This document shows, one piece after another, positions 1 through 64,000 of a DNA stretch of 64,000 bases. Position 1 is the first letter of the stretch. Every line of letters begins with the position of its first letter. The stretch lies in the NCBI GenBank assembly GCA_030457805.1, contig JAKDUG010000001.1, forward strand, positions 30,487-94,486. Reading direction: 5' to 3'. Under the pieces are notes generated by a model that ran no database searches, had not been told where the DNA came from, and saw only the letters and a list, made by a program, of their open reading frames with translations. The position numbers and the translations under genes were made by a program. Origin of the DNA: Psychroflexus sp. (GTDB taxonomy: Bacteria > Bacteroidota > Bacteroidia > Flavobacteriales > Flavobacteriaceae).

Positions 1-345
1 TCTAATCTTCTTCGCGTTAAGCTCGAAGATGTCGATGATGAAGCAGAAGCGATTGACTTGATAAAAAAAGCTGTGTACTTACCGCTATCAGATTTACCTG
101 ATCTCGATGATTCTCAATTTTACTTTCATGAAGTTGTCGGCTTTGAAGCCCACGATGCACATCAAGGCTTTTTTGGCATTATCAAAGGAATTGACAGCAA
201 CTCACCTCAGCCTTTATTTTTGATTGACAAAGATGGGAAAGATGTATTGGTACCAGTCAATGATGTTTTTATCAAAAAAATCGATAAAGACAACAAGCGA
301 ATCGATTTTGACTTACCCGAAGGTTTACTTGATTTATACCTTTAA
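1..345 (+). CDS. rimM: Ribosome maturation factor RimM, 5'-truncated by the window edge
   Basis: Frame is open from base 1 (SNLLRVKLEDVDDEAEA...). The C-terminal PRC barrel has FYFHEVVG, VLVP, FIKKID and LPEGLLDLY. Confidence 0.93.
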   Translation, partial: SNLLRVKLEDVDDEAEAIDLIKKAVYLPLSDLPDLDDSQFYFHEVVGFEAHDAHQGFFGIIKGIDSNSPQPLFLIDKDGKDVLVPVNDVFIKKIDKDNKRIDFDLPEGLLDLYL

Positions 346-359
346 TTTCTTCCTGCGCT

Positions 360-1079
360 TTGTCTGACAAACCCTTTCATTTTAAAGAATTCACCGTTCA
401 GCAAAATCACGCTGCGATGAAGGTTGGTACGGATGCTGTTTTGCTCGGCGCTTGGGCAAAAGTCTCATCTGAAACTTATCGTATTCTCGATATTGGAAGT
501 GGCACAGGCGTGATTGCACTCCAGCTTGCTCAACGCTGCATAGCTGAGCAAATTGATGGCATTGAATTAGACGCTGCTGCTTTTGAAGAGTGCGTCCACA
601 ACTTTGAAGAAAGCCCGTGGAGCGATCGCTTGTTTTGTTACCACGCCAGCTTTCAAGAATTCACAGACGCAATCGATGACACTTACGATCTCATCGTTTC
701 TAATCCTCCCTATTTTGCAACGCAAGAGAAATTAGATTTAAGTGAACCCCGTGAAAAGGCGCGTTTTCAAAATCAATTAAACTTTGACGACCTCCTCAAA
801 GGCGTTGAAAAATTTCTGACAAATGATGGTAACTTTGCGATTATCCTTCCTGCGCAAGCAGAAAGTGAATTTCTAACATTGGCTGAAACTTATCGTCTTT
901 TTCCTTCTGAAATAGTACACGTTAAAGGCCGAGAAGAAACAGAAATTAAAAGAAGCTTAATCAACTTGCACTTCACAAAAACACAGACACAAGTGAAGGA
1001 ACTTGTGATTGAGAAATCGAGACATCACTACACAGAAGACTACATCAATCTTGTAAAAGATTTCTATCTAAAAATGTAA
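360..1079 (+). CDS. yfiC: tRNA1(Val) A37 N6-methyltransferase
   Basis: F-x-FKEFTVQQ...MKVGTDAVLLGAW, SAM motif LDIGSGTG, NPPY motif; TTG start. Confidence 0.88.
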   Translation: MSDKPFHFKEFTVQQNHAAMKVGTDAVLLGAWAKVSSETYRILDIGSGTGVIALQLAQRCIAEQIDGIELDAAAFEECVHNFEESPWSDRLFCYHASFQEFTDAIDDTYDLIVSNPPYFATQEKLDLSEPREKARFQNQLNFDDLLKGVEKFLTNDGNFAIILPAQAESEFLTLAETYRLFPSEIVHVKGREETEIKRSLINLHFTKTQTQVKELVIEKSRHHYTEDYINLVKDFYLKM

Positions 1080-1168
1080 ATTGACAATCACGAGGAGCAA
1101 AAAGTACTTTTGGCTAAGGATTTGTAAAATAATAACAAAAGTCAAGTCAAGATCATCTGAAGATTCCT

Positions 1169-1176
1169 TAAATTTG
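1169..1176 (+). promoter_or_regulatory. Bacteroidota sigma70 -7 box (TAAATTTG) for the acyl-CoA dehydrogenase
   Basis: Matches TAnnTTTG, 19 nt before the ATG at 1196. Confidence 0.6.
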
Positions 1177-1195
1177 AGTCAATTTATTAGAAATT

Positions 1196-2374
1196 ATGAA
1201 ACAAGATACTTTTCAAGCTCCAGATTATTACAATATTGACGATCTATTAACCGAAGAACACAGACTTGTCAGACAGGCTGCCCGTGATTGGGTAAAAAGA
1301 GATGTGAGTCCGATTATTGAAGAAGCTGCTCAAAAAGCAGAATTCCCAAAATCAATTATCAAAGGGCTTTCAGAGATTGGTGCATTCGGACCTTATATTC
1401 CTGAAGAATATGGCGGTGCTGGTTTAGATCAGATTTCTTACGGTTTAATTATGCAAGAAATCGAGCGCGGTGATAGCGGTGTAAGATCAACAGCTTCTGT
1501 ACAATCTTCATTAGTGATGTTTCCTATCTATGCACATGGAACTGAAGAACAAAGAAAAAAATACCTTCCAAAACTAGCCTCTGGCGAGTATATGGGAGCT
1601 TTCGGATTGACAGAACCAGATCACGGTTCAAATCCGAGTGGTATGACTTCAAACTTTAAAGACAAAGGCGATCATTATTTACTCAATGGTGCAAAGATGT
1701 GGATCTCAAATGCTCCTTTTTGCGATATTGCTGTGGTGTGGGCTAAAAATGAAGAAGGCCGCATCCACGGTTTAATTGTTGAACGTGGCATGGAGGGCTT
1801 TTCAACTCCAGAAACGCACAACAAATGGTCTTTGAGAGCCTCAGCGACAGGAGAACTTATTTTTGATGATGTCAAGGTTCCAAAAGAAAACCTATTAACT
1901 GGTAAAAGCGGATTGGGCGCTCCTTTATCCTGTTTAGACTCAGCGCGTTTCGGAATCGCTTGGGGTGCAATTGGCGCAGCCATGGACTGTTATGACACTG
2001 CTTTGCGGTATTCTAAAGAACGTCTGCAATTTGGCAAACCTATTGGAGGCTTCCAGCTTCAGCAAAAGAAATTGGCTGAAATGATTACCGAAATCACAAA
2101 GGCACAACTACTTGCTTTGCGCTTAGGGCAACTCAAAAACGAAGGAAAGGCAAGCACAGCACAAATATCAATGGCAAAACGTAATAATGTTGATATGGCT
2201 ATCAATATTGCGCGTGAAGCCAGACAAATGCTTGGCGGAATGGGAATCACTGGTGAATACAGCATCATGCGCCACATGATGAACTTAGAAAGTGTGATCA
2301 CTTATGAAGGCACACATGACATTCATTTATTGATCACAGGAGCTGACGTCACAGGAATTCCTGCTTTTAAATAA
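1196..2374 (+). CDS. gcdH: Acyl-CoA dehydrogenase, glutaryl-CoA dehydrogenase-like
   Basis: ERGDSGVRS, FGLTEPDHGS, GAKMWISN, ARQMLGGMGI, NLESVITYEGTHDIH. Confidence 0.85.
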   Translation: MKQDTFQAPDYYNIDDLLTEEHRLVRQAARDWVKRDVSPIIEEAAQKAEFPKSIIKGLSEIGAFGPYIPEEYGGAGLDQISYGLIMQEIERGDSGVRSTASVQSSLVMFPIYAHGTEEQRKKYLPKLASGEYMGAFGLTEPDHGSNPSGMTSNFKDKGDHYLLNGAKMWISNAPFCDIAVVWAKNEEGRIHGLIVERGMEGFSTPETHNKWSLRASATGELIFDDVKVPKENLLTGKSGLGAPLSCLDSARFGIAWGAIGAAMDCYDTALRYSKERLQFGKPIGGFQLQQKKLAEMITEITKAQLLALRLGQLKNEGKASTAQISMAKRNNVDMAINIAREARQMLGGMGITGEYSIMRHMMNLESVITYEGTHDIHLLITGADVTGIPAFK

Positions 2375-2394
2375 AACACATTTTATAAAACTTT

Positions 2395-2428
2395 AAAAGC
2401 GGCTTTTTCTTACAAAAAGCCGCTTTTT
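2395..2428 (+). terminator. Rho-independent terminator
   Basis: AAAAGCGGCTTTTT-CTTAC-AAAAAGCCGCTTTT followed by a T run, just after the gcdH stop. Confidence 0.85.
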
Positions 2429-2463
2429 TAATTCCCAGAACTTCAATTAAAAACCATCATACC

Positions 2464-3141
2464 ATGTGCTTCTCAAAACTAGAAGAAAGCTCTCAAAACG
2501 GTAAAAAATTAATCAGCAATCACAGTTTGTTTAACTTTATTGAGACGCCTCAAGATTTGCAACACTTCCTGCAATATTTCAGCTTTGAAGTCTGGTGCCA
2601 TGAGCAACTTAAGCAAACACAAGAATTTCAATCAGGAAATACAAATGCTCATTTTGACGACTTTATCAACTTATTGACCTCTTCAACTATTCAGACAGAA
2701 ATATTTTCTGATTTTCTTGAAACCGAAAAACAAAACGCATCAGCAAAAGATCAATTTGAAAATTTAGACTTGCCAGCTGCAGTCATTGCATTTGTCAATT
2801 TCCATCAGCAAATTGCAACAAAAGAACAAGCACATCAACAGTTGGCACTTTTAATTTTCGGACAAACAGATTTCATTGCTGACTTGGTTGATTCATTGAT
2901 CGAAGAAGTTCAATTGAAACCTCATCATCAAAAGTTAGATCATTTGAAAGTTTTTTTTGAGCAGCGACGTTTTGATTCACGGCAGCTCCAACAAGAAAAG
3001 AAGCATTTAAAAGAAATTTGTGGGCAGGATAAAGCAAAATGGAAGGAAGCGCAAATAGCTATTGAAAAGCTGAATTCTCTAAGAGAAGAACTGTGGGATA
3101 CGATCCAAAAAAAGATCCTCATGCAAAAAGGAATTACATAA
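2464..3141 (+). CDS. Divergent DUF3050-like (heme-oxygenase-like fold) protein
   Basis: NHSLF...LQHFLQYFSFEVW, FG-x-x-DFI, ICGQDKAKWKEA and R-x-x-LWDTI follow the DUF3050 pattern as I recall it. Confidence 0.6.
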   Translation: MCFSKLEESSQNGKKLISNHSLFNFIETPQDLQHFLQYFSFEVWCHEQLKQTQEFQSGNTNAHFDDFINLLTSSTIQTEIFSDFLETEKQNASAKDQFENLDLPAAVIAFVNFHQQIATKEQAHQQLALLIFGQTDFIADLVDSLIEEVQLKPHHQKLDHLKVFFEQRRFDSRQLQQEKKHLKEICGQDKAKWKEAQIAIEKLNSLREELWDTIQKKILMQKGIT

Positions 3142-3202
3142 AAAAAGCTGTCACAAGATTTTCACAAATCAAGGACAGCTTCTCTATATTTTAAGAATGG
3201 TT

Positions 3203-3529
3203 TTATTCTTCGGGAGCCAGTTCTACTATGAGTCCTTCTAATTCTTCTAAGATGGGAATTTGACATCCCAATCGACTGTTATCCTTCACATGAAAAGCTT
3301 CGGCGAGCATCGCCTCTTCGTCATCTTCCATGTCAGGCAATTCTGTTTCAGATTTGACATAACATTGACAAGAAGCACACATGGCCATTCCGCCACAGAT
3401 ACCAATTGTTCCTTCAGGGGCCAATTCATAAGAACGAACGATTTCCATTAAGTTCATCGCCATATCCGTCGGCGCATCAACAATATGAGAATCGCCTTCA
3501 CGATCAATGATTGTAATTTTGACGTCCAT
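3203..3529 (-). CDS. fdx: 2Fe-2S ferredoxin (adrenodoxin/ISC type)
   Basis: CGGMAMCASC and SRLGCQI motifs. Confidence 0.92.
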   Translation of the reverse strand: MDVKITIIDREGDSHIVDAPTDMAMNLMEIVRSYELAPEGTIGICGGMAMCASCQCYVKSETELPDMEDDEEAMLAEAFHVKDNSRLGCQIPILEELEGLIVELAPEE

Positions 3530-3532
3530 AAG

Positions 3533-4594
3533 TTAATCGATTGCTTTAACGACAGCTTTAGGGGCTTCTTTTTTAGAACCATCAAAACCTGTAACTCCAC
3601 CGACAGTTGTGTATTTCATGACATAGCGTTTGTCAGGAAAAATACGCTGAAAAGCACTTTGACACATCATTGTTGCTTCGTGAAAACCACATAAAATCAA
3701 CTTCAATTTGCCCGGATATGTATTGACGTCACCAATGGCATAAACGCCAGGAATGTTTGTTTGGTAATCAAGTGAATTATCTACTTTAATGGCATTCTTT
3801 TCAATGTCTAGACCCCAATCTCCAATCGGACCGAGTTTCGGTGATAATCCAAAAAGTGGGATAAAGTGATCCGCTTCGATTCTAAAATCTTCTTCAGGGT
3901 TATTTTTTTTATGAACAACGACAGATTCAAGTTGATCACCACCTTCTAAATCCACAATTTCAGCGGGTGTGACCAATTTTATTTTACCGAGATCTTTTAA
4001 TTCCTTAACGCGGTCGACAGATTCTAAAGCGCCTCTAAACTCATTACGTCTATGGATCAAAGTTACCTCAGAAGCAATATCAGCAAGGTAGATTGACCAA
4101 TCCAAAGCCGAATCGCCACCTCCAGCTATAACAACTGACTTATCGCGGTAATCTTCTGGATTTTTCACCATATAAGAAACACCTTTCTTCTCGTAAAACT
4201 CAAGATTAGAAATTGGTGGCTTACGCGGTTCAAAACTTCCTAAACCACCAGCAATTGCAACAATTTTAGCATGATGTTTTGTACCTTCATCAGTGGTGAC
4301 GATAAAAGTTCCATCGTCTAATTCCTCAAAATCCTGAGCTCTTTCTCCCAGTGTAAAACCTGGCTCAAATGGCTTGATTTGCTCCATGAGATTATCGACC
4401 AGATCACCAGCTAAAACCTCTGGATAACCAGGAATATCGTAAATTGGTTTCTTTGGATACAACTCAGCAAGCTGACCTCCTGGTTGTGGCAGCCCGTCAA
4501 TTAAATGACATTTAAGCTTTAATAATCCTGCTTCAAAAACTGTAAAAAGTCCTGTTGGTCCAGCACCTATAATAAGAATATCTGTTTCAATCAT
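3533..4594 (-). CDS. Ferredoxin-NADP+ reductase, TrxB-like (YumC type)
   Basis: GAGPTG FAD motif, GGQLAELYPKKPIYDIPG, GGGDSALDW, GDVNTYPGKLKLILCGFHEA; no CxxC. Confidence 0.88.
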   Translation of the reverse strand: MIETDILIIGAGPTGLFTVFEAGLLKLKCHLIDGLPQPGGQLAELYPKKPIYDIPGYPEVLAGDLVDNLMEQIKPFEPGFTLGERAQDFEELDDGTFIVTTDEGTKHHAKIVAIAGGLGSFEPRKPPISNLEFYEKKGVSYMVKNPEDYRDKSVVIAGGGDSALDWSIYLADIASEVTLIHRRNEFRGALESVDRVKELKDLGKIKLVTPAEIVDLEGGDQLESVVVHKKNNPEEDFRIEADHFIPLFGLSPKLGPIGDWGLDIEKNAIKVDNSLDYQTNIPGVYAIGDVNTYPGKLKLILCGFHEATMMCQSAFQRIFPDKRYVMKYTTVGGVTGFDGSKKEAPKAVVKAID

Positions 4595-4672
4595 ATTTTT
4601 TACTTTGAAAATACAAAGGTCATCAATTTCTCAAGGTATTAAAATGACTTTTGTCAAATTTACTCTTGGCTT

Positions 4673-4918
4673 TTAAGCCTTTACATTTGTGACAGACTCA
4701 ATCTGTGGCACGTGTTTCTTAATCGTCATTTCGACACCTGACTTTAAGGTCATTTGATTGACCGTACAATCAATACATGCCCCCAATAATTTGACGCGCA
4801 CATGTTTGTCATCATCAATACTGAGCAACTCAATATTTCCTCCATCATTCTTTAGAAATGGTCTTATTTCCTCAAGAGCAACCTCCACTTTATCATTTAA
4901 TTCCTTTCCTGTCATCAT
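4673..4918 (-). CDS. NifU-C/Nfu-type Fe-S carrier protein
   Basis: IRPFLKNDGGNIEL...GACIDC (CxxC). Confidence 0.9.
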   Translation of the reverse strand: MMTGKELNDKVEVALEEIRPFLKNDGGNIELLSIDDDKHVRVKLLGACIDCTVNQMTLKSGVEMTIKKHVPQIESVTNVKA

Positions 4919-4919
4919 T

Positions 4920-6059
4920 CTATTTATTTACTTCGCTACAACCTGCCATTGTCGTAATCTTGATTGCTTCTGTTTTTGGCAAACTTTCATTACGGTCAAC
5001 AACTTGTTGCACTACATTTCTTGTCAATTCTGTAAAAGCATTACTCAAAGGCGTATCTTCTTGCAATGCTGCTGGTCTACCAATATCACCAGATTCACGC
5101 AAACTTTGCACAAGTGGTATTTCGCCTAAAAACGGAACTTTCAAATCTTTTGCAAGATAGCTAGCGCCTTTCTCTCCGAAAATATAATACTTATGACCTG
5201 GCAATTCTGCTGGTGTAAAGTATGCCATATTCTCAACAATACCCAAAACTGGAACATTGATACTTTCTTGATTGAACATAGCGACTCCTTTTTTAGCATC
5301 GGCTAAAGCCACATTCTGAGGTGTACTCACAACAACGGCACCAGTGATTGGCATAGACTGCATAATTGATAAATGAATATCACCTGTTCCTGGAGGTAAA
5401 TCGACTAATAAAAAGTCTAACTCTCCCCAGTCAGCATCAAAAATCATTTGATTCAAGGCTTTTGAAGCCATTGGTCCTCTCCAAATCACGGCCTGATCAG
5501 GTTTTGTGAAAAACCCGATTGAAAGTATTTTAACGCCATAGCTTTCAATAGGTTTCATTTTTGATTTCCCATCAACATTGACCGACATCGGTTTTTCATT
5601 AGCTACATTAAACATAATTGGCCCTGAAGGTCCGTATATATCTGCATCCAACAATCCAACTTTAAAACCTAACTTTGACAGACTCACTGCCAAATTTGCT
5701 GTGATTGTCGATTTCCCGACACCACCTTTACCAGAAGCAACGGCAACGATATTTTTAATCCCAGGAATAGGTTTTCCTTTGATCTCATTTGTCTCTTTCT
5801 TTTCAGCAGCAGCTTCAACAGAAACCTTAACCTCAACTTTCGCTTTTTCATAAACCTTATCATGGATGACTTTCATCACATCAACCTCGGCGCGTTTACG
5901 AATATTTAAGGCAGGTGTTGTTAGTTTTAAATCAACGATAACTTCATCACCAAAAGTGACTATATTTTGGACGGCACCACTTTCAACCATGTTCTGACCT
6001 TCGCCAGCGACACTAATTGTTGACAATGCTTTTTGGATGTCTTCTTTATTGAGTTTCAT
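4920..6059 (-). CDS. mrp: Mrp/ApbC/NBP35 Fe-S cluster carrier ATPase
   Basis: N-terminal DUF59-like domain, GKGGVGKST, DADIYGPS, WRGPM, DLPPGTGD, ENMAYF. Confidence 0.93.
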   Translation of the reverse strand: MKLNKEDIQKALSTISVAGEGQNMVESGAVQNIVTFGDEVIVDLKLTTPALNIRKRAEVDVMKVIHDKVYEKAKVEVKVSVEAAAEKKETNEIKGKPIPGIKNIVAVASGKGGVGKSTITANLAVSLSKLGFKVGLLDADIYGPSGPIMFNVANEKPMSVNVDGKSKMKPIESYGVKILSIGFFTKPDQAVIWRGPMASKALNQMIFDADWGELDFLLVDLPPGTGDIHLSIMQSMPITGAVVVSTPQNVALADAKKGVAMFNQESINVPVLGIVENMAYFTPAELPGHKYYIFGEKGASYLAKDLKVPFLGEIPLVQSLRESGDIGRPAALQEDTPLSNAFTELTRNVVQQVVDRNESLPKTEAIKITTMAGCSEVNK

Positions 6060-6154
6060 AAATTTATATGATGTTTATTAAGATTGAATCTAAATGCAAA
6101 TATACAGTTTAAGCTCTTAAAAATGACGCTTTTAAAGCGATTTTAATAAACCCT

Positions 6155-6487
6155 TTAATAAAGCGCATAAGGGTCCCAAAAAACCTTTTTAAAACCTTGT
6201 ATCTCATCATCTTTAACAAGGTGACCTTCAGCCTCCAAAAGCTTCTGCATCTGATCAACATGGCCAAAGTGATGTTTTCCCGTTAAAACACCATTGCGAT
6301 TCACAACGCGATGTGCGGGAAGATCTGCATTGTTTTTTAAACAATTATTCATTGCATAGCCAACTGTTCTCGCGCTTTTAGGTGCGCCTATCACTTTTGC
6401 AATGGCGCCGTAGCTCGTCACTTTACCCTCTGGAATTTGACGGACAACAGCGTAAACTTTTTCGTAAAAATCTTCTGTTTTTTTCAT
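6155..6487 (-). CDS. MGMT family / alkyltransferase-like protein
   Basis: IPEGKVTSYG, ARTVG, LPAHRVVN: Ala at the catalytic Cys position of PCHRV, so ATL-like. Confidence 0.85.
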   Translation of the reverse strand: MKKTEDFYEKVYAVVRQIPEGKVTSYGAIAKVIGAPKSARTVGYAMNNCLKNNADLPAHRVVNRNGVLTGKHHFGHVDQMQKLLEAEGHLVKDDEIQGFKKVFWDPYALY

Positions 6488-7125
6488 CCGCCTTTATAAT
6501 AAATTCTCCACAAGGTAACGCATGCCAGAATCAGCATCAAGGCAGCCATAAAATAATTCGAATACTTTTTAAAACGCGTGGTGCGGTCTTCGATTTTTAT
6601 AAAAAAAATAATGTAAGCATAAAGCGTCACAAAGGTTCCGAGGGCGGCACTAAACGCAAAAAGAATAATGTTGAGCGTCTCAAACCTAAAGTCAAATTCG
6701 GATCCAAAAACTGTTGATAGAACAACAAAATATGGAATTGGAAAAACATTTAAAGTAGCGATCAGCAATCCGTTGAGAAAACTCCTGGAGGATTTTGATT
6801 TGTTAATATCATCTTTTGATTTACTGTGCTGCGCCGTAAATAAGAAATAGAGCATCATCAAAATCAAAATAACCAAACCTGTCCTGAGTAGCATCCCTTT
6901 AACATAAGGATGATCAAAAATATAAGAGGATAATAAAACAGCTACTGTCGCTTGAAGTAAAACAATAATACTCGCGCCAATAGCCATCATAAGTGCAGCT
7001 TTCTTACCGCGATTCAAACAGGTTTTGGCCACTGACATATTGATAAGCCCTGGCGGAATAACACCTGCCATTGCGGCGAGAAAAGTGTAGATAAAAACTT
7101 GAAGTTGTACCAAACTATCGTTCAA
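6484..7125 (-). CDS. LysE/RhtB family transporter
   Basis: IPPGLINMSV N-terminal motif, about 6 hydrophobic segments. Confidence 0.8.
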   Translation of the reverse strand: MNDSLVQLQVFIYTFLAAMAGVIPPGLINMSVAKTCLNRGKKAALMMAIGASIIVLLQATVAVLLSSYIFDHPYVKGMLLRTGLVILILMMLYFLFTAQHSKSKDDINKSKSSRSFLNGLLIATLNVFPIPYFVVLSTVFGSEFDFRFETLNIILFAFSAALGTFVTLYAYIIFFIKIEDRTTRFKKYSNYFMAALMLILACVTLWRIYYKGG

Positions 7126-7792
7126 AATTAAATTTCAAATAAGTAATTGCTTTCTGTTCTTTTAAATATTGTGATTCATAGAAAGTTTGGATACCAACGA
7201 CCTCTTGAGGTGCTTCGTGATTGACATAAATATCATGATGTGCATACATAATATTGTAAGATAAGCCTTCCAAAACACCAAGTGTATAACCGTGCATATA
7301 CTCACTATCAGTTTTTAAATGTACAATCCCATCTGGTTTTAGAATGTGTTTGTACTTTTTCAAAAAAGAAGGATTTGTCATGCGGTGTTTTCTTCTTTTC
7401 CACTTTATTTGAGGATCTGGAAAAGTAATCCAGATTTCGCTAATTTCATTCTCTTCAAAGATATGTGCGACAAGTTCTATTTGTGTTCTGATAAAGCACA
7501 CATTATCGAGCTTATCTTCAATTGCTGTCTTAGCTCCACGCCAAAAACGCGCTCCTTTGATATCAATACCTATAAAATTCTTGTCGGGATTTTGGCGTGC
7601 TAATTCAACAGAATATTCACCTTTACCACAGCCGAGCTCCAAAACAATTGGATTGTCATTCTTAAAAAAAGTTGACGCCCATTGTCCTCGGTATTTAAGT
7701 TTGTGCTCAACCACTTCTTCACGCGTTGGTTGCACAACATTTTCAAAGATTTCGTTTTCTTTAAAACGTTTTAATTTATTTTTACTCCCCAC
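7115..7792 (-). CDS. trmB: tRNA (guanine-N7)-methyltransferase
   Basis: LELGCGKGEY, GIDIKGAR, ITFPDPQIK, KTDS, QTFYE. Confidence 0.95.
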   Translation of the reverse strand: MGSKNKLKRFKENEIFENVVQPTREEVVEHKLKYRGQWASTFFKNDNPIVLELGCGKGEYSVELARQNPDKNFIGIDIKGARFWRGAKTAIEDKLDNVCFIRTQIELVAHIFEENEISEIWITFPDPQIKWKRRKHRMTNPSFLKKYKHILKPDGIVHLKTDSEYMHGYTLGVLEGLSYNIMYAHHDIYVNHEAPQEVVGIQTFYESQYLKEQKAITYLKFNFER

Positions 7793-7853
7793 AATTAAAA
7801 TTTTTTGTGAAATTAACTATTTTAAGGTTCTGCTCAAACTTAAATAAAAATTC

Positions 7854-8912
7854 ATGCAAAAACTAAACATACTCATCGCATCACTCAATTGGGGTTTGGG
7901 CCACGCCACTCGATCTATTCCTGTGATCAGAAAATTAAAATCAGACGGGCATCAGCTCATTCTTGCGAGTGATGGCAAAGCTTTAGAATTTCTTAAAAAA
8001 GAATTTCCAGATTTAAAAGCCTATCAACTTTGCTCCTCAGAAGTTATTTATGCAAAACACAATCTAGAGATGCGCCTGCGATTATTGCAAGGAAGTTTTA
8101 AAATGCTACGCAATACAAAGCGAGAAATGAAAATAACACGTCAAATCTGTAAAGCAGAAAAGATTGATTGTATCATTTCAGACAACCGTTTAGGAATTCG
8201 ACACAAAACGATTAAATCCATTGTGATGTCACATCAACTGAATCTCAAGATGCATCATTTCGGTTGGTTACCTCAACGCATTTACCGACATTTCCTCAAT
8301 AAATTTGATGACATTTGGATTCCAGATACGCGTGGAGAAATGAAAATCAGTGGGCGCCTATCTGATTGGAAAACCACAGATCACAAAACACAATACATCG
8401 GACTCTGTTCTGCTTTAGAAAAAAAGGACACACCGCTTCAATATCAATTTTGTATTCTTTTGTCAGGACCAGAACCACAACGCAGCTTACTAGAGGAAAA
8501 GTTACTAGCTATTTTTTTTAAAAAAAATACATCTGCAATAATGATTGCCGGAAAGGTAGAAGAAAAGCAAAAAATCAGTCATCAGAACAAGCTCACCTAT
8601 GTCAACTATATGACATCTGCTGAACTTTCAAAAACGCTAAATGAATCAGCGTATATCATTTGCAGATCAGGCTATTCCAGCTTGATGGACGTCGCACTTT
8701 TAAAAAAGAAGGCCTTTTTAATCCCAACACCTCAACAGCCTGAGCAAATCTATTTGGCAAAATATTTAAAAGAAAAACAAATCGCTGATTTCTGCTTTCA
8801 GGATCAACTCACAGATCAGAATTTTGAAAACATTGATCCAGTTTATCAAGGATTTACGAAAATCACCGCTCAAGAAAGTGCGCTTATACTTCCTCAGCTT
8901 TTGTCAAAGTAA
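7854..8912 (+). CDS. GT-B glycosyltransferase, GT28 C-terminal family
   Basis: LNWGLGHATRSIP, IISDNRLG, LSGPEPQR, CRSGYSSLMD, PTPQQPEQ. Confidence 0.8.
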   Translation: MQKLNILIASLNWGLGHATRSIPVIRKLKSDGHQLILASDGKALEFLKKEFPDLKAYQLCSSEVIYAKHNLEMRLRLLQGSFKMLRNTKREMKITRQICKAEKIDCIISDNRLGIRHKTIKSIVMSHQLNLKMHHFGWLPQRIYRHFLNKFDDIWIPDTRGEMKISGRLSDWKTTDHKTQYIGLCSALEKKDTPLQYQFCILLSGPEPQRSLLEEKLLAIFFKKNTSAIMIAGKVEEKQKISHQNKLTYVNYMTSAELSKTLNESAYIICRSGYSSLMDVALLKKKAFLIPTPQQPEQIYLAKYLKEKQIADFCFQDQLTDQNFENIDPVYQGFTKITAQESALILPQLLSK

Positions 8913-9930
8913 AAGAAAACTCACTGCCGACGCCGTATTCACTTTCTACAGTCACCTTTTCATGATGTGCCTCAACGATGTGTTTGACAATTGATAATCC
9001 TAAACCTGAGCCACCTTCTTTGCGAGAGCCACTTTTATCAACGCGATAAAAACGCTCAAATAAACGCGGGATATTTTGAGATTTGACACCTTCCCCATTA
9101 TCACTAACTTTGATCAGAATTTTTTGGGCAGATAAATCCTCGACAGTCAGCTCGATTGTGCCCCCCTTTTTACCATACTTAATTGAATTGACAACCAAAT
9201 TCGCTAGAACTTGTAGAATGCGTTCTTCGTCAGCTTTCACTAAAATTGGTTTTTTAACAGGATCAATACTGATGCTTATTTCTTTTTTGGCGGCCTTCAT
9301 TTCTAACAAATCGTGTACGCCATCTAGCAGTTCAACGATATCGAATTTCTCCTGAAAAAGATTGAGATCACCAGTTTCTAATTTTGTAATCATATCCAAA
9401 TCATTAACGATATAAATCAATCGGTCAACACCTTTACTGGCTCTTGCCAAATATTTATCACGAACTTTTTTATCTTTGACAGCGCCGTCAAGCAATGTCA
9501 AAATATAGCCTTGAACAGTAAAAAGAGGTGTTTTGAGTTCATGAGCGACATTCCCCATGAATTCTTTTCTGTAATTCTCTCGTCCTTTTAAGGTTTCAAT
9601 TTCTAATTTTTTATGCTTTGCAAAACGCTCAACTTCAGCTGTCAGCGTTTTCATATCAGAAGTCATACGCTGTCCTTGAAGTGATTCTGCATCCAATAAA
9701 GCAACACTATCATAAACAGATTTCACCCGTTTATAAATAAAATATTCAATGCGCAATTGGATGATAAAAAAAGAGAAGATAAAACACAGCAAAGCAAAAA
9801 TCAAGATGGAGATCCACTTGACTTCATAAAAAAATAGCTCATAAAAAAGAATGAGTAAACTCAAAAATACTGTGATATACGACGCGGTGTGGAAAGCAAA
9901 TTTGTAGGAGCGTTTATAATTAACTGACAT
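8884..9930 (-). CDS. Sensor histidine kinase, PhoR-like
   Basis: Two N-terminal TM segments, VAHELKTPL H-box, NLVVNSIKYG N-box, DNGEG, FERFYRVD, GSGLGL. Confidence 0.9.
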   Translation of the reverse strand: MSVNYKRSYKFAFHTASYITVFLSLLILFYELFFYEVKWISILIFALLCFIFSFFIIQLRIEYFIYKRVKSVYDSVALLDAESLQGQRMTSDMKTLTAEVERFAKHKKLEIETLKGRENYRKEFMGNVAHELKTPLFTVQGYILTLLDGAVKDKKVRDKYLARASKGVDRLIYIVNDLDMITKLETGDLNLFQEKFDIVELLDGVHDLLEMKAAKKEISISIDPVKKPILVKADEERILQVLANLVVNSIKYGKKGGTIELTVEDLSAQKILIKVSDNGEGVKSQNIPRLFERFYRVDKSGSRKEGGSGLGLSIVKHIVEAHHEKVTVESEYGVGSEFSFTLTKAEEV

Positions 9931-10613
9931 CAGATAACAAATTTATAACCGACACCTTTCACGGTTTTAAACCTATCATTGCCAATTTTTTCGCGCAATT
10001 TCCGAATATGGACATCGATTGTACGGCCGCCCACAACGACTTCATCACCCCAAACGGTATTGAGGATATCTTCACGCTTAAACACTTTTTCAGGTTGTGA
10101 AGAAAGCAAAGCCAAAAGCTCAAACTCCTTACGCGGCAAGGACAATTCTTGATCTGACCAAACGACTTTATACTCATCACGATTGACGACCATATCTCCA
10201 ACGCTGTAAACATTATCTTGTGGTTCTTCAGATTTAAACCGTCTGAGTAAAGCTTTGATTTTACTCATCAAAACTTTTGGTTTGATCGGTTTTGTAATAT
10301 AATCATCAGCGCCGGCATCATAACCAGCCACATGTGAATAATCCTCACCGCGAGCCGTCAGAAAGGCAATCACTGTATTTTCTAAATTTTTGATTTCGCG
10401 AATTTTCTCACAAGCCTCTATCCCATCCATTTCTGGCATCATCACATCTAATATGATGAGCTGTGGCTTTTTCTTTTTCGCTTTTTTAACAGCTTCTACA
10501 CCATTTTCTGCGCGAACAACTTTATAGCCTTCCTGTTTCAGGTTGTAACTTAAAATTTCTAAAATGTCTGGATCGTCATCAACAATTAAGACTGTAATCT
10601 CTGATTTTTTCAT
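9930..10613 (-). CDS. OmpR/PhoB-family response regulator
   Basis: VDDD, LDVMMP, KP, winged helix with RTIDVHIRKLREK and TVKGVGYKF. Confidence 0.92.
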   Translation of the reverse strand: MKKSEITVLIVDDDPDILEILSYNLKQEGYKVVRAENGVEAVKKAKKKKPQLIILDVMMPEMDGIEACEKIREIKNLENTVIAFLTARGEDYSHVAGYDAGADDYITKPIKPKVLMSKIKALLRRFKSEEPQDNVYSVGDMVVNRDEYKVVWSDQELSLPRKEFELLALLSSQPEKVFKREDILNTVWGDEVVVGGRTIDVHIRKLREKIGNDRFKTVKGVGYKFVI

Positions 10614-10635
10614 GAAAACCTTATTAGTTCTTTGA

Positions 10636-10643
10636 CAAATTTA
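10636..10643 (-). promoter_or_regulatory. -7 box (TAAATTTG) of the response regulator/kinase operon
   Basis: TAnnTTTG on the minus strand, 22 nt before the ATG. Confidence 0.6.
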
Positions 10644-10715
10644 GCGAAAGATTTTGGATGTGTAAGTTAAGAAATAATTACGAATAAGGTTTTTAATGTC
10701 AACTTTTGTTAACAC

Positions 10716-10744
10716 AAAAAACCATCACATAATGATGGTTTTTT
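10716..10744 (-). terminator. Rho-independent terminator after the lipoprotein gene
   Basis: Perfect AAAAAACCATCA-CATAA-TGATGGTTTTTT. Confidence 0.85.
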
Positions 10745-10763
10745 AATAAAAATGAGACTTAAA

Positions 10764-11768
10764 TTAATTGAGTGCCCAATCAAAATCAGATTTATTAACT
10801 GTCATAGAAAAATCATAGTTGAAATCGGGACTAGCTGTTTCACCTTCGATCTGCACATTATCCAAAGGGCCATTATCTCTCATATCAATCGTTGTTTCAT
10901 ATCCAGAAAGTGATAAACCTTGAATTGTTGCACCCGAATTTGCTTTAAACTGCAAGGCCGTCCCACCCACAGTTGACACAGCTGTAAAATTAATTAAACT
11001 AGGATTTCCATTAACGCCATCCGCTTCTAAAGCTGTTGAAAAATTAGCTTCTGTATGCGAAATATAGACATTTTCTAAAGTACCATTCCAGCCTTCCGTC
11101 CAATCTACAGCATCATCTTGTAAATTTTCTGCGTAAAAATTAGACACATGAGCTCGGCCTCCAAAAAACTCAATCCCATCATCTTGCCCTTCAATGATTG
11201 CCACATTATCGATCTGTGTGTTTTCCCCAACAGCATATAAAGTGAGACCATTAAATTGCGAATCTGCATTAATTTGAGCGCCTGTTTGCTTCATGACTAG
11301 GTATTGAATAGATCCAGAATCATCCTGATTATCATTCCCACCATAAAGAATACCACCGACCTCCGCGATTGCATTAACTCCTTCAGAAGTAACGCCTTTT
11401 CCTGCAATGACTAATCCGCCCCAACTCCCTGACCCAGATGGAGACATCACTACAGGCGCCGCTGGCGTGCCTTGAACCTGAATCTTCGCGCCTTGCTGAA
11501 CAACAAGATATACATCAGTTCCTGTACTTGTTGTAATACTTGTTCCTGCTGGAATAGTCAATATTGCGTTATTATCAACCGATAAGATGGATGATAATGT
11601 GTAAGCCTTTGACGGATCTAAAGTTAAATCGGACTTAATTTCTCCTGCTAGTTCCAACTCAGAGGTTGGGATCTCAGTAAGATCTTGATCGTCATCACTG
11701 CAACTTAATGTGGCTAAGGATAGCCCTAAAAAAATTAAAAAATTTCTTGTTGTTTTCATTGTTTTCAT
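10764..11768 (-). CDS. Surface lipoprotein, probable beta-helix, partner of the adjacent TonB-dependent receptor
   Basis: Lipobox LSC followed by acidic SDDD; repeating GSWGGLVIAG / NGLTLYAVG / DDGIEFFGG segments. Confidence 0.75.
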   Translation of the reverse strand: MKTMKTTRNFLIFLGLSLATLSCSDDDQDLTEIPTSELELAGEIKSDLTLDPSKAYTLSSILSVDNNAILTIPAGTSITTSTGTDVYLVVQQGAKIQVQGTPAAPVVMSPSGSGSWGGLVIAGKGVTSEGVNAIAEVGGILYGGNDNQDDSGSIQYLVMKQTGAQINADSQFNGLTLYAVGENTQIDNVAIIEGQDDGIEFFGGRAHVSNFYAENLQDDAVDWTEGWNGTLENVYISHTEANFSTALEADGVNGNPSLINFTAVSTVGGTALQFKANSGATIQGLSLSGYETTIDMRDNGPLDNVQIEGETASPDFNYDFSMTVNKSDFDWALN

Positions 11769-11784
11769 TGTTAAATAATTGATG

Positions 11785-14565
11785 TTAAAATTTGTATTTA
11801 AATTCTATGGAGAGCTGCATTCCTTTTGTATAAGATCTGACAGTTTCTTCTAAGGTTATACCACCATTCAGTGGCAGTATAAGTTGTGTGCGTTCTATTT
11901 TTGGATTGAGTAAATTTTTACCGATAAAACGAATAGAGATATTCTCATTAATTTCTTTACGAATGACTGCATCTAATGAAAGAAAGCCCTTTTCAATAAT
12001 TTCTTCATTAAAAAATTGGTGTGAAAGATCTTGGTTTTCAGGATTTCCTAAAGCAAAAATCTTGTCGGTCGTATAGTTTGCAGATATGTTGGCCACAAAT
12101 GGAAATTCTTGTGTTGTTTTGAAGGTTGTGTTTGCATTAAATACCCAATCTGAAGCTCCTTGCAAACCTGTTTTACTTTTGCCGTTGTATCGAAATGTTC
12201 TCAGGAGAAGATTCTCGTCATTCATCTCGCCATAAACTTCTTTCAGATCTTGTTCATGCCACATTCTCGTTGCATTGAGATTGAACTGAACTGCATAATC
12301 TAAATCTCTTTGACTTGAAACGATATCGAGTTTTGTATCAAATTCAACTCCGTAGACTTCAGCTTGGTCTCCTGAGTTGAAGTATGAAAATATCCCTGCT
12401 GCGCCTCGTGATAAAACACGGTTAATAGGATCATTAATCTGTTTGTAAAAACCTGCCACAGACAAAAGCTGACTGCTTGTCGGAAAGATTTCCCATTTCA
12501 AATCAATATTGTAATTTTCACTGGCCTGAATTTCTGGATTTCCCTTACTCACCTGACCATTCTGAGAGACATATTCAAAGGGAGATATTTCCTTAAACTC
12601 AGGTAGGGAAATTGTTTTACTCGCCGAAAGCTTGAGGTTATTCTTCTCGTTAATTGCATACTTTAAATTTAAACTCGGGAAAAAATTATCATAATTCTGA
12701 GTCGATAGGCCAGTTCTTCCTGGGTAATTATTGACATTAAAATCCACATTAATATCATCCTTCTGATAGCGTGCACCAACATTGAAATTCCACTTTTCAA
12801 TATGATAATTAAAGATGACATATCCCGAAAGACTCTTCAAGTCAGCATCATAAATATCAGGTTGAATTTGCCTGACGACAAGCGATCCATTCGCGATATT
12901 CCCTTGTGTAAAAACACCTGACAAATCATCAATTGAATTTGGGTTGAGGGTATTAACACGCGTTTCTTGCAAGCCATTAAATTGTGACAAAAAAGATCTG
13001 TCTTTATAGCGAAAGTTTGCACCTAAATCGACCAGCAATTGATTCTTATTATCTTTATTTTCTGAAGAACAGTTCAAACAAAAGGAATCATTAACGCGAC
13101 TATTAAATTCATAATCCTGGATATCTTGATTAGATTTACGCTGCTGAAAACCACCAGTTCTTCCTAATTCAACTCTGCTATTATTAAAGTTCAGTTCGTT
13201 TCTAATCCGGTTTGGTTCATCCGCATTGACTGTATTGAAACCCAATGCCCAATCAATTTTATGGCCTTTAAATTGATTCTCTCCGATCAATTGATTGATC
13301 CAAAGCTGTGTATTTTGAATATTCTGATCGCGTACAAATTGATTTAAGTCTGAATTTGGATCAACCTCATCAAAGACAATTCCTTCTCCGTTTCTTCCGG
13401 CTTCAAAAACACGCCCGTTTTGCTTGTTGACAAATAGACTTGCAAATCTGATGTGATTTTGATTGCCATAATCATATTGTAAATCTAGCAAGGCTGATGT
13501 CGTTACAGATTTAATAAACTCATCCACATCGGTAAAACGATCTCTAAAGTTATTGTTATCAAACTCCTGAAATGTACCTGATCTGTATTCGAAATCTGCT
13601 TTTTGCGAAGCAGTGACAAAGATTTTAAAATCATCAAAGCGTTTTCCTGCTGAAATATTATAAGCAAAATCAAGAGGTAAACTTTTATTTTGCGTATCCC
13701 AAGACTGCTCGGTCAGTGCTACTGAGTTAGACATTTTCTGGTTGTAAAAGCCGAAATTCATATGCTTATCAAAAGCTCCCAAACGAAATACATCTGCACC
13801 TAAAGCGCTTGTATTAAAACCAGTTTTAAGTCCCAACGCTAATTCCTCGGTCCCTGATAAGGCTTGAGAAATTATGTTAATATTACCCGATGCCTGATCC
13901 CCACTAAAGTTTGAAGTATAGGCCTTATTGATCTCAACACGCGCTACAACTCGCGTCGAAAACAATCCGAGATCAATGTTCTTGCGTTCTACATTATCAG
14001 AAGGAATAGGCAAACCATTGTATGTTGTTGTGAGATAGCGATCGCCAAGTCCTCTGATATAAAGATCGCCAGAACCCTCACTTGCCGTGACACCTGAAAT
14101 TTTTGTCGCAGCCACCGAAACATCTGAAACACCGAGTTTTGACAATTCAACGCCCCCAATACTTTCAGAGATGTTGACAGCAGTTTTTTGATCTAAAAGC
14201 AAAGCAACTTCAGCGTTTTTCCGCGCAACAGCAGTAATAATGATTTCATCTAGTTCAGCTGAATTTGTCGCTAAAGAGACATCAAGTGAAACATCATTTT
14301 TTGTAATTTCAACATCGGGAATTTCAACCGTCTCATAACCGACATAACTATACACAAGCGTATAAACCCCAGACTCTAAATTCTTAATTTTATAATAGCC
14401 TTCAAAATCTGAAGTGGCTCCAACACTCGAGCCTTTAACACTAATATTTGCAAAAGGCAATGGAGAGTTTCCCATATTCTGATCTAAAATCCTTCCCGAT
14501 AATGTGGTATTGCTTTGTGCATAACCCATTGTTGCAAAAAGAAATAAAATGTATGCTAACTTCAT
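11785..14565 (-). CDS. TonB-dependent receptor with N-terminal carboxypeptidase-regulatory-like domain
   Basis: Signal peptide MKLAYILFL (ATG 14565 preferred to the TTG at 14586), plug motif YIRGLGDRY...NGLPIPS, barrel, terminal YKF. Confidence 0.9.
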   Translation of the reverse strand: MKLAYILFLFATMGYAQSNTTLSGRILDQNMGNSPLPFANISVKGSSVGATSDFEGYYKIKNLESGVYTLVYSYVGYETVEIPDVEITKNDVSLDVSLATNSAELDEIIITAVARKNAEVALLLDQKTAVNISESIGGVELSKLGVSDVSVAATKISGVTASEGSGDLYIRGLGDRYLTTTYNGLPIPSDNVERKNIDLGLFSTRVVARVEINKAYTSNFSGDQASGNINIISQALSGTEELALGLKTGFNTSALGADVFRLGAFDKHMNFGFYNQKMSNSVALTEQSWDTQNKSLPLDFAYNISAGKRFDDFKIFVTASQKADFEYRSGTFQEFDNNNFRDRFTDVDEFIKSVTTSALLDLQYDYGNQNHIRFASLFVNKQNGRVFEAGRNGEGIVFDEVDPNSDLNQFVRDQNIQNTQLWINQLIGENQFKGHKIDWALGFNTVNADEPNRIRNELNFNNSRVELGRTGGFQQRKSNQDIQDYEFNSRVNDSFCLNCSSENKDNKNQLLVDLGANFRYKDRSFLSQFNGLQETRVNTLNPNSIDDLSGVFTQGNIANGSLVVRQIQPDIYDADLKSLSGYVIFNYHIEKWNFNVGARYQKDDINVDFNVNNYPGRTGLSTQNYDNFFPSLNLKYAINEKNNLKLSASKTISLPEFKEISPFEYVSQNGQVSKGNPEIQASENYNIDLKWEIFPTSSQLLSVAGFYKQINDPINRVLSRGAAGIFSYFNSGDQAEVYGVEFDTKLDIVSSQRDLDYAVQFNLNATRMWHEQDLKEVYGEMNDENLLLRTFRYNGKSKTGLQGASDWVFNANTTFKTTQEFPFVANISANYTTDKIFALGNPENQDLSHQFFNEEIIEKGFLSLDAVIRKEINENISIRFIGKNLLNPKIERTQLILPLNGGITLEETVRSYTKGMQLSIEFKYKF

Positions 14566-14583
14566 TGTTTCAATAATTTGGCA

Positions 14584-14591
14584 CAAAACTA
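14584..14591 (-). promoter_or_regulatory. -7 box (TAGTTTTG) of the TBDR-lipoprotein operon
   Basis: TAnnTTTG 18 nt before ATG 14565. Confidence 0.6.
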
Positions 14592-14968
14592 TTGAAGAAG
14601 ACTTTCAGAGATATTAAATGAAGATGACCAAAAGAAAAGTTGCGTATTATGAAAAAATTGCATGAAATAGTCCATTTTCATACAATCACCTGACTAGCTA
14701 TGTTTTACAAAAAAGCTGAGATTATCTAATTGTTAAATACAATTTTAGAATACAGACACAAACAACTCATCTTAAGAAACTTAAAGACTTAACATCAGAT
14801 GTGTCTGGTTCAGGACGGATAATTGACTTTCAACAGACAAATGACAACAAAAGATTGTCTCTCTTTGACATCAATCCTAATCTTTACTTCGTGAAAAATC
14901 ACAGCAATACAAATAACAGCACACAGAAGTTGATCATCAGATAATCAATTTAAAATAAATATATTTGC

Positions 14969-14999
14969 AAAAGCATCTCAACAATTGGGGTGCTTTTTT
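14969..14999 (+). terminator. Terminator-like hairpin in the leader of the LuxE-like gene
   Basis: AAAAGCATCTCAA-CAA-TTGGGGTGCTTTT with two G-U pairs valid only on the plus strand, directly after TATATTTG (14960-14967). Confidence 0.55.
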
Positions 15000-15015
15000 G
15001 TCTGAAGCAGGAATT

Positions 15016-15996
15016 ATGAAACTTGAAGAAAAAATTTTTAACATCCAATCCAAAGCAGATTTCACAGAAGTCTGCCTAGACGTATTTCGCTATCAGTTTG
15101 ACAATACATCAGTATATCAGAAATATTGTCGTTTACTCAATTGCCATCCAAATGCCATCACGCAAATTGAAGAGATTCCTTTTTTACCCATCGATTTTTT
15201 TAAACATGAAAAGGTTTTGCACCAGCATCAAAGTTCACAATTAGAATTCATGAGCAGCGGAACAACAGGACAACAAAGAAGTGTACATCATGTTGCTGAT
15301 GTTGCGCTTTACGAAAAAAGCTGTTTAAACACTTTTGAATATTTCTACGGTCCAATTGAGGAGTATACAGTTTTAGCACTGCTGCCTTCATACTTAGAGC
15401 GCGACAACTCCTCACTTGTACACATGGCAAATGATTTCATCAATAGAAGTGCTTCAGAAGAAAGTGGCTTTTATTTAAACAACTTAAATGAACTCACCGA
15501 AACATTGCAAAAACTAGAAGCTAAAGGACAGAAAACCCTGCTTATCGGTGTCACATTTGCTTTACTTGATTTGGCAGAGAATAATCAGCTCAACCTCAAC
15601 AACACCATCGTTATGGAAACAGGTGGAATGAAAGGAAAACGCAAAGAAATGATTCGCCAGGAAGTCCATACCATCCTCAAAGAAGGTTTTAAAACTGAGG
15701 TTATTCACAGTGAATACGGCATGACGGAATTACTATCACAAGCCTATAGTAAAGGACACGGTGTTTTTGATTTGCCGGCCCATATGGATATCCTTATCCG
15801 TGATATAGAGGATCCGCTGAGTTTGGTTCAGCAAGGAAGAAATGGAGGTCTCAACGTGATTGATCTCGCCAATTTATACACATGTAGCTTTATTGCAACA
15901 CAAGATTTAGGAAGAAAAATATCTAAAAATCAATTTGAAGTGATCGGTAGATTTGACAACAGTGATATCAGGGGTTGTAACTTGATGGCACTCTGA
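15016..15996 (+). CDS. LuxE/PaaK-like acyl-protein synthetase (acyl transferase)
   Basis: IPFLPIDFFK, SSGTTG, METGGMKG, SEYGMTELLSQAY, TQDLG, GRFDNSDIRGC. ATG 15016 preferred to the TTG at 14965. Confidence 0.85.
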   Translation: MKLEEKIFNIQSKADFTEVCLDVFRYQFDNTSVYQKYCRLLNCHPNAITQIEEIPFLPIDFFKHEKVLHQHQSSQLEFMSSGTTGQQRSVHHVADVALYEKSCLNTFEYFYGPIEEYTVLALLPSYLERDNSSLVHMANDFINRSASEESGFYLNNLNELTETLQKLEAKGQKTLLIGVTFALLDLAENNQLNLNNTIVMETGGMKGKRKEMIRQEVHTILKEGFKTEVIHSEYGMTELLSQAYSKGHGVFDLPAHMDILIRDIEDPLSLVQQGRNGGLNVIDLANLYTCSFIATQDLGRKISKNQFEVIGRFDNSDIRGCNLMAL

Positions 15997-16031
15997 GTTT
16001 TACGAAAAGTATATTTTTTTACTAAAAAGAG

Positions 16032-16061
16032 TTGTTTAAGTCAATATTTGTTTTAGATTTG
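16032..16061 (+). promoter_or_regulatory. Full consensus Bacteroidota promoter with no annotated downstream gene
   Basis: TTG (16032-34), 19-nt spacer, TAGATTTG (16054-61). Confidence 0.6.
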
Positions 16062-16066
16062 TATCA

Positions 16067-16130
16067 GGATGAAGTTTTTTCATAATAGATTGGTTAGTTA
16101 AGGTAAAGCCCCGAAAAATTCGGGGCTTTA
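16067..16130 (+). ncRNA. Candidate ~65-nt small RNA, or mRNA for a 10-aa peptide MKFFHNRLVS (16069-16101)
   Basis: Bounded by a consensus promoter and a strong terminator; no family recognised. Confidence 0.4.
16104..16130. terminator. Bidirectional terminator
   Basis: TAAAGCCCCGAA-AAA-TTCGGGGCTTTA between the convergent LuxE-like gene and tyrS. Confidence 0.88.
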
Positions 16131-16136
16131 TTATTT

Positions 16137-17435
16137 TTATGCAGATTTGGCGACTAATAAATAGTTTTGCTTCTTCCCTTTACCAATCAAAATGTACTTG
16201 TCATTGATTAAATCTTCTGATGACAAAGTCCTTCCCTCTTTTACCTTTTCCTTATTGATCGAAATCGAATTTTGTTTGAGTGCGCGTCTGGCTTCACTTT
16301 TTGATTTCATAAAACCTGAGGCAGTAGTCAAGGCTTCAGTAAGGTCTAAACCAATCAACTCTTCAGTTGAAATTTCTGCCTGAGGCACTCCTTCAAAAAC
16401 ATCTAAAAAAGTTTTTTCATCAATTGATGCTAAATCCTCAAAAGTAGACTTCCCAAATAAGACTTGTGTTGCTTTTTGGGCATTTTCTAAATCAGTTTCG
16501 CTGTGAACAGTAATTGTGAGATCTTCAGCTAAAGCTTTCTGCACATGTCTTAAATGTGGGTTTTCTTTATGCTTTGCAATCAGTGTTTTAATTTCATCCT
16601 GACTTCTGAAAGTGAAAATTTTGATGAATTTCTCAGCATCTTCATCGCTTGTATTTAACCAAAATTGATAAAATTTAAAAGGAGATGTTCTTTGTGGATC
16701 TAACCAAATGTTTCCGGAAGCCGTTTTACCAAACTTCGCCCCATCAGCTTTTGTGATTAAAGGACAAGTCAACGCAAAACCCTTTCCTTGATCAATTCGC
16801 CTGATCATTTCTGTTCCTGTTGTAATATTTCCCCATTGGTCACTGCCGCCCATTTGAAAACTGCATGCGTAATGCCGGTACAAGTGTAAAAAATCATAAC
16901 CTTGAACAAGCTGATATGTAAATTCAGTAAAACTCAATCCTACATTTGACGAGGCATCAAGTCTCTTTTTGACAGAATCTTTGGACATCATATAATTGAC
17001 GGTGATATGCTTGCCAACATCACGGATAAAATCAATAAAACTGAATTCTTTCATCCAGTCGTAGTTGTTGACTAAGATCGCTGCATTTTCCACATCACTT
17101 TCAAAATCTAAAAACTTAGACAATTGCTTTTTGAGTGCCGCCTGGTTTTTAGCCAAAGTCTCTTCATCAAGCAAGTTGCGTTCTTCAGATTTCCCTGAAG
17201 GATCGCCAATCATTCCAGTGGCACCGCCAATAAGCGCAACTGGCTTATGACCAGACAACTGAAAATGCTTCAACAACATCACCCCGACCAAGTGCCCAAC
17301 ATGAAGTGAATCTGCAGTTGGATCGATTCCTACATAAGCAGCTCTAACCTCTTCATTCAAATGCTCTTGTGTGCCAGGCATCACATCGTGCACCATTCCT
17401 CTCCAGGTGACTTCCTCAATAAAATCTTTTTTCAT
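16137..17435 (-). CDS. tyrS: Tyrosyl-tRNA synthetase
   Basis: [30 protein letters not shown]-terminal S4 domain. Confidence 0.97.
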
Positions 17436-17502
17436 CTCTTAATATTTAGTACAAAGATAATATAATGCTTCTTTTTTCCTATAACCTAAGTATATTTACA
17501 GC

Positions 17503-18507
17503 ATGAATTTAGTGACAGGCGCAACAGGCTTTTTAGGAACACATCTTCTCGCGAAATTAATTCTTCAGCAAGAAAAGACTATCGCTATTTTTCGTAATGA
17601 AAAGAAAAAAGACCACAGTATCAAAATTCTTTTAAAAGACCATGCGATTACTACAACATCTATCACAGAATATATACAGTGGGAACAAGCCGATATCCTT
17701 GATGTTCCGCGCTTAGAAGAAGTTTTTAAGAAAGGAATCAAACACCTTTATCACTGTGCTGGATTTATCAGCAACTCCCCTTCTGATTACAAAAAAATGC
17801 GCCGAATGCATATTCACGGTACAAAAAATATTGTCAATCTGTCGATTGCACTTGGCGTCAAAAAAATGTGTCATGTGAGTTCCATCGCGACATTAAGTCC
17901 TGATGAGATCTCAAATCAGATCACTGAGAAAATAACCATCTCCGAACAAGATAAAACCAACGTTTATGCAATTGCCAAATACGGTGCCGAGCGCGAAGTC
18001 TGGCGCGCCACCCAAGAAGGCTTAGATGCCGTTATTGTCAATCCTGGGGTCATTCTTGGTGATGGTTTTGAAGCTTCTGGCAGTGGCTTAATTCTGAAAA
18101 AAGCAAAGGATGGTTTTCCTTTTTATATTCCTAAGAAAACTGGTTTTGTCGATGTCTATGATTGTGTTGAGATCATGTATCAACTCACAAATCACGAAAT
18201 TTCAACACAGCGTTTTATTTTGGTCAGTGAAAACACAAGCTTTAAGAAAGTGATGACGTGCATTGCTGAAAAGTATCAAACTAAACCACCGCGATACAAA
18301 CTCACCAAGACTTTATTTTATTTGGTTTGGCTTTTTGAATCAGCGCTGTCTATTTTTGGTTATAAAAAACAAACCAACCTCGACCTGATCAAAAATATGA
18401 ATTCAACTTCTGAGTATGACAATTTAAAAATAAAGGAGACACTCAATTACCAATTCAGAAGTCTTGAGGAAAGCATTGACCGCATTGCTAAGCGAGACAC
18501 AAAATAA
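17503..18507 (+). CDS. NAD-dependent epimerase/dehydratase (extended SDR)
   Basis: VTGATGFLG, YAIAK (YxxxK), VNPGVILG. Confidence 0.85.
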   Translation: MNLVTGATGFLGTHLLAKLILQQEKTIAIFRNEKKKDHSIKILLKDHAITTTSITEYIQWEQADILDVPRLEEVFKKGIKHLYHCAGFISNSPSDYKKMRRMHIHGTKNIVNLSIALGVKKMCHVSSIATLSPDEISNQITEKITISEQDKTNVYAIAKYGAEREVWRATQEGLDAVIVNPGVILGDGFEASGSGLILKKAKDGFPFYIPKKTGFVDVYDCVEIMYQLTNHEISTQRFILVSENTSFKKVMTCIAEKYQTKPPRYKLTKTLFYLVWLFESALSIFGYKKQTNLDLIKNMNSTSEYDNLKIKETLNYQFRSLEESIDRIAKRDTK

Positions 18508-18545
18508 GGCAAGTCACATTTATCCTTCTCAAGAAACTAAATAAT

Positions 18546-18923
18546 CTATTGTTTAGTTTTTAAAGAATCAGCACGTGATAAGATGGAGTCCATCACATTT
18601 CGCTTCACTTCTATTCTTTTCTTGACTTGTTCATAAATCTCCAAGTTCTCATCAAACCTAGTATTGTAATAAGTCAAATTTTGTTTGAGTTGAATGCTAT
18701 CCACATTATACTTATCTGCGATAAACCTGTAAGCTTTGACGTCATTCTTGAGCAGCGGTATATCAGAAACATTACTGGCTGCATCAAGAATCATCATATC
18801 TGTAATGATATGGATCATTTCTTGTTTTTCGATCAGCTGATCTGGTTCTGCAACACTATAGGACTTCTGACAAGCAACAACCATCAAAAAAATTCCGACA
18901 CCAAATAAAACACGTCTGATCAT
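18546..18923 (-). CDS. DUF4296-like lipoprotein
   Basis: Lipobox VVAC, PDQLI, KYNVDSIQLKQNLTYY. Confidence 0.7.
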   Translation of the reverse strand: MIRRVLFGVGIFLMVVACQKSYSVAEPDQLIEKQEMIHIITDMMILDAASNVSDIPLLKNDVKAYRFIADKYNVDSIQLKQNLTYYNTRFDENLEIYEQVKKRIEVKRNVMDSILSRADSLKTKQ

Positions 18924-20257
18924 CGTTCAAATTTGAGTTGTTGCCCTGGCATATCTTCACTAAATTTAAAATTATTATAAACGAGGTGCCCATTGACAAA
19001 GGTATGCGTGATCCTAGATTTGAAGGTATTCCCAAAGAAAGGTGACCAGCCACATTTATAAAAAATATTAGAATTATTGACCGTCCATGGCGAGTTTGGA
19101 TTGACTAAAACCAAATCAGCAAAATAGCCTTCTTTAATAAAACCTCTCTTTTCAACATCAAAAAGTAAAGCAGGATTGTGAGATGTTTTCTGAACGATTT
19201 GCTCAATCGTCAATACACCTTCGTGAAGGTATTCAAAAAGTGCTGGTAAAGCATGCTGAACAAGTGGTCCACCACTCGGTGCTTTTGTGTATACGTTTTG
19301 TTTTTCTTCTAAAGTATGCGGCGCGTGATCTGTGGCAATAACATCAATTTTGTCACTGACCAAAGCCTCCAAAAGCGCTTGGCGATCAGCAGGAGTTTTC
19401 ACTGCTGGATTCCATTTGATCAAGCTGCCTTTCTCCTCATAGTCTTCATCTGAAAACCACAAGTGATGGATACAGACTTCAGATGTTATCTTTTTATCTT
19501 TTAATTTTTTCTTCCCATTAAAAAGTGCCATTTCTTTGGCTGTCGATAAGTGAAAAACATGTAATCTTGCGCCGGTTTTCTTCGCTAGCTCAATCGCACG
19601 GGAAGAAGAAATGTAGCAAGCTTCTGCACTTCTGATTTCAGGATGCTTCTCCATTGGAATGTCATCACCGTATTCAGCAACGGCCTTCTCCATATTGGCT
19701 TTAATAGTACTTTCATCCTCACAATGTGCCGAAATGATTAAAGGCGCATTTTTAAAAATTTCTTCCAAAACAGTCGCATCATCAACCAGCATATTCCCTG
19801 TTGAAGATCCCAAGAACAATTTTAAGGCAGGTGTAATTCGTGTATCAATTTTCTTGATCTCTTCCAAGTTATCATTGGTCCCGCCAAACATAAAAGCAAA
19901 ATTGGCAAAACTGCCACGCTTAGCAATTTCAATTTTTTCTTGAAGACGTTCCTGCGTTGTCGTTTGCGGAATAGTGTTTGGCATTTCAAAAAATGAGGTA
20001 ATACCACCAGAAACAGCAGCTTTTGATCCTGTTAAGATCGTCTCTTTCTCTGTCAGTCCAGGTTCTCTAAAGTGAACTTGATCATCGATCATTCCAGGTA
20101 TTAAATAATTCCCTTCAGCGTCAATAATCTTCGTATCACTTGATTTCACACTAATTGATGTGTCAATCTCTTTGATAATTTGATTCTCAATGAGGACATC
20201 ACCTTCGGTGATTTTCCCTTCGTTGACAATCTTCGCATGTTTAATTAAATATACCAT
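18920..20257 (-). CDS. pyrC: Dihydroorotase
   Basis: IDDQVHFREPG, EMPNT, LHVFHLST, KWNP, ATDHAPH. Confidence 0.93.
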   Translation of the reverse strand: MVYLIKHAKIVNEGKITEGDVLIENQIIKEIDTSISVKSSDTKIIDAEGNYLIPGMIDDQVHFREPGLTEKETILTGSKAAVSGGITSFFEMPNTIPQTTTQERLQEKIEIAKRGSFANFAFMFGGTNDNLEEIKKIDTRITPALKLFLGSSTGNMLVDDATVLEEIFKNAPLIISAHCEDESTIKANMEKAVAEYGDDIPMEKHPEIRSAEACYISSSRAIELAKKTGARLHVFHLSTAKEMALFNGKKKLKDKKITSEVCIHHLWFSDEDYEEKGSLIKWNPAVKTPADRQALLEALVSDKIDVIATDHAPHTLEEKQNVYTKAPSGGPLVQHALPALFEYLHEGVLTIEQIVQKTSHNPALLFDVEKRGFIKEGYFADLVLVNPNSPWTVNNSNIFYKCGWSPFFGNTFKSRITHTFVNGHLVYNNFKFSEDMPGQQLKFER

Positions 20258-20986
20258 CTAAAGTTTTCCAAAAAGTTTTCGAAAACGCATTTGGATAATT
20301 CCAAACACGGCTTCTGTTATTATTTTACTGCTCATCTTAGATTTTCCTCTGGTTCGGTCTGTAAAGATAATCGGAATTTCTTTCACATTAAAACCTAAAT
20401 GAAATGCTTTATATTTCATTTCAATTTGAAAAGCATAACCAATGAACTTTATGCGATCCAAATTAATTTTCTCTAAAACCTCTCGCCGGTATCCCACAAA
20501 ACCAGCCGTGGTATCTTCAATCGGCAAACCTGTAATCACCTTGACATACTTTGAAGCGCACCAAGACATCAAAACACGTTTCATCGGCCAATTGACAACA
20601 TTGACACCTGTCAAATATCTGGATCCAATCACGACATCAGCTTCTTCTCGGTCAAAAATCTGACTCATCTTTACCAAATCTTTTGGATTGTGAGAGAAAT
20701 CTGCATCAATCTGAAAAACGGCATCATAGTCATTATCTAAAGCCCACTTAAAGCCATGGATATAAGCGGTTCCTAAGCCTTTTTTTTTAGGCCTATTTTC
20801 TAAAAAAAGTGGCTGCGCAGAAGTGGATTGTAACTCCTCAACAAGCTGAGCTGTCCCATCAGGAGAATTATCGTCAACAACGAGTAGATGAAAATCAACA
20901 GGAAGCGAAAAAACAGCATCAATGATATCTGTGATATTTTCGCATTCGTTATAAGTTGGTATGATTACCAAACGCTTTTTCATCAA
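20258..20986 (-). CDS. Polyprenol-phosphate mannose synthase-like GT2
   Basis: IIPTYNE, VDDNSPDGT, QIDADFSH, GYAFQIEMK, FTDRTRGKSKM. Confidence 0.9.
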   Translation of the reverse strand: MMKKRLVIIPTYNECENITDIIDAVFSLPVDFHLLVVDDNSPDGTAQLVEELQSTSAQPLFLENRPKKKGLGTAYIHGFKWALDNDYDAVFQIDADFSHNPKDLVKMSQIFDREEADVVIGSRYLTGVNVVNWPMKRVLMSWCASKYVKVITGLPIEDTTAGFVGYRREVLEKINLDRIKFIGYAFQIEMKYKAFHLGFNVKEIPIIFTDRTRGKSKMSSKIITEAVFGIIQMRFRKLFGKL

Positions 20987-21081
20987 TACTGTAAAAAATT
21001 AAGTGGCAAAGGTAAATATTTTAAGTGCATTGATTGAGTTAACAAAACAACAAATTAATATACATTTGCAGAAAAAAATTT

Positions 21082-21726
21082 GTGGAGGTTCTTGTTCGGC
21101 ACACTTATTCATCAGATTGGATCAGCTTTATTTACTTAGCTATTCTTATTTTGATTGTCAGTGCCAAATATATCAATACCAATGAATTTTATTTGTTTTT
21201 TAAATTTGATTTTCTCAGATCTTATTTTGCAGAAAAAAAAAGATTCAAACAACAAATCATTTGGTTTGATCTGATTTTATTTATCATCACAACGAGTGTC
21301 ATGAGCTTGAGTTTGATGCAATCTAAGGTATTGGAAACAGACTATGACCTGACCAGTTTCACCCGAATTGGCTTGTTCTTTTCAATCCTTATCCTCTCTA
21401 AAAGCGTCTTAGAGATTTTGGTTGGCCTTATGATAAAAAAGTCCTATTTAATCACAGATTATGTGCTTTTCAAAATTGCAAGTTTAGGTTATGCTTCACT
21501 TCTTATTCTGCCCTTATCTGCAGTTTTAACTTATAATAAGTCGTTGACAAATGAATTATCTTTTGTCATTTTTGTTTTATTTAGCTTGGTAAACATCGTC
21601 TTTATTGGGAATTATCTTTATAGCCAACGAAAACATCTCTTACAAGATTGGTATTATTTTATTTTGTACATTTGCAGCCTTGAAATAGCACCGCTAATTA
21701 TTAGCTATAAGTTGCTTAATTCTTAG
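21082..21726 (+). CDS. DUF4271-like membrane protein
   Basis: Polytopic hydrophobic protein ending YFILYICSLEIAPL, directly upstream of hemD. Confidence 0.75.
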   Translation: MEVLVRHTYSSDWISFIYLAILILIVSAKYINTNEFYLFFKFDFLRSYFAEKKRFKQQIIWFDLILFIITTSVMSLSLMQSKVLETDYDLTSFTRIGLFFSILILSKSVLEILVGLMIKKSYLITDYVLFKIASLGYASLLILPLSAVLTYNKSLTNELSFVIFVLFSLVNIVFIGNYLYSQRKHLLQDWYYFILYICSLEIAPLIISYKLLNS

Positions 21727-21748
21727 AGTGTTTCAAAACCAAAGATTC

Positions 21749-22492
21749 ATGAAAATTAAGACCCTCCTGATTTCCCAACCAGAACCTAAGATTGAAAACT
21801 CACCCTACTCCGAACTCGAAGAAAAACTCAAAGTAAAAATTGATTTTATTCCATTCATTCACGTAGAAGGTGTTGAATCAAAAGAGGTTCGCCAACAGAA
21901 AATTGATTTATCCGAGTTTACAGCAATTATCCTGACAAGCAGAAATGCTGTTGATAATTACTTCAGGATCGCTGAAGAAATGCGCTACAAAATCCCTGAC
22001 AGCATGAAGTATTTCTGTCAAAGTGAAGCTGTTGCATATTACTTACAGAAATATGTTGTTTATCGCAAACGTAAAATTTATGTCGGTAAGCGAAATTTCC
22101 AAGATTTAGTATCCAGCATTAAGAAGCATAAAGATGAAAAATTCTTACTGCCGTCATCTGATAGCCTAAAACCAATTGTTCCGCAACAACTCGACAAACT
22201 CGGTGTTGATTGGACGCGTGGTATATTTTACAAAACTGTTGTCAGTGATTTATCAAATCTGAAAGAAGTTTTTTATGATGTCGTTGTCTTCTTTAGCCCA
22301 AGTGGTATTAAATCTCTTTTTGAGAATTTCCCTGACTTTGAACAAAAAAACACACGCATTGCAACTTTTGGAAAAACAACTTTAAAAATGGCAAATGAAC
22401 ACGGCCTAAAAGTCGATATCAAAGCCCCGACTCCTGAAGCGCCATCAATGACAATGGCTCTTGAAAATTACATCAAAAATTTAGCAAAGTAA
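21749..22492 (+). CDS. hemD: Uroporphyrinogen-III synthase
   Basis: LISQPEP, IILTSRNAVD, FFSPSGIKS, ATFGKTT. ATG 21749 preferred. Confidence 0.88.
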   Translation: MKIKTLLISQPEPKIENSPYSELEEKLKVKIDFIPFIHVEGVESKEVRQQKIDLSEFTAIILTSRNAVDNYFRIAEEMRYKIPDSMKYFCQSEAVAYYLQKYVVYRKRKIYVGKRNFQDLVSSIKKHKDEKFLLPSSDSLKPIVPQQLDKLGVDWTRGIFYKTVVSDLSNLKEVFYDVVVFFSPSGIKSLFENFPDFEQKNTRIATFGKTTLKMANEHGLKVDIKAPTPEAPSMTMALENYIKNLAK

Positions 22493-22519
22493 ATTAAACT
22501 CTTACAAAGTTAGAAGCAA

Positions 22520-22549
22520 AAAAAACCGAATCTTCAGATTCGGTTTTTT
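22520..22549. terminator. Bidirectional terminator between hemD and pckA
   Basis: AAAAAACCGAATC-TTCA-GATTCGGTTTTTT. Confidence 0.88.
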
Positions 22550-22573
22550 ATTTAATATTAAAAACGGATGTGA

Positions 22574-24169
22574 TTAACGCAGCGGTCCACCCTTTATTAT
22601 TTCTTCATTTGCATAATCTTCAAACTTCTTAAAGTTATCATTAAATGATTTTGCAAGAACTGATGCTTTATCGTCATAAGCTTTTTGATCTGTCCAAGTT
22701 GATTTTGGATTGAGCACTTCGCTTGGGACGTTCTGACAAGTTTTCGGCATTTGAAGTCCAAAAATCTCATGTGTTTCATAGTCGACATCGTTTAATAAAC
22801 CTTCTAGAGCAGAAGAGATCATCTCACGTGTGTATTTCAGTTTCATTCGCGATCCAACGCCGTAAGGGCCACCTGTCCAACCTGTATTTACAAGCCAAAC
22901 ATTGACACCACTCTCTTTCATTTTAGCACTGAGCATTTCTGCATATCGCGTTGGGTGCAAAGGCATAAATGGCGCTCCAAAACATGCTGAGAAACTTGGT
23001 AGAGGTTCATCAATACCAGCTTCTGTTCCTGCTACTTTCGCAGTATATCCGCTAATAAAATGGTAAGCAGCTTGACCTGGCGTCAATTTACTGATCGGAG
23101 GTAACACACCAAAAGCATCTGCAGTTAAGAAGAAAATATTTTTAGGATTTTCACCAACTGATGGCTTTTTGATATTATTAATATGGTAAATCGGATAACT
23201 CACCCTTGTGTTCTGTGTGATCGTCGAATCTTTATAATCGACTTTGCCATCGCGAATGGTGACATTCTCAAGGATAGCACCTGGTTTGATTGCTCCAAAA
23301 ATATCCGGCTCTTTCTCCTCAGTCAAATCAATGACTTTGGCGTAGCAACCGCCTTCAAAATTGAAGACTTTATTTTCATTTGTCCAACCGTGCTCATCAT
23401 CTCCAATCAATTGGCGATCAGGATCGGCAGATAATGTTGTTTTTCCTGTTCCGGAAAGTCCAAAGAAAATGGCTGTATCTCCATCTTTTCCTGAGTTGGC
23501 AGAACAGTGCATTGGAAGTGTATTTTTAAAGACTGGCAAGATAAAGTTCAGCGCAGAGAAAATTCCTTTTTTGATTTCTCCCGTATAGCCAGTTCCACCA
23601 ATCAATGCAACTTTCTTGGTAAAATTTAAAATGGCGAAATTCTTAGCGCGGGTGCCATCCACTTCTGGATCTGCATAAAACCCTGGTGCATTGATCACTG
23701 TCCACTCAGGACTAAAGTTTTCAAGTTCAGCTTCTGTTGGCCTTAAAAACATATTATGAGTAAACATATTACTCCACGCGTACTCATTAATATGACGAAT
23801 CTTGATTTTGTAGTCTTCGTCAGCACACGCATAGGCGTCTCTTACGTAAATCTCTTGGTCAGATAAATACTTGACGACTTTATCATAAAGCTTGTCAAAT
23901 TTATCTGCATCAAATGGAATATTAATATCTCCCCACCAGATTTCATCTTTTGTAATGTCGTCTTTTACAATAAAGCGATCTTTAGGAGATCGGCCTGTAA
24001 ATTTTCCGGTGTTGACAGCCAAAGCGCCTGAATCAACAGTTTGCCCTTGCCCCTTCTCAACTGTAATTTTGTGAAGTTCTTCAGAAGATAATTGATAATT
24101 GATTTGATCCGAATGAATGCCGTAAGACTTTAGCGAAATCGTTTTCGCTTTTTGATCTTTGTTTTGCAT
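22574..24169 (-). CDS. pckA: Phosphoenolpyruvate carboxykinase (ATP)
   Basis: TGRSPKD, GLSGTGKTT, LIGDDEHGW, NFEGGCYAK, NTRVSYP. ATG 24169 preferred because the -7 box is at 24201-24208. Confidence 0.96.
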   Translation of the reverse strand: MQNKDQKAKTISLKSYGIHSDQINYQLSSEELHKITVEKGQGQTVDSGALAVNTGKFTGRSPKDRFIVKDDITKDEIWWGDINIPFDADKFDKLYDKVVKYLSDQEIYVRDAYACADEDYKIKIRHINEYAWSNMFTHNMFLRPTEAELENFSPEWTVINAPGFYADPEVDGTRAKNFAILNFTKKVALIGGTGYTGEIKKGIFSALNFILPVFKNTLPMHCSANSGKDGDTAIFFGLSGTGKTTLSADPDRQLIGDDEHGWTNENKVFNFEGGCYAKVIDLTEEKEPDIFGAIKPGAILENVTIRDGKVDYKDSTITQNTRVSYPIYHINNIKKPSVGENPKNIFFLTADAFGVLPPISKLTPGQAAYHFISGYTAKVAGTEAGIDEPLPSFSACFGAPFMPLHPTRYAEMLSAKMKESGVNVWLVNTGWTGGPYGVGSRMKLKYTREMISSALEGLLNDVDYETHEIFGLQMPKTCQNVPSEVLNPKSTWTDQKAYDDKASVLAKSFNDNFKKFEDYANEEIIKGGPLR

Positions 24170-24243
24170 AATATATGATGTTGTATTGTCATTTGGCAAA
24201 CAAATTTAAACACTTATTTCCAATTACGTGAGACAAGTCTCTT

Positions 24244-24630
24244 TTATTTTCTTTTTTTAAGAATTAGAGAGAGTACGTAGAACCAAGAAAAGATCAGCAG
24301 AGCACCTCCTAGTGGTGTCATCAGTGCGATTTTCGTAAAATCAAATCCCGTTAAGGCATTGGTTGATAAACCATAAATAGATCCTGAAAAAAATAAAACA
24401 CCAAGACTGTTTAACCATAAAAGTATCGTCTGCGATTTTGAACTCAAGTTTTTGATAAAACTAATAAGCATCAAAAAGAAAGCCTGATACATTTGATATC
24501 GCACACCCGTTTCAAAAGTGAGAATTTCACTTTCTGACAGATGCTTCGTTAAACCATGTGATGCAAAAGCACCTAAAATAATAGCGACTCCTCCAAGTGC
24601 TAAACCTAAACTCAAAAGCTTTTTGCTCAT
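24244..24630 (-). CDS. DUF423 (YgdD/TMEM256) membrane protein
   Basis: GAFASHGL, FETGVRYQMY, LFFSGSIY, TPLGG. Confidence 0.88.
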   Translation of the reverse strand: MSKKLLSLGLALGGVAIILGAFASHGLTKHLSESEILTFETGVRYQMYQAFFLMLISFIKNLSSKSQTILLWLNSLGVLFFSGSIYGLSTNALTGFDFTKIALMTPLGGALLIFSWFYVLSLILKKRK

Positions 24631-24691
24631 TCCAAACTAATTTAATTACATTCGTATTGATAAAACTAATAATCAATAATTTATTCACACT

Positions 24692-26056
24692 ATGACTAAA
24701 GTATTAATAATTGGCGCAGGCAAATCTACATCTGCACTTGTCAGATATCTCGATACTCAAGCCCAAGAAAACAATCTCAAAATTACAATAGCTGACAAAG
24801 ATCTACAAACTGCAAAAAAATCAGCTTCCTACGCATCTACAACACCTATTGAACTCGATATATTTAATAAAGATGAACGTCAAAAACAAATCAAGGCTGC
24901 CGATATGGTCGTCTCAATGCTACCTGCGCGCTTTCATATTGAAGTCGCTAAAGATTGCGTGAATTTCGACAAAAATATGGCAACTGCCTCATATGTTTCA
25001 GATGAAATGGCTGCATTAGACGAAGAAGTTAAAGCCAAAGGCCTTACTTTTATGAATGAAATTGGCGTTGATCCTGGCGTTGATCACATGAGTGCGATGA
25101 AAGTGATTGACGAAATTAGAGATAAAGGCGGAAAACTCATTTCATTCGAATCTTTTACAGGTGGCCTCGTCGCCCCTGAAAGTGATGATAATTTATGGAA
25201 TTATAAGTTCACGTGGAATCCGAGAAACGTTGTCGTTGCCGGTCAAGGTGGTCCAGCCAAGTTTATACAAGAAGGTAAATACAAATACATTCCTTACCAA
25301 CGCCTGTTCAGAAGAACCGAGTTTTTAGAAGTTCCAGGATACGGAAGATTTGAAGGTTTAGCAAATAGAAACTCATTGGCTTATCGTGAAGTTTACGGCC
25401 TGGAAGACATTCCTACATTATATAGAGGAACGCTTCGCCGTGTTGGTTTTAGCAAGGCTTGGAATGTGTTCGTTCAGCTTGGCATCACTGATGACACATA
25501 TACTTTAGAAGATTCTGAAAACATGAGTTACCGCGAGTTCATCAATTCATTTTTACCGTATTCACCAACGGATTCTGTCGAGTTGAAATTACGCCATAGC
25601 CTCAAGATAGACCAAGATGATTTGATTTGGGAAAAACTTTTAGACTTGGATATTTTTAATGCTCAAAAAAAGATAGGTATCAAGAATGCAACGCCAGCAA
25701 AGGCACTACAATCTATTCTTGAAGAAAAATGGATGCTCAAGCCTGAAGATAAAGACATGATTGTGATGTATCACAAATTTGGTTATGAACACAAAGGCGA
25801 GAAAAAACAAATTGACTCGACTATGGTCAGTATTGGAGAAGATCAAACCTTTACTGCAATGTCAAGAACTGTCGGCTTGCCTTTAGGTGTTGCCATTTTA
25901 AAAATGATACAGAAAAAGATTACAATCAAAGGTGTTTTAAGACCGATTCATCCAGAGATTTACAAACCTATTTTGGAAGAATTAGAAAGCTTCAATATCA
26001 AATTCACAGAAACAGAAACAGAATTTCTAGGCTACAATCCTCACAACCTGAAATAA
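24692..26056 (+). CDS. Saccharopine dehydrogenase family protein
   Basis: IIGAGKS, TASYVS, NEIGVDPGVDHMSAM, KFTWNPRNV, YRGTLR, AMSRTVG. Confidence 0.9.
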   Translation: MTKVLIIGAGKSTSALVRYLDTQAQENNLKITIADKDLQTAKKSASYASTTPIELDIFNKDERQKQIKAADMVVSMLPARFHIEVAKDCVNFDKNMATASYVSDEMAALDEEVKAKGLTFMNEIGVDPGVDHMSAMKVIDEIRDKGGKLISFESFTGGLVAPESDDNLWNYKFTWNPRNVVVAGQGGPAKFIQEGKYKYIPYQRLFRRTEFLEVPGYGRFEGLANRNSLAYREVYGLEDIPTLYRGTLRRVGFSKAWNVFVQLGITDDTYTLEDSENMSYREFINSFLPYSPTDSVELKLRHSLKIDQDDLIWEKLLDLDIFNAQKKIGIKNATPAKALQSILEEKWMLKPEDKDMIVMYHKFGYEHKGEKKQIDSTMVSIGEDQTFTAMSRTVGLPLGVAILKMIQKKITIKGVLRPIHPEIYKPILEELESFNIKFTETETEFLGYNPHNLK

Positions 26057-26119
26057 TTTTAACACGAGTAGGATTGTCTTTTCATTAAATTGGTCTTATT
26101 TTGCCGAAAATTAAATTTA

Positions 26120-28717
26120 ATGAAGTTTAAAACTCTACTTTATACAATGGGCTTGGTGATTTTTTCATCAAGCCTTTTTGCTCAAAACCATTCTCAACTT
26201 ATTCAAGACTACCTCAAACGCCATGCGTCTAGTGAGAAACTACAACAAGATGACATCAACGCACTCATGCTAAGCAGTCAGCATTACTCCAAAAGCCTCG
26301 ATGCTGAATTAGTCTATATGCAGCAAAGTGTCAATGATGTTCCGATCTTTAATGCCATGGGACATTTTGTTGTTAAAAATCAGAAAGTCGATTTACAAAA
26401 TCATCGCTTTTATACTGATATTCAACAAAAGACAACAAGCACCTCAGCACAATTAGGGGCGACAGAAGCCTTAGACAAAGCAGTTGCTCATTTTGGACTT
26501 GAGAAAAAGTCAGCGACACAAATACTCGAAAAGAGGTCTAAACACAATTTTGTATTAGAAAACAAATCCATCTCTAATGAAAATATCCCAGCCACACTTG
26601 TTTATCAAGCCATAGAGGATCAATTAATCTTAGCCTGGGATATGAGTATTTATTTAAAAAATACTGAACATTGGTGGAGTTTCAGAATAGATGCGACTAC
26701 TGGAAAGATCATCGATCAAAATGATTGGCTACTCTCTTGCAACTTTGAGGGGCACAACCATGAAAATTTCGCAAGCCAAACAAAGACTCCTATTTCACAG
26801 CAAAAAAAGTCTGTTTTACTCCAAGAAATAACAGCGGATGATGAAGCACAGTACCGCGCTTACGCAACCACTATTGAATCGCCAAATCACGGAGAACGCA
26901 CACTTTTAGTCAATCCGGCAGACCCTGTTGCATCGCCTTTTGGCTGGCATGATACAGACGGCGTTGCTGGAGCAGAATACACCATCACCCGTGGAAATAA
27001 TGCCTACGCGCAAGAAGATCGCACTGGAAATGACCTCCCCGGCTATTCTCCTGATGGCGGTGAAAATTTGAATTTTGATTTTCCGATACAAGACAACCAG
27101 CCCGCTATTTTGAATGAAGATGCTGCCATCACAAATTTATTTGTTCGCAATAACGTCATGCACGATTTATGGCATTACTACGGATTTGATGAAGATGCAG
27201 GAAACTTCCAAGAAAAAAATTACGAAGGATCTGAAACTTATGGTAATGATCCTGTTTATGCGGATGCCCAGGATGGAAGTGGCGTTAATAACGCCAACTT
27301 CGGAACGCCACCCGACGGAATAAGTCCACGCATGCAAATGTTTTTATGGGCAACAACTGGCGATCCACTGCCACAAATCACTATCACAACTTCAAGTGCA
27401 ACTGGCGAATATGCAGGCCTCGAATCTAGTTTCGGCCCTGACCTCTCAGCAGACGCTCTCGAGGCAGAACTCATCTTGGCCACAGATACACAAGACTCAT
27501 CAAATGCTTGTGATCCGCTGACGAATACAAGTGATCTGGACGGACAGATTGCCGTGATCACTCGTGGAGATTGTCCTTTTGTTGACAAAGTCAGTGCTGC
27601 AGAAGATGCAGGCGCCATTGCTGTCATCGTCATCAATAATGAACCAGGCGAACCCATCATCATGGGTGGCGATAGTGCAACGATCACAATTCCTTCCCTG
27701 ATGATTAGTCAGGCAGACGGCGCTATCATTCTTTCGGCTTTAGAAGCGGAGGAAACCCTGACAACAAGCTTAGCGAATAACGGCCCTTACAAAATTGATG
27801 GCGATTTTGATAATGGCATTATTGCTCATGAATACGGACACGGTATTTCAACACGACTAACAGGCGGAAAAATGAATGTCAACTGTATGTACAATGATGA
27901 ACAAATGGGTGAAGGCTGGAGCGACTGGATTGGACTTGTCATGACAATGAAAGAAGGAGACCAAGCCACTGACGCACGCGGATACGGCACTTATGCCGTT
28001 AATCAAGACATCACAGGTAATGGAATTCGGCCTTATCGCTACACTACAGACATGACACTAAACCCAGCAACTTATGATCTCACAAACAATTATCAACTGG
28101 CGGCACCTCATGGCATTGGCTTTGTTTGGGCGACAATGCTTTGGGATCTGACGTGGGAATTTGTTGATGAATACGGTTTCGATACAGACCTTTACAATGG
28201 TGATGGTGGTAATAATAAAGTGATGCAACTTGTGATTGACGGTCTAAAAATTCAAGCTTGTGAACCTGGCTTTATCGATGGAAGAGATGCAATTTTACAA
28301 GCAGACAAATTTTTAAACGACGGCGCAAATCAATGTTTGATCTGGGAAGTTTTTGCACGTCGTGGTTTAGGCTATAGCGCTGATCAAGGTTCATCAAACA
28401 ACAGATACGACCAAACAGAAGCTTTTGATATGCCTCCAGCCGAAGATTTGAATTGCGCACTTGGCAATAAAGATTTCGACACTGATGGTTTTAAGATCTA
28501 TCCAAACCCAACAGAAAATCATTTTAAAATTGATTTTGGCGCATTGCCACTTGACAAAGTCAATGTTCAGATTTTTGATCTGAATGGCCGCGTGATGCTA
28601 AATGAGAATAGCACTCCAAATGATATCATTAATGTGAGCCATTTCTCAACAGGTGTCTATCTTGTGAAAATGAAAAATGGTTCAAAAACCTCAACTGAAA
28701 AGTTAATCGTCAAATAA
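26120..28717 (+). CDS. T9SS-secreted M36 (fungalysin) metallopeptidase with FTP/PepSY propeptide, PA domain and C-terminal sorting domain
   Basis: Signal peptide from ATG 26120, HEYGH and downstream MGEGWSD, PA insert (RGDCPFVDK), C-terminal domain (IYPNP...GVYLVKM...KLIVK). Confidence 0.92.
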   Translation: MKFKTLLYTMGLVIFSSSLFAQNHSQLIQDYLKRHASSEKLQQDDINALMLSSQHYSKSLDAELVYMQQSVNDVPIFNAMGHFVVKNQKVDLQNHRFYTDIQQKTTSTSAQLGATEALDKAVAHFGLEKKSATQILEKRSKHNFVLENKSISNENIPATLVYQAIEDQLILAWDMSIYLKNTEHWWSFRIDATTGKIIDQNDWLLSCNFEGHNHENFASQTKTPISQQKKSVLLQEITADDEAQYRAYATTIESPNHGERTLLVNPADPVASPFGWHDTDGVAGAEYTITRGNNAYAQEDRTGNDLPGYSPDGGENLNFDFPIQDNQPAILNEDAAITNLFVRNNVMHDLWHYYGFDEDAGNFQEKNYEGSETYGNDPVYADAQDGSGVNNANFGTPPDGISPRMQMFLWATTGDPLPQITITTSSATGEYAGLESSFGPDLSADALEAELILATDTQDSSNACDPLTNTSDLDGQIAVITRGDCPFVDKVSAAEDAGAIAVIVINNEPGEPIIMGGDSATITIPSLMISQADGAIILSALEAEETLTTSLANNGPYKIDGDFDNGIIAHEYGHGISTRLTGGKMNVNCMYNDEQMGEGWSDWIGLVMTMKEGDQATDARGYGTYAVNQDITGNGIRPYRYTTDMTLNPATYDLTNNYQLAAPHGIGFVWATMLWDLTWEFVDEYGFDTDLYNGDGGNNKVMQLVIDGLKIQACEPGFIDGRDAILQADKFLNDGANQCLIWEVFARRGLGYSADQGSSNNRYDQTEAFDMPPAEDLNCALGNKDFDTDGFKIYPNPTENHFKIDFGALPLDKVNVQIFDLNGRVMLNENSTPNDIINVSHFSTGVYLVKMKNGSKTSTEKLIVK

Positions 28718-28739
28718 AACAATCACATTTAAAGTTTTT

Positions 28740-28772
28740 AAAAATCCTGATATCTCATCAGGATTTTTTTGT
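28740..28772 (+). repeat. 33-bp direct repeat, copy 1; also a terminator hairpin after the M36 gene
   Basis: AAAAATCCTGATATCTCATCAGGATTTTTTTGT, identical to 32447-32479. Confidence 0.9.
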
Positions 28773-29003
28773 TGACAATAACTTATCCTAAAACCTAATC
28801 ATTGTCTCACATTGATAAGATTCATAAAAGTTATTTAGATTAAAACAACACAAATGCTGTTAATTTATCATATAAACTCATGATAAGACGTTTTTTTTTA
28901 GGTTAGCAGTTAATTCTACAAAATGAAAGTTTTCTACTCATTTATTAAAAAGGAAATAGCACCTTGATGACAAATTTCGAGACGGCTTCATTAAAAAAAT
29001 TCC

Positions 29004-29714
29004 ATGAAAATATTCCTCCTCCTTATCTTCTTTCAAAGTTTTGTTTATAGCCAAACTTTTGAAGCGACTTATCAATTTGAAATCAACAAAGAATATTACA
29101 AAAACTATATTCAAAAAAGTGTCTCTGAAGGCAAGAATCCAGCTTTGTTGAAAAAAGCTTTTTCTAGATATCTCAATTCTAGACCTGCTAAAGCAAAATT
29201 AATTTTCAACTCAGAAATGAGTTATTATTATGTTGTGCAAGATATGAATGTTGATCAAAACAATCGAAAAGCAGATCCTGCCCTCATATTTGCGGGCAAT
29301 AACACCAAAATTTATAACACACAAGATCAAGACTCTATCGTAACACATATCAACAGTGAACATCTTGACATTAATGAATTCCTAGTCAAAGAAGACACAA
29401 AACCTGTCACATTAAAAAACGAGACACAAACCATTGGTCAATATCAATGTTATTTAGCAGAAACGCAATATTCTAAAAAACAAAGCCTAAAGCTATGGTA
29501 CGCCCCTGATATTCCTACAAATTTTAATATTAAAGATTACAAAAGTTTGCCAGGTTTACTCATTAAAATAGAAAGTCAACTTTTTAAGGCTAACTTAGTG
29601 AGTTTAAAACAAGTTGATGCAACTGAATTAAAGCAACCGCCAAGTGATATTCGTCTTATTACAAAAAAAGAGTATCAAGACATGATCGATAAAACTAACC
29701 CTTTTAAAGATTAA
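29004..29714 (+). CDS. GLPGLI family protein
   Basis: Signal peptide, TQTIGQYQCYLAE, WYAPDIP, SLPGLLIKI. Confidence 0.85.
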   Translation: MKIFLLLIFFQSFVYSQTFEATYQFEINKEYYKNYIQKSVSEGKNPALLKKAFSRYLNSRPAKAKLIFNSEMSYYYVVQDMNVDQNNRKADPALIFAGNNTKIYNTQDQDSIVTHINSEHLDINEFLVKEDTKPVTLKNETQTIGQYQCYLAETQYSKKQSLKLWYAPDIPTNFNIKDYKSLPGLLIKIESQLFKANLVSLKQVDATELKQPPSDIRLITKKEYQDMIDKTNPFKD

Positions 29715-29718
29715 GTTA

Positions 29719-32399
29719 TTGCAAGTCAAATTTATTATTGTGCTCTTTTTCATAAGCTTTAGTGTGAGTCAGGTTTCTAGTCAAAACATTAACCTGAAGG
29801 GCTCCATCAAAGATTCTTTAGGTCAGGTTTTGCCAAACACCAATGTTCTCGCAAAACCTCTTACAAATGCAGCAGATTTTCAATTTGCTATTTCGGGAAC
29901 AGAAGGAAAATACTCACTTAAATTACAAAAGTCGCACAGCTATGAACTGAGTGTAACGCATCTTGGCTTTAATAAAATTGTAGATACGATTAGCCTGGAA
30001 GATGATACACAACGCAACTTCACACTTCAAAATAGTACTGAGCAACTGGATGAAGTTATCATAGAAACCGAAATGGCTGTCATCGTTAAAGAAGATACGA
30101 TTACATATCGTACTGATCAATTTAAAACAGGAGAAGAACGTAAATTACGAGATGTCTTAAAAAAATTACCTGGCATGAAAGTCGATCGTGCGGGCAATGT
30201 CACTGTCAACGGCAAACCTGTGACTAAACTGATGGTTGATGGTAAAGCTTTCTTTACAGGAGATGAAAAGTTGGCCGTTAATAATATTCCTGCTGATGCG
30301 ATAGGTGAGGTTGAAGCTTTAGATAATTATAGCGAAATTGCATTTTTAAAAGGGCTTGAAGACTCTAATCGAATGGCCTTAAATATCAAACTAAAAGAAG
30401 GTAAAAAACGTTTTTTGTTTGGAGATGTTGCTGCTGCGGGAGGGATAAAAAATAGATATAAACTCAATCCAACTCTTTTTTATTATAGCCCTAAAACAGC
30501 TGTCAATATTATCGGAGATTTAAATAACACAGGACAAAAGTCATTTACTTTTAAAGATTATATTGATTTTGAAGGCGGCTATGACAAGGCAACAAACTCA
30601 AATAATTTAAATTTAGTAAGAGATAATTTTTCACAATTTTTAAGACAAGATGATTTCAAATTTCAAAAGAATCAGTTTCTGGCAGGAAGTATTAGCCAAG
30701 AGTTAATCCCTTACTTAGAGTTCAACGCCTATAGTATTGTCAACAAGTCTTTGACTAGACGTGGAAAATCAACAAATCTAGATTACTTAAGTGATGTTGA
30801 GAATCAGGAAACACGTATGAATAGGAATCGAGAAGAATCTAATTTCAGTATTTCAAAGTTGAAGTTAGAATACGACAACCTGAGTTCGGTCAACTATAAA
30901 GCCAATACAATTATCAAAACCAGTGATGCCAACACTATTGAAGGTTTACAATCTGAAACCAATAACCGAGAAAATCTCAATTTAAGAACACAACAAACCC
31001 GAATAACTTCAGCTTATCACAAGAAATCTCAGCCAATAAACAATTCTCTTATACACATATAACAAGCATTAACGCCAAGTATGAGTACAACGATCAATCT
31101 AACCAACAAGATTGGGTTTTTAACCAACCTATTTTTTCAGAACTTATTCCTTTGGTGACGACTGTGGAAGACTTCAACTTGATTCAAGAAAGTAAAGAAG
31201 AGAATCATTTATTTCAACTCAACGCAAAGCATTATTGGGTTGTCAATGATTTTAATCATCTTTATCCTATAGCTGGCTACAATTATTTCAATACAAACTA
31301 CAGCACTTTAGACGCGCAACGTTTAAGCGATGGCAGCTTCAATAATTTTAAAAATACTGGCTTTAATAATCAAATTAATTACCAGCTTAATGATACCTAT
31401 GCTGGGTTAGAGTATAAATTTAAAAGCGGTCGATTTACAGGTAAACCAGCGTTTAAAATTCATCATTACAACTGGAATATCAAACAGTTTAACACACAAA
31501 TAGCCGACAAGCAGAAGTTCGTATTTTTACCCGCTATAAACTTAGATTACAAAGAAAAATCTGGCGGAAAATACAGTTTAATCTACGCTTTGAAATCAAA
31601 TTTTGCAAATGCCCAACAATATGCAAATCGATTGCGGTTATTATCTTTTAATCGTATATCACGTGGTGATGAGAATTTAGAAAATCAACTTTATCACCAA
31701 TTAAGCTTGCGATATTCTAAGTTTAGACTCAGTAAAAAACTAACTTTCAATACGTTCTTGAGTTTAAATATACAAGAACGCTCAATTAGACACCAGACAA
31801 AACTAGAAGGCATCGACCAAATTCAAGAATTATTTTATACAAGTTTACCTGAAAGATTTTTGATTTCAAATACCATGGTGAGTAAAGGTTGGGGCGATTG
31901 GTATCTGAATCTGAAATTAACAGGAATTCAAAATAATTACACCCGAATGATTAATGATGTGAGGACAGATTACACGTCTCATAACGTAGAATACACAATT
32001 AATACAAGTACTCAATTTAAAGATTTTCCTAATATAGATATTGGCTTTTCACAAGAATTTAATCGTTTAAAAGCGCTTGATTATGAAACTAATATCATGC
32101 AAATACAACCCTTTGCAACCTTAGAATATGATTTTTGGGAAGATTTCTTAGTCAAGTTTGATTATCGGCTGACCTATTTTGAAAATCAAAGCAATCATAC
32201 AGTTAACCGATTTGACATAGGAAATGCCAGCTTCGAGTATTGGAATCCTGACAAGGCTTGGCGAATTTCAATTGAAGCAACTAATATTTTTGACACAGGT
32301 TTTAAAAAGAAAAGTCATATCAATGAGTTTGTCATTACTGACCAACGCAATGCGATACAACCTAGAATTGTCTTATTAAAATTAACTTATAAGTTGTAA
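29719..32399 (+). pseudogene. Frameshifted carboxypeptidase-regulatory-domain outer-membrane beta-barrel protein (two ORFs, 29719-31062 and 31152-32399)
   Basis: N-half has DTITY, LKKLPG, NNIPADAI, MALNIKLK. The second frame is open from 30966 (TNPNNFSLSQEIS...) and ends KLTYKL. One base added near 30985-31000 joins the two frames. Confidence 0.8.
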
Positions 32400-32446
32400 A
32401 CTGGCTTTAATATGAAAGTTTAAAGAAATCACTTCAAAAAATTCTC

Positions 32447-32479
32447 AAAAATCCTGATATCTCATCAGGATTTTTTTGT
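32447..32479 (+). repeat. 33-bp direct repeat, copy 2; terminator hairpin
   Basis: Identical to 28740-28772. Confidence 0.9.
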
Positions 32480-32492
32480 CGATATTTGTGTC

Positions 32493-33470
32493 ATGTTAAA
32501 AATTAAAAACCTCTCCTATTTACACACCAAAACTGAAGGTGTACGTGACATTAATTTCGAATTAAAGCCCGGACAATTTATCGCTATTATTGGCGAAAGT
32601 GGTTGTGGAAAAAGCACACTTCTCAAATCAATATATGGCCTTTACGATTTAAATGAAGGACAAATTTTTTGGAATTCTGAAGAAGTCAAAGGTCCAAAAC
32701 ACAATTTAGTGCCAGGTTATGAGCACTTCAAACACCTCTCTCAAGAATTTGATTTGATGCCTTACACAAGTGTTGAAGAAAATATAAAAAAACACTTATC
32801 ACGACAATTCCCTAAAGAAAGTCAGCAGAAAACTGATGAACTTTTAAGCCTTCTAGAATTAGAAGAATTGGCTGCGAAAAAAGTGAAAAATTTAAGTGGT
32901 GGCCAAAAACAACGCGTTGCCATTGGTCAAACTTTAGCTAAAAAACCTCAACTCATTTTGTTTGATGAGCCTTTCAGCCATATTGATCAGTTTAAAAAAC
33001 ACAAACTCAGGCGTGAAATTTTTGCTTACCTCAAGAAAGAGAAAATCAGCCTTGTTGTTGCCACACACGATATGGATGATGTTTTGGGCTTTGCAGATTC
33101 AATCCTGATTATCAAAGATGGCGAACAGCTCGATTATAGAGAAGCAAAATCTGTTTATAAAAATCCGAAAGATACGTATTGTGCCTCTCTTTTTGGGGAA
33201 GTTAATTTACTCGACATTCCTGAACTAGGAGGTTCCGAGCCGACTCAACAATATATTGTTTACCCTGAAGAACTCACATTGACAGATAAAGGGTCACAAG
33301 AAGCCGAAACTTTGCAGATTTACTTTAAAGGCCAATATTATTTGATTATTGCCCAATACCAGGATCAGAAAATCATCTTAAAATCAATAGAAAAACCGGC
33401 ACATCAAAAGTTCAGATTTGCATTTGAAATCAAAAAAATTAAAGCCCGACTTAATTATAAATCTGAATGA
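32493..33470 (+). CDS. Stand-alone ABC ATPase (FbpC/PotA-like)
   Basis: GESGCGKST, LSGGQ, LFDEPFS, H-loop THD; no adjacent permease. Confidence 0.88.
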   Translation: MLKIKNLSYLHTKTEGVRDINFELKPGQFIAIIGESGCGKSTLLKSIYGLYDLNEGQIFWNSEEVKGPKHNLVPGYEHFKHLSQEFDLMPYTSVEENIKKHLSRQFPKESQQKTDELLSLLELEELAAKKVKNLSGGQKQRVAIGQTLAKKPQLILFDEPFSHIDQFKKHKLRREIFAYLKKEKISLVVATHDMDDVLGFADSILIIKDGEQLDYREAKSVYKNPKDTYCASLFGEVNLLDIPELGGSEPTQQYIVYPEELTLTDKGSQEAETLQIYFKGQYYLIIAQYQDQKIILKSIEKPAHQKFRFAFEIKKIKARLNYKSE

Positions 33471-33885
33471 TATCACCTGATTTAACAACGCGATAAGGAT
33501 AAAGCTGATAAACCAGATCACTACCACTCATCGGCTGACCCGTCACAAGGCTGTAAACATTCAATTGTTCACACTCAGATTCTGCATTAAGGCCATCAAT
33601 TTGCAATCTTGCACAATCTTGATTTGGCAACAAATTGGGATCGGCTGCATCCCAGGCTAAAAAGTTATTTCCCGAATTGACCAAGATGATACCAAGATTA
33701 CCTTGGTTTGCAATATAAACGGCATTCCCAGGGAATTTAAGGTCATTAAATTGAGGTAAATTGAGGCTCACTTGAAGGTCAACGCCAATATCAACCAAAT
33801 TCGGGTTGTCTGAACGACGCTCATTAGAACTACAAGAAACAAAGATGACGAACAAACTCAATATCAGACAGGCTTTTCTAAACAT
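33451..33885 (-). CDS. Lipoprotein with a degenerate Rieske-like fold
   Basis: Lipobox VSC; AWDAADPN...C...SEC...YSLVTG...LYPYRV resembles the Rieske scaffold without the His ligands. Confidence 0.55.
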   Translation of the reverse strand: MFRKACLILSLFVIFVSCSSNERRSDNPNLVDIGVDLQVSLNLPQFNDLKFPGNAVYIANQGNLGIILVNSGNNFLAWDAADPNLLPNQDCARLQIDGLNAESECEQLNVYSLVTGQPMSGSDLVYQLYPYRVVKSGDIIQIYN

Positions 33886-33897
33886 AATTAAAAACTA

Positions 33898-33928
33898 TTG
33901 ATTTCATGCTGTAAAATTATTACATTTG
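33898..33928 (+). promoter_or_regulatory. greA promoter
   Basis: TTG (33898-33900), 20-nt spacer, TACATTTG (33921-33928). Confidence 0.7.
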
Positions 33929-33934
33929 TAACAC

Positions 33935-33964
33935 AGAATCTCGTAAAAACGGGATTCTTTTTTT
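33935..33964 (+). terminator. Terminator-like hairpin in the greA 5' leader
   Basis: AGAATCTCGT-AAAA-ACGGGATTCT plus 6 T; the G-U pair is valid only on the plus strand. Confidence 0.65.
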
Positions 33965-33983
33965 ATGATATAAATCTAAGATT

Positions 33984-34460
33984 ATGAGTAAAGTATCTTA
34001 TTATTCAGAAGAAGGTCTGAAAAAGCTAAAAGCTGAGTTAGACCAGTTAAGAGATGTCGAAAGGCCAAAAGCTTCACAAGCAATTGGCGAAGCACGTGAC
34101 AAGGGTGACTTGAGTGAAAATGCTGAATACGATGCTGCAAAAGAAGCACAAGGCATGCTTGAAATGAAAATTTCAAAATTAGAAGCGGTGGTTTCAAATG
34201 CGCGCGTTATTGATGAGTCACAACTTGATGTTTCTAAAGTTTTAATTCACTCCACAGTTAAATTAAAGAACACAAAAACAAAAAAGACGATGACTTATAA
34301 ATTAGTGGCACAAAGTGAAGCTGATTTAAAGTCGAATAAAATTTCTGTCGATTCCCCTATTGGCAAAGGTTTACTTGGAAAAGAAAAAGGCGAATTTGCT
34401 GAGATTAAAGTACCAAATGGTACACTTTCCTTTGAGGTTGTAGAAATATCACGTGACTAA
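33984..34460 (+). CDS. greA: Transcription elongation factor GreA
   Basis: GDLSENAEYDAAKE, ISVDSPIGKGLLG. Confidence 0.96.
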   Translation: MSKVSYYSEEGLKKLKAELDQLRDVERPKASQAIGEARDKGDLSENAEYDAAKEAQGMLEMKISKLEAVVSNARVIDESQLDVSKVLIHSTVKLKNTKTKKTMTYKLVAQSEADLKSNKISVDSPIGKGLLGKEKGEFAEIKVPNGTLSFEVVEISRD

Positions 34461-35206
34461 TTTAGTGTAAACCAACATCCTATATAAAAACATTCAATAG
34501 CTAAAGTGTCTGGCTTTTGCTGAAAAAATAGTGATCCAGTCGAGCGGACTTCACCTGTGGCTTTTTGCTGCACGTTTAATTGTGAGTCTCTGCTCGACCG
34601 GTAAAATATATCAGCTTTTTTAGCATCGAGATTTGTGCCATAAAAAGCACCAGATCCATCGTAAAAGCCCAATTGTAGCTTCTCTGTTTTCCCTGTGATA
34701 TAAAAATCTGAGATTCCTGAACTGACGATTCCTAAATCGGCAACATCAAGATCCATCTTAAAGTCGCCTGAATTTAAAGCATCATTGTCATTAAAGCTTT
34801 CAGATATCAAACGCATAAAAGGAAAGCTGAGCTGCCCAATACTGCTTATTGTATACTGACTTGAGTTGCGAATTTGCGCAATTGAAGTGACTGATAAAAC
34901 AATTTTTACTAAGGGTTTTGAATTTCCGAATGGACAGACATCATCTAGGCTCAACTCTAAAGTTCTGCCTGAGATATTGCGTTTTAGTTTCTCATAGGTT
35001 CTATCATTAGTGATCACTTTTATTTTATTTTCGGTTGATTGCTCTATTGAAACCTGAATATCTCGACGCACAATCAGGGTGTCGATCTCAGTGATATATT
35101 CCTCATAAACTTCTGTCAATTTAGAAGAATGCAAACAGTCTTTCGCCTCCTCTATTCCACAGGAAACAAATGCCATCACGCACAACAAAAGATATATTTT
35201 TCTCAT
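34457..35206 (-). CDS. DUF2807 / head GIN domain lipoprotein
   Basis: Lipobox VSC, beta-solenoid-like repeats (SSGISDFYITG, GSGAFYG). Confidence 0.72.
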   Translation of the reverse strand: MRKIYLLLCVMAFVSCGIEEAKDCLHSSKLTEVYEEYITEIDTLIVRRDIQVSIEQSTENKIKVITNDRTYEKLKRNISGRTLELSLDDVCPFGNSKPLVKIVLSVTSIAQIRNSSQYTISSIGQLSFPFMRLISESFNDNDALNSGDFKMDLDVADLGIVSSGISDFYITGKTEKLQLGFYDGSGAFYGTNLDAKKADIFYRSSRDSQLNVQQKATGEVRSTGSLFFQQKPDTLAIECFYIGCWFTLN

Positions 35207-36291
35207 ATTTTAAAACCTATTCCAAACTCGATTGCCTCTGCTTTTGCAAAATGTGTTTTCAACATTAAAGATCCAAAAAAGTGTTTCGAAAAATCATATT
35301 GCAAACCTATTCTCGTATAAAGTCGTTTGAGATAATTCACTGGGTAATAAACATAATAACCAATTTGTGTGGCGAAATTAAGTTCTCCCATATAGAAACG
35401 GTGGCCTGCAAAAAGGCCTATTCGCTTCCAATCATCATCCGCTGAGATGCCGTGATCTGGAAATGCAGCTTCTTGATATATATTGTGTTCTTTTGCCGCT
35501 TGACTTAAAAACAAATCGGCTCCAAATTGAATTGCATTTTTAAAGCTCAAAGGTTTCTCTGCCAAAGCCGTTGCCGTAAAAAATGGATATTTCTTAGCTT
35601 GTAACAAGCCCAAATCATTGAACCCAGAAGCCAAAATAAATTGATAATTCCACGGCTGGACTTCATATGCTGAAGGGCTTTCATCCTCTAATATCAACTT
35701 TTCGTTGGAGACATCATAACTAAAGCCTGCCCGCACGCCATAATTATTTGTTCCCGTATTTGGAGATTTCATTTTCCCATTTGAGTAATGCATCAAAAAT
35801 AGGCCAGCTTCAAAACGCAGGGGAAACTGTAAAATTTGTGGAGATTGATAAGTCAATTCAAATAAAATACTGGAAGTCAATCGTGATCCATAAGCCACAT
35901 TTTTCGGATTTTCAACTTTATCAAATGGATTCGTCACATAGCCTATACCCAAACCAACTTTGAGATTGAGTTGGCGTTCGAGCATATAAAATTTGTAATG
36001 CGGATGCAAACTGTAAATCTTGCCAAGCGCTTTTGCTCCCATATTCTGATAGACGAAAGTGACGCCAAAACTCGGGTAATTATAATCTTGATGCCATTCT
36101 TTTTCACCGCGACTCTGGTAATCGTAAGCCAATGAAAGACCATGTGTTGGCCCTTGAACAAGATGAGACATTTCTGGTTTGTGCCTGATGATTTTTCCGA
36201 AGAGATAATTTACATTAATGTGATCGAGCTTCACTTGCGCCTTTGTCGCACTAAGGCTAAAAAATAAGATTAGAATTAATATTTTTCTCAC
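35203..36291 (-). CDS. Acyloxyacyl hydrolase / PagL-like outer-membrane beta-barrel
   Basis: Signal peptide from GTG 36291, HYSNG (PagL-type HxSN) with PNTGTN, aromatic C-terminus. Confidence 0.72.
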   Translation of the reverse strand: MRKILILILFFSLSATKAQVKLDHINVNYLFGKIIRHKPEMSHLVQGPTHGLSLAYDYQSRGEKEWHQDYNYPSFGVTFVYQNMGAKALGKIYSLHPHYKFYMLERQLNLKVGLGIGYVTNPFDKVENPKNVAYGSRLTSSILFELTYQSPQILQFPLRFEAGLFLMHYSNGKMKSPNTGTNNYGVRAGFSYDVSNEKLILEDESPSAYEVQPWNYQFILASGFNDLGLLQAKKYPFFTATALAEKPLSFKNAIQFGADLFLSQAAKEHNIYQEAAFPDHGISADDDWKRIGLFAGHRFYMGELNFATQIGYYVYYPVNYLKRLYTRIGLQYDFSKHFFGSLMLKTHFAKAEAIEFGIGFKI

Positions 36292-36297
36292 GATCAC

Positions 36298-36335
36298 AAA
36301 AAAAAGCACAGTTGCCAAAACTATGCTTTTTTTTT
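36298..36335 (-). terminator. Terminator closing the rSAM/ABC cluster; overlaps the -7 box (TAGTTTTG) of the next gene
   Basis: Minus strand AAAAGCATAGTT-TTGGC-AACTGTGCTTTT plus U run; one G-U pair valid only on the minus strand. Confidence 0.7.
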
Positions 36336-36359
36336 AGAATTTTTATGATATTTTAAAAC

Positions 36360-37175
36360 CTAAACCTCTAAATCCGCAATAAGATCTTTAAATAGCTTAA
36401 TCATGTGAGGCTCAGCTTTGGCTGACATTTTTAAAATAGACTGTACATCAACTTGCGCTAAATGATCTGGATCACATTCATCAGTCAACACAGAAACAGC
36501 AATGACAGGAAGTTTTAAATGATTTGCAACAATGACTTCAGGCACTGTACTCATCCCAACTGCATCCGCCCCTATAATTTTCAAATAGCGATATTCAGCA
36601 CGTGTTTCAAGTTGAGGTCCCATCACAGAAGCATAAACACCTTTATGTAAAGTAATGTCATGGCGTTTGGCAATCGCTTCAAGCTTTTGACTCATTTTCT
36701 GATCATAAGGACAACTCATATCTACAAAACGTTCACCAGTTTTAGAGACACCTTTAAAAGCCAATGGCGATCCGCCAAGCAAATTTATATGATCATCAAT
36801 CAACATGATATCTCCTTTTTTGAAGTCTAAATTAATGGCGCCAGCTGCATTTGAAACCAATAGTTTTTTAATCCCCAAACGGTTCATGATCCGAACAGGA
36901 TAAGTCACATCTTGGAAATCATAACCTTCATAGAGGTGAAAACGCCCTTGCATGACAATGACTTTCTTCCCCTCTAACATTCCATAAATCAATTTCCCCT
37001 TGTGGAACTCGACTGTTGCCGTCGGGAAATGCGGAATATGGTTATAACTCACTTGCGCCAAAACCTCGACTTCTTCTGGAAGTTTACCTAAACCTGTTCC
37101 TAGAATAATGCCAACCTCAGGAGATTCAAATCCTTTCTCTCTTAAATAAGAGACTGTTTGTTCTACGTATGTCAT
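36360..37175 (-). CDS. punA: Purine-nucleoside phosphorylase (trimeric family)
   Basis: GIILGTGLG, QGRFHLYEG, VSNAAG, GPQLETRAE, GADAVGMSTVPE. Has TD where canonical PNP has TN. Confidence 0.9.
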   Translation of the reverse strand: MTYVEQTVSYLREKGFESPEVGIILGTGLGKLPEEVEVLAQVSYNHIPHFPTATVEFHKGKLIYGMLEGKKVIVMQGRFHLYEGYDFQDVTYPVRIMNRLGIKKLLVSNAAGAINLDFKKGDIMLIDDHINLLGGSPLAFKGVSKTGERFVDMSCPYDQKMSQKLEAIAKRHDITLHKGVYASVMGPQLETRAEYRYLKIIGADAVGMSTVPEVIVANHLKLPVIAVSVLTDECDPDHLAQVDVQSILKMSAKAEPHMIKLFKDLIADLEV

Positions 37176-37789
37176 TTGTGCTTTTTTAGTATTGTTTCAA
37201 AAATGGGGAGACCTTGAATATCTTCATAATAATCAACATCATTTCTCCGCTCTAAAATACTGATTTTTTCGGTTTTTAAGGCATGAATTGTCTCCATAAA
37301 AACGCTTGATGTGCTCCAAGCTTTCAATTGAAAAGCCGCTTTTTTTAATGTTTTCATGCCGAGCAAATAATAACCACCATCAGTAGCCGGGCCAATCACA
37401 AGATCGTGCGTGTTCAGTTTGTCAAAAGCCTCTTGAATGACACCTGCATCCAAATCATGAATATCGGTGCCAACAATAACGACTTTCTGAGCTCCAGCGG
37501 CAAAAGCAGAAGCAAAAGCATCTTGCATTTTCTGACCTAAATTCCCTTGCACTTGTTGTTTCTTCTCAAAAAAATCAGAAGACCACATATCATTTTGCCT
37601 CACTTCATCGGCATACCAAACTTGTCGAATGCTTTTGACATTTTTGACAACTTCTGCTGTGCGTTCTACTAAATACTTATAAATCTCTAGAGCCGCAGCA
37701 TCACCAACAGTTTTGGCCAAACGCGTTTTGCATTTCCCGAGTTCTGGATGTCGCGCAAAAATGAGCAATACGTTTTTCTCTTTAGTCAT
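37172..37789 (-). CDS. TIGR04282-family (arsenosugar/rSAM-associated) GT-A/CofC-like transferase
   Basis: IFARHPELGKCKTRLA, QGNLGQKM, IVGTDI, IGPATDGGYYLLG, WST, DVD. ATG 37789 preferred. Confidence 0.85.
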   Translation of the reverse strand: MTKEKNVLLIFARHPELGKCKTRLAKTVGDAAALEIYKYLVERTAEVVKNVKSIRQVWYADEVRQNDMWSSDFFEKKQQVQGNLGQKMQDAFASAFAAGAQKVVIVGTDIHDLDAGVIQEAFDKLNTHDLVIGPATDGGYYLLGMKTLKKAAFQLKAWSTSSVFMETIHALKTEKISILERRNDVDYYEDIQGLPIFETILKKHK

Positions 37790-38243
37790 AGACAGCTTCG
37801 GTTGTTGTGAGAAATTGCCCCCAATGGGAATTGTAAGCATGAACCTTCTGAGTAGGCAAACCAGACTTATTCACAAGTTGAAAACCCTGATCGGCCCATT
37901 GAAAAATGCCTCCGTAAAGATTTTTGAGTTGGCTATATCCAACTTTTTCAAGTTGATTCCCTATCCTTTCCGAACGCATCCCAAGTGAACAATAAAGAAC
38001 GAACTCGGTTCTTTTGGGAAAACGAATAATCAACTGCTGGATATCGAAGTTTTCAAAACCCACCCAAATAGCATTGGGTAAATGGCTGACGTCAAACTCA
38101 TTTTTCTCACGTGTATCTAAAAGAATGAAGTCGCTGTTTTGCGAGAGTTGCTTCTGCAAATCTTGAACAGAAAGATATGGGATTGAAGCTTTATTCTTTT
38201 GATCCAACAAATCCTTGATGGCTTGCAAATTAGATTTCGACAT
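37782..38243 (-). CDS. Single-domain rhodanese
   Basis: LLDTRE, EFDVSHLPNA, active-site loop YCSLGMRS, LYGGIFQW. Confidence 0.88.
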   Translation of the reverse strand: MSKSNLQAIKDLLDQKNKASIPYLSVQDLQKQLSQNSDFILLDTREKNEFDVSHLPNAIWVGFENFDIQQLIIRFPKRTEFVLYCSLGMRSERIGNQLEKVGYSQLKNLYGGIFQWADQGFQLVNKSGLPTQKVHAYNSHWGQFLTTTEAVYD

Positions 38244-38254
38244 GTGACAAAGAT

Positions 38255-39223
38255 TTAATGTGAAAGCTTTTGATGAGATTGATCTGTAGCCAGCACACCT
38301 TTTTTATCAAAAATAGCCTCTTTGTGGCATTTCATAAATTCATCGCAATACAAACATATATTTTTCAGATCAGCATTTTCAGCTTTGGCTTGCTCCTCAG
38401 AAACTCCTAAATGTTTTCCCATTTCCAAAGGCTTTCCTTCGTTGAGCATGCGGAAAACTAAATTTTCAGAAGCCCGCTCAAGCACATCGGCTACTTTTTC
38501 TTTCCGGGCATCTCCCATCGGGAAATGTGTACCAGGGCAACACGGATTGATGCGCCACAACTGGATACTGAATTCATTTGGAATGTCGCTATAACCGCCT
38601 AAAAAATTACGCGCACCAGAGAGGATATTACAAAAATTATGTTTGGGATCTTCCTTGTAAATATTATTTTTGAGCGCCTTGCCTCTCGCCCAATTCCCAC
38701 CGAGCCACATCTCTTCATTAGCGCCCCAAGATCCCCAACTCAAAGGATTTTCAGCAAGGTAATGTCCGCCTTCAATCAGTGGATCTTTTTCAGTCCCATT
38801 GACATCACAACTTTCAAAAATAGTAGCCAATTCATCGAGACGACTGCCTGCCTTTTTGTGATAGCGATCAATACTGGCAATATCAAAACGCCTCACTCCT
38901 TTTTCAATCAAGATTTGTAGTTTTTCTTTTGTGAGTAAATCGCCATTTGTCTGCAACATCACCTGCGTTTCCTCACCGTATTTTTCTTTAATTTTGTCTA
39001 AAATTGTGTAGAGTAATTTTAATTCTGAAAGCGGTTCGCCACCACTCAAAATCAAACGCTCAACGCGATCAGGCATATGATCGATAATAGCTAGACAATC
39101 CTGTTCGGAAATTCGTGCACCAAAAGGACTGGAATCATTATAGCAATGATCACAATCATCATTGCACAATTGTGTAAAAACCCAATAAAGAGACTCAACG
39201 TGATTAAAATCTTTTTTCATCAT
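38255..39223 (-). CDS. Radical SAM enzyme with a Cys-rich SPASM/twitch-like C-terminus, not ArsS
   Basis: CNDDCDHC (CxxxCxxC), LSGGEP, LQTNG, then C...CC...CLYC. ATG 39223 or 39220. Confidence 0.88.
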   Translation of the reverse strand: MMKKDFNHVESLYWVFTQLCNDDCDHCYNDSSPFGARISEQDCLAIIDHMPDRVERLILSGGEPLSELKLLYTILDKIKEKYGEETQVMLQTNGDLLTKEKLQILIEKGVRRFDIASIDRYHKKAGSRLDELATIFESCDVNGTEKDPLIEGGHYLAENPLSWGSWGANEEMWLGGNWARGKALKNNIYKEDPKHNFCNILSGARNFLGGYSDIPNEFSIQLWRINPCCPGTHFPMGDARKEKVADVLERASENLVFRMLNEGKPLEMGKHLGVSEEQAKAENADLKNICLYCDEFMKCHKEAIFDKKGVLATDQSHQKLSH

Positions 39224-39227
39224 TTGT

Positions 39228-39956
39228 TTATTTCGATTGCTGGATTTGCATCCAAAAATCAATTTCTTCTTTCACTCCTGATTGCGCATCCTGAATGAAT
39301 TCTGACTGACTCGTATATGTTTTTAAATAACCTTTATCAATTTTAGCGATTTGGTCACCGATAAGCAAGGCTTCTTTTAAATCATGTGTGACAAACAAAG
39401 CTGCAATGCCATAGGCTTTCATCAATTTCAAAAATAACTTTTGCATGGTTTCTCGCGTGTCAACATCAAGAGCGCCAAAAGGCTCATCGAGTAATAAAAC
39501 TTGGGGCTGAACAATGATGGCTCTTGCAAAAGCAACACGCTGTTTTTCGCCTCCAGACAATTGCTGTGGGAATTTAGAGGAATGTGCTGACAAATCAATT
39601 TCTTTTAAAATAGCTTTAACGCGCTTGTCGATTTCTGCAGCCTTTAATTGCTGCGCCTGCAATCCAAAAGCGATGTTGTCAAACACATTTAGATGTGGAA
39701 AAAGCAAGGCTTCCTGAAAGAGGTAAACAATATGTCGTGTATTCGGTTTTTGAGATATAATAGAAGTCTCATTCAAAAAGATGTTTCCTGTATCAGCATC
39801 TTCCAAACCAGCTATAATTTTGAGTAAACTGGTTTTGCCACTGCCAGATTTCCCTAAAATACTCATGACTTGATTGTCCTTTAACTCTAAATCAACAGCC
39901 GTGAGCACAGGTTTTTGTCCAAATCGTTTTGATATGTTTTGTAATTCTAAACGCAT
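39228..39956 (-). CDS. ABC importer ATPase, YnjD-like
   Basis: GKSGSGKT, LSGGE, LLDEPF, THD. Confidence 0.9.
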   Translation of the reverse strand: MRLELQNISKRFGQKPVLTAVDLELKDNQVMSILGKSGSGKTSLLKIIAGLEDADTGNIFLNETSIISQKPNTRHIVYLFQEALLFPHLNVFDNIAFGLQAQQLKAAEIDKRVKAILKEIDLSAHSSKFPQQLSGGEKQRVAFARAIIVQPQVLLLDEPFGALDVDTRETMQKLFLKLMKAYGIAALFVTHDLKEALLIGDQIAKIDKGYLKTYTSQSEFIQDAQSGVKEEIDFWMQIQQSK

Positions 39957-39965
39957 TCTTTTTAT

Positions 39966-40736
39966 TTAATGAATCAGGGTTCTTTTTAAGATAATTTTTT
40001 TGTTGAAAAACAGCAAAGTCATCGGCGGAATAACTAAAAGTAAACTCGCCAAAGCTGCTAAAAAAATATTGGCTTCATTGATAAAATTAAAAACAGATAA
40101 GGTTAAAGTTTTCACCTGCCCGCCACCAATCAGTTGTGTCAAACCATAATCAAACCAAGAAATCAAGAAACACTGAAAAAAGCACAAGCCTAAAACTGGT
40201 TTTGCCAAGGGAAAAATCACTTTTTTAAAACGAAACCATTCTGAAGAACCCAAGGTGATACTCAGTTCTTCATAATTTGAAATATGCCGTGTCCAAAAGC
40301 TGGATAAAATAATGAATCCAAACGGGAAGCAAATCAAAAATTGTGCGCTAACAACGCCAATAAAACTGGCATTTAATCCTATGACAACTGCAAAATAATG
40401 CCACAAAACGCCCAAGACAACAGGTGAAAGAATATATGGCAAGTACGCCAAACTGATATAATATTTCTTGTACCGCGAAGTAGAAACAGCTCTAGACAAT
40501 ATGCAACCCATTAAAGTTGAAAAAAAAGCGACACAAAGCGATACAACGATGGACAACCCCAAACTCTGCCTTAGTTCTGACTCTGTTGAAAACAATCTAA
40601 GCCAAGTCTGTCTATGAAAATTCTCAGGCAAAACATCTGGAAAAATCCAATGCTCACTAAAAGACAGAATAAGCAAAACTGCGACCGGCAAAAAAATAAC
40701 CGCAATCAAAAAGAAATGAACAATTCTTCTAAGCAT
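39966..40736 (-). CDS. ABC importer permease
   Basis: Hydrophobic; EAA-like EELSITLGSSEW loop. ATG 40736 overlaps the upstream stop. Confidence 0.85.
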   Translation of the reverse strand: MLRRIVHFFLIAVIFLPVAVLLILSFSEHWIFPDVLPENFHRQTWLRLFSTESELRQSLGLSIVVSLCVAFFSTLMGCILSRAVSTSRYKKYYISLAYLPYILSPVVLGVLWHYFAVVIGLNASFIGVVSAQFLICFPFGFIILSSFWTRHISNYEELSITLGSSEWFRFKKVIFPLAKPVLGLCFFQCFLISWFDYGLTQLIGGGQVKTLTLSVFNFINEANIFLAALASLLLVIPPMTLLFFNKKIILKRTLIH

Positions 40737-41598
40737 GAGTTTTCTTTTTAAAGAATTGAACAAAACGCGTCGACATCAAACTGATCAATAATAATACAAG
40801 AAATAAGTAAATGAGTGCCATCACATAAGCTTGTGGAATATCATGCAAATTAAAACGCTGTGCTTTATCGACAATCCGCGGGGTAATCATCTGCGGATTT
40901 TGGCGCCCTAAAAGCAAAGGCACTTCATAGCTACCCATCACGAAAATGATATAAAGCACGACTGTTGATTTTGATTTTTGCCATAATAATGCCAAGCTAA
41001 TCTTCCAAAATGCATGACGCGGTTTTGCTCCTAAACTCTGCGCGATCAATCCATAATCTTGAAGTCTTTCAGCATCGAAAATATTCTTGAGGAACAAGGT
41101 AAAGAAAGGAAAAACCAGCAAAACAGAAGTGAGCATAATGCCAATTCCGTAAGCGTCGTTCGTGAGTTCAGGAAAGCTTTCTATGTGGTCAATCCAACCA
41201 AATTGAAAACTGAGACGAGACAGAAATCCTGATTTTGAAAAGGTCTGCATGACATAAAAAGCCATGACAGTAGCTGGGAAACACAGAGGCAGAAAGAGCA
41301 AGCGATGAAACCACTTTTTCTGAAAATCATCAGTTAATTTTAAGACCAAAAAAAGCGCAATGCAAAAACTCAAAAACACACTGATGACAGCAATTAAAAA
41401 ACTAAACCCAATTGACTTCCACATATAGAAATCACGCAAAGCCTCTGACCAATATTTAAGCGTCAGCCCATCAGTTAGCAAACCTGTCAATCCTAAACTA
41501 TGTAACAAAGCATAAGTGAAACCAGCAAATGTTGGCACAACAATAAGTAGGACATAAATCAGCCTGAGGAATTTTGTCAATGAATTCGCTTTTCTCAC
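40729..41598 (-). CDS. ABC importer permease (YnjC-like half)
   Basis: Hydrophobic; AQSLGA loop, YEVPLLLG. Confidence 0.85.
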   Translation of the reverse strand: MRKANSLTKFLRLIYVLLIVVPTFAGFTYALLHSLGLTGLLTDGLTLKYWSEALRDFYMWKSIGFSFLIAVISVFLSFCIALFLVLKLTDDFQKKWFHRLLFLPLCFPATVMAFYVMQTFSKSGFLSRLSFQFGWIDHIESFPELTNDAYGIGIMLTSVLLVFPFFTLFLKNIFDAERLQDYGLIAQSLGAKPRHAFWKISLALLWQKSKSTVVLYIIFVMGSYEVPLLLGRQNPQMITPRIVDKAQRFNLHDIPQAYVMALIYLFLVLLLISLMSTRFVQFFKKKTHA

Positions 41599-42815
41599 TG
41601 TTGAAGTATTTTTTCTTGAAAATCATCAGCCAACCTAATCATGTATTCGGGAGCCAATTCTTGCAAGGCTTTTTTTTGGATCACTGATCGCGGTGGAGCG
41701 TTGGTCCGCATTCTTGTATTTTTCCATTTTTCCTGCATGGTTTCAGATAACTTTTCTGGACTCAAAACACTGCCGTCTCCCCAAACTTCAGGTTGCATTT
41801 TATGCAGTTGTGCTGCTGGTGAAATCATTTCATTGATGACCAACATGGCTGAATATTGATGCGCAGATTTTCGAGGAATTCCGAGGTAATGAGAATTCTG
41901 AATACTGCCAAAATCTGGTACATAGGCGCGGGCATCCTTTGTAAAAAGTCCTTCACTAATTTTGTTGTCCACTTCGGCATCGTTATTACTCATCGTAAAC
42001 CACAATTCGCCAGCGGCAAAAAGTTGATGCATCTGGGCCACGTCTTCAGGAAAAACCTCACCTTTTCGCCATAAATAAGATTTTAATTTATTGAGATAAG
42101 CAAACAAGTCTGCACTGAATTTTTCATATTTATCGGCATCAAAATCACCAGCAAGCTCTTCTTGCCCAGCTATATCAATCAGTAAGCTTTTCATAAAAGT
42201 CAATCCTGTAAAGTGATGATCAAAGGTGAACTTCCCTGGATGAGACTTTACAAAAGTCAATAATTCACTGCGTGTTTGCGGCAGATCTTGAACTTGATCA
42301 GAATTATAAATCAGTGTCATTTGGACATTTCCCCAAGGCATTTCATATCCTTCAATATCTTGTTGGAAATCTTTTCCAATAAAAGGATTATCAAAATCTA
42401 TCAATTTTGCATGAGGCGCTTTATCAATCCACGGACCAAACAAAGCATCAATTTGGCGCAACTGATAAAAGGTTTCGCCATTGATCCAAACCAAATCAAT
42501 TTGACTTTGATCAACGTCGGCCTGAATTTCATTCATTAAACTTTGAACAAGCGTATTGCCTTGTCCACTGACAATCTCAAGTTCTATATTGTATTTCTCT
42601 TTGACATGTGGTTTGATATAGTTTTGCATATAGGCGTTGATTTTCGGATCGCCTTTCCACATCATCATGCTGAGTTTTTGAGATTGTCCCTTTTCGACAA
42701 CCTGATCCCAACTCAACTGAGATAAATCAATGGCTTGAGGTTCCCGATCGGCTTGGCAAGCGACTAAGGAAAAGAGCAGAATTAAACGCGAAATATATTT
42801 TAGAATTCTCATCAT
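41595..42815 (-). CDS. ynjB: ABC substrate-binding lipoprotein, YnjB-like
   Basis: Lipobox LVAC, DLVWINGETF, PWGNVQ, FTGLTFMK, NSHYLGIP, VWGD, PEL pattern. Confidence 0.8.
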   Translation of the reverse strand: MMRILKYISRLILLFSLVACQADREPQAIDLSQLSWDQVVEKGQSQKLSMMMWKGDPKINAYMQNYIKPHVKEKYNIELEIVSGQGNTLVQSLMNEIQADVDQSQIDLVWINGETFYQLRQIDALFGPWIDKAPHAKLIDFDNPFIGKDFQQDIEGYEMPWGNVQMTLIYNSDQVQDLPQTRSELLTFVKSHPGKFTFDHHFTGLTFMKSLLIDIAGQEELAGDFDADKYEKFSADLFAYLNKLKSYLWRKGEVFPEDVAQMHQLFAAGELWFTMSNNDAEVDNKISEGLFTKDARAYVPDFGSIQNSHYLGIPRKSAHQYSAMLVINEMISPAAQLHKMQPEVWGDGSVLSPEKLSETMQEKWKNTRMRTNAPPRSVIQKKALQELAPEYMIRLADDFQEKILQQ

Positions 42816-42975
42816 CTATAAAGTTAGAAGTTTAGACCCAATTGAAATTGTTTATGAAAAATGGAGACTTAGTTGTTTTTGCACAGGCTAAATATAGCGT
42901 GCAAGAACACGATTAAATCTATTTTCAAGTCAAAATCAACAGGAAATAAACTTAAAAGAACAACTATAAACGGAT

Positions 42976-43644
42976 TTAAAGAGGAGAGCCTTTATTGTAA
43001 AAAGTCGCTTGATAAACTTTTGATCTTGGTAGAAATTGATCAATACTTGGATGCTGAGCAACGGCAATCATCGCAGATAAAAGCCGAATGATATCGCCTT
43101 TCAAGTCAGCTTGCTCAGATAAAACCAAAGGGACGTCTGACTTGAGATCAATATCAGAGAGTGTTTCTAAAAATGTATAATTTTCAGATTGATCTTTAAG
43201 CAAATTAGTGAATTCATCAAGTAGGGAAGAAGATTGCCAAGGGAGTTGAAGAAATTGCTCCTTCACAAAAGAAGAGCGATGCAAACCCCACAAATAAAAA
43301 CCGCCATCATGAGAAGGGCCAAAACACATGTCATGGGTTTTGAGACGATCAACTGTTTCATAAAGGTGATTTAAGTCGAGATGTGGAGAATCATTTCCGA
43401 TAGAAATAACGCTGTCGTATTTTGCTTCAAAAATAGCTTCAATAGCATTCAGGTAACGTTCAGCAAAGGTCTCACCGACTTGTTTTGACTCATCATAGCA
43501 AAAACAATGCAAACCAGAAGAAGCCAGTTGTTGTTTGATACGCTGGTTTTGGCGTCGAAAAAACTGTATACGCCCTTGCCCTAAATTCTTTTTTTCAACT
43601 TCAGGATTCTGGTAGAAAAATAAGATTGCAGTTGATGGCAGCAT
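42976..43644 (-). CDS. DUF2064 protein (second CofC-like GT-A paralog)
   Basis: GETFAER, IGNDSPHL, GPSHDGGFYLWG, LPWQ, LSDID; lacks the N-terminal KTRL. Confidence 0.8.
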   Translation of the reverse strand: MLPSTAILFFYQNPEVEKKNLGQGRIQFFRRQNQRIKQQLASSGLHCFCYDESKQVGETFAERYLNAIEAIFEAKYDSVISIGNDSPHLDLNHLYETVDRLKTHDMCFGPSHDGGFYLWGLHRSSFVKEQFLQLPWQSSSLLDEFTNLLKDQSENYTFLETLSDIDLKSDVPLVLSEQADLKGDIIRLLSAMIAVAQHPSIDQFLPRSKVYQATFYNKGSPL

Positions 43645-43678
43645 TGAAAGGTTTGTAAAAAAAAGTTAAAGCCGCACA

Positions 43679-44044
43679 CTAGCGACCTGGTTGAAAAACG
43701 AAAGCATGAGGAAAATCATCTTTTAATTCAATAAAAGCTCTATCAGCATCGAGTTTTGTACGAAAACTTCCAACCCAAACTTTATAATTTGGTGACTCAT
43801 AAAAAATCATAGCTTCGAAATCTAGGCCCAAATGATCATAATCTTTTTTAACCTCTTTTGCGGCTTGGATATCTCCAGAAAAGACTTGGATTTTATAAAC
43901 AGATTTCAGCTTAAAGCTAGATTCTAACTGGCTTTTCTTTGCAGTCAGGCTTTCTACTAATTGCGCATCGCTCCCTTTAATTTCGGTTTGTGAGAAGCCT
44001 AAAAGCGGAGATGCGAAAATGAGAAAATAAACAAATAATTTCAT
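43679..44044 (-). CDS. SPOR-domain protein
   Basis: Signal peptide from ATG 44044; YKIQVFSG, PNYKVWVGSFRTKLDA, FPHAF. Confidence 0.85.
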   Translation of the reverse strand: MKLFVYFLIFASPLLGFSQTEIKGSDAQLVESLTAKKSQLESSFKLKSVYKIQVFSGDIQAAKEVKKDYDHLGLDFEAMIFYESPNYKVWVGSFRTKLDADRAFIELKDDFPHAFVFQPGR

Positions 44045-44150
44045 GCGTAAATTTTTAGCTAAAATAATACATTTGAATGTCAATTTATTTAGAAGCATTA
44101 TAAATTAGCATTTAACAAAACAGTCTATTCCGAAAATCATTGTTAAGTAT

Positions 44151-44158
44151 TACTTTTG
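44151..44158 (+). promoter_or_regulatory. -7 box (TACTTTTG) of the act-cox operon
   Basis: TAnnTTTG in the divergent intergenic region. Confidence 0.55.
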
Positions 44159-44232
44159 TGATCAATTCGGGCTTGTCAAATTAACACAAAATTATTACTT
44201 ACAAGCGTAACAAAATAGTTAATTACAACACT

Positions 44233-45564
44233 ATGAGAAAGGTGACCTTAAATCAAGGAATTTTAAAGTATTTTTTACTATCCATTCTTATCGTTTCACT
44301 ATCAAGCACTTATGCGCAAGAAAGTGAAGCGGAGGAATCAGCAGAAAGCACAGAAGCTGCGATTCCTGGAGCTGACCCTGCGGAGGGTAAAGACTTATTC
44401 AACTCACTATGTGCTGCGTGTCACAAACCCTACAAGGATGGCGTAGGTCCTGCGCTACATGGCGTTACTGACCATAGAGACATGGAGTGGCTGTACAAAT
44501 GGATAGCAAACAGTCAAGATCTTATTGCTTCAGGTGATCCTGAAGCTGTTGAGATCTACAATGAATGGAACAAGGTTTCGATGAATGCCTTCCCGCAATT
44601 GAGCGAAGAAGACATCGACAACATCATATCTTATGTAGAGCAACCAAAACCAGAACCTAAAAAGAAAACAGCTGATACAGCAACTGCAAGTGCAGACGGC
44701 GGTGGCTCTTCTGGTGTTTCAAATGAAGTGATCATTGGTGCTTTAGCATTTATCTTATTAATGCTAGCGGTGATTCTTTATTTAGTCAACAAAACACTGC
44801 GTAAATTTGCAGCTGCTAATGGTGTTGAACTCGATATAGATAAAAATAAGGAAGCAAGAAAGCCAATTTGGGTTGCCTTTGCTGAAAACCAATTTTTAAT
44901 ATTAGTTACTGTGGGTGTCATGCTCATTGTCGTCACATGGTTTGGCTACGGTGCATTAATGAATATCGGTATTGATAAAGGCTATGAGCCAATTCAGCCA
45001 ATTCACTACTCACACAGAATTCACGCAGGTGATAACCAGATAGAATGTAAGTACTGCCACTCTTCGGCACGAACTTCAAAACAATCCGGAATTCCTTCTT
45101 TGAACGCATGTATGAACTGTCACCAACAGATTGGTGAGGTTGCTGAAGAAACTGCCACGGAAGAATACTCAAAAGAATTTTACGATGAGGAGATCTTAAA
45201 ACTGTACGATGCTGCAGGTTGGGATCCATCATCACAATCTTATACTGGCGAAACAAAACCAGTGAAGTGGGTAAGAATTCACAACTTACCAGATTTTGCC
45301 TATTTCAACCACTCTCAGCACGTGAGTGTTGGACAGATTGACTGTCAGACATGTCATGGGCCGGTTGAAGAAATGGAAATCATGTACCAAGATGCGCCAT
45401 TGACTATGGGTTGGTGTATCGAGTGTCACAGAGAAACAAACGTGAAAATGGAAGGCAACGAGTACTATGAGAAAATTCATGAGGAACTTGCCAAGAAATA
45501 TGGTGTCGAAAAAGTTACCGCTGCACAAATGGGTGCAATCGAATGTGGTAAGTGTCACTATTAA
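44233..45564 (+). CDS. actA: Alternative complex III multiheme cytochrome c (monoheme + pentaheme)
   Basis: Six CxxCH motifs: CAACH, CKYCH, CMNCH, CQTCH, CIECH, CGKCH. Confidence 0.93.
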   Translation: MRKVTLNQGILKYFLLSILIVSLSSTYAQESEAEESAESTEAAIPGADPAEGKDLFNSLCAACHKPYKDGVGPALHGVTDHRDMEWLYKWIANSQDLIASGDPEAVEIYNEWNKVSMNAFPQLSEEDIDNIISYVEQPKPEPKKKTADTATASADGGGSSGVSNEVIIGALAFILLMLAVILYLVNKTLRKFAAANGVELDIDKNKEARKPIWVAFAENQFLILVTVGVMLIVVTWFGYGALMNIGIDKGYEPIQPIHYSHRIHAGDNQIECKYCHSSARTSKQSGIPSLNACMNCHQQIGEVAEETATEEYSKEFYDEEILKLYDAAGWDPSSQSYTGETKPVKWVRIHNLPDFAYFNHSQHVSVGQIDCQTCHGPVEEMEIMYQDAPLTMGWCIECHRETNVKMEGNEYYEKIHEELAKKYGVEKVTAAQMGAIECGKCHY

Positions 45565-45592
45565 TATTAATGAAGAAAATTTGAATCGAGAT

Positions 45593-48500
45593 ATGTCATC
45601 AGAAAAAAAATATTGGAAAAGTGAAGCACAACTTAAAGGGACTGATCCTGCGTTGAAATCACTTGAAGAGAACGAATTTGTAGAGCATATTCCTACAGAT
45701 GAATTCTTGGGTGATAAAGAAAAGCTTGAGGACTCTAAGACGACACGAAGAGACTTCTTGAAATACGTTGGATTTAGTACAGCTGCAGCATCTCTTGCTG
45801 CTTGTGAAGGTCCAGTTATCAAATCTATTCCTTATGTCGTTCAGCCAGACAGACTCGTTCCTGGTGTTGCTGATTACTACGCGACAACAATTGCGAATGG
45901 CTATGATTTTGCAAGTGTTCTCGTGAAGACCAGAGAAGGACGCCCAATTAAGATTGACAACAACACTAGTGCGAAAGAATTTACTGCAGGAAAAGCAAGA
46001 GTACACGCTTCAGTCCTAGACTTATATGACATCAAGCGTCTGCAGAATCCACAGATTGAAGGCCGAGATGCCACCTGGTCTGAATTTGATGAAAAAGTAG
46101 GGATCGAACTCAAGTTGGCATCGGAGAAAAAGATCGTTCTACTGACACAGACATTTGCAAGCCCATCAGTAGATAGGTTAATCAATGAATTCAAAGAAAA
46201 ATATCCAAATACAGAACAGATCGTTTATGACTCTGTTTCTGAAGAAGCTGCTTTAAAAGCTTTCCAAAGTAAACACGGTTACAAAGCACTTCCTAATTAC
46301 GACTTCAGTCAAGCTGATACAATTGTCAGTGTTGGTGCCGATTTCTTAGGCGACTGGCAGGGTGGTGGTTTCGACGCAAGCTATGCAAGAGGCCGTGAAC
46401 CACAGAACGGAAAGATGTCTAGGCACGTTCAGTTCGAAGCAAACATGACTTTATCAGGTGGTAATGCCGATAAACGTGTGGCGACTAAACCTTCAATGCA
46501 AAAGCAAGTTTTAGTTGAAATATACAATCAGGTTGTCTCAAGAGCTGGTTCGACTGATTTAAATAAAAAAACACAAAAGGCTGTTGATGCCGCTGTGAAG
46601 TCACTAAAGAAAGGAGGCTCTCAATCAGTTGTTGTCACTGGCATTCAGGATGAAGGTGCACAACGCATGGCGCTTGAAATCAACGCAGCACTTTCAAGTA
46701 CAATTATCGATACTGATAACGCAAGAATGATTCGCCAAGGCGAGAATTCAAAAGTTGATAACCTAATTAAAGAAATGCAATCAGGTCAGGTTGGCGTTTT
46801 AATGACTGCTGGAATTAATCCTCTTTACAGTCTTCCAAATGCAGATGCATTTAGTGAAGCCATGGAAAATGTTGATGCAACTATTGCCTTCAGCATGAAA
46901 ATGGATGAAACAGCAAAACAAGCCAAATATGTGGCGGCAACACCTCACTTCCTCGAATCTTGGGGTGATGTTCAGTTGACTAAAAACACATTTAGCTTAG
47001 TACAACCGACTATTCAGCCTCTTTTTGACACACGTCAATTTGAAGCTTGTCTTTTAAACTTCGTTGCTGAGTCAACAGACTACTATGGGTTTATCAAAGA
47101 AACATTTGCAAAGAAATTCGATGGCTTGAAATGGAATCAAAGTCTCCATGATGGCACCTTTACATACGAAGACGCACAAAACATAAATGCAACTGATGCA
47201 ATGCCATCGGCCTTTAATGCAAGTGCAGCTGCACGCCAATTAACGGCGGGCTCAGGTGAAGGTCTAGAACTGACTTTATATACAAAAACAGCAATGGGTG
47301 ACGGGCAGCAAGCCAACAACCCATGGTTGCAAGAAATGCCAGACCCAATTACAAGAACATCTTGGGACAACTACATTACAGTTGCTAAAAGTGATGCTGA
47401 AAGCTTAGGTCTTAAAAATTACAATGTCGATGACGGCGCTTTAAATGGAGACTATGTCAATATTACTTTAGGTGATGTTTCACTTGAAAAAGTTCCTGCT
47501 TTTATTCAACCAGGGCAAGCACCAGGTTCAATCGGACTTGCACTTGGCTATGGAAAAACAGAATCTATTCAAGAGGAAATGCAAGTTGGTATCAACGCAT
47601 TTAAATTATACAAAGATTTCCAGAGTACACAAGATGTCTCATTGACGAAGACAAATGGTATTCATGAATTTGCCTGTGTACAGTTACACCACACAATGAT
47701 GGGCCGCCGTGATATTGTCAAAGAAACAACTTTAGAAATCTTCAACACAAGTGATAAAGACGCATGGAATAAAACACCTCAAGTCTCTTTAAACCACAAA
47801 GAGACTGATGTAACCTCTCCGGATGTTAACTTATGGGAAGAGTTTGACCGTGATATCGGACACCACTTCAACCTTTCTATTGACTTGAACTCATGTACGG
47901 GTTGTGGCGCGTGTGTGATTGCTTGCCACAGTGAAAACAACGTTCCTGTTGTTGGAAAGCATGAAGTGCGAAAAAGTAGGGATATGCACTGGTTGAGAAT
48001 TGACAGATACTACTCATCTGAAGATACTTTACAAGGTGACTATGATAAGAAGAACGACATGTCTGGCTTAAGCGAGTCTATCAGCCAATTTGATGAATTA
48101 GAAGAACCTTCAGAAACAGATGTTCAGGTTATTTTCCAACCTGTAATGTGTCAGCATTGTAATCACGCTCCTTGTGAAACTGTATGTCCTGTTGCAGCAA
48201 CAGCACACAGTAGACAAGGTCAAAACCACATGACTTATAACAGATGTGTGGGAACGCGTTACTGCGCTAACAACTGTCCTTATAAAGTCAGACGTTTCAA
48301 CTGGTTCCAATACTCACAAGATGACGAATTTGACTACCACATGAACAATGACTTAGGCCGTATGGTCTTAAACCCAGATGTGACTGTGAGATCAAGAGGC
48401 GTCATGGAGAAATGCTCATTGTGTATCCAAAAAACGCAAAAAACAATTTTGGATGCCAAGCGAGACGGCAGAGTGATTGAGGATGGAGAATTCCATACAG

Positions 48501-48673
48501 CTTGTTCTGCAGCGTGTGATAAAGGAGCAATGGTCTTTGGTGATGTCAATGACAAAGAGAGTAAAGTACTCGAGAAAAGTGAAGATGATAGAATGTATCA
48601 CCTTCTTGAATACTTAGGTACAAAGCCGAATGTGATGTATCAAACTAAAGTAAGAAACACAACAGAAGCTTAA
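45593..48673 (+). CDS. actB: Alternative complex III subunit B (molybdopterin-oxidoreductase-like + Fe-S domain)
   Basis: MSSEKKYWKS start, Tat motif TRRDFLK, CTGCGAC, CQHCNHAPCETVCP, CVGTRYCANNCP, EKCSLC. Confidence 0.94.
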   Translation: MSSEKKYWKSEAQLKGTDPALKSLEENEFVEHIPTDEFLGDKEKLEDSKTTRRDFLKYVGFSTAAASLAACEGPVIKSIPYVVQPDRLVPGVADYYATTIANGYDFASVLVKTREGRPIKIDNNTSAKEFTAGKARVHASVLDLYDIKRLQNPQIEGRDATWSEFDEKVGIELKLASEKKIVLLTQTFASPSVDRLINEFKEKYPNTEQIVYDSVSEEAALKAFQSKHGYKALPNYDFSQADTIVSVGADFLGDWQGGGFDASYARGREPQNGKMSRHVQFEANMTLSGGNADKRVATKPSMQKQVLVEIYNQVVSRAGSTDLNKKTQKAVDAAVKSLKKGGSQSVVVTGIQDEGAQRMALEINAALSSTIIDTDNARMIRQGENSKVDNLIKEMQSGQVGVLMTAGINPLYSLPNADAFSEAMENVDATIAFSMKMDETAKQAKYVAATPHFLESWGDVQLTKNTFSLVQPTIQPLFDTRQFEACLLNFVAESTDYYGFIKETFAKKFDGLKWNQSLHDGTFTYEDAQNINATDAMPSAFNASAAARQLTAGSGEGLELTLYTKTAMGDGQQANNPWLQEMPDPITRTSWDNYITVAKSDAESLGLKNYNVDDGALNGDYVNITLGDVSLEKVPAFIQPGQAPGSIGLALGYGKTESIQEEMQVGINAFKLYKDFQSTQDVSLTKTNGIHEFACVQLHHTMMGRRDIVKETTLEIFNTSDKDAWNKTPQVSLNHKETDVTSPDVNLWEEFDRDIGHHFNLSIDLNSCTGCGACVIACHSENNVPVVGKHEVRKSRDMHWLRIDRYYSSEDTLQGDYDKKNDMSGLSESISQFDELEEPSETDVQVIFQPVMCQHCNHAPCETVCPVAATAHSRQGQNHMTYNRCVGTRYCANNCPYKVRRFNWFQYSQDDEFDYHMNNDLGRMVLNPDVTVRSRGVMEKCSLCIQKTQKTILDAKRDGRVIEDGEFHTACSAACDKGAMVFGDVNDKESKVLEKSEDDRMYHLLEYLGTKPNVMYQTKVRNTTEA

Positions 48674-48701
48674 TAATTAAGAAACAAATCAATAGCGTAT
48701 T

Positions 48702-50156
48702 ATGTCTCATTACGAAGCGCCTATAAGAAAACCCTTAATTACTGGTGATAAAACCTATCACGACGTCACTCTTGACGTCGTGAGACCAGTAGAAGGTAAG
48801 GCTAACAAATCATGGTGGATAGCATTTTCAATATCTCTAATTGCCTTTATGTGGGGACTTGGATGTATTATCTACACCGTATCCACAGGTATTGGTACCT
48901 GGGGATTAAACAAGACAATTGGTTGGGCTTGGGATATTACTAACTTCGTTTGGTGGGTTGGTATTGGTCACGCCGGAACCCTGATCTCAGCTGTCCTGCT
49001 ATTATTCAGACAAAAATGGAGAATGTCTATTAACAGATCTGCAGAAGCGATGACAATTTTCGCAGTTGTGCAGGCTGGTCTTTTCCCTATTATACACATG
49101 GGTCGACCTTGGTTAGCTTATTGGGTTTTGCCAATTCCAAACCAGTTTGGATCATTGTGGGTGAACTTTAACTCACCACTCCTCTGGGATGTTTTTGCTA
49201 TCTCAACTTATTTATCAGTTTCATTGGTCTTCTGGTGGACAGGTTTACTTCCTGACTTCGCGATGATTCGTGATAGAGCTGTCAAGCCTTTCCAGAAGAA
49301 AATATACGGTATCCTTTCATTTGGATGGTCTGGACGTGCTAAAGACTGGCAGCGATTTGAAGAAGTGCACTTGGTATTAGCAGGACTTGCAACACCACTT
49401 GTGCTTTCTGTACACACAATTGTCTCCTTTGACTTCGCGACATCAGTGATTCCAGGATGGCATACAACAATTTTTCCACCTTACTTCGTTGCAGGTGCGG
49501 TTTTCTCAGGATTTGCTATGGTTAACACTCTGCTGATCATCATGAGAAAAGTATCTAGACTAGAAGCTTATATCACACATCAACATATTGAATTCATGAA
49601 CATTGTGATCATGATTACAGGTTCTATTGTGGGTGTAGCGTATATCACAGAATTATTTATGGCATGGTACTCAGGAGTTGAGTACGAACAGTTCGCCTTC
49701 TTAAACAGAGCAACAGGTCCTTATTGGTGGGCTTACCTAACGATGATGACATGTAATGTGGTCTCTCCACAGTTCATGTGGTTCCCTAAACTAAGAAGAA
49801 GTATCATGTTCTCTTTCTTCATTTCAATTATAGTCAACATCGGAATGTGGTTTGAAAGATTTGTGATTATCGGGACGTCATTACACAGAGATTACATGCC
49901 ATCAGCATGGACAATGTTCTCTCCTACCTTTGTTGATATCGGAATATTTGTTGGTACAATTGGATTCTTCTTTGTATTATTCCTACTGTACTCACGAACT
50001 TTCCCAGTGATTGCTCAGGCTGAATTAAAATCAATAATGAAATCATCAGGTGAGAGATATAAAAAGATAAAAGCTGAAAAAGGTGACGATGCACCATTGC
50101 ACGAACCTTATAAGCAAGAAGCAATGCCGGACTTTACTAACGAATTTAATAAATAG
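48702..50156 (+). CDS. actC: Alternative complex III subunit C (NrfD/PsrC family)
   Basis: WWVGIGHAGTLISA, HMGRPW, SPLLWD, WHTTIFPPYF, WFERF. Confidence 0.94.
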   Translation: MSHYEAPIRKPLITGDKTYHDVTLDVVRPVEGKANKSWWIAFSISLIAFMWGLGCIIYTVSTGIGTWGLNKTIGWAWDITNFVWWVGIGHAGTLISAVLLLFRQKWRMSINRSAEAMTIFAVVQAGLFPIIHMGRPWLAYWVLPIPNQFGSLWVNFNSPLLWDVFAISTYLSVSLVFWWTGLLPDFAMIRDRAVKPFQKKIYGILSFGWSGRAKDWQRFEEVHLVLAGLATPLVLSVHTIVSFDFATSVIPGWHTTIFPPYFVAGAVFSGFAMVNTLLIIMRKVSRLEAYITHQHIEFMNIVIMITGSIVGVAYITELFMAWYSGVEYEQFAFLNRATGPYWWAYLTMMTCNVVSPQFMWFPKLRRSIMFSFFISIIVNIGMWFERFVIIGTSLHRDYMPSAWTMFSPTFVDIGIFVGTIGFFFVLFLLYSRTFPVIAQAELKSIMKSSGERYKKIKAEKGDDAPLHEPYKQEAMPDFTNEFNK

Positions 50157-50159
50157 AAA

Positions 50160-50684
50160 ATGGCGTCAAAAGTATTACAAGCGATTTATACAGACGATGA
50201 TATTTTGATGGAAGCAGTCAAAGCTATCCGCGCTAAGAAATATCATATTGAAGAAGTCTACACCCCGTTCCCTGTTCACGGACTCGACAAAGCAATGGGC
50301 TTGGCAGAAACAAGATTGGCTATTACATCATTTTTATATGGATTAATTGGTCTTGCCATTTCTATTGTGATGATGAACTTTATCATGATTGAAGATTGGC
50401 CGCAAAACATCGGTGGTAAACCAAGTTTTAGCTTTATAGCAAACATGCCAGCATTTGTACCGATTATGTTTGAGTTAACTGTTTTCTTTGCAGCTCACTT
50501 AATGGTGCTTACTTTTTACTTAAGAAGTAAATTATGGCCGTTTAAAGAAGCTGAAAATCCTGATGTAAGGACGACAGATGATAAATTCTTGATGGAAATT
50601 TCCGTCAATGAAAAGAATCATAAAGAACTCACAGAATTAGTTTATAATTCAGGGGCAACAGAAATAAAATTAAAAGATAACTAG
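50160..50684 (+). CDS. actD: Alternative complex III subunit D (DUF3341)
   Basis: YTPFPVHGL, WPQNIGGKP, FELTVFFAAH. Confidence 0.92.
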   Translation: MASKVLQAIYTDDDILMEAVKAIRAKKYHIEEVYTPFPVHGLDKAMGLAETRLAITSFLYGLIGLAISIVMMNFIMIEDWPQNIGGKPSFSFIANMPAFVPIMFELTVFFAAHLMVLTFYLRSKLWPFKEAENPDVRTTDDKFLMEISVNEKNHKELTELVYNSGATEIKLKDN

Positions 50685-50689
50685 AAAAG

Positions 50690-51271
50690 ATGAGTAAGTT
50701 TAACTTCATATTACTAGCAGTATTGGCCTTTACAGTTTTATCATGTGCTGATAAAGATGGAAAAGGGGCGCAATATTTTCCGAACATGATGTATTCAGAT
50801 GCTTATGAAACCTATGGAGAATACGATATTTTCTATGACGGTCAAGAGGCAAAGCTTCCGGTAGAAGGATCAATTTCTCGCGGATGGATGCCCTATGAAT
50901 ACGAAGACAACCTCGATGGATACGATGCAGCTAAAGCCGATCTTAAGAATCCTTTAGATTACACAGAAAAAAACATGAATAAAGGAGCTGAACTCTTCAA
51001 TATTTACTGTGCGATCTGTCATGGAGCTGGAGATGGAAAAGGAACGCTTGTCCAAAGAGAGAAAATTCTAGGTGTCCCTGCATTTGACGATCAAGGACGC
51101 GCCATCACTGAAGGCAGTGTTTATCACGTGATTAGATACGGTCTGAACACAATGGGTTCATATGCTTCTCAACTGAGCCAAGAGGAAATGTGGCAAGTCA
51201 ATATGTATGTCATGAAACTCAAAGGCGACCTTGAAGGCAAAGAGCAACCTCCATTTGAAAAAGAACAATAA
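50690..51271 (+). CDS. actE: Alternative complex III monoheme cytochrome c lipoprotein
   Basis: Lipobox LSC, CAICH, MGSY. Confidence 0.92.
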   Translation: MSKFNFILLAVLAFTVLSCADKDGKGAQYFPNMMYSDAYETYGEYDIFYDGQEAKLPVEGSISRGWMPYEYEDNLDGYDAAKADLKNPLDYTEKNMNKGAELFNIYCAICHGAGDGKGTLVQREKILGVPAFDDQGRAITEGSVYHVIRYGLNTMGSYASQLSQEEMWQVNMYVMKLKGDLEGKEQPPFEKEQ

Positions 51272-51296
51272 TTTAGAAACATCAAGATAGATAGTT

Positions 51297-52604
51297 ATGT
51301 ATAAGATGTCAAAAAACTTACGACTCACTGCTATAATTTTAATGATTGTAGGTGCTGTTGGATTAATTTATAGCTTCATAGACGCTCCTTCTTCAGTGGA
51401 AGAGGTCCAAGAAATGCTAGCAGCAGAACATCATGGTGATGTAGATGCGAGCCAAACAGCAAGTGCTGCAGATGCTGCGCAAGCTAAAAATGATCACGAA
51501 GGATCTCATGCAGATCATGTACTCACTCAATTGAAAAATAAACCGTGGACAGCTATTTATACGTCAACCTTATTTTTCTTTTTGCTAGCTTTAGGAGCTT
51601 TTGCTTTTTACACTATTCAGCACGCTTCACAAGCAGGATGGTCACCCGTTTTATTCCGCGTCATGGAAGGTATCTCACAATATATGCTCCCAGGTGGAAT
51701 TATTTTGTTTGTCCTCTTTGTGTTTTCGGCTTTCAACATGAATCAAATCTTTATCTGGATGGATCCAGATATCGTAGCAAATGATCCAGTTATTGCAGCG
51801 AAAACAGGTTACCTTAACGTCCCGTTTTTCTTGATCAGAGCTATTATTTATATCGGTGGTTGGGTCTTGCTTTCTAAAATGATTATCGGCAACTCAAGAA
51901 AGCTTGATAATACGCCTGATATGAAACTTCACAAAAAGAACTTTAAATTATCGGCTATCTTCTTGGTATTTTTCATCGTCACTGAATCTATGATGTCGTG
52001 GGATTGGATTATGAGTATTGACACACACTGGTTCAGTACACTTTTTGGATGGTATGTTTTTGCAAGTATGTTTGTAGCAGGGATCACAGCAATTGCATTA
52101 GTTACTGTTTATCTCAAAAAACTAGGCTACCTAGACTTCGTCCACAGTAGCCATATTCATGATTTAGCAAAATACATGTTTGCTTTTTCTATTTTTTGGA
52201 CCTACTTATGGTTCTCACAATTTTTATTGATCTGGTATTCAAATATTCCTGAGGAAGTCACTTATTACGCAGCAAGAATTCAAGACTATCAATTGCCGTT
52301 CTTTGGGATGCTTGCCCTCAACTTTATTTTTCCAACATTAATCTTGATGAACTCTGACTTTAAACGTATCAATTGGATCGTTATCTTTAGTGGAATTATC
52401 ATTTTAGTAGGGCATTACCTCAATTTCTATGTCATGATTTCTCCAGGTACAGTCGGCGCTTCATGGTTTATTGGAATTCCTGAAATAAGTTCTATTCTTT
52501 TGATTGCAGGATTGTTTATATTTGTGGTCTTTAATGCAATCGGGAAGGTGAATTTATTACCTAAAAACAACCCGTTCCTTAAAGAGAGTAAAGACTTTCA
52601 TTAA
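51297..52604 (+). CDS. actF: Alternative complex III subunit F
   Basis: Polytopic; WDWIMSIDTHWFSTLFGW, HDLAKYMF, WYSNIPEE. Confidence 0.92.
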   Translation: MYKMSKNLRLTAIILMIVGAVGLIYSFIDAPSSVEEVQEMLAAEHHGDVDASQTASAADAAQAKNDHEGSHADHVLTQLKNKPWTAIYTSTLFFFLLALGAFAFYTIQHASQAGWSPVLFRVMEGISQYMLPGGIILFVLFVFSAFNMNQIFIWMDPDIVANDPVIAAKTGYLNVPFFLIRAIIYIGGWVLLSKMIIGNSRKLDNTPDMKLHKKNFKLSAIFLVFFIVTESMMSWDWIMSIDTHWFSTLFGWYVFASMFVAGITAIALVTVYLKKLGYLDFVHSSHIHDLAKYMFAFSIFWTYLWFSQFLLIWYSNIPEEVTYYAARIQDYQLPFFGMLALNFIFPTLILMNSDFKRINWIVIFSGIIILVGHYLNFYVMISPGTVGASWFIGIPEISSILLIAGLFIFVVFNAIGKVNLLPKNNPFLKESKDFH

Positions 52605-52622
52605 GAATTAAATCAATATCAA

Positions 52623-52754
52623 ATGACGACATTGCTTATCCTATTAGTTATTGCATTGTTTGGCTTGACGCTATGGCAATTATCCAATATCATTAAATTA
52701 TCAAGAATTAATTCTGATAATGGTTCAAAGACAATTAGTCAGAAGGAAAAGTGA
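52623..52754 (+). CDS. 43-aa membrane mini-protein paralogous to the CoxB N-terminus
   Basis: MTTLLILLVIALFGLTLWQLSNIIKLSRINSDNGSKTISQKEK; 20 of the first 27 residues are identical to CoxB; not in the ORF track. Confidence 0.65.
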   Translation: MTTLLILLVIALFGLTLWQLSNIIKLSRINSDNGSKTISQKEK

Positions 52755-52795
52755 AAATCATCATTACTAAAACAAAAGAATAAAATTAACATCAA

Positions 52796-53860
52796 ATGAC
52801 GACATTACTTATAATCATAGTTATTGCACTTCTAGGTATTACGTTCTGGCAATTATCAAAAATCGTTAAATTGTCAAAGCCTGCTGATAGTAATGATACT
52901 GAGATTGCAGATAACAAAGACAATAAGACGCAAGCAAAGTTGATGCTTGTTTTTACTGTTTTCCTTTACGGATTAATGTTTTACTCATTCTGGGAGTACG
53001 GTAAATTATTACTGCCAGAATCTGCATCAGAACACGGACATACATTTGACCAATTGATGCTTATTTCAATGGGGCTTCTCATTTTCGTACAAATGATTAC
53101 ACAATTTTTGCTCCACTGGTTTGCTTACAAATACCACGGTAAGAAAGGTAGAAAAGCATTATTTTACGCAGATAACGATAAATTAGAATTTATCTGGACA
53201 ATTATTCCGGTGATTGCCCTAGCAGGATTGATCATTTACGGTCTGTTCAGCTGGAATGACATCATGAATTTAGAAGAAACTGATGATACGCTTGTCATTG
53301 AGATTTACGCTTATCAATTTGACTGGAGAGCGAGATATGCTGGAGATGATAAAACATTAGGAAAAGCAAACGTTCGCTTTATTGAAGGTGTCAATCAGCT
53401 TGGCCTTGATGAAAGTGATCCTTACACAGAAGACGATATTATTGTCAGCGAACTACACCTTCCAAAAGGGAAACCCGTCATCTTCAAATTTAGATCACAA
53501 GATGTTTTACACTCGGCTTACTTCCCTCACTTTAGAGCACAAATGAACGTTGTTCCTGGAATGATTACACAATTTGGTTTTACACCAACATTGACAACGG
53601 CAGAAATGCGAGAGACAGATCACATGATTGATAAAGTTCACAATATCAACGAGATCAGACAAGAAAACAGTATAGAGTTAGAAGCTAAAGGCGATATGCC
53701 TCTTGAAGAATATGAATTTGATTACTTCATGCTTTGTAACAAAATCTGTGGTGCATCTCACTACAATATGCAAATGAAAATCATTGTTGAAGAAGAAGAA
53801 GACTTTGATGCATGGTTGAGTGAACAACAAACATTTCAAGAATTAACAGCTAAAAAATAA
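52796..53860 (+). CDS. coxB: Cytochrome c oxidase (aa3) subunit II
   Basis: EFIWTIIP, YQFDW, DVLHS, CuA CNKICGASHYNM. Confidence 0.94.
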   Translation: MTTLLIIIVIALLGITFWQLSKIVKLSKPADSNDTEIADNKDNKTQAKLMLVFTVFLYGLMFYSFWEYGKLLLPESASEHGHTFDQLMLISMGLLIFVQMITQFLLHWFAYKYHGKKGRKALFYADNDKLEFIWTIIPVIALAGLIIYGLFSWNDIMNLEETDDTLVIEIYAYQFDWRARYAGDDKTLGKANVRFIEGVNQLGLDESDPYTEDDIIVSELHLPKGKPVIFKFRSQDVLHSAYFPHFRAQMNVVPGMITQFGFTPTLTTAEMRETDHMIDKVHNINEIRQENSIELEAKGDMPLEEYEFDYFMLCNKICGASHYNMQMKIIVEEEEDFDAWLSEQQTFQELTAKK

Positions 53861-53869
53861 TCCTATAGT

Positions 53870-55693
53870 ATGTCAGTAGCTATACAACATAATGAGAGTG
53901 GCAATGCACATGAAGAACACCATGAGCATAAGCAAACATTTATCGAGAAATATATCTTTAGTTATGATCATAAAATGATTTCTAAGCAGTACCTAATTAC
54001 AGGGCTGATTATGGGAGTTATTGGGATCACAATGTCTGTCCTTTTTAGAATTCAGCTAGCATGGCCTGGAGAATCTTTTTGGATTTTTGATGCGCTTTTA
54101 GGCAAGTTTGCTAAAAACGGCGTCATGGACCCAAGTATGTACTTGGCCCTAGTCACCATTCACGGAACCATCATGGTCTTCTTTGTTTTAACAGCAGGCT
54201 TGAGTGGTACCTTTAGTAACCTCTTGATCCCCTTACAAATTGGTGCGCGTGATATGGCGTCAGGATTTTTAAATATGGTGTCTTACTGGTTGTTCTTTAT
54301 TTCTTGTACAATCATGTTGAGTTCATTATTTATCGAATCTGGGCCAGCTTCGGCAGGATGGACAGTCTACCCGCCTTTAAGTGCTTTACCACAAGCAATT
54401 GGAGGTTCAGGTATGGGAATGACATTATGGTTGATTTCAATGGCTTTTTTCATTGCCTCACAAATTATCGCAGGACTGAACTATATCGTCACTGTGCTTA
54501 ACTTAAGAACAAAAGGCATGTCAATGACACGACTTCCTTTAACAGTATGGGCTTTATTTGTGACAGCTATTATTGGTTTGGTTTCATTCCCTGTTCTTTT
54601 ATCAGCAGCTTTGCTTCTGATCATGGATAGAAGTTTTGGTACTTCATTCTTCCTCAGTGATATTTATATACAAGGTGAAGTTTTAGCACACCAAGGTGGA
54701 TCGCCAGTTTTATTCGAACACCTCTTCTGGTTCTTAGGTCACCCTGAAGTTTATATTGTGATTCTTCCAGCAATGGGGCTTGTGTCTGAAATCATGGCAA
54801 CAAACGCTAGAAAACCAATTTTCGGTTACCGAGCAATGATTGCATCGATCTTAGCAATTGCTTTCTTATCGACAATTGTTTGGGGGCACCACATGTTCGT
54901 TTCAGGAATGAACCCATTCCTAGGATCTGTCTTTACATTTACAACATTATTGATTGCAATTCCATCAGCAGTTAAAGCCTTTAACTGGATTACGACCTTG
55001 TGGAAAGGAAATCTACAAATGAACCCCGCCATGTTATTCTCAATTGGCTTTGTTTCTACATTTATCACAGGTGGTTTAACAGGAATTATTTTAGGAGATA
55101 GTACTTTAGACATCAACGTGCACGATACGTATTTCGTGGTTGCTCACTTCCACTTAGTGATGGGTATATCGGCTATTTATGGATTGCTCGCCGGTGTCTA
55201 TCACTGGTTCCCAAAAATGTTTGGCCGCATGATGAACAAAAACTTAGGTTACGTTCATTTCTGGATCACTGCAATTGGAGCCTACGGGGTTTTCTTCCCA
55301 ATGCACTTTGTCGGTCTCGCAGGATTACCACGTCGTTATTACTCAAATACGGCTTTCCCATATTTTGATGACTTGACTGATGTAAACGTCTTGATCACCT
55401 TGTTTACAATTTTGGCAGCTTCAGTACAAGTGGTGTTCTTGTTTAACTTCTTTTACTCTATCTTTTATGGTAAAAAAGCAACGCAAAACCCATGGAACTC
55501 AACTACACTTGAGTGGACAACGCCGGTTAAACACCTGCATGGCAATTGGCCTGGTGAATTGCCAACAGTTTACAGATGGTCTTACGATTATTCTAAAATG
55601 AATAAAGACGAAACAGATTATATCTTAGCAGGACAAGATTTCGTTCCTCAGAATGTCCCAATACAAGACAATGAAGAAGAAACAATGCACTAG
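53870..55693 (+). CDS. coxA: Cytochrome c oxidase (aa3) subunit I, type A1
   Basis: HGTIM, GWTVYPP, GHPEVY, WGHHMF, AHFH. Confidence 0.96.
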   Translation: MSVAIQHNESGNAHEEHHEHKQTFIEKYIFSYDHKMISKQYLITGLIMGVIGITMSVLFRIQLAWPGESFWIFDALLGKFAKNGVMDPSMYLALVTIHGTIMVFFVLTAGLSGTFSNLLIPLQIGARDMASGFLNMVSYWLFFISCTIMLSSLFIESGPASAGWTVYPPLSALPQAIGGSGMGMTLWLISMAFFIASQIIAGLNYIVTVLNLRTKGMSMTRLPLTVWALFVTAIIGLVSFPVLLSAALLLIMDRSFGTSFFLSDIYIQGEVLAHQGGSPVLFEHLFWFLGHPEVYIVILPAMGLVSEIMATNARKPIFGYRAMIASILAIAFLSTIVWGHHMFVSGMNPFLGSVFTFTTLLIAIPSAVKAFNWITTLWKGNLQMNPAMLFSIGFVSTFITGGLTGIILGDSTLDINVHDTYFVVAHFHLVMGISAIYGLLAGVYHWFPKMFGRMMNKNLGYVHFWITAIGAYGVFFPMHFVGLAGLPRRYYSNTAFPYFDDLTDVNVLITLFTILAASVQVVFLFNFFYSIFYGKKATQNPWNSTTLEWTTPVKHLHGNWPGELPTVYRWSYDYSKMNKDETDYILAGQDFVPQNVPIQDNEEETMH

Positions 55694-55719
55694 CTCTTTT
55701 CTTCGATAACAATTTTATT

Positions 55720-55754
55720 AAAGCGGGATTTCCTCAGAGGATTTCCCGCTTTTT
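55720..55754 (+). terminator. Terminator of the act-cox operon
   Basis: AAAGCGGGA..TCCT-CAG-AGGA..TCCCGCTTT plus T run. Confidence 0.85.
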
Positions 55755-55799
55755 TGTCAATGCTTTTACACGAAACTCTTTTTCGCTATCTTTGTTTAT

Positions 55800-56822
55800 A
55801 TGAATGAAAACCTCAATCCTGAAGCCGATCACTCTAACTCAGAAGAGTTTGAATACGAAAGAGCATTAAGACCCCTAAGTTTTGATGACTTTGCCGGGCA
55901 ATCTCATGTCTTAGAAAACCTACAAGTCTTTGTTAAGGCTGCAAACTTAAGAGGTGAAGCCCTTGATCATACTTTATTTCATGGACCTCCCGGTTTAGGA
56001 AAAACAACCTTGGCTCATATTCTCGCCAAAGAGTTGGATGCCAATATCAAAATCACCTCTGGCCCTGTCATTGACAAACCTGGAGACTTAGCTGGTTTAC
56101 TCACCAATCTTGAAGAAAGAGATGTTTTATTTATTGATGAAATACACCGCTTAAGTTCGGTTGTAGAGGAATACCTATACTCAGCCATGGAAGATTACAA
56201 AATCGATATCATGATTGAGTCAGGACCCAACGCCAGAAGTGTAGAAATCAATCTGAATCCCTTTACACTCATTGGTGCCACAACACGTTCTGGCTTATTA
56301 ACCTCGCCCATGCGTGCACGTTTTGGCATCTCTAATCGTTTAGAATATTATAGTACAGAACTTTTAAGCGGCATCATCATCAGAAGTGCACGCATTTTGG
56401 ATGTCAAAATCTCAGAACAAGCGGCTATAGAAATCGCTGGCAGAAGTCGAGGGACACCGCGTATTGCAAATTCATTGCTGCGAAGAGTCCGTGATTTTGC
56501 ACAAATCAAAGGCAATGGCAACATCGATATGGAAATATCAAAATACAGCCTCAAGGCACTCAACGTCGATGCTCATGGCCTGGATGATATGGATAACAAA
56601 ATACTCAACACCATTATTGATAAATTCAAAGGTGGCCCAGTCGGCTTAGGCACATTATCAACAGCAGTTGGTGAGAATTCAGAAACAATAGAGGAAGTTT
56701 ATGAACCTTTTTTGATACAAAAAGGATTTATCCATCGGACGCCTCGTGGTCGTGAAGTGACAGAATTGGCCTATCAGCATCTCAACAAAAATAAACCCGC
56801 ACAACAAAGCGGCTTATTCTAA
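55800..56822 (+). CDS. ruvB: Holliday junction branch migration helicase RuvB
   Basis: [37 protein letters not shown]. Confidence 0.97.
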
Positions 56823-56832
56823 AGCATAGTCT

Positions 56833-57759
56833 ATGAATTCAAATGCGAGTAAACACAGCGAATTGTTCAAAGATAAAGCCAAAGAATACGGTTTTATTTC
56901 ATGCGGTATTAGCAAAGCTGAGTTTTTAGAACCAGAAGCACCACGCCTAGAAAACTGGTTAAATAAAAATGCACATGGCGAAATGCATTATATGGAAAAT
57001 CACTTTGATAAAAGACTAGATCCAAGCAAATTAGTAGAAGGTGCCAAAAGTGTCGTCTCTTTACTTTATAATTATTATCCAGAAGAAGAGCAAAGAGAAG
57101 ACAGTTTTAAAGTCAGTAAATACGCCTATGGACAAGATTATCATCACGTCATCAAAAAGAAATTAAGACTGATGATGAAAGAACTCAATGCAGAAATAGG
57201 CGAAATTGGCGGTCGTGTCTTTGTAGATTCAGCACCAGTCCTTGAAAAAGCTTGGGCAGCCAGAAGCGGACTGGGCTGGATTGGGAAACACTCTAATTTA
57301 CTAACCAAGCAAAGAGGCTCTTTTTACTTTATCGCCGAGCTCGTTATCGACATTTCTCTCACTTATGACACGCCAGTGACAGATCATTGTGGCTCGTGTA
57401 CAAAATGCATTGACGCCTGCCCTACTGAGGCTATCACGCCGTACCAAGTGGATGGTAGTAAGTGTATTTCCTATATGACGATCGAACTCAAAAATGAAAT
57501 TCCAACTGGCTTTGAAAACAAATTTGAAGACTGGATGTTTGGCTGTGATATATGCCAGGATGTTTGTCCTTGGAATCGTTTTAGTCAACCACACAACGAA
57601 CCCTTATTCAATCCAAACCCAAAGCTTCTCACCTACGATAAAGAGGAATGGACAGAGATCACAAAAGATGTTTTTAATGAAATATTCAGAAAATCAGCTG
57701 TTAAAAGAACAAAGTTTGATGGCTTAAAGCGTAATATTAATTATATCTTAAAAGACTAA
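56833..57759 (+). CDS. queG: Epoxyqueuosine reductase
   Basis: [45 protein letters not shown]. Confidence 0.95.
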
Positions 57760-57851
57760 AAATCTCAACAAATCCAACTAAATTAGAGTGAATTAAGTTG
57801 TATTTTTGTGAGTCGCAAAAATCTGAACGATTAGTCAATTATTCATAAATT

Positions 57852-60140
57852 ATGAGCAAAGAAAGCAAAAGACGTGAAGCATTAATCTATCACGCGAAAC
57901 CTAAGCCTGGTAAAATTGAAGTTGTCCCAACAAAAAAATATGCCACGCAACGCGATCTCGGCCTCGCCTATTCTCCTGGCGTAGCTGAACCTTGTAAAGA
58001 AATAGAAAAAGACAAAAACAACGCCTATAAATATACGAATAAAAGTAACCTCGTAGCCGTCATTTCAAACGGAACTGCCGTTTTAGGACTAGGTGATATT
58101 GGGCCGGAAGCTTCAAAACCGGTCATGGAAGGCAAAGGTCTTTTATTTAAGATTTTTGCGGACATCGATGTTTTCGACATTGAAGTTGACACAAAAGATC
58201 CTGATAAATTTATTGAAACAGTCAAAAATATAGCACCGACCTTTGGCGGGATCAACCTCGAAGATATCAAGGCCCCAGAAGCTTTTGAAATCGAGAGAAG
58301 ATTAAAAGACGAGCTTGACATTCCTGTCATGCACGATGATCAGCACGGAACAGCAATTATCTCGGCAGCGGCACTTTTAAATGCAGTGGAGTTGGCAGAA
58401 AAGAAAATGGAAAATATCAAAATTGTTGTTAGCGGAGCTGGAGCGGCAGCTGTTTCCTGTACAAAATTATACAAAGCCTTTGGCGCACGCGCTGAAAATA
58501 TTGTGATGCTAGACAGTAAAGGCGTCATTAGAAAAGACAGAGAAAACTTAACGCCAGAAAAAGAATACTTTGCAACAGCGAGAGATATACATTCACTTGA
58601 TGATGCCATGAAAGACGCCGATTTTTTTGTCGGCCTTTCAGTAGCTGATATTGTATCTCCAGAAATGCTATTGAGCATGGCTGACAATCCTATTGTCTTT
58701 GCCATGGCAAATCCAAATCCAGAGATCGATTACGATCTTGCTATCAAAACGAGAAAAGATCTCATCATGGCAACGGGCCGAACAGACTTCCCTAACCAAG
58801 TTAATAATGTTTTAGGCTTTCCTTTCCTATTTAGAGGTGCTTTAGATGTGAGAGCCAGCAAAATTAATGAAGAGATGAAAATGGCTGCAGTACGCGCTTT
58901 AGCCGATTTAGCTAAAGAACCTGTGCCGGAGCAAGTCAATATTGCTTATTCTGAGACACGCCTTAATTTTGGAACAGATTATATCATACCAAAACCATTT
59001 GACCCGCGTTTAATTGCTAAAATTCCACCAGCTGTCGCAAAAGCAGCCATTGAATCTGACGTGGCTAAAATGCCAATCACAGACTGGCAAGCCTATGAGA
59101 CTGAACTTCATGAACGCATGGGTAGCGAGGATAAAATTACACGCTTATTAATGACAAGTGCCAAGAGAAATCCAAAGCGCATTGTCTATGCGGAAGCCGA
59201 TCATCTCGATGTGCTGAAAGCTGCACAAATTGTCCACGATGAAGGCATTGGCAAACCAATTTTGCTCGGTCGAAAAGATGTCATCAACGAGCTCATGAAA
59301 GAGATTGAATTTGAGGCTGATGAAGTCGAGATCATCGATCCTAAAGACGATAGTCAAAAAGAAACGCGAGAAGAATACGCCAAGTTTTTATGGAAAAAGA
59401 AAGCTCGTAAAGGCATCACTCATTACGATGCAGAAAAACTAATGAGAGAACGCAATTACTTTGCAGCCTTGATGGTTGAAAAAGGAGATGCGGACGTTAT
59501 GCTTTCTGGATATTCAAGATCTTATCCTTCTGTTCTTAAACCAATTTTAGAAATTATTGGCAATGAAAAAGGTGTTAAAAAAGTAGCGGCAACAAATGTG
59601 TTGAACACGACAAAAGGACCTATTTTCATCAGTGATACATCTATTAATATTGATCCAACTGCTGACGAGTTAGCCAATATTACTATCATGACGTCAATGG
59701 CTGTTAAGATGTTTGGCATCGAGCCTATTATAGCGATGGCATCTTATTCAAACTTTGGATCTTCAAAAGATCCGAAGGCAACCAAGGTGAAAGAAGCGAT
59801 TTCGATTTTGCACAAAGACTATCCTGAGATCATTGTTGATGGTGAACTACAAGTTGATTTTGCATTAAACCGAAATTTAAGAAATGAAAAATTCCCTTTC
59901 TCAAAACTGAAAAATAAAAAGGTCAACACATTGATTTATCCAGACATTGATGCGGCAAACGGCACTTACAAACTCATCAAGGAACTCAACGATACAGATT
60001 CTATCGGGCCAATCTTAATAGGACTCAGTAAACCAGCACATATATTCCAACTCGGCGCCAGTGTCGATGAGATGGTGAACATGTCTGCTGTAGGTGTTGT
60101 TGATGCCCAACGTAAAGAAAAAAAGAAAGCGAACGAATAA
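57852..60140 (+). CDS. maeB: NADP-dependent malic enzyme fused to a PTA-like domain
   Basis: AYSPGVA, MEGKGLLFK, NLEDIK, HDDQHGT, GAGAA, NQVNNVLGFP, C-terminal PTA domain. Confidence 0.95.
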   Translation: MSKESKRREALIYHAKPKPGKIEVVPTKKYATQRDLGLAYSPGVAEPCKEIEKDKNNAYKYTNKSNLVAVISNGTAVLGLGDIGPEASKPVMEGKGLLFKIFADIDVFDIEVDTKDPDKFIETVKNIAPTFGGINLEDIKAPEAFEIERRLKDELDIPVMHDDQHGTAIISAAALLNAVELAEKKMENIKIVVSGAGAAAVSCTKLYKAFGARAENIVMLDSKGVIRKDRENLTPEKEYFATARDIHSLDDAMKDADFFVGLSVADIVSPEMLLSMADNPIVFAMANPNPEIDYDLAIKTRKDLIMATGRTDFPNQVNNVLGFPFLFRGALDVRASKINEEMKMAAVRALADLAKEPVPEQVNIAYSETRLNFGTDYIIPKPFDPRLIAKIPPAVAKAAIESDVAKMPITDWQAYETELHERMGSEDKITRLLMTSAKRNPKRIVYAEADHLDVLKAAQIVHDEGIGKPILLGRKDVINELMKEIEFEADEVEIIDPKDDSQKETREEYAKFLWKKKARKGITHYDAEKLMRERNYFAALMVEKGDADVMLSGYSRSYPSVLKPILEIIGNEKGVKKVAATNVLNTTKGPIFISDTSINIDPTADELANITIMTSMAVKMFGIEPIIAMASYSNFGSSKDPKATKVKEAISILHKDYPEIIVDGELQVDFALNRNLRNEKFPFSKLKNKKVNTLIYPDIDAANGTYKLIKELNDTDSIGPILIGLSKPAHIFQLGASVDEMVNMSAVGVVDAQRKEKKKANE

Positions 60141-60192
60141 ATTTAAGATAGATTTATTTTATTACATTTGGGCTTCTTAAAATCATCTTAAA

Positions 60193-60771
60193 ATGATTAC
60201 CCAAATTGTAGGAAAACTAGTCGAGAAAAATCCAACGCATATCGTGATCGATTGCCACGGAATTGGCTATGAAGTCAATGTTTCGTTGCATACTTTTTCT
60301 CAAATAAATAACGAAGAACATATCAAAGTATTCACGCATCTTCATATCAAAGAAGATGCGCATACTTTATATGGTTTTATCGACAAAGAAGAACGTGAAG
60401 TTTTTCGTCGACTCATTAGTGTTTCCGGTATTGGCACTAGCACAGCGCGTGTCATGCTCTCTTCTTTATCCCCTTCTCAGGTGATTCAAGCAATCACAAG
60501 TGAAGACACAGACACTATTCAAAGTGTTAAAGGAATTGGGAAAAAGACCGCCCAGCGCGTCATCATTGACCTCAAAGACAAAATTGGGACCACCGATGAT
60601 GTTAAAAAAATCTCAAATTCAAACAATACTCATAAGAAAGAGGCGTTATCTGCTTTAGAAACTCTCGGGTACAACAGAAAGAAATCAGAGAAAATTGTCA
60701 GTAAAATTATAGCTGATGAGCCTTCTGTGAGTATAGAGAATATTATTAAAACCGCCCTGAAAAAACTATAA
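60193..60771 (+). CDS. ruvA: Holliday junction DNA-binding subunit RuvA
   Basis: GIGYEV, LYGF, VSGIG, VKGIGKKTAQR, ALETLGY. Confidence 0.96.
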   Translation: MITQIVGKLVEKNPTHIVIDCHGIGYEVNVSLHTFSQINNEEHIKVFTHLHIKEDAHTLYGFIDKEEREVFRRLISVSGIGTSTARVMLSSLSPSQVIQAITSEDTDTIQSVKGIGKKTAQRVIIDLKDKIGTTDDVKKISNSNNTHKKEALSALETLGYNRKKSEKIVSKIIADEPSVSIENIIKTALKKL

Positions 60772-60776
60772 TTCAT

Positions 60777-63700
60777 TTGGAGTCATTGCTAGGTCATAAA
60801 ATTTCGGCTTTTTTTATCGTTTTTACCTGTGTATTTTTCAGTACGACACGCATATCCGCACAAACGCAGGATAGCACAGAAACAGGTTACAGTTTTGGAG
60901 AAATCTTTATGGGCGACCCATCAAGTATTGCCAAAAAATATGAATATGACCCTATTTTAGACAAGTATATTTATACTGAAAAAATAGGAAAAGTCAATAT
61001 CAAATATCCTCTTGTTTTAACGCGAGAAGAATACCATGACTTGATCATGGAAGAGCAACTCAAATCTTATTTCAAACAGAAATCAGATGCTGCAAGTGGT
61101 CGAAATGAAGATGACCAAAAGAACTTGATTCCAATTTTTTATGTGAATAACTCATTTTTTAAGAGTGTTTTTGGCGGGAACAGAATTGAAGTAATTCCAC
61201 GTGGTTCGGTTGCAATTGATTTAGGTCTTTTATACTCTAAACAAGACAATCCATCAATTTCACCGCGCAACCAAAGTAATGTCACTTTTGATTTTGATCA
61301 GCGCATCAGTGTTGGTCTCCAAGCATTTGTAGGGGAACGCCTGACTGTGAATGCTGAATACGATACTGAATCAACTTTTGATTTCCAAAACCAGATCAAA
61401 TTAGAATACACGCCGACGGAAGATGATATTGTGCGTAAAATTGAAGTTGGTAATGTGAGCATGCCTCTAAACAGTTCATTGATTGAAGGTGCACAAAGCC
61501 TTTTTGGTGTTAAAACTGAATTACAATTCGGAAAAACGACAATCACAGGTGTATTCTCTGAGCTCAACTCTGAACGCCAAAGCGTGCAGGTTGAAGGCGG
61601 AGCAACGGTCAAAGATTTTGATAAATTTATCCTCGATTATGATGAAAACAGGCACTTTTTTTTAGCGCAGTATTTCCGTGATCAGTATGATGATGCTTTA
61701 AAAGATTACCCATTTATCAACAGTAAGTTCCAGATTACAAGAGTTCAGGTTTGGGTCACTAATAAATCAAACAACTCGAGAGATTATTCAGATGCACGAA
61801 GTATTGTTGCCCTGCAAGATGTCGGGGAATCAGATCCTGAAAAAATAGGTTTATACATTGATAATCAAGGCAACCAAACGGCACCACCGGTTCCGAATTT
61901 CATCAATAATCCGAATGCAAGACCACATAACACCAATAACGATTTCAACCCTTACGGTATCGGATCTGGCAACTCTATTTTAACCAATGCGATTCGTGAT
62001 ATTTCAACAGTCAATCAGGGCTTCGGCGCTGCAAATTCAGCAGTTTCAGAAGGCCGAGATTACGCTGTTTTAGAAAATGCAAGAGAATTAAGAAGTAACG
62101 ACTACACACTTTACCCTGAGTTAGGATACATTTCATTAAACCAACGCTTATCAAATGACGAAATCCTAGGTATTGCCTTTGAGTACAAAACAACGGATGG
62201 GAAAGTTTACCAAGTTGGAGAGTTTGCAAATGGCGGTCCAGATGCAACAGGAACACAAGAAAATCCAAATGTTCCTGGTGAAGAAATCGCTCAAAATCAA
62301 AACCTGATTGTCAAACTTTTAAAGAGTCCGATCACCAATGTCAACGAACCTGCATGGGACTTGATGATGAAAAACTTTTACTACTTAGGGACAAATCAAT
62401 TGGAGGAAGAAGGCTTTAGATTTAATATTTTATACACAGATCCACAGCCTGTCAACTACATTACAGCGGCGTCAAACTCATCAGTTCCACTACCGCCTGC
62501 TGTGGAAGATGAAAATTTAATGAAAGTTTTTCGTTTTGATCAGCTCAATGCCAACAATGATCCAATTAGAGGTGGTGATGGCTTTTTCGATTATGTGCCA
62601 GGCATTACTATTGACCCAGAGAAAGGTTTGATCAAGTTTACCCAAGTTGAACCATTTGGAGAATACCTTTTTGAGGAATTAGACAACTCACCAAACACAG
62701 GGCCAGAAGACTACAAAGACCCTCAGACCTACAATGATAACCAGAAAAAATACGTTTTTAGAAGTCTTTATAAAACGACAAAAACACAAGCTAAACAAGA
62801 AGGTGCTGATAAGAATAAATTCCAACTAAAAGGACGTTATAAATCATCTGCTGCCAATGGCATCCCGATCGGTTCGTTTAATGTTCCCCGTGGATCAGTG
62901 AAGGTCACAGCTGGTGGTCGTGAGCTACAAGAAGGTGTTGACTATACGGTTGATTACGAATTGAGTCGTGTTAATATTCTTGACGAAGCCTTACTTGCTT
63001 CAAATACACCTATCAATATTTCGACAGAAAATAACGCCACTTTCGGACGTCAAACAAAACGATTTACAGGAATTGATGTACAACACAGATTTAGTGAAGA
63101 ACTACAATTCGGTGCTACTTTTCTCAATTTGAGTGAAAAGCCAATCACACAGAAATCTGATTATAACTCAGAGTCAATCAACAACTCTATCTATGGATTT
63201 AATGTCAAATACGATACTGAAGTCCCTTTCTTTACAAGGTTAGTCAATAAATTACCCAACATTGATACGGATGTTGAGTCGCGATTTTCTTTCAGAGGTG
63301 AATTTGCCTATCTAAAACCAGGGGCGCCAAAAGCCAGTGAATTTGGTGGTGAGGCCACATCTTATATCGATGACTTCGAAGGTTCACAAACAACAATCTC
63401 GGTCCTTAATCCTGATTCGTGGACTTTATCAAGTATTCCAGTCGGCTTTAGAGGTCCAAATGACATCAACGGCACTTATGACAACAACGATGACATCAGT
63501 ATTAACAATTACAGAGCTAAACTGAACTGGTACACTATTGACCCTATTTTTTATAGCTCTCAGCGACCAAGTGATGTCTCAGATCAAGATTTATCAAAAT
63601 ATTATTCAAGACAACTTTTAATCAACGAACTATTCCCAAATACGGATCTCGTTCCTGGACAAATTCAAACAATTTACTCTTTAGATTTATCTTATAAACC

Positions 63701-64000
63701 TGGTGAGCGTGGTATGTACAACTACAATCCAGCGGCGGCCAACACAAATGAGCTACCAGATCCTGAGCAAAACTTTGGAGGAATCATGCGCGGTCTACAA
63801 ACAACAGACTTCGAGCGTGCAAATGTTGAGTTTGTTGAGTTTTGGGTCATGGATCCTTTTATTTACGAAGACAACATCACAAATAACGGTGGTAAAATTG
63901 TATTAAACTTCGGTAGTATATCAGAAGATATCCTCAAGGATGGCCGCAAACAATATGAAAACGGATTGCCTGAAGATGGCGGTTTATCGAACACGATAAT
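60777..64000 (+). CDS. sprA: T9SS outer-membrane translocon SprA/Sov, 3'-truncated by the window edge
   Basis: Not in the ORF track because it runs off the edge. TTG start, signal peptide, YEYDP, FDFDQRI, FDFQNQIKLEY, YIDDFEGSQ, NFGGIMR, FWVMDPF, KQYENGLP. Confidence 0.93.
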   Translation, partial: MESLLGHKISAFFIVFTCVFFSTTRISAQTQDSTETGYSFGEIFMGDPSSIAKKYEYDPILDKYIYTEKIGKVNIKYPLVLTREEYHDLIMEEQLKSYFKQKSDAASGRNEDDQKNLIPIFYVNNSFFKSVFGGNRIEVIPRGSVAIDLGLLYSKQDNPSISPRNQSNVTFDFDQRISVGLQAFVGERLTVNAEYDTESTFDFQNQIKLEYTPTEDDIVRKIEVGNVSMPLNSSLIEGAQSLFGVKTELQFGKTTITGVFSELNSERQSVQVEGGATVKDFDKFILDYDENRHFFLAQYFRDQYDDALKDYPFINSKFQITRVQVWVTNKSNNSRDYSDARSIVALQDVGESDPEKIGLYIDNQGNQTAPPVPNFINNPNARPHNTNNDFNPYGIGSGNSILTNAIRDISTVNQGFGAANSAVSEGRDYAVLENARELRSNDYTLYPELGYISLNQRLSNDEILGIAFEYKTTDGKVYQVGEFANGGPDATGTQENPNVPGEEIAQNQNLIVKLLKSPITNVNEPAWDLMMKNFYYLGTNQLEEEGFRFNILYTDPQPVNYITAASNSSVPLPPAVEDENLMKVFRFDQLNANNDPIRGGDGFFDYVPGITIDPEKGLIKFTQVEPFGEYLFEELDNSPNTGPEDYKDPQTYNDNQKKYVFRSLYKTTKTQAKQEGADKNKFQLKGRYKSSAANGIPIGSFNVPRGSVKVTAGGRELQEGVDYTVDYELSRVNILDEALLASNTPINISTENNATFGRQTKRFTGIDVQHRFSEELQFGATFLNLSEKPITQKSDYNSESINNSIYGFNVKYDTEVPFFTRLVNKLPNIDTDVESRFSFRGEFAYLKPGAPKASEFGGEATSYIDDFEGSQTTISVLNPDSWTLSSIPVGFRGPNDINGTYDNNDDISINNYRAKLNWYTIDPIFYSSQRPSDVSDQDLSKYYSRQLLINELFPNTDLVPGQIQTIYSLDLSYKPGERGMYNYNPAAANTNELPDPEQNFGGIMRGLQTTDFERANVEFVEFWVMDPFIYEDNITNNGGKIVLNFGSISEDILKDGRKQYENGLPEDGGLSNTI

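Follow-up and report, generated by a model that had tools for sequence, protein, structure and literature searches.

Organization of the locus

Nine co-oriented genes on the minus strand span positions 36360–43644 of the window, the whole 64000-nucleotide stretch of Psychroflexus sp. DNA that was analysed. In order, they encode a DUF2064 protein, a YnjB-type substrate-binding protein (SBP), two permeases, an ATPase, a radical SAM enzyme (hereafter named rSAM), a rhodanese, a TIGR04282-family transferase and a purine nucleoside phosphorylase (PNP). A previous sequence-only reading had named all of these, and open reading frames combined with profile searches placed each on the minus strand as listed below; its count of eight genes, seven of them from the SBP onward, had to be corrected to nine and eight respectively.

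42976–43644, minus strand: DUF2064 paralogue (DUF2064a), a CofC/MobA-like transferase, first gene of the unit (PF09837, 69.5 bits)
41595–42815, minus strand: YnjB-subfamily periplasmic substrate-binding lipoprotein, SBP (NF008633, 359 bits, cut-off 203)
40729–41598, minus strand: ABC permease 1 (PF00528; weak matches to ThiP, ModB, CysT and PhnU-type permeases)
39966–40763, minus strand: ABC permease 2 (PF00528; top weak match PhnV, 69.9 bits)
39228–39956, minus strand: ABC ATPase (PF00005, 116.6 bits; resembles PotA, PhnT2, CysA and WtpC)
38255–39223, minus strand: orphan rSAM with a probable auxiliary Fe-S cluster (CNDDCDHC motif; CX3CX2C at C20/C24/C27)
37782–38243, minus strand: single-domain rhodanese of the "rhoda_near_glyco" family (NF045521, 179.5 bits, cut-off 145)
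37172–37840, minus strand: TIGR04282-family transferase, DUF2064, CofC-like (TIGR04282, 203 bits, cut-off 134; PF09837, 106.5 bits; CofC, 30.8 bits)
36360–37175, minus strand: PNP of the PunA type (PRK08202, 338 bits; TIGR01700, 301 bits)
about 36298–36335, minus strand: intrinsic-terminator-like hairpin after the PNP gene (−18.5 kcal/mol, z = −4.84; A-run, stem, U-run)

From the SBP to the PNP, the gaps between successive longest open reading frames were −4, −35, +9, +4, +11, −59 and −4 nt, the last being the overlap of the PNP start with the TIGR04282 stop; the two large overlaps are probably over-long start calls. The DUF2064 paralogue is separated from the SBP by 160 nt. None of 200 shuffles folded as well as the hairpin, so the strong hairpin, taken for a terminator in the sequence-only reading, is real, but it does not look strand-specific as proposed there: it looks bidirectional because an A-run precedes the stem and a U-run follows it. 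Two further co-oriented genes lie beyond it. Comparison with P. halocasei revealed purifying selection on all nine genes, with a dN/dS of 0.05–0.17 in eight of them (0.046 for the rSAM, about 0.15–0.17 for TIGR04282 and DUF2064a); for the rhodanese dS was saturated, and pN (0.28) was well below pS (0.75).

Properties of the encoded proteins

No NCBIfam family matched the rSAM above its cut-off. Its score against the ArsS model TIGR04167 was 20 bits (cut-off 300), in line with the view that it is not a canonical ArsS. ArsS was ruled out as its identity, the common part being only the cluster-binding core from CX3CX2C to GGxP (32 bits over 50 amino acids), with no DUF3641 domain. The family is narrow, with 24 representative clusters at E ≤ 1e-30 among 1.84 billion representatives searched. 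Cys198, Cys228, Cys290 and Cys293 were invariant among 34 sequences down to 31% identity, and these four residues of the C-terminal region would probably suffice for one auxiliary [4Fe-4S] cluster.

The closest folds to the AF2 model (pLDDT 89.3) were EpeE and BtrN, with a TM of about 0.6. The rSAM thus resembles the Twitch/SPASM-type enzymes BtrN, EpeE/YydG and SpeY in being best matched by them structurally and in having a partial TIM barrel followed by the cysteine-containing C-terminal region. However, the sequence match is confined to the N-terminal 100 residues (20–26 bits), there is no named counterpart for either the cysteine spacing (C198, C228/C229, C290, C293) or a conserved segment rich in Trp and Gly, and no peptide or aminocyclitol substrate gene lies near the rSAM. 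Anaerobic heme-use loci combine a ChuA/HutA receptor, an ABC importer and the radical SAM enzyme ChuW/HutW, ChuW being a HemN-like methyltransferase. Relatives of the present locus would follow a similar overall plan, in which a TonB receptor of the outer membrane and an ABC importer deliver a cargo to be processed by the rSAM in the cytoplasm, but NCBIfam and fold searches gave no HemN-like similarity for the rSAM, and the window has no receptor.

The SBP is 33% identical with Escherichia coli YnjB over 348 amino acids (E = 5e-57), and sequence search found no solved homologue. Inspection of the E. coli locus confirmed that ynjBCD adjoins ynjE. The window resembles E. coli ydjXYZ–ynjABCDE(F) in its YnjB-subfamily SBP and in a transporter flanked by a rhodanese, and the E. 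coli AhpD-like YnjA precedes ynjB as TIGR04169 does in ArsS operons. The E. coli locus differs in that its permease is a single fused protein, its rhodanese has three domains, and rSAM, DUF2064 and PNP are all missing. The similarity of YnjA and YnjE to the proteins encoded here is at the fold level only. The literature searched gave no substrate for YnjBCD.

Among the remaining proteins, DUF2064a scored 94.8 bits against TIGR04282, under the cut-off of 134, and the translated active-site loop of the rhodanese is CSLGMRS, which is of the sulfurtransferase type. The PNP is the sole one of the genome (a single tblastn match) and is therefore also a housekeeping enzyme.

Replacement of ArsS and ArsM at the same chromosomal site

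In a genome of the same genus (G278), a SPOR-like gene is followed by DUF2064a, TIGR04169 (185 bits), ArsS (447 bits), AsSugarArsM, rhodanese, TIGR04282 and PNP. DUF2064a (L091, 11268–11942) is again the first gene of the operon, and the rhodanese orthologue directly follows ArsM, matching its position in the window. The flanks are orthologous, with 82% identity on the GreA side and 71–74% on the alternative-complex-III side, and the SBP, permease, permease, ATPase and rSAM genes of the window occupy the exact place of TIGR04169–ArsS–ArsM. Replacement of these three genes by an importer and the rSAM at the same site is well supported, and the comparison gives strong backing to the earlier proposal of an arsenosugar-type neighbourhood rebuilt around a different radical SAM enzyme and a YnjBCD-type importer.

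Compared with the arsenosugar gene set (ArsM, ArsS/TIGR04167, TIGR04169, TIGR04282, TIGR04283 and NF045521), the window shares the back-end genes and their order, a radical SAM gene at the same operon position and the site of the congener's complete ArsS operon, but an ABC importer has been added and the genome has no ArsS, ArsM, TIGR04169 or TIGR04283. ArsS adenosylates DMAs(III) to 5'-deoxy-5'-dimethylarsinoyl-adenosine (PMC13598754).

The absence of ArsS-, ArsM- and TIGR04283-like genes, previously claimed for the window, was found to extend to the entire genome of 2.4 Mb. Across it, the top profile scores were 32 bits for TIGR04167 (cut-off 300) and 62 bits for TIGR04283 (cut-off 182), AsSugarArsM was not found, and no genes that would complete the standard pathway lie elsewhere. 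It also has no DUF547 and no TonB-dependent receptor, which normally heads the cassette and is present in 57 of 80 related loci. As the terminal glycosyltransferase TIGR04283 is lacking, the pathway here appears truncated, and with the receptor absent as well, the end product would differ from that of the relatives or stop earlier.

ArsS is the norm in both families sampled (233 of 301 Flavobacteriaceae and 76 of 121 Saprospiraceae genomes), but it was present in 3 of the 21 rSAM-positive genomes of these samples (pooled Fisher p = 1e-8, shared ancestry ignored). The Flavobacteriaceae sample had ArsS in two of six rSAM-positive genomes, and 9 of the 27 genomes with rSAM-bearing Flavobacteriaceae loci contained it (Fisher p = 2.7e-6, shared ancestry ignored). 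For Saprospiraceae, the figures were 75/106 rSAM-negative versus 1/15 rSAM-positive genomes (Fisher p = 2.4e-6, shared ancestry ignored). AsSugarArsM was not found in any tested rSAM genome that has no ArsS. TIGR04282, on the other hand, was above cut-off in 56 of the 57 rSAM genomes checked; it was present in all 90 Saprospiraceae genomes with ArsS or rSAM versus 15/31 with neither, and among ArsS-negative Flavobacteriaceae in 4/4 rSAM-positive versus 10/64 rSAM-negative genomes. ArsS and rSAM are near-mutually exclusive in the two families, and both are nested in TIGR04282-positive genomes, although TIGR04282 is so common in Saprospiraceae (105/121) that its co-occurrence alone says little there.

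The best explanation, which we put forward tentatively, is that the importer and rSAM form a non-orthologous, import-fed front end for an arsenosugar-type pathway, the locus being a module-swapped form of the operon usual in Flavobacteriaceae. Against it, the position of the PNP may partly reflect its housekeeping role.

Neighbourhoods of the rSAM family and alternative explanations

The gene combination recurs in other genomes, as shown by neighbourhood analysis of the 80 related loci: permease 1, permease 2 and the ATPase are kept alongside the rSAM in 63, 62 and 70 of them, the DUF2064 paralogue heads uptake cassettes in 26, across orders, and PNP follows in 15–16. The literature searched contained no description of the cassette, which agrees with its earlier designation as undescribed.

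At about 45 loci, mostly from Saprospiraceae and Cytophagales, the TonB receptor, ABC and rSAM genes lie apart from TIGR04282, PNP and rhodanese, which counts against the best explanation. The cassette could instead serve, as an independent nutrient-uptake operon, to obtain some unrelated compound in short supply, such as a phosphonate, a precursor of a cofactor, or a species of sulfur or selenium, and have been inserted into an old arsenosugar operon, leaving rhodanese, TIGR04282 and PNP as remnants with no functional tie. This would accord with the resemblance of the permeases and ATPase to phosphonate, sulfate, molybdate, thiamine and polyamine systems, with the PNP being the only one of the genome, and with the missing TIGR04283 and DUF547. 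We nevertheless regard it as quite improbable, since DUF2064a leads the cassette across orders, two loci (L051 and L053) have TIGR04282 inside it, nearly all rSAM genomes contain TIGR04282, and ArsS and ArsM are selectively missing from rSAM genomes of two families. In the window lineage, moreover, purifying selection acts on rhodanese, TIGR04282 and DUF2064a, and the rSAM is linked to the genes that follow it by overlaps and by gaps of 4–11 nt.

In SusC/D-type cassettes, in which the DUF2064 paralogue is also the first gene, an IU-type nucleoside hydrolase and an APH-type kinase directly precede the rSAM, and a 39%-identical homologue on an unrelated contig has the context hydrolase, DUF547, APH kinase, rSAM. 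What recurs beside the family, either PNP as a phosphorylase or a nucleoside hydrolase together with an APH-type kinase, parallels methylthioadenosine/5'-deoxyadenosine salvage, in which the same two alternatives (MtnP, or MtnN plus MtnK) yield 5-modified ribose-1-phosphate from adenosine that is modified at the 5' position. However, the window PNP is a PunA-type inosine/guanosine phosphorylase rather than MtnP (93.8 bits against a cut-off of 274.85), the SusC/D-cassette hydrolase belongs to the IU-nucleoside-hydrolase family rather than being MtnN, and there are no downstream methionine-salvage genes.

SusC/D-type cassettes in G051 and G214, with closely similar SBPs (66–70% identity), have no rSAM or ArsS at all, which again counts against the best explanation: what is imported there may be a riboside from the outset, and the rSAM an accessory. 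In G342 and G314 there are only DUF2064a–SusC–SusD and a secreted hydrolase-like lipoprotein. In such a scheme, a riboside or 5'-modified nucleoside (an algal arsenosugar or adenosyl derivative) would be oxidized, reduced, demethylated or cleaved by a twitch-type hydrogen-abstracting rSAM and passed to PNP, or hydrolase plus kinase, and then to the DUF2064 enzymes, so that a finished building block is salvaged and no new carbon–heteroatom bond is made. The nearest solved folds of the rSAM (BtrN, EpeE, SpeY and also CteB) are hydrogen-abstracting auxiliary-cluster enzymes, not known adenosylating ones, and this, like the four invariant extra cysteine residues, points the same way. Furthermore, several relatives (L014, L017 and L104) carry ArsS and the rSAM within a single operon, and the two therefore are not simply redundant. 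This, the folds and the small part that the rSAM has in common with ArsS also count against the import-fed front end. On the other hand, the fold similarity is modest. Hydrolase and kinase are both missing from the window-type cassette, whose SBP shows only ~39% identity to the SusC/D-type SBP, and the ligands of the two types may differ. It would also be simpler to account for the exact positional replacement of ArsS and ArsM, and for ArsS being nearly excluded in two families, if the rSAM performs the ArsS step. Riboside salvage is thus a serious but rather unlikely alternative to the import-fed front end.

A further alternative, selenium or sulfur in place of arsenic, concerns only the element and is compatible with either mechanism, ArsS-like adenosylation or riboside remodelling: an oxyanion or organo-chalcogen of selenium or sulfur would be imported and carried by the rhodanese in perselenide or persulfide form, for the rSAM to make a ribose derivative containing selenium or sulfur. 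TIGR04167, TIGR04282 and TIGR04283 were originally introduced as "selenodomain-associated", the rhodanese has its sulfurtransferase-type loop and weak matches to selenoprotein rhodaneses, and in the E. coli ynj operon YnjBCD occurs together with the sulfurtransferase YnjE and a protein resembling AhpD. In relatives, however, the cassette lies among genes that match arsenic-specific models far above cut-off (ArsS, 437–455 bits; AsSugarArsM, 553–583 bits), none of the loci examined showed selD, a selenoprotein or a gene specific to selenium, and at about seven loci (cluster 12) an ArsM-like small methyltransferase (PRK11873, 173–198 bits) directly precedes the rSAM, mirroring the ArsM–ArsS pairing, which also supports the import-fed front end. 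Selenium or sulfur therefore seems improbable. Arsenic is itself a putative assignment, carried over from the annotation of ArsS/ArsM in cyanobacteria.

A proposed import-based route

According to the import-fed front-end explanation, the locus would have kept its back end (DUF2064a, rhodanese, TIGR04282 and PNP) and replaced the de novo front end (the TIGR04169 AhpD-like protein, ArsS and the methyltransferase ArsM). A ready-made heteroatom compound would enter through the importer, the leading candidate being a pre-methylated arsenical such as dimethylarsenate because the genome has no ArsM-type methyltransferase. The rSAM, in an ArsS-like role, would join this compound to the 5'-deoxyadenosyl moiety of SAM; PNP would then remove adenine to give a 5-substituted ribose-1-phosphate, which the nucleotidyltransferase-like DUF2064/TIGR04282 proteins may activate or transfer, with persulfide or reducing chemistry supplied by the rhodanese. 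Such a sequence of import, adenosylation, depurination and DUF2064-dependent transfer would be consistent with the gene contexts, among them the repeated association with PNP or with hydrolase plus kinase. In the window genome this would be a reduced route, whose product either differs from that of the relatives or ends earlier. The locus thus points to an undescribed, import-based entry into arsenic-sugar synthesis.

Organization of the nine-gene unit

The ORF listing and profile searches confirmed nine co-oriented minus-strand genes at 36360-43644, running from a DUF2064 paralog (DUF2064a) to a purine nucleoside phosphorylase (PNP). The sequence-only reading had counted eight, with seven from the YnjB-type binding protein (SBP) onward; the correct numbers are nine and eight.

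Genes of the unit, from DUF2064a to PNP (window coordinates, strand, product and profile match)
42976-43644, minus: DUF2064a; TIGR04282 94.8 bits, below the cut-off of 134, with the match confined to the C-terminal two thirds of the model; PF09837 (DUF2064) 69.5 bits, cut-off 25.8
41595-42815, minus: YnjB-subfamily binding protein (SBP); full-length NF008633 match, 359 bits over residues 10-402, cut-off 203
40729-41598, minus: permease 1; PF00528
39966-40763, minus: permease 2; PF00528
39228-39956, minus: ATPase; PF00005, 116.6 bits
38255-39223, minus: radical SAM enzyme (rSAM); CNDDCDHC motif
37782-38243, minus: rhodanese; NF045521 ('rhoda_near_glyco') 179.5 bits, cut-off 145
37172-37840, minus: TIGR04282 transferase; 203 bits, cut-off 134
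36360-37175, minus: PunA-type PNP; PRK08202 338 bits (cut-off 218), TIGR01700 301.3 bits (cut-off 293.35)

From the SBP onward the genes are as tightly packed as first described, with neighbours overlapping or lying 4-11 nt apart. The hairpin proposed after the PNP gene (36298-36335) proved to be strong (-18.5 kcal/mol, z = -4.8), and an A-run on one flank and a U-run on the other give it a bidirectional rather than a strand-specific look. A promoter scan of the sequence returned 23 sites against 21.8 expected from shuffled sequence, hence no excess, and searches of the window and eight related loci found no riboswitch or other cis-RNA clue to a ligand in the cassette. The only RNA match, a cobalamin riboswitch (95 bits; L073:11036-11204), comes from a Neolewinella genome, where it lies approximately 2 kb past the rSAM on the downstream side and probably has nothing to do with the cassette.

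The unit is flanked by unrelated housekeeping genes: GreA, a PagL-like protein and a DUF2807 protein on one side, and a SPOR-like gene and alternative complex III on the other. Past the hairpin, on the same strand (34457-36318), come the genes for the PagL-like protein, an outer-membrane protein of 371 aa (PF09411), and for the DUF2807 protein. Only the window and two Psychroflexus halocasei records (L011 and L012) have these two after PNP; G278, a genome of the same genus, lacks them at that place. The genes at 44233-48673, divergent from the unit and conserved in position in the congener, encode multi-haem cytochrome c and Fe-S subunits, probably of alternative complex III, and seem to serve ordinary housekeeping.

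Among the products, DUF2064a-type proteins constitute a paralog group of their own, with 65-110 bits to TIGR04282 in all relatives. The rhodanese, encoded directly upstream of the TIGR04282 transferase, has a sulfurtransferase-type active-site loop (CSLGMRS), and PNP is single-copy in the window genome. The SBP gave no match in a sequence search of the PDB, and is a true member of the YnjB subfamily, 33% identical with E. coli YnjB. The E. coli locus also resembles the present one in bringing together an AhpD-like protein (YnjA), YnjBCD and a rhodanese (YnjE), although YnjA and YnjE resemble the proteins described here at the fold level only. In E. coli K-12 (1833401-1841403) the gene order is ydjX-ydjY-ydjZ-ynjA-ynjB-ynjC-ynjD-ynjE, encoding two DedA proteins, a ferredoxin-type protein, the AhpD-like protein, YnjBCD and the rhodanese, a list that recalls ArsS-type operons.

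The rSAM belongs to a narrow family distinct from ArsS

The rSAM does not score as the canonical arsenosugar radical SAM enzyme ArsS: it reached 20 bits to TIGR04167 (cut-off 300), compared with 437-455 bits for genuine ArsS of relatives, and the BLASTP alignment between the two covered 50 aa of the cluster-binding core (32 bits). Its Pfam content is Radical_SAM and Fer4_12 only, whereas ArsS carries a cysteine-rich C-terminal DUF3641 domain (188 bits in the ArsS of Aquimarina algicola, L014). No NCBIfam model, including those for SPASM and twitch domains, matched at its cut-off, and a sequence search of the PDB gave only generic N-terminal matches. The family is narrow, with 24 representative clusters at E <= 1e-30 among 1.84 billion representatives, and identity across the 80 Bacteroidota loci retrieved was 63-90%.

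Seven cysteine residues are invariant in 34 rSAM sequences (down to 31% identity), C20/C24/C27 together with C198, C228, C290 and C293; the latter four would be enough for one predicted auxiliary [4Fe-4S] cluster. An AF2 model built from the 34-sequence alignment (pLDDT 89.3, pTM 0.90) superseded an earlier one from 12 sequences (pLDDT 63.5), with which the fold search was uninformative. The nearest solved folds were EpeE, BtrN, SpeY and viperin, with TM scores of ~0.6 or lower. Twitch/SPASM enzymes have an auxiliary [4Fe-4S] domain C-terminal to the rSAM core; a domain of this kind is predicted here from the four invariant extra cysteine residues and the TM of ~0.6 to BtrN and EpeE. By its modelled fold the rSAM probably belongs to the auxiliary-cluster class, an assignment from which no specific function follows. 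A second copy in a Saprospiraceae genome (G042:C10:14682-15424) has internal stops (one TAG and two TGA) and is probably a pseudogene.

An ArsS operon occupies the same site in a congener

The absence of ArsS, ArsM and TIGR04283 genes, noted earlier for the window, holds for the whole genome (2.4 Mb; estimated completeness of the assembly, 100%). The best TIGR04167 score was 32.5 bits, on another contig; the TIGR04283 glycosyltransferase model reached at most 62 bits (cut-off 182), with none at E <= 1e-35; and the methyltransferase model AsSugarArsM (NF038099, at least 400 bits) had no match, the best ArsM tblastn match being a generic methyltransferase (29% identity over 110 aa). DUF547 was likewise not found in this genome, and the canonical cluster is represented by its TIGR04282 transferase. 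A fatty-acid hydroxylase gene (G000:C5:5326-6195) whose product is 53% identical with that of the Aquimarina arsenosugar cluster lies away from the locus.

In the congener G278, which has no copy of this rSAM, orthologs of the same flanks enclose, after the SPOR-like gene, DUF2064a, an AhpD-like TIGR04169 protein, ArsS (447 bits), AsSugarArsM, rhodanese, TIGR04282 transferase and PNP. The TIGR04169-ArsS-ArsM slot of G278 is filled in the window, at exactly the same position, by the importer and the rSAM. The closest relatives of the locus, the P. halocasei records, have the arrangement of the window plus a TonB receptor. No ortholog of this receptor was found in the window genome, and the 160-nt spacer between DUF2064a and the SBP showed no convincing trace of a deletion scar; together with the lack of TIGR04283, the missing receptor indicates that the system in this genome is reduced. 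The central proposal of the sequence-only reading, an arsenosugar-type neighbourhood rebuilt around a different radical SAM enzyme and a YnjBCD-type importer, is therefore supported, and the feature is real and conserved.

We also considered whether the genes of the window are a decaying remnant. Compared with P. halocasei, dN/dS was 0.05-0.17 in eight of the nine genes, values that are approximate as dS was near saturation throughout; on the same approximate scale, constraint on the rSAM (0.046) is as strong as that on PNP (0.049). The rhodanese gave a saturated dS, but its pN (0.28) was well under pS (0.75). These values reject the remnant reading, and the genes of the unit are maintained.

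Neighbourhoods in related genomes

Relatives occur in 386 species genomes, of which 80 loci were kept, every one of them from Bacteroidota. These were compared by locating the proteins of the window in them and by grouping all of their ORFs into clusters.

Gene neighbourhoods among the 80 loci
SBP-permease-permease-ATPase-rSAM, beside the rSAM: 59-70 loci
TonB-dependent receptor of ~995 aa, upstream of the SBP: 57 loci
DUF2064 paralog, at the head of the unit: 26 loci
Two proteins of ~212-216 aa, between ATPase and rSAM: 19-21 loci
Rhodanese-TIGR04282-PNP, downstream of the rSAM: 14-16 loci, Flavobacteriaceae only
Small ArsM-like methyltransferase, directly before the rSAM: about 7 loci

The two ~212-216-aa proteins are adjacent and conserved (L013:5843-6484 and 6523-7167; L018:5970-6614 and 6589-7233), have no Pfam or NCBIfam match, and are missing from the window genome. 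In A. algicola the cassette is nested inside a full arsenosugar cluster, in the order ArsS, DUF2064a, TonB receptor, importer, rSAM, rhodanese, TIGR04282, PNP and AsSugarArsM (583 bits), followed by DUF547, fatty-acid hydroxylase, a further DUF547 and TIGR04283.

ArsS and the rSAM tend to exclude each other

ArsS was far over its cut-off in 77% of sampled Flavobacteriaceae and 63% of sampled Saprospiraceae. In the random sample of Flavobacteriaceae it was present in 233/301 genomes overall and in two of the six that were rSAM-positive; among the genomes of the rSAM-bearing loci of this family the count was 9/27, against 231/295 rSAM-negative sample genomes (p = 2.7e-6). The Saprospiraceae sample (76/121 overall) gave 1/15 rSAM-positive against 75/106 rSAM-negative genomes (p = 2.4e-6), and pooling the two random samples gave p = 1e-8, statistics that ignore shared ancestry. 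AsSugarArsM tracks ArsS, being missing from every tested rSAM genome without ArsS.

TIGR04282 was over its cut-off in 56 of the 57 rSAM genomes and TIGR04283 in 40, and among ArsS-negative Flavobacteriaceae TIGR04282 was present in 4/4 rSAM-positive against 10/64 rSAM-negative genomes. All 90 Saprospiraceae genomes with ArsS or the rSAM had TIGR04282, against 15/31 with neither; we dropped this co-occurrence as stand-alone evidence because TIGR04282 is found in 87% of the family. These profiles are the pattern expected if one gene set displaces another with the same job in a shared pathway, as judged by tests that ignore shared ancestry.

Other front ends and the link to nucleoside-cleaving enzymes

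Some genomes without ArsS and rSAM but with TIGR04282 hold other arrangements. In G051 and G214, DUF2064a is followed by SusC, SusD, a YnjB-type SBP (39% identical with that of the window), permeases, ATPase and an IU-type nucleoside hydrolase. This SusC/D cassette type was found at five loci (L100-L104, in G051, G214, G319, G155 and G247 respectively), and in four of them, including L101 of G214, the gene next to the hydrolase on its downstream side encodes an APH-type kinase; the exception is L100 of G051, with a patatin-like lipase. The type occurs with or without the rSAM, which comes after the kinase in L102, L103 and L104, and L104 runs on into rhodanese-TIGR04169-ArsS-ArsM. G342 and G314 have only DUF2064a, SusC, SusD and a secreted protein, in which a nucleoside-hydrolase-like N-terminal motif was read by eye. 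In G319, two tandem rSAM paralogs (L102:4912-6817; 53-54% identical with the window enzyme) end the SusC/D-type cassette, and a third copy adjoins rhodanese-TIGR04282-PNP.

Five contigs with distant rSAM homologs were compared, four of which proved too short to be of use. The informative one, L106, is an unrelated metagenome contig whose rSAM (39% identity) has the context hydrolase / DUF547, APH kinase, rSAM. Taken together, the SusC/D, L106 and PNP contexts tie the rSAM family repeatedly to enzymes leading from a nucleoside to ribose-1-phosphate, either PNP or hydrolase plus kinase.

A possible import-based route and its main rival

ArsS transfers the 5'-deoxyadenosyl group of SAM onto dimethylarsenite, giving 5'-deoxy-5'-dimethylarsinoyl-adenosine (PMC13598754). 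The genomic swap is observed, and every step that we infer beyond it is chemically plausible. In place of methylating and adenosylating arsenite, the importer and rSAM would take up a ready-made compound and then adenosylate it; PNP would release a 5-substituted ribose-1-phosphate, the CofC/MobA-like DUF2064 proteins would activate or transfer the ribose product, and the rhodanese may supply sulfur or reducing chemistry. This is the simplest reading of the swap, the profiles and the other front ends. Judged by its context, in which it takes the position of ArsS and recurs beside enzymes that cleave nucleosides, the rSAM is a candidate 5'-deoxyadenosyl transferase to a trivalent arsenical, with arsenic as the putative element by annotation transfer.

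Simple equivalence of ArsS and the rSAM is opposed by their joint presence in some operons, by SusC/D cassettes without any rSAM, and by the likeness of the rSAM fold to hydrogen-abstracting enzymes. These three points make salvage of an imported riboside, which the rSAM would remodel, the main rival to import followed by adenosylation. On the adenosylation reading, a wider proposal, which we advance tentatively and consider rather doubtful as a whole, is that the rSAM family may be a second, independently evolved former of carbon-heteroatom bonds by adenosylation, acting on a scavenged compound brought in by a dedicated importer (TonB-headed in relatives). Interchangeable 'make it' (ArsM plus ArsS) and 'import it' (importer plus rSAM, or importer plus hydrolase and kinase) front ends would then feed one ribose-based pathway in Bacteroidota.

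The literature searched held no paper on DUF2064, mentioned TIGR04282 only in passing, and offered neither a YnjBCD substrate nor a description of the cassette; the present analysis adds the swap at an orthologous site and the two-family statistics of ArsS/rSAM exclusion. The system provides a testable setting for three long-orphan families, the YnjBCD transporters, the DUF2064/TIGR04282 proteins and a narrow, highly conserved rSAM family, and the swapped modules are a natural experiment that can guide which substrates to try first. ArsS-type operons are the norm in two large, non-photosynthetic families of Bacteroidota (77% and 63% of sampled genomes), so that the genes named after arsenosugar synthesis come close to being a family-wide trait in Flavobacteriaceae and Saprospiraceae. 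An import-based front end instead of arsenite methylation implies a product that is wanted by the cell, which does not agree with pure detoxification, and would change the view of how marine and saline heterotrophs cycle arsenic or related elements. If the wider proposal is true, many marine and saline bacteria would actively import organo-arsenic, or a metalloid species like it, as material for a cell component, and not only detoxify it.

Follow-up and report, generated by a model that had tools for sequence, protein, structure and literature searches.

The radical SAM gene at positions 38255 to 39223 of the window, by which we mean the whole 64 000-nt stretch of Psychroflexus sp. DNA analysed here, raises the question of what an enzyme outside all characterised families acts on, and which pathway it serves. 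The minus strand of these coordinates translates into an open reading frame (ORF) of 322 aa with no internal stops. A longer ORF could begin at a TTG at 39262, but it would run into the ATPase gene upstream; as homologues open with MKKDF or MK.DF, translation probably starts at the ATG at 39223. The gene and its recognizable elements are as follows.

38255..39223 (−): radical SAM gene, 322 aa, of an orphan twitch-type family, assigned from ORF, profile, fold and conservation
39143..39166 (−): CNDDCDHC, residues 20–27, the CX3CX2C motif (C20, C24, C27) with the ligands of the SAM-cleaving 4Fe-4S cluster
39032..39043 (−): GGEP, residues 61–64
38942..38950 (−): TNG, residues 92–94
38681..38740 (−): aromatic/Gly-rich segment SWGSWGANEEMWLGGNWARG, residues 162–181, on and after strand β5
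38324..38638 (−): twitch-like C-terminal domain with C198, E217, C228 and C229 (Cys228-Cys229 at nt 38537–38542) and C290xxC293 (nt 38345–38356), the predicted auxiliary-cluster ligands and equivalents of EpeE Cys223 and Asp210

Conservation was evaluated in an alignment of 82 family members. The three radical SAM cysteines were each retained in 82/82, and GGEP (61–64) and QTNG (91–94) were also conserved. Among the C-terminal cysteines, C198 and C228 were kept in all 82 members, C229 and C290 in 81, and C293 in all 80 aligned at that position, and they were retained even in relatives of only 22–27% identity; Glu217 was kept in 81/82, and conservation was absent for Cys139 and Cys299. The Trp/Gly-rich segment pointed out in the preliminary description, which had been made from the sequence alone, is real, and its aromatic positions are conserved: residue 163 was invariably W, Y or F, W166 was W in 69 members and F in 12, W173 was found in 81/82, and W178 and R180 in 82/82 each. 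Such conservation of motifs is far beyond chance. With more than 1200 homologues at 55–90% identity in several phyla and a dN/dS of ∼0.05 against Psychroflexus halocasei, the gene is real, strongly conserved and under purifying selection.

The superfamily assignment of the preliminary description, made from CNDDCDHC, GGEP and TNG, was borne out by the translation, by the conservation and by Pfam Radical_SAM (PF04055), which scored 54 bits against a cut-off of 29.5 bits. The protein combines the CX3CX2C motif and this score with the GGE and ribose-binding motifs and a partial TIM-barrel fold, and the top Foldseek matches to its AlphaFold model (pLDDT 89) were all radical SAM enzymes, the best being EpeE and BtrN. 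No curated family claims the protein, since the leading NCBIfam matches, among the best 25 of 47, covered the N-terminal part only and reached 40 bits against cut-offs of 380–650 bits. While radical SAM enzymes as such are well known, the present family has no characterised member, in agreement with the preliminary description, which had been unable to place the protein in a characterised subfamily.

A SPASM domain is recognized by a CX9–15GX4C … CX2CX5CX3C … C motif (two auxiliary clusters) together with a PF13186 match; the Pfam search gave no PF13186 match, and the protein has only five conserved C-terminal cysteines, whose spacing differs from the seven-cysteine motif. The cysteines are placed as expected of a twitch domain with a single cluster, one cysteine before a β-hairpin (residues 217–226 of the AlphaFold model), one after it and a CxxC in the last helix (residues 289–299), and C198, C228 and C290xxC293 were kept in 80–82 of the 82 members. 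The twitch-domain dehydrogenase BtrN has the same topology, with a cysteine before the hairpin, a cysteine after it and a CxxC in the C-terminal helix. The C-terminal cysteines had been judged sufficient for an auxiliary cluster, and their conservation and placing agree with this, the cluster itself being a prediction, located in the twitch-type C-terminal domain. We are highly confident that the protein is a functional radical SAM enzyme with two clusters, namely the SAM-cleaving 4Fe-4S cluster and one auxiliary 4Fe-4S cluster.

The best full-length match in both sequence profile and fold was EpeE/YydG, a peptide epimerase of Bacillus subtilis (PDB 8AI1–8AI6, TIGR04078), with an E-value of 6e-16 over residues 9–298, a TM-score of 0.55–0.6 and a remote identity of ∼17%. 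TIGR04078 was not among the best 25 of 47 NCBIfam matches of the window enzyme, all of which scored 41 bits or less (the TIGR04078 cut-off is 300 bits), and bridging homologues scored best against the YydG model with 46–82 bits, under the same cut-off. In EpeE the radical SAM core leads into an extended twitch domain that carries a single auxiliary 4Fe-4S cluster, the architecture predicted here for the window enzyme. Its Cys223, the second cysteine of a PCC motif, aligns with Cys229, and its Asp210 with Glu217, so that both proteins have an acidic residue 12–13 positions upstream of the cysteine. In EpeE, Cys223 is the hydrogen donor and Asp210 the proton-relay acid, and the enzyme abstracts and returns a hydrogen atom with no adenosyl transfer (PMC13012085). 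Unlike EpeE, which is accompanied by a precursor peptide, a peptidase and an exporter, the window enzyme has none of these and stands in an import operon, and the conserved Trp-rich β5 segment of its family is absent from EpeE. BtrN (PDB 4M7T), matched by fold with a TM-score of 0.46–0.59 at 16% identity, is a shorter protein whose substrate is an aminocyclitol of an antibiotic pathway, and it has no importer context.

Among the conserved aromatic residues, which in the AlphaFold secondary structure occupy strand β5 of the radical SAM core and the positions immediately after it, are the four tryptophans that had been proposed to form a pocket for a substrate that is cationic or methylated. In radical SAM enzymes this part of the core is typically in contact with the adenine of SAM, so some of the conserved tryptophans, and hence part of the Trp-rich segment, may serve SAM binding instead of a substrate pocket. 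A methylated substrate is nevertheless plausible by analogy, given the genomic context described below, in which the enzyme takes the place of ArsS, an enzyme that acts on dimethylarsenite (PMC13598754).

The chief distinguishing feature of the gene, absent from the preliminary description, is its operon together with the exchange of that operon for ArsS/ArsM. The genes of the co-oriented block around it are listed below in the direction of transcription.

42976..43644 (−): DUF2064 paralogue, under the TIGR04282 cut-off (94.8 bits versus 134)
42822..42866 (−): 3′-end remnant of a TonB-dependent receptor gene (…QFQLGLNF*)
41595..42815 (−): lipoprotein substrate-binding protein, YnjB family (NF008633, 359 bits versus a 203-bit cut-off)
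40729..41598 (−): ABC permease 1, YnjC-like
39966..40763 (−): ABC permease 2, YnjC-like
39228..39956 (−): ABC transporter ATPase, YnjD-like, with its stop codon 4 nt upstream of the radical SAM start codon
37782..38243 (−): rhodanese NF045521 ‘rhoda_near_glyco’ (179 bits versus 145), in the frame common to ArsS clusters
37172..37840 (−): TIGR04282-family CofC-like transferase (203 bits versus 134), likely starting at the Met at ORF residue 18
36360..37175 (−): purine nucleoside phosphorylase (PNP), the last gene of the block and the only copy found in the genome

The cassette genes abut or overlap within the window, and the rhodanese and TIGR04282 genes directly follow the radical SAM gene. 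An ABC ATPase gene was directly upstream of the radical SAM gene in 69 of 80 related loci and the binding protein was present in 62, the linkage to a YnjBCD-type importer spanning Bacteroidota, Verrucomicrobiota, Ignavibacteria and Balneola. A TonB-dependent receptor of ∼995 aa, usually placed before the importer, was found in about 47 loci including several phyla; P. halocasei has it, whereas in the window it is deleted save for the 3′ remnant. The enzyme is the enzymatic end of a cassette comprising (a TonB-dependent receptor), a YnjB-type binding protein, two permeases, an ATPase and the radical SAM enzyme, and it is quite likely to act on what the importer delivers. Two kinds of uptake locus resemble the cassette in joining a transporter to a final, cytoplasmic radical SAM enzyme that acts on the imported molecule, namely anaerobic heme uptake with ChuW/HutW and queuine salvage with QueK and QueL. 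In the queuine case a nucleoside hydrolase, the nucleosidase QueK, is likewise paired with the radical SAM lyase QueL (PMC11130926). The relation of these enzymes to the window enzyme is at superfamily level only, none of their models being among the best 25 of 47 NCBIfam matches; the analogy with QueK/QueL was considered and set aside, since no model of that sort matches the family.

Other genes recurred around the enzyme. A nucleoside hydrolase and an MtnK-like kinase were inside the cassette in seven loci, and PNP adjoined the enzyme in ten. TIGR04283 and DUF547 were found in loci L013, L021, L070, L073, L078 and L097, and one or the other was also nearby in Verrucomicrobiota and Chitinophagales loci. 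In L013 and L021 an ArsM-like methyltransferase (NF008823, 198 bits, under the 263-bit cut-off) was directly upstream of the enzyme, and a 39%-identical member (L094) has no importer and adjoins DUF547, a kinase and a nucleoside hydrolase. Searches by sequence gave the binding protein no relative that has been solved or characterised, and they returned no solved one for two conserved ∼215-aa proteins, one of which folds as a ThuA/class I glutamine amidotransferase-like protein and gave no clue to the substrate. A riboswitch or other RNA that might hint at the ligand was not found, with no Rfam match at the gathering score in the window and five related loci, and our literature search returned nothing on DUF2064, nothing on YnjB together with radical SAM, and only incidental mentions of YnjBCD.

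We then compared the locus with its counterparts in related genomes. From GreA to ActA, another Psychroflexus genome (G136) has its genes in line with those of the window, and between the DUF2064 paralogue and the rhodanese, where the window has the importer and the radical SAM enzyme, G136 encodes TIGR04169, ArsS (447 bits) and ArsM (563 bits). In a pair from another family, G202 and G142, the common flanks have 74–75% DNA identity, and the slot between them holds DUF2064, receptor, importer and radical SAM enzyme in G202 and a TIGR04169-like gene and ArsS in G142. The cassette is thus swapped with ArsS (with or without ArsM and TIGR04169), beside TIGR04282-family genes, in two independent congeneric genome pairs. 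ArsS was found in none of the 26 genomes carrying the enzyme and in 88 of 251 genomes of the phylum sample (35%), while TIGR04282 was matched in 26/26 carriers, 25 of them above the cut-off, against 147/251 above the cut-off in the sample; both pairs of counts ignore phylogeny. A search of the window's genome found no ArsS, ArsM, TIGR04169, TIGR04283 or DUF547 anywhere.

ArsS adenosylates dimethylarsenite to 5′-deoxy-5′-dimethylarsinoyladenosine (PMC13598754). ArsS and the window enzyme have in common the genomic slot beside TIGR04282-family genes in congeneric genomes and an accessory gene set of TIGR04282, TIGR04283, the NF045521 rhodanese, DUF547 and PNP. To our knowledge, ArsM/ArsS is the only known entry to arsenosugar biosynthesis. 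The two enzymes differ in that ArsS is not coupled to an ABC importer and is the more widespread in the Bacteroidota sample, where the cassette is patchy (5/251 genomes, 2%). The window enzyme is itself not ArsS, in line with the preliminary description, which had missed in it the N-terminal signature and DUF3641-type tail associated with ArsS: the ArsS model (TIGR04167) scored 20 bits against a 300-bit cut-off over N-terminal positions 6–102 only, hhalign between the two family alignments covered residues 16–124 only, within the N-terminal radical SAM core, and the Pfam search did not find the Cys-rich/DUF3641-type C-terminal tail of ArsS. By these comparisons, the enzyme is homologous to ArsS only in the radical SAM core.

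Given the linkage to an importer and the slot in which relatives keep ArsS/ArsM, the enzyme probably feeds the arsenic-sugar pathway by an undescribed route, and we consider it somewhat likely that the cassette is an alternative input to an ArsS-type pathway. The best overall explanation, for which we put the chances slightly short of even, is that a two-cluster enzyme stands at the end of an import cassette that serves as an alternative to the ArsM/ArsS(/TIGR04169) module. A small molecule brought in by the cassette would be acted on by the radical SAM enzyme in the cytoplasm. In an ArsS-like reaction, the 5′-deoxyadenosyl radical from SAM would be used on the heteroatom compound that is imported, possibly an arsenical methylated beforehand, giving a 5′-substituted 5′-deoxyadenosine; this nucleoside would be cleaved by PNP, or in other lineages by the nucleoside hydrolase and MtnK-like kinase, and passed to the TIGR04282/TIGR04283 transferases, while Cys229, Glu217 and the auxiliary cluster might hold the substrate or relay an electron and a proton. 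Adenosyl transfer is a tentative choice of chemistry with the balance against it, as the conserved EpeE-type cysteine and acid would suit an epimerase or lyase no less well. Two further points weigh against the explanation: a lineage that only had to import a methylated arsenical could have retained ArsS, and there is no obvious benefit in actively taking up a toxic metalloid by way of a TonB receptor. In its most specific form, the proposal is rather doubtful. Here the family would be a non-homologous replacement of ArsS with a separate evolutionary origin, and would use adenosyl transfer to make a bond from carbon to arsenic or another heteroatom; the substrate would be a pre-methylated or onium-type compound, taken up through a TonB receptor and YnjBCD-type ABC system dedicated to it and bound in the Trp-rich pocket.

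An unlikely alternative is that the enzyme performs EpeE-like hydrogen-atom chemistry and that salvage replaces de novo synthesis by ArsM/ArsS. The importer would bring in a ready-made ribosyl or nucleoside compound, such as an arsenosugar-type or other 5′-modified nucleoside from algae, and the enzyme would abstract a hydrogen. Cys229 would give a hydrogen back, either on the opposite face (epimerisation) or once a bond has been cleaved, and the auxiliary cluster and Glu217 would reset the thiyl radical. The full-length match to EpeE, the alignment of Cys229 and Glu217 with residues of known role and the preference of the bridging homologues for the YydG model all argue for this, a TonB receptor points to a substrate that is scarce or larger in size, and the in-cassette hydrolase and kinase fit an imported nucleoside. 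However, the EpeE identity is low and the PCC motif may be structural, the ArsM-like methyltransferase of L013 and L021 has no obvious role in salvage, and the source of a nucleoside is hard to place for the L094 member, which has hydrolase and kinase without an importer.

More improbable is a coincidental link to the arsenosugar genes, in which a self-contained uptake and modification system would handle some unrelated nutrient, for instance a vitamin precursor, a sulfur compound or a metallophore, and would tend to insert at a recombination-prone locus. The patchiness of the cassette would suit a mobile accessory operon, TIGR04282 adjoins it in only about a third of the 26 carrier genomes, with an above-cut-off gene located elsewhere in roughly two-thirds, and in Escherichia coli the YnjBCD genes adjoin the rhodanese YnjE and are not known to be linked to arsenic. 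Against coincidence, two independent swaps with ArsS cassettes were precise, ArsS co-occurrence was 0/26 and the TIGR04282 match 26/26, neighbours from the same gene set recurred in three phyla, and L094 keeps DUF547, kinase and hydrolase even without the importer. A maturase that modifies a ribosomal peptide or a cassette protein, such as the binding protein before export, is very improbable: although the closest solved relatives (EpeE, CteB, SkfB, SuiB and TigE) modify peptides, a RiPP precursor was ruled out, as there was no conserved small ORF within 3 kb in 76 loci, where recurring short ORFs were fragments or shadows of known genes, the Pfam search found no peptidase or leader-recognition domain, the abutting genes leave no space for a precursor, and the transporter, having a lipoprotein binding protein, is an importer and not a peptide exporter.

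A selenium pathway, prompted by the rhodanese, a Pyr_redox_2 protein and family names, was also considered and rejected. SelD was above the cut-off in only 11 of the 26 carriers and is absent from the window's genome, making a general selenophosphate-dependent role unlikely, and an in-frame TGA in G124, examined as a possible selenoprotein variant, is a true stop codon.

TIGR04282 occurred without ArsS in 59/251 sampled genomes, so ‘arsenosugar’ names given to this family may over-reach, and 54/251 have it with neither radical SAM enzyme, from which TIGR04282 genes depend on neither, a point that weighs against the alternative-input reading, as does the small share of carriers with TIGR04282 beside the cassette. 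If the alternative-input reading is true, there would be a second route into the arsenosugar pathway, via new carbon-heteroatom chemistry or via salvage, the orphan YnjBCD transporter family would gain a link to a substrate class, and the result would have a bearing on organoarsenic cycling by marine and soil bacteria. Several carriers are cultured, among them P. halocasei DSM 23581, Aequorivita echinoideorum JCM 30378, Marivirga atlantica SM1354 and Phaeodactylibacter xiamenensis KD52, so the hypothesis is directly testable. Should adenosyl transfer in place of ArsS prove correct, YnjBCD transporters would have their first substrate, and many Bacteroidota, Verrucomicrobiota and relatives would actively scavenge organoarsenicals, or an analogue, and turn them into arsenosugar-type conjugates.

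The radical SAM enzyme lies in a block of nine co-oriented window genes that abut or overlap. The block and an associated remnant are as follows.

First gene of the block: DUF2064 paralogue, scoring under the cut-off of TIGR04282
YnjB-type lipoprotein binding protein, 359 bits against a cut-off of 203
Two permeases and an ATPase, between the binding protein and the radical SAM gene
38255-39223 (-): radical SAM ORF, 322 residues
NF045521 rhodanese, directly after the radical SAM gene
TIGR04282 transferase, a true member, 203 bits against a cut-off of 134
Last gene of the block: purine nucleoside phosphorylase (PNP), the sole copy in the genome
∼42822-42866: remnant ...KQFQLGLNF*, the end of a TonB-dependent receptor gene

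Translation of the radical SAM ORF probably begins at the ATG at 39223, since a longer version from a TTG runs into the upstream ATPase gene and homologues begin with MKKDF or MK.DF. The protein matched Pfam Radical_SAM with 54 bits (cut-off 29.5 bits). Across 82 aligned family members, no change was seen at the three radical SAM cysteines, C198 or C228, while C229 and C290 were present in 81 and C293 in all 80 members aligned there; these five C-terminal cysteines were kept down to relatives at 22–27% identity, and conservation was absent for C299 and C139. In the aromatic segment, position 163 was always W, Y or F, W166 was W in 69 members and F in 12, W173 was kept in 81, and W178 and R180 were kept in all 82. 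Together with a dN/dS of ∼0.05 against Psychroflexus halocasei, the alignment established that the motif and cysteine pattern in the preliminary description is real and beyond chance, and that the cysteines it assigned to an auxiliary cluster are conserved. The protein is thus conserved and under selection, and its sequence features are those of a two-cluster twitch enzyme.

No NCBIfam model claimed the enzyme, in agreement with its initial listing as unassigned; the best matches (NirJ, tungsten-cofactor maturase, AhbD, HxsC, viperin and MoaA) covered only the N-terminal ∼120 residues with ∼40 bits against cut-offs of 180–650. A search across 5.8 billion proteins returned 1,288 homologues, with identities of 66–90% in Flavobacteriales, Saprospiraceae and Cytophagales, and the 120 matches listed bore no source names besides ‘radical SAM protein’, ‘organic radical activating enzyme’ and ‘hypothetical protein’. 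Of the clusters at the 50% level, no more than some two dozen had a representative passing E 1e-30, indicating a tight family.

The single full-length PDB match of the family profile was EpeE/YydG, the peptide epimerase of Bacillus subtilis (E 6e-16, residues 9–298), and the remaining matches were limited to the N-terminal part. The AlphaFold model (pLDDT 89, pTM 0.89) was also structurally closest to EpeE (TM 0.55–0.6), followed by the twitch enzyme BtrN. In the model, C198 precedes a beta-hairpin (217–226), C228/C229 directly follow it and C290xxC293 lies in the last long helix, which we take to be a one-cluster twitch arrangement; SPASM (PF13186) was not matched in the Pfam search. The Trp-rich segment forms strand beta5 of the core (residues 162–165) and the following loop, where model confidence was moderate (block means 57–85). 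In radical SAM enzymes the motif that contacts adenine is usually located here, next to the lateral opening that faces the twitch domain. The Trp side chains may form a cage lining the pocket that the preliminary description proposed.

With EpeE numbering anchored by the D210A mutant sequence in PDB, Cys223, the second cysteine of the PCC motif, aligned with C229 and Asp210 aligned with E217. Cys223 of EpeE is described as donating a hydrogen atom to the substrate radical, and the proposal is that the auxiliary cluster reduces the thiyl radical with a proton from Asp210 (PMC13012085). Although the architecture and catalytic residues are alike, the enzyme falls outside the EpeE family: among bridging distant homologues YydG was the top-scoring model, yet far under its cut-off. 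The enzyme is best described as belonging to an orphan twitch-type radical SAM family.

Among 80 related loci drawn from Bacteroidota, Verrucomicrobiota, Ignavibacteria/Kapaibacterium and Balneola, 69 had the ATPase directly upstream of the radical SAM enzyme and 62 had the binding protein, so that the gene is tightly operon-coupled to a binding-protein-dependent importer. A ∼995-aa TonB-dependent receptor preceded the binding-protein gene in 47 loci, including that of P. halocasei. The receptor gene is deleted in the window, where a 160-nt gap at 42816-42975 keeps its last codons, and the genome contains no other copy of this receptor type; without its own receptor, the window cassette may rely on a different route across the outer membrane. 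Separately, an outer-membrane barrel/CarboxypepD_reg-type gene at 29719-32399 is split into ORFs of 447 and 415 aa and looks like a broken receptor gene unrelated to the cassette.

Other genes recur with the cassette, with the following examples from compared loci.

L013 5970-7233 and L061 8939-10211: pair of ∼215-aa proteins
L090 6078-7996 and L094 4615-7740: nucleoside hydrolase and MtnK-like (S-methyl-5-thioribose kinase family) kinase
L013 7240-7998 and L021 7190-7999: ArsM-like methyltransferase gene, with its end 2 nt ahead of the radical SAM start

The two adjacent, highly conserved ∼215-aa proteins accompany the cassette in 15–19 loci of Bacteroidota and Verrucomicrobiota, are absent from the window genome and gave no sequence match in Pfam, NCBIfam or PDB. 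One has a fold like ThuA and class I glutamine amidotransferases, and its invariant His/Cys-rich motif (consensus HACWHTHG) suggests a metal site. In seven loci the hydrolase and kinase lie between the ATPase and the radical SAM enzyme, where they would do the job of PNP, converting a 5'-modified nucleoside to 5-modified ribose 1-phosphate. A hydrolase and kinase also adjoin a divergent, 39%-identical member that lacks an importer; the kinase there is of the APH type, and DUF547 is a further neighbor. The ArsM-like methyltransferase (252–269 aa), which directly precedes the enzyme in two Flavobacteriaceae loci, best matched the arsenite methyltransferase model NF008823 with 181–198 bits, under the 263-bit cut-off, and its position mirrors the ArsM-ArsS pairing. 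DUF547 and TIGR04283 were near the cassette in Flavobacteriales, Chitinophagales and Verrucomicrobiota. No riboswitch was found in the window or five related loci.

The congeneric genome G136, which lacks the enzyme, is collinear in DNA with the window from GreA through PNP to the ActA cytochrome gene, and both have a frame of DUF2064 paralogue, rhodanese, TIGR04282 and PNP.

L096 (G136:C12) 11268-14442: TIGR04169, ArsS and ArsM module in the same DUF2064/rhodanese frame

Between the DUF2064 paralogue and rhodanese, G136 encodes a TIGR04169 peroxidase-like protein (185 bits), ArsS (447 bits, cut-off 300) and an arsenosugar-type ArsM (563 bits, cut-off 400); in the window, the importer and radical SAM enzyme occupy exactly this slot, and none of the three genes was found anywhere in the genome. 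The genus is thus polymorphic for the radical SAM module filling the slot. An independent swap was found in another family between the same-genus genomes G202 and G142, whose flanks share 74–75% DNA identity: after the TIGR04283/TIGR04282 and DUF547 genes, G202 carries DUF2064, receptor, importer and radical SAM enzyme, and G142 carries a TIGR04169-like gene and ArsS. In profile-profile comparison, the family and ArsS had only residues 16–124 of the N-terminal radical SAM core in common (probability 92%). We therefore rejected a divergent ArsS in favor of replacement by a non-homologous enzyme; the preliminary description had correctly set the protein apart from ArsS.

The enzyme was rare, with 5 carriers among the 251 Bacteroidota genomes sampled; several carrier strains are in culture. 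In raw counts that ignore kinship, ArsS was present in none of 26 carrier genomes versus 88 of the 251, and TIGR04282 was matched in all 26 carriers (25 above cut-off) and was above cut-off in 147 of the 251. The enzyme and TIGR04282 thus co-occur completely, and the cassette replaces ArsS/ArsM positionally and is mutually exclusive with them. A second DUF2064 match was found in 5/5 carriers of the phylum sample versus 12/246 others (kinship likewise ignored). As read off coordinates, the distance between ArsS and TIGR04282 is no more than ∼2.5 kb in about two-thirds of the ArsS genomes compared, and in the window the enzyme takes that position. Only 11 of the 26 carriers had a SelD match above cut-off, leaving a selenium-specific role unsupported.

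We infer that the enzyme acts on the imported molecule and feeds the downstream pathway of ArsS by an alternative entry. ArsS itself adds an adenosyl group to dimethylarsenite, yielding 5'-deoxy-5'-dimethylarsinoyladenosine (PMC13598754). Given this reaction, and since the recurring partners are those that a 5'-substituted adenosine would need, we tentatively favor adenosyl transfer to an imported heteroatom compound. These partners would turn the product into an activated 5-substituted ribose and onward into a glycoside: PNP or, in its place, a hydrolase with an MtnK-like kinase; a protein with a CofC-like nucleotidyltransferase fold; and a glycosyltransferase of family 2. The compound may arrive already methylated, which would explain the joint loss of ArsM and ArsS in Psychroflexus. 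The main rival, which we hold to be less probable than adenosyl transfer, is that the enzyme takes a hydrogen from an imported ribosyl or nucleoside compound and gives one back, as EpeE does, with salvage replacing de novo synthesis; this would better fit the conserved Cys229/Glu217 pair. We consider it unlikely that the association with arsenosugar-type genes is coincidental, a reading in line with most carriers having TIGR04282 elsewhere in the genome and with 54 of the 251 genomes having TIGR04282 but lacking both radical SAM enzymes. The enzyme is highly unlikely to be a peptide maturase; no conserved small ORF was found within 3 kb of the radical SAM gene in 76 related loci.

The genomes with TIGR04282 alone include most of the genus containing the Balneola locus L052, and the name ‘arsenosugar biosynthesis glycosyltransferase’ may claim too much, or else there may be a third module supplying input. 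New in this analysis are the swaps in situ, the counts for exclusion and co-occurrence, the finding that homology to ArsS ends with the core, and the placing of the EpeE catalytic residues, and the cassette is best described as an importer-coupled substitute for ArsM/ArsS.

Follow-up and report, generated by a model that had tools for sequence, protein, structure and literature searches.

Between actF and coxB of a Psychroflexus sp. genome lies a 43-aa open reading frame (mini-ORF; 52623..52754, plus strand; positions are those of the window, that is, the whole analyzed stretch of 64,000 nucleotides), which duplicates the N-terminal helix of CoxB. With moderate confidence we interpret this mini-ORF as a duplication relic that is tolerated, probably translated and under strongly relaxed constraint. 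We read the relic as still decaying and not as a dedicated new subunit, with at most mild constraint against disruptive changes in a membrane-inserted product.

The upstream gene actF (51297..52604, plus strand) encodes subunit F of ACIII and matched chain F of 6BTM, the ACIII structure of Flavobacterium johnsoniae (6btm_F, E = 7.6e-160). The downstream gene coxB (52796..53860, plus strand), the intact copy 2, encodes subunit II of cytochrome aa3 and matched Pfam COX2_TM and COX2 as well as TIGR02866; coxA follows, and its product matches Pfam COX1. The two flanking genes had therefore been named correctly in the initial annotation. The 43 codons of the mini-ORF translate as MTTLLILLVIALFGLTLWQLSNIIKLSRINSDNGSKTISQKEK and the N-terminus of CoxB reads MTTLLIIIVIALLGITFWQLSKIVKLSKP, the coxB start being located 173 nt 3' of the mini-ORF start, exactly as annotated. 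In a BLASTP comparison the peptide and CoxB shared 22/42 identities (E = 5e-6), confirming that the helix is duplicated; 20 of the mini-ORF residues 1-28, W18 and Q19 included, were identical to the CoxB of the same genome. Only CoxB residues 1-28 are covered in frame, and the Pfam COX2_TM and COX2 matches are located at CoxB residues 74-263. None of the three known variants of the mini-ORF matched a Pfam family or an NCBIfam family.

CoxB displayed four hydrophobic segments, the first two of which (residues 2-20 and 47-65) are N-terminal of the canonical COX2 transmembrane pair. No solved chain matched CoxB residues 1-83, the PDB matches starting at residue 84. Among 63 distinct CoxB sequences Q19 was invariant, W18 was found in 62, position 22 was K or R and position 23 was I or V. 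The mini-ORF peptide directly copies the first segment of this flavobacterial N-terminal extension; unlike CoxB, it has neither the second extra helix, nor the COX2 transmembrane pair, nor the CuA (cupredoxin) domain.

A repeat search detected a direct repeat of 102 nt (52603-52704 versus 52776-52877) with 79% identity and a spacing of 173, and a second block of 29 nt (52726-52754 versus 52915-52943) with 76% identity and a spacing of 189. The 16-mer ATCAAATGACGACATT was present in exactly two copies in the 64-kb window, at 52618 and 52791, where shuffled sequences were expected to contain 0. The initiation context is thus duplicated along with the helix, as had been claimed, and these 16 nt are also the longest exact stretch common to the two copies.

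The junction was aligned with those of G009 and G005, the closest unduplicated relatives, whose coxB has about 85% nt identity. Directly after actF, spacer 1 (52605..52622, plus strand), now 5' of the mini-ORF, duplicates the coxB upstream spacer and is identical to spacer 2 at 15/18 positions. Codons 1-28 (52623..52706, plus strand) are a copy of CoxB helix 1 and the following KLSR, with 79% nt identity to 52796-52879. The decayed rest of coxB codons 29-48 comes next (52707..52745, plus strand); it has suffered a net loss of 16 nt and is out of the ancestral frame. The mini-ORF, which begins as the coxB 5' fragment (copy 1), then runs into an actF 3'-end relic, GAAAAGTGAAAATCATCATTACTAA (52746..52770, plus strand), which contains its stop TGA at 52752-52754. 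This relic is collinear with G009, in which it corresponds to GAAAGTAAAAATTACCATTACTAA, encoding ESKNYHY and the stop; it aligns with the final 24 nt of G009 actF including the stop codon, and the spacer is next. Spacer 2 (52771..52795, plus strand) is the native coxB upstream region and is nearly invariant, with 1 change in 25 nt. The 50 nt just 5' of the real coxB are hence collinear with the actF end and spacer of the unduplicated G009 and G005, which gives the order actF, spacer 1, coxB 5' fragment, actF 3' relic, spacer 2 and coxB.

Judged from this alignment, the order is the footprint of one tandem duplication. Its unit began about 25 nt 5' of the actF stop, included the spacer and ended at approximately codon 48 of coxB. 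Such an event would have left two fragments between the intact genes, a coxB 5' piece with its start region and an actF 3' piece upstream of coxB. The spacing of the second repeat block (189 versus 173) indicates an original unit of about 189 nt, of which copy 1 has since lost a net 16 nt, and because of this loss the mini-ORF residues from about 34 on are outside the ancestral coxB frame. The motif AAAG(T) is found at both ends of the unit (GCA AAG TTG in coxB, GAA AGT AAA in actF), and the join was probably made via this short repeat. At its birth the join would have placed a stop (AAG joined to TAA) right after CoxB residue 48, where the present TGA is located. The actF 3' end of the carrier clade encodes KDFH before the stop, in contrast to NYHY in the relatives, which is explained by the loss of 12 nt at the boundary between stop and spacer.

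The assembly of G000, the genome of this window, is fragmented into 301 contigs, and a chimeric join of two strain variants during assembly or binning might produce a similar arrangement. However, the same architecture was present in eight further independent assemblies, obtained from different runs and comprising three diverged sequence versions, which excludes an assembly artefact. The two copies also have no exact shared stretch longer than 16 nt. We therefore assign a negligible probability to a chimeric origin.

The duplication was carried by three lineages, G000, L030 and the L040 type. The orthologue in L030 (P0003; one assembly) has 43 aa and 88% identity, and that of the L040 type (P0130; seven assemblies, clonal across seven samples) has 52 aa. 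The carrier samples include SRR25394044, SRR25394040, SRR25399925, SRR25400339, SRR28523200, ERR11040908, ERR11041270 and ERR11041291. When 1.84 billion representative proteins were searched exhaustively with HMMER, only two orthologues of the peptide were recovered, and word-index searches with both peptide variants recovered only each other or themselves. The ActF 90% cluster comprised the three lineages only and revealed no further carriers; the next ActF after this cluster, at 82% identity, was of the G009 type, which is without the duplication. Nothing nearer than 72% CoxB identity was found in the JGI metagenomes, and 0/72 flavobacterial coxB loci from metagenomes had an upstream duplicate. 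The duplication was also absent from the 40 other Psychroflexus species representatives, 23 of which gave one junction DNA match and none two. All 17 junctions that were read displayed an actF ending in ESKxYHY and the stop, then 22-27 nt and the coxB ATG, with nothing in between.

G000, L030 and the L040 type have the junction itself, the derived residues in copy 1 and the 12-nt deletion at the end of actF in common, indicating that the duplication occurred once. The three carrier lineages were about equidistant, with a pairwise dS of 0.2-0.45 in actC-coxA and a four-fold-site tree length of 0.34, and their dS to G009/G005 was 1.2-1.6. Copies 1 and 2 differed by a dS of about 0.8 over 28 codons. 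By these values, the duplication predates the split of the three carriers and postdates their split from G009/G005. The event would then belong to the stem of a small Psychroflexus clade, between its divergence from the closest species sampled and the separation of the carriers.

Two other candidates were rejected. An origin of copy 1 as a foreign allele, by recombination with the act operon of another species, would leave a step in dS across the junction, and none was present (dS to G009/G005: actF 1.49, coxB 1.34-1.64, coxA 1.2). A weak second match in the same genome (C170) was the start of an unrelated gene.

Some observations on the carrier contigs are reported separately. Only 2 of about 2200 positions differed between G000 and L030 in a stretch comprising actA and the start of actB (window 44089-46288 versus L030 1-2200), and the remainder of their 18.6-kb alignment was about 8-10% different; the near-identical stretch looks like a tract of recent recombination between the two lineages. 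The ActF of L030 (P0005; 7208-8515) was identical to the NCBI entry MDN6327503.1, 'MAG: hypothetical protein [Alkalibacterium sp.]'. The L030 contig carries a clear Psychroflexus-type flavobacterial act-cox operon and has probably been mis-binned into a Firmicute MAG. In ERR11041291 (L044 14-1320) actF was called as two ORFs of 178 and 241 aa, the upstream part being displaced relative to the other L040-type contigs, which may represent an actF indel or an assembly error.

The segments of the duplicated junction have evolved at very different rates since the carriers separated. Spacer 1 (18 nt) had acquired 5 substitutions across the carriers (0.28/site), in contrast to 0.04/site in the real coxB upstream region, where the actF relic and spacer 2 together had 2 changes in 50 nt and the relic (52746-52770) 1 change in 25 nt. 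The stretch homologous to the coxB upstream region was identical in G009 and G005. By these rates, strong constraint acts on the start region of the real coxB but not on that of the copy. The tail of the mini-ORF (52707-52745) had 16 substitutions in 39 nt and a tree length of 0.41/site, the fastest of the measured segments, and since the duplication it appears to have decayed freely. Its net charge was +3, +5 or -2 across the three lineages. In the L040 type a +1 insertion has changed the frame of the tail and moved the stop, so that the ORF ends 12 nt before coxB; in G000 and L030 it ends 41 nt before the coxB ATG.

These end points bear on a cis-acting explanation, in which ribosomes would cross the insert of about 190 nt and terminate near the coxB start, thereby preserving translational coupling or protecting the operon mRNA; the frame would be kept open and the peptide sequence would be unselected. 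The ORF does end within the strongly conserved 50 nt before coxB in all three lineages, the ancestral actF stop is at 22-27 nt before coxB, and the L040-type frameshift lengthened the ORF rather than truncating it. The region between actF and coxB has no terminator, which would also suit such a role. However, the postulated coupling is without direct evidence, and three lineages with an open frame of 43-52 codons would be only mildly unlikely by chance. The explanation predicts an omega near 1, with stops alone avoided, and the omega data presented below neither exclude nor favor it. We consider it improbable, and retain the tolerated relic as the preferred interpretation.

The surroundings of the coxB start displayed further unevenness. 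The region 52746-52933 had 2/50 changes upstream and 5/138 in the first approximately 46 coxB codons among the three lineages, synonymous sites included, which is low compared with a tree length of 0.34 at four-fold sites; G009 and G005 were also nearly identical in the homologous stretch. This invariance suggests that the coxB start region is constrained at the nucleotide level or that the tract was recently exchanged. An antisense ORF of 43 codons (52792-52923, minus strand) coincides with the invariant tract. The adjoining part of coxB encoding residues 47-100 (52934-53095) changed fast: its 162 nt had 24 substitutions across the three lineages and 4-8 replacements per pair, compared with none in the helix 1 region.

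The helix-coding part of the copy (52623-52706) accumulated 10 substitutions and one deletion of 3 nt among the three lineages, and a frameshift was found in none. The start codon and the hydrophobic helix were intact in all three lineages and the frame was open. The shortest branch at four-fold sites, that of the L040 type, carried eight of the 10 helix substitutions as well as the codon deletion. The replacements assigned to the stem after the duplication were I7L, I8L, L13F, I15L, F17L, K22N, V24I and K28R; the later ones were L26I in L030 and, in the L040 type, I6T, L8F, G14C and I23S, alongside the deletion of L5. W18 and Q19 were retained in the copies. All three copies have N in place of K22, a position occupied by K or R in 63/63 distinct flavobacterial CoxB sequences. 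CoxB entropy did not differ between changed and unchanged helix positions (1.24 versus 1.12, p = 0.36); the helix changes do not avoid CoxB-conserved positions.

The initial annotation had described the mini-ORF as apparently selectively maintained and had proposed dN/dS as a check. A branch codon model was fitted to 8 sequences of 28 codons (copies 1 and 2 of the three lineages, G009 and G005), the power of which is bounded by the three carrier lineages and the 28 alignable codons. Omega was 0.36 for copy 1 and about 0 for coxB, a significant difference (p = 0.00025). Tested against 1, the copy-1 omega gave an LRT of 3.12 and p = 0.077, based on three lineages and 28 codons; the crown only gave 0.38 (p = 0.16) and the stem only 0.31 (p = 0.27). 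The constraint on the copy is significantly relaxed relative to coxB, and its residual constraint is non-significant. Selective maintenance is accordingly not established, considering also that the frame of the tail varies and that conserved positions have changed. Relatives in which the segment is missing, frameshifted or interrupted by stops had been named as refuting evidence, and here the outcome was divided: the duplication is absent from the other species representatives, and the L040 type has a frameshifted tail and a helix codon deletion, but the ORF is open in all three carriers.

The claim of purifying selection had been based on the pattern of replacements. A recount of the first 27 codons reproduced the numbers given, with 6 codons differing only synonymously and 7 replacements, 6/7 of which were hydrophobic-for-hydrophobic. 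However, about 55% of random replacements in NTN codons stay hydrophobic, and the conservative pattern is therefore only weak evidence of selection. Hydrophobicity was retained in 6/6 cases on the stem (p = 0.03) and in 8/10 overall (p = 0.1).

Comparisons of rates gave similarly marginal results. The 10 changes observed in the helix compare with about 27 expected from the four-fold-site rate of the neighboring genes (p = 1e-4), but the local synonymous rate near the junction was only about 0.2, with which the deficit has a p of about 0.02-0.08. The helix had fewer changes than spacer 1 and the tail together (10/81 versus 21/57, p = 0.0009), a comparison that is unreliable because the tail changes are clustered: they fall largely into two clusters resembling single complex events, and L030 alone, for example, has 6 substitutions inside 14 nt. 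Local rates moreover vary strongly: the synonymous sites in coxB codons 1-46 and the non-coding 50 nt 5' of coxB were slower still. By hand count, frameshifting indels were 0 in the 84-nt helix versus at least 8 indels in the approximately 130 nt around it. In a neutral simulation with 0.5-0.8 substitutions/site, the ATG and 28 stop-free codons survived in about 5-9%. All these signals of residual helix constraint are marginal and non-independent, since they derive from the same few changes.

The start region of the mini-ORF had an MFE of -2.2 kcal/mol compared with -1.7 kcal/mol for coxB, and was as unstructured as the starts of actF, coxB and coxA. A promoter and terminator scan between actF and coxB revealed nothing above shuffles. 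Translation of the copy is likely given the unstructured start region and the continuity of actF and coxB without a terminator, and by keeping an open, coxB-like start region within the act-cox operon the copy is probably translated into a single-pass membrane peptide. The hydrophobic segment was located at peptide residues 2-20, with a mean hydropathy of 1.9-2.2 in all three variants. According to the positive-inside rule, the peptide would be oriented N-out/C-in in G000 and L030.

ACIII and cytochrome aa3 form a supercomplex in F. johnsoniae, as stated in passages of PMC8552683 and PMC8286838 that cite Sun et al. 2018, which agrees with the background given in the initial annotation for Flavobacteria. 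The mini-ORF might encode a new accessory peptide, that is, a small single-pass subunit, an assembly factor or a competitor of ACIII-aa3, with the helix under selection and the cytoplasmic tail dispensable. The roles suggested in the initial annotation, as an extra subunit, an assembly placeholder or a competitor, are speculative. The intact ORF, ATG and hydrophobic helix in all three lineages, the accessible start region and the retention of W18 and Q19, which are invariant or nearly so in CoxB, agree with such a role, and so do an omega of 0.31-0.38 on both stem and crown, a helix rate of about one third of the four-fold-site rate and a sole helix indel that is in frame. However, omega was not significantly below 1, either overall (p = 0.077) or in the crown (p = 0.16), and the 8/10 crown changes and the codon deletion on the shortest (L040-type) branch look like neutral decay there. 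Positions conserved in CoxB were changed (K22N, I23S and the L5 deletion), and the start region of the copy itself drifts at a neutral-like rate. The peptide is confined to one shallow clade, and the N-terminal helices of CoxB are without a solved structure to suggest a binding site. An accessory peptide is therefore possible but rather unlikely in our view, and we are doubtful that selection has kept a free CoxB helix, shortly after its birth in one Psychroflexus clade, as an extra component or modulator of ACIII-aa3. The preferred reading is that the tail has decayed freely and that the helix, once duplicated, came under strongly relaxed constraint.

If the mini-ORF were functional, it would represent a datable small membrane protein born from a fragment of a large subunit, in the operon of a structurally solved complex. 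As the evidence stands, it illustrates that a recent partial duplication can yield a short ORF with an apparently 'conservative' substitution pattern; in helix-coding NTN codons, selection is only weakly evidenced when one hydrophobic residue replaces another.

Bacterial terminal oxidases have well-known small single-helix subunits and assembly factors, among them CydX (37 aa), CydH, CioY (34 aa), CcoQ (58 aa) and CcoS (52 aa) (PMC12648545), a precedent in favor of an accessory role. The mini-ORF resembles them as a short ORF in or near an oxidase operon with one predicted membrane helix and 43-52 aa, and it has no sequence relation to them. CydX, CydH, CioY, CcoQ and CcoS are conserved across many taxa and were shown to bind or to be needed for their oxidase. 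In contrast, the mini-ORF is confined to three close lineages with an unconserved tail, and its product is at most a putative partner of the oxidase.

The closer likeness is to relics of partial tandem gene duplications. Like these, the locus shows two direct repeats next to each other, with both flanking genes represented by reciprocal fragments and with possible short microhomology at the junction; it is likewise absent from outgroups with the same gene order, and displays relaxed constraint and decay by indels in one copy. All four defining features tested were found, and by sequence comparison the mini-ORF qualifies as such a relic. It differs from a silent pseudogene in that the coxB fragment retains its full start region together with a membrane helix that is self-sufficient, and has stayed open in three lineages, so that an expressed product is plausible.
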